From: an uncultured virus (IMG/VR IMGVR_UViG_2061766007_001949)
Lineage: Duplodnaviria; Heunggongvirae; Uroviricota; Caudoviricetes
Reading direction: 5' to 3' (one strand)
DNA length: 19,032 nt
IMG/VR virus record: IMGVR_UViG_2061766007_001949
In this document: in pieces, positions 1-19,032 of the stretch
Layout: every line of letters starts with the position of its first letter
Position numbering within the stretch: position 1 is the stretch's first letter
The notes under the pieces: model-generated
Told to the model about the DNA's origin: nothing
What the model saw: only the letters and a program-made list of their open reading frames with translations
Database searches by the model: none
Program-made: the position numbers and the translations under genes

Positions 1-10
1 TGTATCAGAA

Positions 11-328
11 ATGGATAGGATTTTGGATATCCTGCAGGCGCTCGGCATCCCCTTTGCCTATGACCATTTTGCAGAGGGAGAATCTCCTGAGCCGCCTTTC
101 ATCTGTTACCTGCTCCCGGCCAGCGATAATTTTGCCGCCGATGGGCAGGTTTATTTCAAAGCGACGGAAGTCCACATCGAGCTCTACACCGATATCAAGG
201 ATGTGGGGCTTGAGGCAAGTGTCGAAACTGTGCTTGATGAGCGCAGCATTTTTTATGACAAAAGCGAGGTCTGGATAGAGAGTGAACGTCTCTACGAAGT
301 CCTCTACTCATTTGAAATGGAGGTTTGA
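11..328 (+). CDS. Putative tail terminator/tail-completion protein (105 aa)
   Basis: Small acidic ORF directly upstream of the major tail protein; size and position fit a siphophage tail terminator. Confidence 0.7.
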   Translation: MDRILDILQALGIPFAYDHFAEGESPEPPFICYLLPASDNFAADGQVYFKATEVHIELYTDIKDVGLEASVETVLDERSIFYDKSEVWIESERLYEVLYSFEMEV

Positions 329-331
329 GTC

Positions 332-935
332 ATGGGTAATAAAGTCAAATACAACCTGAAAAACGTTCATGCCGCTAAGCTCACGGAGACCGTGTCCAAA
401 GGCGTCACCACCTACACCTACGCGACCCCGCAGGCCATCCCCGGCGCGGTCAGCATCTCGCTGGATGCAGAGGGCGATTCTTCTCCGTTCTATGCCGATG
501 GCATCGTGTATTTCCGCTCCACTGCCAACAACGGCTATTCCGGCGACCTGGAAATCGCCCTCATCCCGGAGTGGTTCCGCACGGAAATTCTNNNNNNNNN
601 NTGAAACGGCGAAGTTCGCATTGCTCTTTGAGTTCGACGGCGATGTCCGCTGTATCCGCCATGTCCTTTATAACTGCTCCGCGTCCCGTCCGTCCATTGA
701 ATCCGAGACCAAGGAGGACACCATCGAGCCGGGTACGGAAACGCTGTCTCTGACGGCAGACCCGCGCAGCGACGGACTGGTGAAATCCCGTACCGGGGAC
801 AACACGGAGGATGCAACCTATCAGAATTGGTACAGCGCAGTCTACATTCCGGAGGAAGCTGACCTCGACCCGGAAAATCTCTCTATCGGCGATGTTTCCA
901 TCCCGCCCGACCCGAACAAGGGCGAGACTGCGTAA
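332..935 (+). CDS. Major tail (tube) protein, phi13-like family; one gene split by the gap at 592-601
   Basis: GGAGG SD upstream. N-terminal part [11 protein letters not shown]...PGAVSISLD...FYADG...[10 protein letters not shown] and post-gap part [10 protein letters not shown]...RHVLYNC...RPS are typical of this family. The frame change coincides with the gap. Confidence 0.88.
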
Positions 936-948
936 GGAGGGCTGAACC

Positions 949-1326
949 ATGCTTGAGAAAACTGTCAATATCAGCGGCAAGGAGGTCAAGTTCCGCTCTT
1001 CGGCCTCCGTGCCGCGCCTTTATCGCATCAAGTTCAAGCGGGACATCTTCAAAGACCTGTCCAAGCTGGAGAAATCCTATAAAGACCGTGGCGGCGAAGA
1101 TGGCTCCGCACTGGAAATCGACGACCTGGAGATTTTCGAGAATGTGGCCTATATCATGGCTTTTCATGCTGACCCCACCATCCCCGGCACCATTGACGAG
1201 TGGCTGGAGCAGTTTGAGATGTTCTCCATCTATCAGGTGCTGCCTGAAATCCTCGAACTCTGGGGCACCAATCTGGTCACGGATGTGGAGTCTAAAAAAA
1301 ACTTAGCCAGAGTAGCCGGGAACTGA
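949..1326 (+). CDS. Tail assembly chaperone, short (gpG-like) form, 125 aa
   Basis: AAGGAGG SD; lies between major tail and tape measure genes; ends S-K-K-N over an A8C run. Confidence 0.8.
   Translation: MLEKTVNISGKEVKFRSSASVPRLYRIKFKRDIFKDLSKLEKSYKDRGGEDGSALEIDDLEIFENVAYIMAFHADPTIPGTIDEWLEQFEMFSIYQVLPEILELWGTNLVTDVESKKNLARVAGN
1296..1302 (+). other. Probable -1 ribosomal frameshift slippery heptamer A-AAA-AAC
   Basis: tct aaa aaa aac in the chaperone frame fits X XXY YYZ; the -1 frame stays open to the TAA at 1485-1487. Confidence 0.8.
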
Positions 1327-1487
1327 CCACTCCGCTCTTCCTCCTGCGCTGCGTAGAACTCGGTATTTCCATCGCCGACCTCGACCTGCTCACGATTGGT
1401 CTCGTGCTGGATATGTGGACGGAGAAAGGCAACGACAGCGTGAGATACCAGAAGGTCGCTGGACAGGAGGAATTTGACCGGTTCTAA
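1299..1487 (+). CDS. Frameshift extension of the tail chaperone (gpT-like); fusion 949..1487 is about 179 aa. Absent from the ORF track
   Basis: The -1 frame reads KLSQSSRELTTPLFLLRCVELGISIADLDLLTIGLVLDMWTEKGNDSVRYQKVAGQEEFDRF* and fills the space up to the tape-measure SD. It has no ATG with an SD near its beginning. Confidence 0.78.
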   Translation, partial: KLSQSSRELTTPLFLLRCVELGISIADLDLLTIGLVLDMWTEKGNDSVRYQKVAGQEEFDRF

Positions 1488-1505
1488 GGAAGGAGGGTCA
1501 CCACC

Positions 1506-4018
1506 GTGGCAAGNNNNNNNNNNNNNNNNNNNNNNNNNNNNNNNNNNNNNNNNNNNNNNNNNNNNNNNNNNNNNNTGCCACTGGGGACGATTTGGAGGCC
1601 CTGCGGGATAAGGCCCGTGAAATGGGCTCCAAGACAAAATTCTCTGCTTCCGAGGCTGCTTCCGCGATGGAGTACATGGCGATGGCCGGTTGGAAGACCG
1701 GAGATATGCTGGGCGGCATCGAGGGCATCATGAACCTCGCTGCTGCTTCTGGCGAAGACCTCGCTACCACCTCAGACATCGTAACGGATGCTCTGACCGC
1801 CTTCGGTCTTTCCGCTGAGGACTCCGGGCACTTTGCAGACATCCTTGCGGCGGCCTCCAGCAATGCCAACACCAACGTCTCCATGATGGGCGAGACCTTC
1901 AAATACTGTGCGCCCATCGCCGGTGCGCTCGGCTTCTCCGCTGAGGACACCGCCGAGGCAATCGGCCTGATGGCCAATGCCGGTATCAAGTCCACGCAGG
2001 CCGGTACCGCGCTTCGTACCATCATGAACAATCTGACCGGAGAAGTAAAGATTTCCGGTAAAGCCATCGGAGACGTCACCATCGCCACTACCAATGCGGA
2101 CGGCTCCATGCGCGACCTCTCCGATATCCTCGCTGATTGTCGCACGGCGTTCTCCGGTCTATCTGAATCCGAGAAGGCGCAGGCAGCAGAGACTCTCGTG
2201 GGCAAGAACGCCATGTCTGGCTTCCTCGCCCTGATGAACGCTGCCCCGGAGGATATCGACAAGCTCTCCAATGCCATCGACAACTGCGACGGCACAGCGG
2301 AATCTATGGCGGCGACCATGCAGGACAACCTTGCCGGTCAGCTGACCATCCTGAAATCCCAGCTGGAGGAGCTTGCCATCTCCTTTGGTGAAATCCTGAT
2401 GCCTGCCATCCGGAGCATCGTCAGCCATATTCAGGGCTTTATCGATAAGCTCAACGGCATGGATGAAAGCCAGAAAAAGGCCATCATCACCATTGGCCTT
2501 GTAGTTGCCGCCATCGGCCCGCTCCTTGTTATCATCGGCACGGTCATCTCCAAAGTCGGCGTAGCCATGCAGGGCTTCGTGAAGCTGGCCGGTGCGTTCA
2601 ATAAAATCAAGGCCGCTGCCAGCGCCGGAACCGGCATCTTCGGAAAGCTGGGTGCTGCCATCGGCGGCGTTTCCGCACCGGTTCTGGCAGTGGTCGCCGT
2701 GATTGCCGTCCTTGTGGCGGCTTTTGTGCATCTGTGGAATACCAACGAGGGCTTCCGGGAGGCCATCCTTGGCACCTGGGAGAAGATAAAGACCACTGTG
2801 TCGAACTTTGTCGAAGGCATCCGGGAGCGGCTGGCTGCCCTTGGCATCAGCTTTTCCGACATCGCCGAGACAATAACAGCCATCTGGAATGGCCTGTGCG
2901 CTGTACTGGCTCCTATCTTTGAAGGAGCCTTTAATGCTATTGCCAATGTTCTTCAGACGGTGCTTGGCGTTATCACTGGCATCCTTGATGTGTTCATCGG
3001 CCTGTTCACCGGGAATTGGGAGCAGGTCTGGACAGGCGTGAAGGAGATATTCTCCTCCATCTGGGAGGGCATCAAGGGCGCATTCCAGAACGCCATCGAC
3101 ACTATTCGCGGCATCGCGGATGCGGTTCTCGGCTGGTTTGGTACCAGCTGGAATGACGTGTGGTCGAGCGTGAAAGCCTTCTTCGAGGGGATTTGGAACG
3201 GCATCGCATCCTTCTTCTCTGGTATCTGGAACGGCATCCAGAACACTGTGACCACAGTGCTGAACGCCATCAAGTCTGTCATTACGACGGTCTGGAATGC
3301 CATAAAGACTACCATCACCACCGTTCTGAACGGCATCAAGACTACGGTCACTTCCGTATGGAACGCCATCAAGAGCACCGTGGCATCTGTGCTGGATGGC
3401 ATCAAATCCACCGTCAGCAGTGTCTGGAACGGGATAAAATCCACGATTTCCTCTGTGGTGGAGGGAATCAAGAGTACCGTAAGCTCTGCCTTCAATGCTG
3501 TGAAGAGCACGGCGACCAGCATTTGGAACAGTATCAAGACCGCCATCGAAACGCCTATCAATGCCGCCAGAGATGCCGTGAAGGGTGCCATCGATAAAAT
3601 CAAATCTTTCTTCAATTTCTCTTGGAGCCTGCCCAAGCTGAAGCTGCCGCACCTCTCGATTACCGGGTCTTTCTCCATCGCACCTCCATCTGTACCGCAT
3701 TTCTCCATTAGCTGGTACAAGAAGGGCGGCATCATGACGAGCCCGACGCTTTTCGGCATCAACGGCTCCAGCCTTATGGCGGGTGGCGAGGCAGGCCCGG
3801 AGGCGATTCTGCCTTTGAAGGGCTTCTATGACCAGCTGTCGGCTCTGCTCGACCAGAAGCTCAACACCAGCGGCATGGAGAAGTATCTCGCCATCATTGC
3901 AGATAACAGCTCCAAGGGAATCTATCTGGAGGACGGCACCCTTGTGGGGCATCTGCTCCCGGCAATCGACAGCGGTCTTGGCAAGGCGCAGAAACTGAAC
4001 AGGAGGCTGAGCTATTGA
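1506..4018 (+). CDS. Tail tape measure protein (TP901-like core); N-terminal part lost in the gap at 1514-1575
   Basis: GTG start after AGGAGGG; TKFSASEAASAMEYMAMAGW core; hydrophobic central segments; W/F-periodic 11-aa repeats (SVWNAIKSTVA); C-terminal WYKKGGIMT...GGEAGPEAILPL. Confidence 0.95.
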
Positions 4019-4665
4019 AACCTGATATCCTAATAGATTCTGTCTCCATGAATGCTCTGGGCTGGCTTCGGGAGACAGTCAATTTTCCAACTCCGCAAAG
4101 CCAGTCCGACACCGTCATCGTTCCGGGCAGGAATTCGCCCATCCGCTTCACCGAGGCGCTGGGCCGGGTGTCCTACCAACCGCGCTCCTTTGAACTGACA
4201 TTTTCCATGCTCGGCACCCGTGCTGCCTTCAACCAGATGGTCAATGAGATTGCAAACCGCTTCTCAGGCCATCTGGTACAGGTCATCTGCAGCGAGGAAC
4301 CGGAGCTTTTTATTGTCGGGACTGTGGAAGCCGCTCCGACTTACGACCCTCTGACAGCAAAAGGCCAGCTGGTGCTTTCCTGCACAGATGGAGACGCCTA
4401 TCGATACCACGTGTCCGAAACTGTGGTCACGATTTCCGGTTCGGGCACAGTCGCGCTGGAAAATGACTATATGCCGGTCGTGCCGACCATTACTACAACG
4501 GCTGAGACTACCCTGAACTGGCAGGTCGGCGGTGACACCTTCCGAAAAACAGTCAGCGCAGGCGTCTGGGAGTTCCCGGAGCTGGAGCTCTTGCAGGGGA
4601 CGAACACGGTGAGCGTATCCGGCACCGGTACCACGACATTCCGCTACCGGGAGGGATGTCTATGA
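4015..4665 (+). CDS. Distal tail protein (Dit)-like, 216 aa
   Basis: TTG start overlaps the tape-measure stop with AGGAGG upstream; VPGRN motif; LLQGTNTVSV C-terminus; canonical position after the tape measure gene. Confidence 0.8.
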   Translation: MKPDILIDSVSMNALGWLRETVNFPTPQSQSDTVIVPGRNSPIRFTEALGRVSYQPRSFELTFSMLGTRAAFNQMVNEIANRFSGHLVQVICSEEPELFIVGTVEAAPTYDPLTAKGQLVLSCTDGDAYRYHVSETVVTISGSGTVALENDYMPVVPTITTTAETTLNWQVGGDTFRKTVSAGVWEFPELELLQGTNTVSVSGTGTTTFRYREGCL

Positions 4666-4854
4666 GCCTGTTTCGTGTATTTGTGGACGGCGCGGTGTTC
4701 TATCACCCCNNNNNNNNNNTCCGGAGCTGGAGCTCCTGCAGGGAACGAACACGGTGAGCGTATCCGGCACCGGCACCACGACATTCCGCTACCGGGAGGG
4801 ATGCCTATGAGCCTGTTTCGTGTATTTGTGGACGGCGCGGTGTTCTATCACCCC
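4576..4854. repeat. Gap-flanking duplication 4576-4709 / 4721-4854 (assembly artifact, two haplotypes)
   Basis: 134-bp copies either side of 10 N, with four internal differences, all synonymous in Dit (ttg/ctg, ggg/gga, ggt/ggc, tgt/tgc). Confidence 0.9.
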
Positions 4855-6645
4855 AGCCTCTCCAAGCTGGCCATCACGGAGGCGAGGATTTCTGAGGATG
4901 CAGAGAGCATTGACAGCCTGACGTTATCCGCTCCCCATAATCATCCGTACCTTGCCAGTATCAAACCGATGCAGTCGGTCATCATCTGCAAGAAAAATGA
5001 TGAGACGGTCTTCGAGGGCCGCGCTCTGGATGACGGCTCTGATTTTTACAACACCCATACCTGGACATGCGAGTCCTGCCTTTCCTATCTGAAGGACACC
5101 GTGCAGCCGCCTTATTCCTACAAGGGGACGCTGCGTGGACTGCTGGAGTATTTTATTTCCGTCCACAATGGGGCCGTAGAGGACAAGAAGAAGTTCACGG
5201 TCGGCAATGTGACGGTGACCGACGACAACGACTATATCTCCTACAGCAGCTCCGGCTTCACCGTCACGTTGGACGCTATCCGGGACAAGCTCANNNNNNN
5301 NNNCGAGAGCATCGACAGCCTGACGTTATCCGCTCCCCATAACCATCCGTACCTTTCCAGTATCAAGCCAATGCAGTCGGTCATCGTCTGCAAGAAAAAT
5401 GATGAGACGGTCTTCGAGGGCCGCGCTCTGGACGACGGCTCCGATTTTTACAACACCCATACCTGGACATGCGAGTCCTGCCTTGCCTATCTGAAGGACA
5501 CCGTGCAGCCGCCTTATTCCTATAAGGGGACGCTGCGTGGACTGCTGGAGTATTTCATCTCTGTTCACAATGGAGCCGTAGAGGATAAGAAGAAGTTCAC
5601 GGTCGGCAATGTGACGGTGACAGATGACAACGACTATATCTCCTACAGCAGTTCCGGCTTCACTGTCACTCTGGATGCCATCCGGGACAAGCTCATCAAG
5701 ACCCACGGCGGGTATCTGCGGGTGCGCTATACCGACAACGGAAAAGTGCTCGATTACCTTGCAGACTTCAGCACGCACTCCCTGCAAACGGTGGAGTTCG
5801 GCAAAAACCTGCTGGATGTAAAAATCAGCCGCGACCACACGGGACGGGCCTCTGCGCTCATCCCTCTGGGAGCCCTGATAAAAGAAACAGATGCAGAAGG
5901 TCAGGAGATGGAGACCAACCGGCGCGTGGATATCACCTCCGTCAACGACGGGAAGAACTACGTCTGCGACGAGGATGCTGTTTCCGAAATCGGCTGGATT
6001 TGGACGAGCGAGATTTGGGAGGATGTGACCCTGCCCGGAAATCTGCTCCGTAAGGCAAAAGCCCGGATGCAGGAGCTGGCCAAAGGCGTCACCAGCATGG
6101 AGCTCACCATTGTGGATGAGTCGGATGCCGGTGCGGACATTGGGGACATTCGGGCGCGGATGTATGTCCGCTGTATATCCAAGCCCCACGGCATTGACGG
6201 CACTTACCTCTGCCTCAGCCGGACAGTGGATTATCTGAATCCTGCGGGCAACACCATCACGATTGGTGCCAGCGGCATCACACTTTCTTCAGCGTCTGCA
6301 AGGCAAGACCAGAATATCAGCGACTTGTCTGATGAGCTCGTCGGTGTGACCGGTGAGATTAAGACCATCAACGAACAGAAGATGTACCGCACCGAGACCT
6401 ATGTGGACGGCGTGAACATCTTCCGGGACAAGGGCCAGCACAGCATCCTGCGCTGCCGCGTGTTTTCATGGGATAAGGAAATCACAGAGCTGCTGGATGC
6501 TTCCTCATTCGTCTGGCACAGGAATTCCGGCGATGAGGCGGCAGACGCAGATTGGGATGCGTCCCATGTCGGCATGAAATACATCACAGTCACCACCGAG
6601 GATGTTCAGGACAACGCATCCTTTTACTGTGAAATCACCATATAG
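4807..6645 (+). CDS. Tal/baseplate hub-like tail protein (prophage tail endopeptidase family); about 478 aa after removing the artifactual duplication
   Basis: ATG overlaps the Dit stop (4662 in copy 1, 4807 in copy 2). FEGR...CESCLAYLKDT, HGGYLRVR, VEFGKNLLD, ALIPLG motifs; position after Dit. Confidence 0.8.
   Translation: MSLFRVFVDGAVFYHPSLSKLAITEARISEDAESIDSLTLSAPHNHPYLASIKPMQSVIICKKNDETVFEGRALDDGSDFYNTHTWTCESCLSYLKDTVQPPYSYKGTLRGLLEYFISVHNGAVEDKKKFTVGNVTVTDDNDYISYSSSGFTVTLDAIRDKLXXXXESIDSLTLSAPHNHPYLSSIKPMQSVIVCKKNDETVFEGRALDDGSDFYNTHTWTCESCLAYLKDTVQPPYSYKGTLRGLLEYFISVHNGAVEDKKKFTVGNVTVTDDNDYISYSSSGFTVTLDAIRDKLIKTHGGYLRVRYTDNGKVLDYLADFSTHSLQTVEFGKNLLDVKISRDHTGRASALIPLGALIKETDAEGQEMETNRRVDITSVNDGKNYVCDEDAVSEIGWIWTSEIWEDVTLPGNLLRKAKARMQELAKGVTSMELTIVDESDAGADIGDIRARMYVRCISKPHGIDGTYLCLSRTVDYLNPAGNTITIGASGITLSSASARQDQNISDLSDELVGVTGEIKTINEQKMYRTETYVDGVNIFRDKGQHSILRCRVFSWDKEITELLDASSFVWHRNSGDEAADADWDASHVGMKYITVTTEDVQDNASFYCEITI
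4903..5695. repeat. Gap-flanking duplication 4903-5293 / 5305-5695 (assembly artifact)
   Basis: 391-bp copies offset by 402 bp around the gap at 5294-5303; mostly third-position changes plus three conservative substitutions (A/S, I/V, S/A). Confidence 0.9.
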
Positions 6646-6656
6646 GAGGACATCGA

Positions 6657-8768
6657 ATGCCTACGATTCTGACTTCCAGCCAGCAGACGTTCGTAGATAT
6701 CACAGACCAGCGGAAGCTCTCCGCCTATATCACTTCCAATCTGCCGAAGACGCAGAGCGAAGACCCGAACGTGCTGCCGCACACCTATGCGCCCAGCTGG
6801 GCCACGATCCATCTTGTCCTGACTCCGGTCATCTTTCTCGACCAGACCTCCATCGCTTTGGATGCTACGGGCCTGACCATCTTGTGGAAGCGAAAGGACG
6901 GAGCCAGCGCCGAGACTGCTCTGACCACCGGTGAAGCAGCTTCTGCCGGTATCCTGACGGTCAGCCAGAACAAGCTGGCCGCTTCCGGCTCCGGCATGAT
7001 TACCTACATCTGCTATATCAGCTACTACGATTCCGAGACAAAGAACACGGTCAACATCTCCGCTGACATCACCTACACGCTGGTGAAGAATGCGGAAAAT
7101 GCCCGCCTCGCCTATGTCACCTCGGATACCTACGTTTTCAAATACAATACCGAAGGCACCATCGTCGGCGCTACCCAAGCTACGCTGACCGGCCAGGTGC
7201 AGGCCGTCACCATCAGCAAGTGGCAGTACAAGAACAGCTCCGGCAATTGGGCTGATTATCCCACCACCTCTGACAACACCAGCATTACCGGTGGTACCCT
7301 TGTCGTAAAGCCTTCTCACGCAGTCTTTACGAACAACGTAGCGCAAATCAAGCTCCTGACCAACGATTCTGACGTCTATGACACCGTGACCATCACGAAA
7401 ATCTACGATGGAGCCAAGGGCGAATCCGGTGGCTCCGGCCCCGGTGGATTGTCCGTCGTAGTCGGGAACGAGGCACAGGTAATCGCCTGCGCTTCTGGCG
7501 GCACGGTTTCCGCTGCCACCAACGTCACCATCCCGTTTACCGCCTTTCGCGGCATCGAGCAAGTGGCCTGTACCTGTGAGGTCGGAACCATGGCCACGGG
7601 CATCACGGTGAAAAGCAATACTCCGGCCACGGCTACAGCCGCAGGCTCGGTGGTGCTCACGTTCGCCAAGAGCGCGAACCTTGGCGGCACTTCTGTTCTC
7701 ACTGGCATAGTACCGCTCACGTTCACTGTTGATGGGATTACGGTCACGAAGAACTTCACATGGACAAAGGGCAAGGCTGGAGCTACTGGCACGGCTGCGG
7801 TCGTCTTTTCGATTTACGCACCGAATGGAACCATCGTGCAAAACCAGAGCGGCTCTCTGCTGCTGGCGACCTCGGCCTATTCCGGTGCGACTGCCATCAC
7901 CACCGGCACCTACCAATGGGCGAAGTACACCGGAGGCGAGTGGGTCAACATCAGCGGAGCCACAGAAGCGACTCTGACTGTATCCGGTTCGGAAATCATA
8001 AACATCCAGTCCTACCGCTGCACCATGACCTACAGCAGCAAAAACTACGTGGACGTCATCACGGTGGAGGATAAATCCGACCCGTATGTATCCGAAATGC
8101 TCTCCATCGGTGGCTTCACGGTCAAGAACAACCTCGGCGGCCTGGTGCCCTATGTCATCGTCCGTACCAATCAGAGGGAGGTCGACCCGCTCCTGGGCAA
8201 CATCTCGGAGACTGCGCCATCTTCTCCGAGCACCGGCGATTTCTGGTATCAGGTCGACCACACGGCAAAGACCGTCACGCTGANNNNNNNNNNCTCGGAA
8301 ATCGTAAACATCCAGTCCTACCGTTGCACGATGACCTACAGCAGCAAAAACTATGTGGATGTCATCACGGTAGAGGACAAATCCGACCCGTATGTGTCCG
8401 AAATGCTCTCCATCGGTGGCTTCACGGTCAAGAACAACCTCGGCGGTCTGGTGCCCTATGTCATCGTCCGTACCAACCAGCGGGAGGTCGACCCGCTCCT
8501 GGGCAATATTTCCGAGACTGCGCCATCTTCTCCGACCAGCGGCGATTTCTGGTATCAGGTCGACCACACGGCAAAGACCGTCACGCTGATGAAGTACAAC
8601 GGCTCGGCGTGGAAATCGGCCACAGAGTCACAGGAGCTGACCTATACCTGGTATGCACAGGATAAGGACGGCAACGCGGTGGCTTTCGATAAGAGTGGAA
8701 AAGTCATTTATCTCTCCGCTGCCGACATCGACAGCCTGATGACGCTGCAGTGTGACGTTTCCAACTGA
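6657..8768 (+). CDS. Minor tail/fibre protein with tandem beta-rich (Ig-like) modules and short Gly-rich linkers; about 601 aa after removing the duplication
   Basis: GGAGG SD; Thr/Ser/Gly-rich; recurring W...Y/F-x-C modules (YQWAK...YRCTM, YTWY...LQCDV); linkers DGAKGESG and KGKAGATG. Confidence 0.7.
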   Translation: MPTILTSSQQTFVDITDQRKLSAYITSNLPKTQSEDPNVLPHTYAPSWATIHLVLTPVIFLDQTSIALDATGLTILWKRKDGASAETALTTGEAASAGILTVSQNKLAASGSGMITYICYISYYDSETKNTVNISADITYTLVKNAENARLAYVTSDTYVFKYNTEGTIVGATQATLTGQVQAVTISKWQYKNSSGNWADYPTTSDNTSITGGTLVVKPSHAVFTNNVAQIKLLTNDSDVYDTVTITKIYDGAKGESGGSGPGGLSVVVGNEAQVIACASGGTVSAATNVTIPFTAFRGIEQVACTCEVGTMATGITVKSNTPATATAAGSVVLTFAKSANLGGTSVLTGIVPLTFTVDGITVTKNFTWTKGKAGATGTAAVVFSIYAPNGTIVQNQSGSLLLATSAYSGATAITTGTYQWAKYTGGEWVNISGATEATLTVSGSEIINIQSYRCTMTYSSKNYVDVITVEDKSDPYVSEMLSIGGFTVKNNLGGLVPYVIVRTNQREVDPLLGNISETAPSSPSTGDFWYQVDHTAKTVTLXXXXSEIVNIQSYRCTMTYSSKNYVDVITVEDKSDPYVSEMLSIGGFTVKNNLGGLVPYVIVRTNQREVDPLLGNISETAPSSPTSGDFWYQVDHTAKTVTLMKYNGSAWKSATESQELTYTWYAQDKDGNAVAFDKSGKVIYLSAADIDSLMTLQCDVSN
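7989..8589. repeat. Gap-flanking duplication 7989-8283 / 8295-8589 (assembly artifact)
   Basis: 295-bp copies offset by 306 bp around the gap at 8284-8293; the last 50 bp are identical. Confidence 0.9.
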
Positions 8769-8780
8769 GGAGGTGGTCTC

Positions 8781-9399
8781 ATGGCTCTTTTGACCGTCTG
8801 CCAGCACACCTTCCAGAACGTCACCGCTTACGAGGAGGCGGTCGAGGATGTTGCCGCTCTGAAGGTCAATGTGCAGGAATGCTACACCGAAATCACCAAG
8901 ACCTCGGAGCAGATACAGTCCTCCGTCCGGGAAACCTACATCTCAAAGTCGGAAATGGAGACGATACAGCAGGATTTCCAGACATCCATCACGGAGAGCA
9001 GCACAGAAATCCGCATGGACTTTCAATCTTCTCTGGATGTGGTCTCCGGGCAGGTTTCCGAGAATCAGGCGCTGCTGGAGGAATACATCCGTTTCAGGGG
9101 CGCTCTCATCGAGCTCGGCAAGGTGGGCAATGCCTTCACAGCCGAGCTGTCTAACGAACAGCTGGCCTTCAAAGAAAACGGCCAGACCATCGCATACATT
9201 TCAAACCAGTCACTGGTCATCACCAATGCGGAGATTCGCAACAANNNNNNNNNNGTACATTTCAAACCAGTCACTGGTCATCACCAATGCGGAGATTCGC
9301 AACAAGCTCTCCCTTGGAAATGAAGACCGTGGCTGGTTTGATTTTATCCCAAGAACATCCGGCAACCTCTCCATCGTCTGGAGAGCCCCGGCATCTTAA
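8781..9399 (+). CDS. Minor tail protein with coiled-coil N-terminus; one gene of about 185 aa, with an artifactual frameshift
   Basis: GGAGG SD. A 50-bp duplication (9195-9244 / 9256-9305) around the gap at 9245-9254 adds 61 bp; removing it gives a continuous frame ending ...ITNAEIRNKLSLGNEDRGWFDFIPRTSGNLSIVWRAPAS. Confidence 0.75.
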
Positions 9400-9413
9400 G
9401 GAGGTGACGGCAC

Positions 9414-11525
9414 ATGGCTTCCAGTGGTTCCTTCTCCGGCTCCATCTGTAGCGGCCACTATGTGCTCCGCATTGACTGGTCGCAGGCGCAGAATGTGTCG
9501 GCGAATACCAGTACCATCACAGCAAAAATCTATCTGGTCAATGACTGGCGTCTGGACATTGGCGCTCGTACCGCCAATACCATAAGCATCGGCGGCACCT
9601 CGCAGGGCTTCACGTCTCCCGCCGTCACAACGACCGGAGAGCATCTGCTCAATACAGTCACGCAGACAGTGACCCATGAGAGTGACGGCTCCAAGAGCAT
9701 CTCCATCAGCGCGGTCTTCAGCTTTGCGGCGACCATCTCCGGCACCTACTATTCCACGATTTCTGCCAGCGCCAACATCACGCTGGACTCGATTCCCCGC
9801 GCCTCTGACGTGAGTATGCCCACCGGAACGATGGGGAGCTCTGTAGCGATTACTATCACTCCGGCATCCAGCTCATTCACGCACACGCTCACCTATACCT
9901 TTGGCTCTCTGTCGGGGACGATTTCGACAAAGACGACCGCCACGACGGTAAACTGGACGCCTGCGCTAACGATGGCAAATCAGCTGCCGAATGCCACATC
10001 AGGGACGGGCACCCTCAAATGCACCACCTACAGCGGCAATACAGCAGTCGGCTCCAAGTCGATAACCATCACCTTAAAGGTTCCTACGACAGTGGTTCCG
10101 AGCCTGACCAGCCTGACGGCGGCGCGGGTCAACGGCACTGTCCCTTCAAGCTGGGGCATTTACGTGCAGACAAAATCCAAGGCGACACTCACTATCAACG
10201 GCGCGGCAGGCTCCTATGGCTCCACGATTACAGGATACAGCATTACAGGAGGCGGATTCTCCAGCACCAGTTCCTCCTTCACTACTGGCTTTTTGAACAC
10301 CTCCGGTACGATAACCTTCACGGCGACGGTGACGGATTCCAGAGGCCGGACGTCTGCAGCAAAAACGGTGAGCATCTCCGTGGTGGCCTACAGCGCTCCG
10401 TCCTTCGCCAGCTATCTGTCCCAGCGATGCAACAGCTCCGGTACGGTGACGAATGACGGCACCTATGTCCGGGGGCTGGTGGATTTCACCTACAGCAGCT
10501 GCTCCAGCAAGAACACCATCACTACAGCCACCTATTACAAGAAGAGCTCTGCTACCAGCTGGACAAACGCCAGCAAAGCCTTCTCCGACAATACGGCCTT
10601 TACCTTCGGCGGCAGCCTTACGACAGAAAGCTCCTATGACATCAAATATACCCTGACGGATGCGTTCACGACCATCAGCGTCATCGATACGGTCTCCACC
10701 GCATCTGTGGTCATGGACTTCAAAGCCGGAGGGACAGGCGTGGCCATCGGCAAGGTGGCTGAGAACAACGGCTTTGATGTCGATATGGCCACCGAGTTCC
10801 GAAGCACGGTCAAAATCGATGGAACAGCTACCTTCGGTGGAGATGTAGTCGGGATTCCCCACAGCTATTACGGAACCTGCGCAACGGCAGCCTCCACTTC
10901 CATCAAGGTCGTGACCTGCGCCCATTTCAAAAAGGAAGTCGGAGCGGTCGTAACGATTCTCATGACCTACGCCAATACCGTGGCGTCTCCGAGGCTGAAC
11001 ATCAACAGTACAGGGGCCAGTTATCTGAGCTATGGCAATGTAACGAAATCTGGTGCGTACCGCTGGCTTGCGGGGAGTATGCTCACGGTCATGTACACAG
11101 GAAGCTATTACGAGGTTCTGTCGATTGGCGCGACCTGGGTACCGACTGTGGCCGGAGCAAGCACGACATATAACGCGAGAGAAGGCTACTTCACCTACAC
11201 TGGCGGCGTCGTGACGCTTTCTTTTACGGCAAACGGGAGCTTCCTCAGCACGACCACAACCTCTACTGCGCTGGAGGTTACCGGCTTTCCCTTCACGAAC
11301 GCCAGCGCAGGCGTGGCGGCAGGTGGCGGTGTGGCATACGGGGCGTATCTCGGTACGAACGCGACCTCACATTTTCATGGATGGGTCATCTCATCTGGGG
11401 CTTCGGCTATTAGCGGCAGGAATGGAACTAAGAGTGCCGCCAATCTGCAGATGCTCGGCTATCTCTATAACAATCCATCCACCAATTTCAACCTGTCCGG
11501 AACGATACAAATGCGCGTGATTTAA
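9414..11525 (+). CDS. Siphovirus minor structural/receptor-binding protein, DUF859-like (703 aa)
   Basis: AAGGAGG SD; ITLDSIPRAS, ATVTDSRGRTS and GVAIGKVAE motifs resemble DUF859 proteins; last structural gene before the holin. Confidence 0.75.
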   Translation: MASSGSFSGSICSGHYVLRIDWSQAQNVSANTSTITAKIYLVNDWRLDIGARTANTISIGGTSQGFTSPAVTTTGEHLLNTVTQTVTHESDGSKSISISAVFSFAATISGTYYSTISASANITLDSIPRASDVSMPTGTMGSSVAITITPASSSFTHTLTYTFGSLSGTISTKTTATTVNWTPALTMANQLPNATSGTGTLKCTTYSGNTAVGSKSITITLKVPTTVVPSLTSLTAARVNGTVPSSWGIYVQTKSKATLTINGAAGSYGSTITGYSITGGGFSSTSSSFTTGFLNTSGTITFTATVTDSRGRTSAAKTVSISVVAYSAPSFASYLSQRCNSSGTVTNDGTYVRGLVDFTYSSCSSKNTITTATYYKKSSATSWTNASKAFSDNTAFTFGGSLTTESSYDIKYTLTDAFTTISVIDTVSTASVVMDFKAGGTGVAIGKVAENNGFDVDMATEFRSTVKIDGTATFGGDVVGIPHSYYGTCATAASTSIKVVTCAHFKKEVGAVVTILMTYANTVASPRLNINSTGASYLSYGNVTKSGAYRWLAGSMLTVMYTGSYYEVLSIGATWVPTVAGASTTYNAREGYFTYTGGVVTLSFTANGSFLSTTTTSTALEVTGFPFTNASAGVAAGGGVAYGAYLGTNATSHFHGWVISSGASAISGRNGTKSAANLQMLGYLYNNPSTNFNLSGTIQMRVI

Positions 11526-11538
11526 GGAGGAAAACATC

Positions 11539-11952
11539 ATGAAAGAATTCTGGAACACCATTCAACTTGTATTTGCGGCCATCGGCGGCTGGCTGGGCTA
11601 CTTCCTCGGCGGCTGCGATGGCCTGCTCATTGCGCTCGTGGTCTTCGTCGTTGTGGACTACCTTACCGGCGTCATGTGCGCCATCGCAGACCACAAGCTC
11701 TCCAGCGCTGTCGGCTTCAAGGGCATCTGCCGCAAGGTGCTCATCTTCCTGCTGGTGGGTATCGCCAACATCCTCGATGTGCAGGTCATCGGAAGCGGCT
11801 CTGTCCTGCGCACGGCAGTCATCTTTTTCTACATCTCGAATGAAGGCGTCTCTCTCGTGGAGAATGCCGCGCACCTCGGCCTGCCCGTACCGGACAAGCT
11901 GAAAGATGTGCTGGAGCAGCTCCACGACCGTGACGGAAAGGAGGGCCAGTAA
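11539..11952 (+). CDS. Phage holin (toxin secretion/phage lysis holin, holin_4_1-like), 137 aa
   Basis: Hydrophobic segments; DYLTG, SS..GFKGI.RK, FYISNEGVSLVENAAHLGLPVP motifs; directly upstream of the endolysin. Confidence 0.93.
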   Translation: MKEFWNTIQLVFAAIGGWLGYFLGGCDGLLIALVVFVVVDYLTGVMCAIADHKLSSAVGFKGICRKVLIFLLVGIANILDVQVIGSGSVLRTAVIFFYISNEGVSLVENAAHLGLPVPDKLKDVLEQLHDRDGKEGQ

Positions 11953-11953
11953 C

Positions 11954-12892
11954 ATGGCATATACAAACAGTTCGCTTGTATCATTCACCCAGCTCAGTCC
12001 GAATCACTCCGGCCAGCGCACTCACGCCATTGACCGTATCACGCCTCACTGCGTGGTTGGCCAGTGCAGCGTGGAGACCCTGGGCCGGATTTTTCTGCCC
12101 ACATCCCGGCAGGCAAGCTGCAATTATGGCATTGGTGTAGATGGCCGTGTCGGAATGTATGTCGAGGAGAAGAACCGCTCGTGGTGTTCCTCCTCCAATG
12201 CCAACGACCAGCGGGCAGTCACCATCGAGTGCGCTTCCGACACCACGGCTCCTTACGCCTTCAAGGATGTGGTCTACCAGAAGCTCATCACCCTCTGCAT
12301 CGACATCTGTAAGCGGAACGGAAAGAAGAAGCTCCTGTGGCTCGGCGACAAATATAAGACACTGAACTACAGCCCTGCAGCCGATGAGATGGTGCTGACT
12401 GTCCACCGATGGTTTGCCAACAAGTCCTGTCCCGGCGACTGGATGTATGCCCGGATGGGCGACCTTGCCTCGAAGGTCACAGCGGCCCTTAGTGGCACGG
12501 TCACTACACAGAAGCAGCTCTATCGCGTCCGCAAGACGTGGTCGGATTCCAAATCGCAGAAGGGCGCTTATAAAATCCTTGCCAATGCAAAAGCGTGTGC
12601 TGATAAGAATCCGGGATACTCCGTCTTCGATTCTGACGGGAATGCCGTCTACACATCCGAGACAGGCTCTGCCGGTGTTCCCGGTGATGCCACCTTCAAG
12701 GTTCGGGTGTCTGTTCCTGACCTGAACATCCTCACCGGGCCGGGGACAAACTACGCAGCTACCGGTCGTTTCACCGGTGCCGGGGTCTTCACCATCACCG
12801 CCGTGCAGTCCGGGCAAGGCTCTGACTCCGGCTGGGGCAAGCTCAAGTCCGGCGCGGGCTGGATTGCGCTGGATTACGCCAAGCGCGTATAA
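11954..12892 (+). CDS. Endolysin: N-acetylmuramoyl-L-alanine amidase (Amidase_2-like) with C-terminal cell-wall-binding and SH3b-like domains (312 aa)
   Basis: ATG at 11954 with GGAGG upstream (the track's 11906 start overlaps the holin). ITPHC, ASCNYGIG, TIEC, HRWFANKSCPG Zn-amidase motifs; GWGKLKSGAGWIALDY SH3b-like end. Confidence 0.9.
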   Translation: MAYTNSSLVSFTQLSPNHSGQRTHAIDRITPHCVVGQCSVETLGRIFLPTSRQASCNYGIGVDGRVGMYVEEKNRSWCSSSNANDQRAVTIECASDTTAPYAFKDVVYQKLITLCIDICKRNGKKKLLWLGDKYKTLNYSPAADEMVLTVHRWFANKSCPGDWMYARMGDLASKVTAALSGTVTTQKQLYRVRKTWSDSKSQKGAYKILANAKACADKNPGYSVFDSDGNAVYTSETGSAGVPGDATFKVRVSVPDLNILTGPGTNYAATGRFTGAGVFTITAVQSGQGSDSGWGKLKSGAGWIALDYAKRV

Positions 12893-12908
12893 TCGCATAA
12901 ACCATTCT

Positions 12909-12942
12909 GGGCCTATGGGAGAAATCCTGTAGGCCCCTTTTT
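12909..12942 (+). terminator. Intrinsic terminator closing the late operon
   Basis: 12-bp stem gggcctatggga / tcctgtaggccc (two G-U pairs), GAAA loop, followed by cttttt; 16 nt after the endolysin stop. Confidence 0.88.
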
Positions 12943-12971
12943 CTATTTTTGATACAAATATCCGCTCAAAA

Positions 12972-13024
12972 CGGCCTCCCACCTTCAGTGGAAACTGAAG
13001 GATAAGCCTTCGGATTGGAGGTCG
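12972..13024 (+). promoter_or_regulatory. Structured leader with anti-SD pairing upstream of the HTH gene
   Basis: cggcctcc (12972-12979) is complementary to ggaggtcg (13017-13024), which contains the SD; it encloses the hairpin ccttcagt-GGAA-actgaagg (12982-13001). Confidence 0.45.
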
Positions 13025-13026
13025 CT

Positions 13027-13449
13027 ATGACAAACGAACAGAAATACAAAATCGCGGAGCTCCGCCAGTCCGGGTACGGATACGCCAATATTGCTGATGC
13101 GCTCGGCCTGACCAAGAATCAGGTCTCTGCCTACTGCCGCAGGGCAGGGCTTACCGGCACCAAGGCCGCTGTGGGCACGACCGATGTTCCTGCTTCAAAC
13201 TGCTGCCGTAACTGCGGCAAGCCGCTGATGCAGGTCGACGGGAGGAAGCCTGTCAAGTTCTGCTCGGAAGCCTGCCGCATCCACTGGTGGAATACGCATC
13301 CGGACGCTGTGGATAAAAAGGCGTTCTACGATTTCACATGCGCTTGCTGCGGGAAGCCTTTCCGGGCCTATGGCAATTCCCAGCGGAAATACTGCTGCCA
13401 TGCCTGCTATGTTCAGGCTCGGTTCCGAGGTGGTGATGGCCATGACTGA
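13027..13449 (+). CDS. HTH (sigma-70 region-4-like) DNA-binding protein with two Cys-rich putative Zn-binding motifs (140 aa)
   Basis: ATG at 13027 after GGAGG; GYGYANIADALGLTKNQVSAYCRR helix-turn-helix; CRNCGK...FCSEAC and CACCGK...YCCHAC. Confidence 0.75.
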   Translation: MTNEQKYKIAELRQSGYGYANIADALGLTKNQVSAYCRRAGLTGTKAAVGTTDVPASNCCRNCGKPLMQVDGRKPVKFCSEACRIHWWNTHPDAVDKKAFYDFTCACCGKPFRAYGNSQRKYCCHACYVQARFRGGDGHD

Positions 13450-13657
13450 GGAGCAATTCGACCGGGAGAAACGGTATCAGGCCAGCATGAATATGTTCCG
13501 GACGATGCTGAAAAACGGCCTCATCACTGAGGAGCAATACGCCATAATTGATACAAAAATGCTGGAAAAATATCGGCCATTATTGGGGACATTATTTTCA
13601 GAATCTACTTGCTATTCCGGGCTTTCAGAGCGATGTATAGTACCGGAAAGGAGCTGA
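13442..13657 (+). CDS. Small SHOCT-like protein (71 aa), candidate recombination accessory factor
   Basis: GAGGTG SD; overlaps the upstream stop; MLKNGLITEEQY resembles the SHOCT pattern; lies immediately before the recombinases. Confidence 0.65.
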   Translation: MTEEQFDREKRYQASMNMFRTMLKNGLITEEQYAIIDTKMLEKYRPLLGTLFSESTCYSGLSERCIVPERS

Positions 13658-13661
13658 TTTC

Positions 13662-15680
13662 ATGCGAAAAGTAAGCAAAATCGAGCCGATTTCTCCATCG
13701 CTCCCGACCCGCAAGAAGGTCGCTGCATACGCAAGAGTTTCGATGGAGACCGAACGACTCAACCACTCCCTGTCAGCGCAGGTCAGCTATTACAGCAATC
13801 TGATTCAGAGCAATCCGGAATGGGAATACGCTGGAGTCTATGCGGACAACGCGGTCACCGGCACAAAGTCCTCCAGCCGCGAGGAATTCCAGCGGATGTT
13901 AGAGGATTGTGAAGCTGGGAAAATCGATATCATCCTCACGAAGAGCATCTCAAGATTCGCCCGGAACACAGTCGACCTGCTGGAGACTGTCCGCCACCTG
14001 AAGGAGCTGGGCATCGAGGTTCGGTTCGAGAAGGAGCACATCAATTCCCTGAGCGGCGACGGTGAGGTCATGCTGACTCTGCTGGCCTCCTTCGCACAAG
14101 AGGAAATCCGGAGCCTCTCGGAGAACGTGAAATGGGGCACCCGGAAGCGCTTTGAGCAGGGCATTCCCAACGGGCGGTTCTTGATTTACGGCTACCGTTG
14201 GGAGGGCGACCATCTGGTCGTCGAGCCGGAGGAGGCCAAAATCGTCCGGCTCATCTACGACAATTTCCTGAAGGGCCTCTCGGCAGAGGCGACGGAAAAA
14301 CAGTTGGAGGAGATGGGCGTGAAGTCCATGAAGGGAATGCATTTTCCCAACAGCTCCATTCGGGCCATCCTCAAAAACATCACCTACACCGGGAACCTGC
14401 TCTTTCAGAAGGAATACACCCTTGACCCCATCAGCAAAAAGACCCGCAAGAACCACGGTGAACTGCCTCAGTATTTCGTGGAGAACACCCACGAGGCCAT
14501 CATCCCGATGGAGACCTANNNNNNNNNNCGCCTCATCTATGACAATTTCCTGAAGGGCCTCTCGGCAGAGGCAACGGAAAAACAGCTGGAGGAGATGGGC
14601 GTCAAGTCCATGAAGGGGATGCATTTTCCCAACAGCTCCATTCGGGCCATTCTCAAAAACATCACCTACACCGGGAACCTTCTGTTCCAGAAGGAATACA
14701 CCCTTGACCCTATCAGCAAGAAGACCCGCAAGAACCATGGAGAGCTTCCGCAGTATTTCGTGGAGAACACCCACGAGGCCATCATCCCGATGGAGACCTA
14801 TCAGGCGGTGCAGGCTGAGATTGCGCGGCGGCGGGAGCTCGGCGCTCTGGCCAACTGGAGCATCAACACCAGCTGCTTCACATCGAAAATCAAATGCGGT
14901 CTTTGTGGTGCCAGTTTTGTACGCAACACCCGGAAGAACCGGGCCAAGACCAGTCAGCTGGGGGAACGTTACACTTTCTACGGCTGCGGCACAAACAAGC
15001 GTAAGGGAGAACACTGTTCCTCCGGCACGATACGCGAGGATGTTCTGAAAGAGGAATGCGCCAAGGCGCTCGGCCTGCCGGAATTTGACGAGGAGACCTT
15101 CTCAGAACGGGTCGAAAAGATTACGATTCCAACCACCGGCACGATGCTCTTCGAGTTTACCGATGGGAGCTCCCTTGAGCATCGTTGGAGCCGGAATGCA
15201 AAAAAGGAAAGCTGGACAGCAGAACGGCGCAAGGCGGTCAGTGAGTACCGGCGCAGTCGGGAGACCGGATGGAAATGCTATCACACCTTCACTCACTTCA
15301 TCAAATGCGGGCGCTGCGGAGCGAACTATCGCTGCCAGACGCACAAGCGCGTGGACGGGACGGTAGTACGTTCCTGGTACTGTTCGTCGCCGACAGCGGT
15401 GGGCTGCTCCAAGGTCGGCATCCGGGAGGACACGCTAAAGGCGCTCATAGCAGATGTGATGGGCCTGCCGGAGTTTGACGAGGATCTTTTCAATCAGCAG
15501 CTGGCTTACGCAACGGTGCCCGCAGACAATCAGATTGTCTTTCACTTCCGGGATGGGCGCGAGGTTTCCAGAACCTTCGTCCAGAAGCGCCAGATGCCGC
15601 GCCAGACTGAGGAGAGGAAGAAGCACATGAGCGAGGTCATGAAAGCGAAATGGAGGGAACGCCATGCCGAAAACGACTAA
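13662..15680 (+). CDS. Large serine recombinase 1; about 578 aa after removing the duplication; two Zn-ribbon domains
   Basis: AAAGGAG SD; AAYARVS catalytic motif, KSISRFARN, AQEEIRSLSEN, recombinase domain (Y.GN...QK...HEAII), CGLCG and CGRCG Zn ribbons. Confidence 0.95.
   Translation: MRKVSKIEPISPSLPTRKKVAAYARVSMETERLNHSLSAQVSYYSNLIQSNPEWEYAGVYADNAVTGTKSSSREEFQRMLEDCEAGKIDIILTKSISRFARNTVDLLETVRHLKELGIEVRFEKEHINSLSGDGEVMLTLLASFAQEEIRSLSENVKWGTRKRFEQGIPNGRFLIYGYRWEGDHLVVEPEEAKIVRLIYDNFLKGLSAEATEKQLEEMGVKSMKGMHFPNSSIRAILKNITYTGNLLFQKEYTLDPISKKTRKNHGELPQYFVENTHEAIIPMETXXXXRLIYDNFLKGLSAEATEKQLEEMGVKSMKGMHFPNSSIRAILKNITYTGNLLFQKEYTLDPISKKTRKNHGELPQYFVENTHEAIIPMETYQAVQAEIARRRELGALANWSINTSCFTSKIKCGLCGASFVRNTRKNRAKTSQLGERYTFYGCGTNKRKGEHCSSGTIREDVLKEECAKALGLPEFDEETFSERVEKITIPTTGTMLFEFTDGSSLEHRWSRNAKKESWTAERRKAVSEYRRSRETGWKCYHTFTHFIKCGRCGANYRCQTHKRVDGTVVRSWYCSSPTAVGCSKVGIREDTLKALIADVMGLPEFDEDLFNQQLAYATVPADNQIVFHFRDGREVSRTFVQKRQMPRQTEERKKHMSEVMKAKWRERHAEND
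14247..14800. repeat. Gap-flanking duplication 14247-14518 / 14529-14800 (assembly artifact)
   Basis: 272-bp copies offset by 282 bp; identical translation with synonymous differences only; the last 50 bp are identical. Confidence 0.9.
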
Positions 15681-17417
15681 GAAGATTACCACCATCCCGG
15701 CTACGCTGACCCGCTTCACAGCTACGCCTATCACGGAGCAGAAAAAGCGCCGGGTCGCCGGTTATGCGCGTGTTTCCACTGACCACGATGACCAGTTCAC
15801 CAGCTATGAGGCCCAGATTGATTACTACACGAATTACATCAAGAGCCGGGACGATTGGGAGTTCGTCGATGTCTATACGGACGCAGGCATCACGGGCACC
15901 AGCACCAAGCACCGCGAGGGCTTCAAACGCATGGTCGCGGATGCGCTGGCCGGGAAAATCGACCTCATCGTGACCAAGAGCGTCAGCCGGTTTGCCCGGA
16001 ACACGGTGGACAGTCTGACCACCATCCGCCAGCTCAAGGAAAACGGCATCGAGTGCTATTTTGAGAAGGAGAACATCTGGACGTTCGACGGGAAGGGCGA
16101 GCTGCTCCTGACCATCATGTCCTCGCTGGCGCAGGAGGAAAGCCGGAGCATATCTGAAAACTGCACCTGGGGCCAGCGGAAGCGCTTTGCAGACGGCAAG
16201 GTCACGGTTCCCTTCAACCGGTTCCTCGGCTACGACCGTGGGCCGGACGGCAATCTGGTGGTCAACCGGGAGCAGGCGGCCATTGTTCAGCGCATCTACG
16301 CCATGTTCCTTCAGGGCATGACCTACAACGGCATCGCCCAGCAGCTCACGGATGACGGCATCNNNNNNNNNNTGTTCCGTTCAACCGGTTCCTCGGCTAT
16401 GACCGTGGGCCGGACGGCAATCTGGTGGTCAACCGTGAGCAGGCAGCTATTGTTCAGCGCATCTACGCCATGTTTCTTCAGGGCATGACTTACAATGGCA
16501 TCGCTCAGCAGCTCACGGCTGACGGCATCCTGTCTCCCGGAGGAAAGCCCAAGTGGAATACCTCGGCGGTCAAAAGCATCCTGTCAAACGAGAAATACAA
16601 GGGCTGCGCTCTCCTGCAAAAGACCTACACGGTCGATTACCTGACGAAGAAAAAGAAGGTCAATGAGGGCGAAATCCCGCAATACTATGTGGAGGACAAC
16701 CACGAGGCTATCATCGACCCGGACACCTTCGAGATGGTGCAGCGTGAGATGGAGAAGCGCGGCAAGGGCCGGAAATACCATAGTGGCGTCCACACCTTCT
16801 CCAGTAAAATCCGCTGCGGTGAGTGCGGCAGCTGGTACGGCTCAAAGGTATGGCACTCCAACAGCAAGTACCGGAAGGTCATCTGGCAGTGCAATCACAA
16901 ATTCGACGGCGACAAGCATTGCAGCACTCCGCACCTGACCGATGACATCATCCAGCAGGCTTTCCTGTCAGCGGCAAATAAGCTGCTGGCCACCAAGGAT
17001 ACAGTCATCGCGGATGGCCGGGAAATGATGGCCCTGCTCTTTGACACCACCGACTTGGAGCGGGAGCAGGAAGAACTCCAGCAGGAAACGCAGGTGGTCT
17101 CCGATATGGTTCAGCAGTGCATCTACGAAAATGCCCACGTTGCCCTCGACCAGACCGAATACCAGAAACGCTACGACGGCCTGACCGAGCGTTTTGAGAA
17201 GGCCAAGGCCCGACTGGACGCGGTCACAGCCGAAATCCATCAGATGCAGACCCAGCGGGCCAGCATTGAGGATTTCCTGAAAGCCTTTGCAGCCATGCCG
17301 GATGAACTGACCGAATTTACGCTGGAAAGCTGGCACGGGCTGGTGGACTACGGCACCGTCTACTCTGCCGACGACATCCGCTTCACCTTCAAAAACGGGC
17401 AGGAAGTAAAAGCGTAA
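15664..17417 (+). CDS. Large serine recombinase 2; one gene of about 528 aa, with an artifactual frameshift at the gap 16363-16372
   Basis: GYARVS, KSVSRFARN, AQEESRSISEN, NEKYKG, CGECG Zn ribbon and a long coiled coil. The duplication 16207-16362 / from 16374 adds 167 bp; removing it restores one frame. Confidence 0.93.
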
Positions 17418-17435
17418 ACCAATTATGTATATAAA

Positions 17436-17476
17436 CGCCTCACTACTGGTTTTCATATCAGCGGTGAGGCGCTTTC
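17436..17476. terminator. Probable bidirectional terminator between convergent genes
   Basis: Stem cgcctcact-a-ctg (17436-17448) / cag-c-ggtgaggcg (17459-17471), flanked by taaa on the left and ctttctt on the right; lies between the stops at 17417 and 17491. Confidence 0.75.
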
Positions 17477-17490
17477 TTATCTATTCAATT

Positions 17491-18660
17491 TTATGCCAAT
17501 ATTTCATCCAATAATGTCTGATATTTTTTGTGCAGAGACGCCACCATTAGTTTATACCAAATCTCTCTGGAATACGTTCCATTCTCTATACACCAAATCT
17601 TATAATGCAATTTCTTTTCGGCATAAAAATCTATCGGTATTTCCGGATTAGCATCAGCGTATTTTTGCTCGTAGTCTGAGTATATATATTGATTCTTAGT
17701 ATAATCGATGTGTGTAAAAACATCATCCTCTGGATAATACATGCCATGCAAGAATGTAGTTATACACGGAGAATCTGCTTCTCCAGTAGGACAATATGGC
17801 AAAGTCTCAATTTCAATATGAAGAAATGCCTTCTTTCGCGTATCATCATAATCTTTCTTTATAACCATAAGCAGTTTGTCGTATGTTTTTGAGTCAATAT
17901 GTACGATGATTGTTTTGGCTTTTGTAAAATCTGTATCCGTAAAATGAAACTGTGGGCCACGGAATTTCTCGAAATTCAATGTTGAATACGAGATAATCTG
18001 GTCTGCAGGTACAGCCAAACGTTCATCTAAACGAAGCAGAATGTCTCCAGAATCGACGTTCTCCGTAATTATCTTTGCAAAACCGGGCATACCATCAAAA
18101 AAACCTATCTTTGACTTGTTTGTCAACAAATTATACAGATATGCTTTTCCATCAAAGATAAATGAATCCGCCCTAAACTCTACTCCAGGAACAGACGTTA
18201 GGCCATACTGATTCGTTTCATATGCAAACTGCTCTCCCAGCAGCATATCGTTTATGTCTATATATTTTTTTCTGAATGTGTCTAAAATGAACCCTGAGAT
18301 AATAAGAAAAAGAAACTCAGCTTCAACCTGAATGGTTCCGGTTACTCCGGGCCTACGAATAAAAGCCGTATCATAGTACATTATCCATCCGTGGCTATCG
18401 TTATTTTCCATGTAATTCAGAATATTATCCCCAGTAATACCTTTTTCACAAAATAGCTCACCGACTCGATTAACCAACGGAATTAGAAATGGCGGAGTTG
18501 GAAACGTATTCTCTTTGGTTCTTAAGGACGTAAAATAATCCAGCATCGGTTTATAAATAGAGAAAGCTAAATATTCAACAGCTTTGTACTCCTCAGTTTC
18601 TATTATTTCAAACAGAAACTGTTCGATGACATCTGCTTGGTCTTTTGCTGATGATACCAT
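17491..18660 (-). CDS. Hypothetical protein (389 aa), AT-rich cargo
   Basis: Long ORF in visibly AT-rich DNA with an AAGGAG SD upstream of the ATG; no family recognised. Confidence 0.85.
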   Translation of the reverse strand: MVSSAKDQADVIEQFLFEIIETEEYKAVEYLAFSIYKPMLDYFTSLRTKENTFPTPPFLIPLVNRVGELFCEKGITGDNILNYMENNDSHGWIMYYDTAFIRRPGVTGTIQVEAEFLFLIISGFILDTFRKKYIDINDMLLGEQFAYETNQYGLTSVPGVEFRADSFIFDGKAYLYNLLTNKSKIGFFDGMPGFAKIITENVDSGDILLRLDERLAVPADQIISYSTLNFEKFRGPQFHFTDTDFTKAKTIIVHIDSKTYDKLLMVIKKDYDDTRKKAFLHIEIETLPYCPTGEADSPCITTFLHGMYYPEDDVFTHIDYTKNQYIYSDYEQKYADANPEIPIDFYAEKKLHYKIWCIENGTYSREIWYKLMVASLHKKYQTLLDEILA

Positions 18661-18662
18661 TC

Positions 18663-18845
18663 TTAATGCTCCTTACTCTCAATCCGAGCCAATGCCTCCA
18701 GCATATGCTTCCCAATGGCTTCAGGATTTTTATTATAAGATTCACAGATGAGGCGTAACCCGTCGGATGTCAGAAACCTTCCGTGGTCTCTATCATAACA
18801 CAACTTCTTGTACTCTTCGTATTCTTTCTTTGAAATTGTAGGCAT
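18663..18845 (-). CDS. Small hypothetical protein (60 aa), probably co-transcribed with the 389-aa gene
   Basis: AAGGA SD 7 nt before the ATG at 18845 (alternative GTG at 18848); its stop is 2 nt from the next start. Confidence 0.7.
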   Translation of the reverse strand: MPTISKKEYEEYKKLCYDRDHGRFLTSDGLRLICESYNKNPEAIGKHMLEALARIESKEH

Positions 18846-18890
18846 CACAAAATCCTTCCGAAGATTAAAATAGCGTCGATTTCAGAAAAC

Positions 18891-18938
18891 CGACACCCCT
18901 AATCAGACCGACACCCCTGTGGCCCCTGCGACACCCCT
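18891..18938 (+). repeat. Three direct repeats of CGACACCCCT
   Basis: Exact 10-mers at 18891-18900, 18909-18918 and 18929-18938. Confidence 0.92.
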
Positions 18939-18942
18939 TTGG

Positions 18943-19032
18943 TCAGGCCGCTGTGCTTTGTATCAAATTTTGCGTCTTTATTTCGATGTAGATCATCTTG
19001 ACCTTGCCGAGATAGCTCTGCTGGAGCAGCTT
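18943..19032 (-). pseudogene. mod: 5' fragment of a type III R-M Mod-like (beta-class N6-adenine) methyltransferase, truncated at the DPPY motif; continues beyond the window
   Basis: Minus strand reads KLLQQSYLGKVKMIYI (19032-18985), the sequence that normally precedes DPPY in Mod proteins, then EIKTQNLIQSTAA* (stop at 18945-18943). Only 16 codons are visible. Confidence 0.78.
18950..19010. other. Putative attachment junction (attL/attR) of the prophage, crossover near 18983-18984
   Basis: Methyltransferase-like coding sequence ends inside the Asp codon; a tttgtatcaaa box lies 16-26 bp inside; the site is near a serine-recombinase module. Confidence 0.7.

Follow-up and report, generated by a model that had tools for sequence, protein, structure and literature searches.

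The right end of the analysed sequence, a stretch of 19,032 nucleotides from an uncultured virus of the class Caudoviricetes (IMG/VR record IMGVR_UViG_2061766007_001949), referred to below as the window, is very probably the junction of a temperate prophage with its host chromosome, produced by a large serine recombinase (LSR) at the bases GA of the motif IV aspartate codon of a type III restriction–modification gene mod; the D-P-x4-G site to which this codon belongs is, at the same high level of confidence, reused across several methylase families. The features of the window are listed in Table 1.

Table 1. Features of the window, with their positions, strand and the basis of each assignment
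Feature	Position	Strand	Basis or remark
Siphovirus-type tail module: tape measure, distal tail, tail-endopeptidase and DUF859 proteins	1..11525	+	domain matches
Holin, amidase endolysin, HTH protein and SHOCT protein; these close the late region, ahead of the recombinases	11539..13657	+	domain matches
Large serine recombinase 1 (LSR1), 578 aa in relatives	13662..15680	+	domain match
Large serine recombinase 2 (LSR2), 528 aa in relatives	15664..17417	+	domain match
Cargo ORF of 389 aa, no family assigned	17491..18660	-	profile and structure searches
ORF of 61 aa, attP-proximal cargo, no family assigned	18663..18848	-	profile searches
Three direct GGGGTGTCG repeats, just interior to the right arm	18891..18937	-	motif count against shuffles
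Right attP arm: 16 nt after GA, then TTGATA (18966..18961); mirrors TATCAA-N16 of the G264 left arm	18940..18982	-	kept in 15 IMG/VR and 25 genome junction loci
13 phage-arm codons EIKTQNLIQSTAA and the TGA that ends the truncated Mod	18943..18984	-	translation
GA, predicted crossover dinucleotide: first two bases of the DPPY Asp codon, common to attB and attP	18983..18984	-	sole sequence common to the host gene and both phage arms in every junction compared
3' end (16 codons, KLLQQSYLGKVKMIYI) of the N-terminal fragment of type III mod	18985..19032	-	gene extends past the window edge

Read on the minus strand, the host-type codons at the window edge, translated as KLLQQSYLGKVKMIYI, are followed by GAA (18984..18982) and then by IKTQNLIQSTAA; beyond the host part the truncated frame comprises 13 codons in all (18984..18946) and is closed by a TGA stop (18945..18943). 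Translation of positions 19032..18931 gives KLLQQSYLGKVKMIYIEIKTQNLIQSTAA, terminated by a stop. The GA of the expected aspartate codon of DPPY is retained at the break, and codons of the phage arm replace the remainder. This order of host codons, GA/A, 13 codons and a stop, described in the earlier note, is exact, and it is found independently in the IMG/VR record G002, which is 97% identical to the window over positions 12900-19032, has the same junction and extends 6 kb further into host DNA.

The uninterrupted form of the gene was found in a metagenome contig (L191), where the 48 host bases of the window are present without a difference and continue as GACCCGCCCTACAAG, encoding DPPYK. Beyond the 48 bases this contig reads GA-CCC-GCC-CTA-CAA-GAC (DPPYKTGNDFIYRDDF), encoding DPPYKTGNDF, within an ORF of at least 599 aa that matches the PADLOC profile MTase_III (E 3.5e-169). 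By its sequence, L191 is the empty site of the window's own mod allele, and the placing of the break at the GA of the DPPY aspartate codon, proposed before any such comparison, agrees with the continuation of the same 48 bases. The interrupted ORF of G002 encodes a Mod N-terminal part of 130 aa, ending in ..LYIEGDNLEVLKLLQEAYLGKVKMIYI, which aligns with positions 2-122 of 621 of MTase_III (E 2.4e-51). The fragment in the window is accordingly the N-terminus of a type III Mod; the window itself holds 16 of its codons, and the family call is made through G002 and L191. Both matches bear out the type III identity that had been suggested, and the search advised with the N6_N4_Mtase profile gave Pfam matches in the Mod of an intact locus (L156) and in left-arm loci.

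Homologs of the Mod N-terminal part were found in 89 of the 262 genomes of the family of G001. Among the 30 homologous loci listed, 25 are intact and continue as ..IYI/DPPYN(T/V)G (the slash here and below marks the point corresponding to the junction) in ORFs of about 600-700 aa, three lack the motif region, and two are interrupted, cut at the same GA by other elements. Since 25 of 30 loci continue in this way, the identical 48 host bases recur in L191 and the junction recurs in G002, the junction is real and beyond chance. At least two other types of arm occur at the same GA of mod, namely, GA-CAAAAGAATAGC.TATTTGATAC and GA-TATATTCACTCAGGGATTGATATAA; they derive from L023 (G195), L037 (G178), L065 (G263) and a loose end of run X1 at window position 18977, and all of them carry TTGATA 16 nt after GA.

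The surroundings of the gene are represented by the intact orthologous locus L156 (G092:C2), with the order SNF2 helicase-DUF4391-Mod-Res. Its Mod matches MTase_III (E 1.7e-199), and the adjacent Res matches REase_III (E 4e-279) and contains ResIII and RE_endonuc domains. On the 5' side of the G002 N-terminal part, a 206-aa ORF, a DUF4391 gene and a gene for a 1082-aa SNF2/ResIII helicase were found; in the window and in G002, res would lie past the other end of the prophage, and its position next to mod was seen in L156. Both in L013, the flank of G002, and in L156, mod is preceded by the DUF4391 protein and by the conserved helicase of about 1080 aa, which matches the PADLOC profile C3a139 'HKD+Snf2' (E 3.9e-123). 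Such a gene order points to a defence island of four genes and not to a type III system on its own.

As a scaffold, the window consists of small contigs, which may derive from mixed phage variants. It contains eight runs of N (positions 592-601, 1514-1575, 4710-4719, 5294-5303, 8284-8293, 9245-9254, 14519-14528 and 16363-16372), at least two of which, around 16363 and 14519, are flanked by duplicated overlaps. A scaffold so fragmented could also contain a chimeric join at the junction, all the more as the only contig of run X1 that covers the junction without differences (18885-19012) has less than 31 nt on the host side and was not counted as bridging. Such an artefact is nevertheless extremely improbable: the junction lies within one N-free piece of the scaffold (16373-19032), G002 repeats it with 6 kb of host DNA, and the layout of arm, GA and methylase gene recurs in dozens of independent records. 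The misassembly named in the earlier note is not borne out by these records.

Two genes of large serine recombinases are located between the late region and the cargo, and both proteins contain the domains Resolvase, Recombinase and Zn_ribbon_recom (Pfam). LSR1 of 578 aa and LSR2 of 528 aa are intact in G001, G002 and G264. The 672-aa form of LSR1 in the window was rejected as an artefact of the N-run 14519-14528 and the duplicated overlap of about 272 nt around it; likewise, the apparent split of LSR2 arises artificially from the N-run 16363-16372, which has a duplicated overlap of 156 nt (93.6% identity) around it. Among the window, G002, G001 and G264, 21 of 578 columns vary in LSR1 and 12 of 528 in LSR2, and in these four copies no variable column separates those inserted in mod from those inserted in hsdM. 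The nearest solved chains are 3g13, a conjugative-transposon recombinase (E 1e-44 to 1e-45), and SprA of SPbeta. No DUF4368 domain was found in either LSR in the Pfam search at E <= 0.01. With hallmarks of LSR recombination present, namely, a 2-bp GA core common to attP and attB and an attP formed by an inverted repeat, we infer that one or both of these enzymes catalyse the insertion.

The genes between the recombinases and the right arm are exchangeable: in G001 and G264 the slot of the 389-aa protein carries other genes. This protein has 515 homologs (E<=1e-3), nearly all of about 389 aa and named only 'hypothetical protein'; no Pfam, PHROG or PADLOC family and no Atlas lead were obtained for it. 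Its AF2 model (pLDDT 81.9) predicts a helical N-terminal domain and a beta-rich C-terminal domain, and gave no Foldseek match at E<=0.001, the best VIA Z being 5.3. Read-through of the cargo from the mod promoter was considered as well: a weak terminator-like hairpin of four GC pairs lies at 18872-18897 between the mod fragment and the cargo genes, and promoter-like matches are at background level (8 against 6.3 expected). The G002 phage encodes an N6_N4-type methyltransferase (426-aa ORF, G002:C1:18526-19095), and DndB-like and PAPS-reductase-like proteins are also encoded by the phage in this record (L014, G002 1-9000). From these three ORFs, a phage of the G002 type carries DNA-modification genes of its own while disrupting those of the host.

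The structure of the attachment site was derived from the two junctions of G264, in which GA is the only shared core: ..CGTATATAT-GA-AATTAAGACGCAAAATTTGATACAAAGC and ..CTTGTATCAAAGATTACGTCTTTATA-GA-CCCCTGCTGTGGTTCTGGCGGG, the latter encoding DPCCGSGGMF. The reconstructed attP is TATCAA-N16-GA-N16-TTGATA, an imperfect inverted repeat, and intact attP of this form was found in L096/L171, L131 and one contig of run X1. Interior to the right arm, the GGGGTGTCG motif was counted three times against 0.2 expected, a number reached in none of 200 shuffles; the repeats are spaced by 18 and 20 nt and are kept in related arms as GGGGTGTCG or GGGGTTTCG. An accessory or directionality factor may bind to them.

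Both halves of a split gene were found around prophages of this kind in several relatives. The two junctions of G264 are about 57 kb apart, and its hsdM is split on one strand, with N6_Mtase profile positions 2-52 at 58.1 kb and positions 48-311 at 0.5-1.3 kb. In G265, pglX is split, the N-terminal part corresponding to positions 1-317 of 1210 of the BREX-1 PglX profile and the C-terminal part beginning with DPCMGSAHF after the left arm. In G263, the N-terminal part of mod is located on one contig and DPPYNTGGDFVYKDDF follows the left arm on another, the intact ortholog being that of G259. The DPPY-bearing remainder of mod adjoins the other phage arm in L048, L167 and L169. The expectation that this remainder would be found at the far end of the prophage therefore holds in the relatives L048, L167 and L169; G002, however, stops within phage DNA without a left junction, and no DPPY occurs in its first 9 kb, where genes of the phage (DndB-like, PAPS reductase) are located. 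In G001, no match to the left 6 kb of G002 was found. The contig G001:C47, which carries the remainder of the split hsdM, starts exactly at the junction GAC (GAC GGA..); this may reflect a branch of the assembly graph, a mixture of occupied and empty forms, or chance, and as a mere contig break it was set aside as evidence of excision.

Recombination by LSRs is conservative. As both halves of the gene flank such prophages in relatives, excision would rebuild the split gene. The alternative proposed in the earlier note, that the far end supplies a replacement 5' part and re-wires mod, finds no support in the left arm: in the A-type arm, 37 in-frame codons are open, and they include one TTG but no Shine–Dalgarno-like sequence. 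A 5' part supplied by the phage was accordingly rejected as unsupported, no start codon with a ribosome-binding site being present in the left arm.

If excision restores mod, the prophage might act as a reversible switch, as the earlier note proposed, integration turning off the Mod methylome together with type III restriction and non-lytic excision turning them on. We consider such active lysogeny unlikely. It would be in keeping with the conservative crossover at GA, with recombinases that are intact in relatives, with empty-site mod contigs in the same metagenomes (three in X1, two in X3, four in X5 and eight in X7), and with the attP contig in X1; precedents of excision that restores a gene are given, in the parts of these papers dealing with them, for A118 in comK (PMC4701971) and for gene-intervening elements of sporulation (PMC5595907). 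On the other hand, other strains or phage variants may account for the empty sites and for the attP form: the X1 attP contig has six differences in 98 nt and belongs, not to the phage of the window, but to a variant whose arm is about 94% identical. Excision frequency cannot be read from contig-level data, and no recombination directionality factor was identified. The depth in X1, about 200-700 for the host bases and about 16 for the phage, says nothing on the excision rate, because the contigs come from a mixed community and the 48 bases are conserved.

The opposite possibility is that the prophage or mod is in decay and that nothing can be restored, the other phage end or the C-terminal portion of mod being lost. 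The window shows one end of the prophage only, G178 and G195 (genomes 93% and 83% complete) yielded no C-terminal half for their interrupted mod genes, and seven of 33 left-arm loci carry degenerate short ORFs resembling motif I that could be decayed targets. A dead end of this kind is quite unlikely, given that, artefacts at N-runs aside, the genes for tail, lysis and recombinases have open frames, that the stretch is present in 19 runs of 11 studies (share of sampled words at least 0.74), and that a phage 95-99% identical, in G264, has an intact pair of junctions.

The insertion is not confined to mod. Over positions 1-17413 and 18867-18984, the phage in G264 has 95-99% identity with the window; it differs in the cargo alone, and is located in hsdM at ..Y/DPxCGxG. 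G001 contains the same recombinases in a different hsdM (..STYLIY/DGACGTGG). A contig of run X3 (3110 nt), with two differences from the window over 17400-18984, cargo included, continues into hsdM as ..VLQPFKGRVY/D, and the phage end in a contig of run X5 continues into ..MIEPFDGTLY/D; the flanks of these two contigs were obtained as reverse complements by hand. The aspartate codon that is hit belongs to AdoMet motif I in hsdM and to catalytic motif IV in mod. Among GenBank phages, only two distant matches were found, at 78% identity.

A survey of the right arm in 185,579 species genomes gave 54 loci, 29 of them unrelated and 25 true arms. The 25 junctions comprise 12 in HsdM, two in PglX, one in RlmL/THUMP, one in Mod (L107, called by its sequence), one intact attP and eight unassigned, the last lying outside recognisable methylase genes and including three that were too short to scan. 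In the 12 HsdM junctions, N6_Mtase is cut at profile positions 42-53. Taxa given in the titles of the records are Lachnospiraceae, Ruminococcus, Faecalibacterium, Selenomonadaceae, Sarcina, Pseudoramibacter, Anaerovoracaceae and Coriobacteriales. In IMG/VR, the same search gave 21 loci, six unrelated and 15 junctions, the latter with 12 distinct flanks: three Mod-like (L069, identical with G002, and L080 and L081, assigned by motif only), two HsdM, one PglX, two RlmL/THUMP-like (one weak) and four unassigned.

The left arm was found in 33 loci of IMG/VR. After it, ten loci start at N6_Mtase profile position 52 and two at N6_N4_Mtase position 7 (DPPYNTG), one each matches MmeI_Mtase, Eco57I and, weakly, N6_Mtase, three are short motif-I starts, and nine are others outside recognisable methylase genes, one attP included. 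The seven degenerate loci, counted separately (L162, L163, L168, L176, L180, L186 and L189), have motif-I-like codons after the left arm, such as DQTCGSGGFF and DDTCGTEYFL, in short ORFs; they could be decayed targets or attB-like decoys.

Near-identical recombinases accompany the different targets. LSR2 is 97-100% identical beside the Mod junctions of the window, G002 and L081, beside three types of HsdM (G001/L150, G264/L075 and L071), and beside the genes in L087 and L148. A homolog of LSR2 lies inside the retrieved flank in 10 of the 15 IMG/VR loci and in 4 of the 25 genome loci, where flanks of 1.5 kb were retrieved. The left half of attB is nearly unconserved, its best position being T at -5 (1.2 bits). 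The right half is patterned by codons (GA, C4, C5, C8, T10, G13, S17, G19, G20), the protein contexts being D-P-x4-G (DPCCGSG, DGACGTG, DPCMGSG, DPPYNTG) and the DNA GAYCC....T......C.GG. The recombinases may, judging from these alignments, read the coding DNA of D-P-x4-G. The idea that the most conserved codons of mod serve as attB stands as far as the core is concerned, GA of the DPPY aspartate codon; it does not stand as a mod-only site, since the same phage with the same recombinases is inserted in hsdM and the same arms adjoin pglX and MmeI-like, Eco57I-like and RlmL-like genes.

These counts also raise the possibility, to which we give some weight but well below even, that motif I of hsdM is the primary attB and that mod is a secondary site (pseudo-attB), used where a suitable hsdM is lacking. 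Secondary insertion in mod is conceivable because the codons of DPPYNTG resemble those of DPxCGxG. HsdM accounts for 12 of the 25 genome junctions against one for Mod, Mod agrees with the right-half logo at only about eight of its 12 best-conserved positions, and no match to the Mod N-terminal part was obtained in G001, whose phage is inserted in hsdM; secondary sites are reported for serine integrases of ICEs in the relevant part of PMC4701971. However, mod has been hit repeatedly and independently by elements with the right arm, namely, in the window, G002 (host flank differing at 8 of 50 nt), L107, L080 and L081, near-identical LSR2 beside such arms having been checked at G002 and L081 only; DPPYNTG also follows the left arms in L167 and L169, and arms of two other types are joined to this GA of mod. 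The reading given at the outset, a D-P-x4-G site shared by several methylases with mod as one of its targets, is retained.

Elements that insert by LSRs inside a coding sequence and restore it on excision include phi10403S in comK, SPbeta in spsM, skin in sigK and CcrAB elements in rlmH, CcrAB of SCCmec being a pair of tandem LSRs with a methylase gene as target. These switch prophages and SCCmec each have a single dedicated target gene, together with a physiological trigger that has been demonstrated; in this they differ from the present phage, which is found in several targets. Restoration on excision is also described for A118 in comK in the relevant passage of PMC4701971.

The closest parallel in target recognition is TndX of Tn5397, a conjugative transposon of Clostridioides difficile; as the pertinent sections of PMC4430133 describe it, central GA is present in every target and DNA coding for the Fic domain is preferred, and the authors suggested that a ubiquitous domain gives promiscuous elements targets in many hosts. 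As in TndX, an LSR of clostridial type, a GA core and a target in the coding DNA of a conserved domain are found here; compared by these descriptions, the present element differs in being a tailed prophage with tandem LSRs, in targeting methylase motif I or IV and not Fic, and in lacking DUF4368. For streptococcal ICEs, the corresponding sections of PMC4701971 state that triplets of serine integrases disrupt hsdM and a single integrase rumA, with repeats of 2-8 bp, and the authors propose that the gene is restored on excision. Serine-integrase elements thus break hsdM or RNA methylase genes in both cases; the ICEs, as presented there, are conjugative and have one target gene per class, whereas here one phage lineage crosses Mod, HsdM, PglX, MmeI-like and RlmL-like genes at one codon.

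Multi-targeting LSRs were defined by Durrant et al. (2022), in the portion of PMC10083194 devoted to them, as one cluster at 90% identity that occurs in over three clusters of target genes (50% identity); that clade mostly contains DUF4368 and recognises short degenerate motifs. The near-identical LSR2 (97-100%) in several divergent genes may be a case of this kind. It differs from the clade, as characterised in that portion, in the absence of DUF4368 and in targets that are nearly all methylases, mostly of defence systems. In a survey of prophages of C. clostridioforme, an 'HsdM N-terminal domain' is mentioned among accessory genes in the part concerned (PMC11318856); speculatively, this may be the same phenomenon of a split gene. 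In the literature searched, no cross-family targeting of the DPPY or motif-I aspartate codon by an LSR or prophage was found; subscription journals or supplements may hold such a report.

According to the proposed mechanism, a temperate siphovirus-like phage would enter the chromosome by LSR recombination with crossover at GA, the start of the aspartate codon in ...KMIYI-D-PPY, catalytic motif IV of type III mod. Mod is broken off close to residue 130 of some 620-650 and ends in the 13 codons of the phage arm. The same phage is found at the aspartate codon of AdoMet motif I (..Y/D-P-x-C-G-x-G) in type I hsdM, and elements with the same arms are found in pglX of BREX as well as in genes resembling MmeI, Eco57I and RlmL. 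Excision would restore the gene, recombination being conservative, and the conserved motif would let the phage find a site of entry in many hosts.

Res of type III systems (EcoP15I type) cannot do without Mod, nor HsdR of type I systems (EcoKI type) without HsdM and HsdS, nor BREX without PglX. As Res, HsdR and BREX all depend on the methylase, its disruption should remove the defence without self-restriction: loss of Mod, HsdM or PglX would end methylation together with restriction, and the host would survive. Loss of defence without self-restriction fits the spectrum of targets. It is tentatively suggested, as a hypothesis that is more likely wrong than right, that in this widespread lineage of temperate gut and rumen phages the recombinase pair has evolved to read the D-P-x4-G core of N6-adenine methyltransferases, landing in whichever defence methylase the host has and reversibly disabling type I, type III or BREX systems, so that the site would be at once a universal attB and a switch of defence and methylome.

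Phages that insert into genes by means of LSRs and insertions of ICEs in hsdM are already known; what is new is a single site, defined at the level of the codon, used by a near-identical phage across the Mod, HsdM, PglX, MmeI/Eco57I-like and RlmL-like families. Its use would explain how an attB is kept across many hosts among the Firmicutes. For annotation, partial restriction–modification genes or 'HsdM N-terminal domain' genes at the ends of prophages may be split host genes and not cargo; for engineering, this is a natural LSR whose tolerance in the half-site can be mapped. Integration itself would disable restriction or BREX, in contrast to the lack of general enrichment of LSR targets in defence genes stated in the portion of PMC10083194 cited above. 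If the recombinases are indeed readers of defence methylases, type I, type III and BREX would be exactly the systems in which the host survives the loss of the methylase, and the attB of these phages would double as an anti-defence switch.
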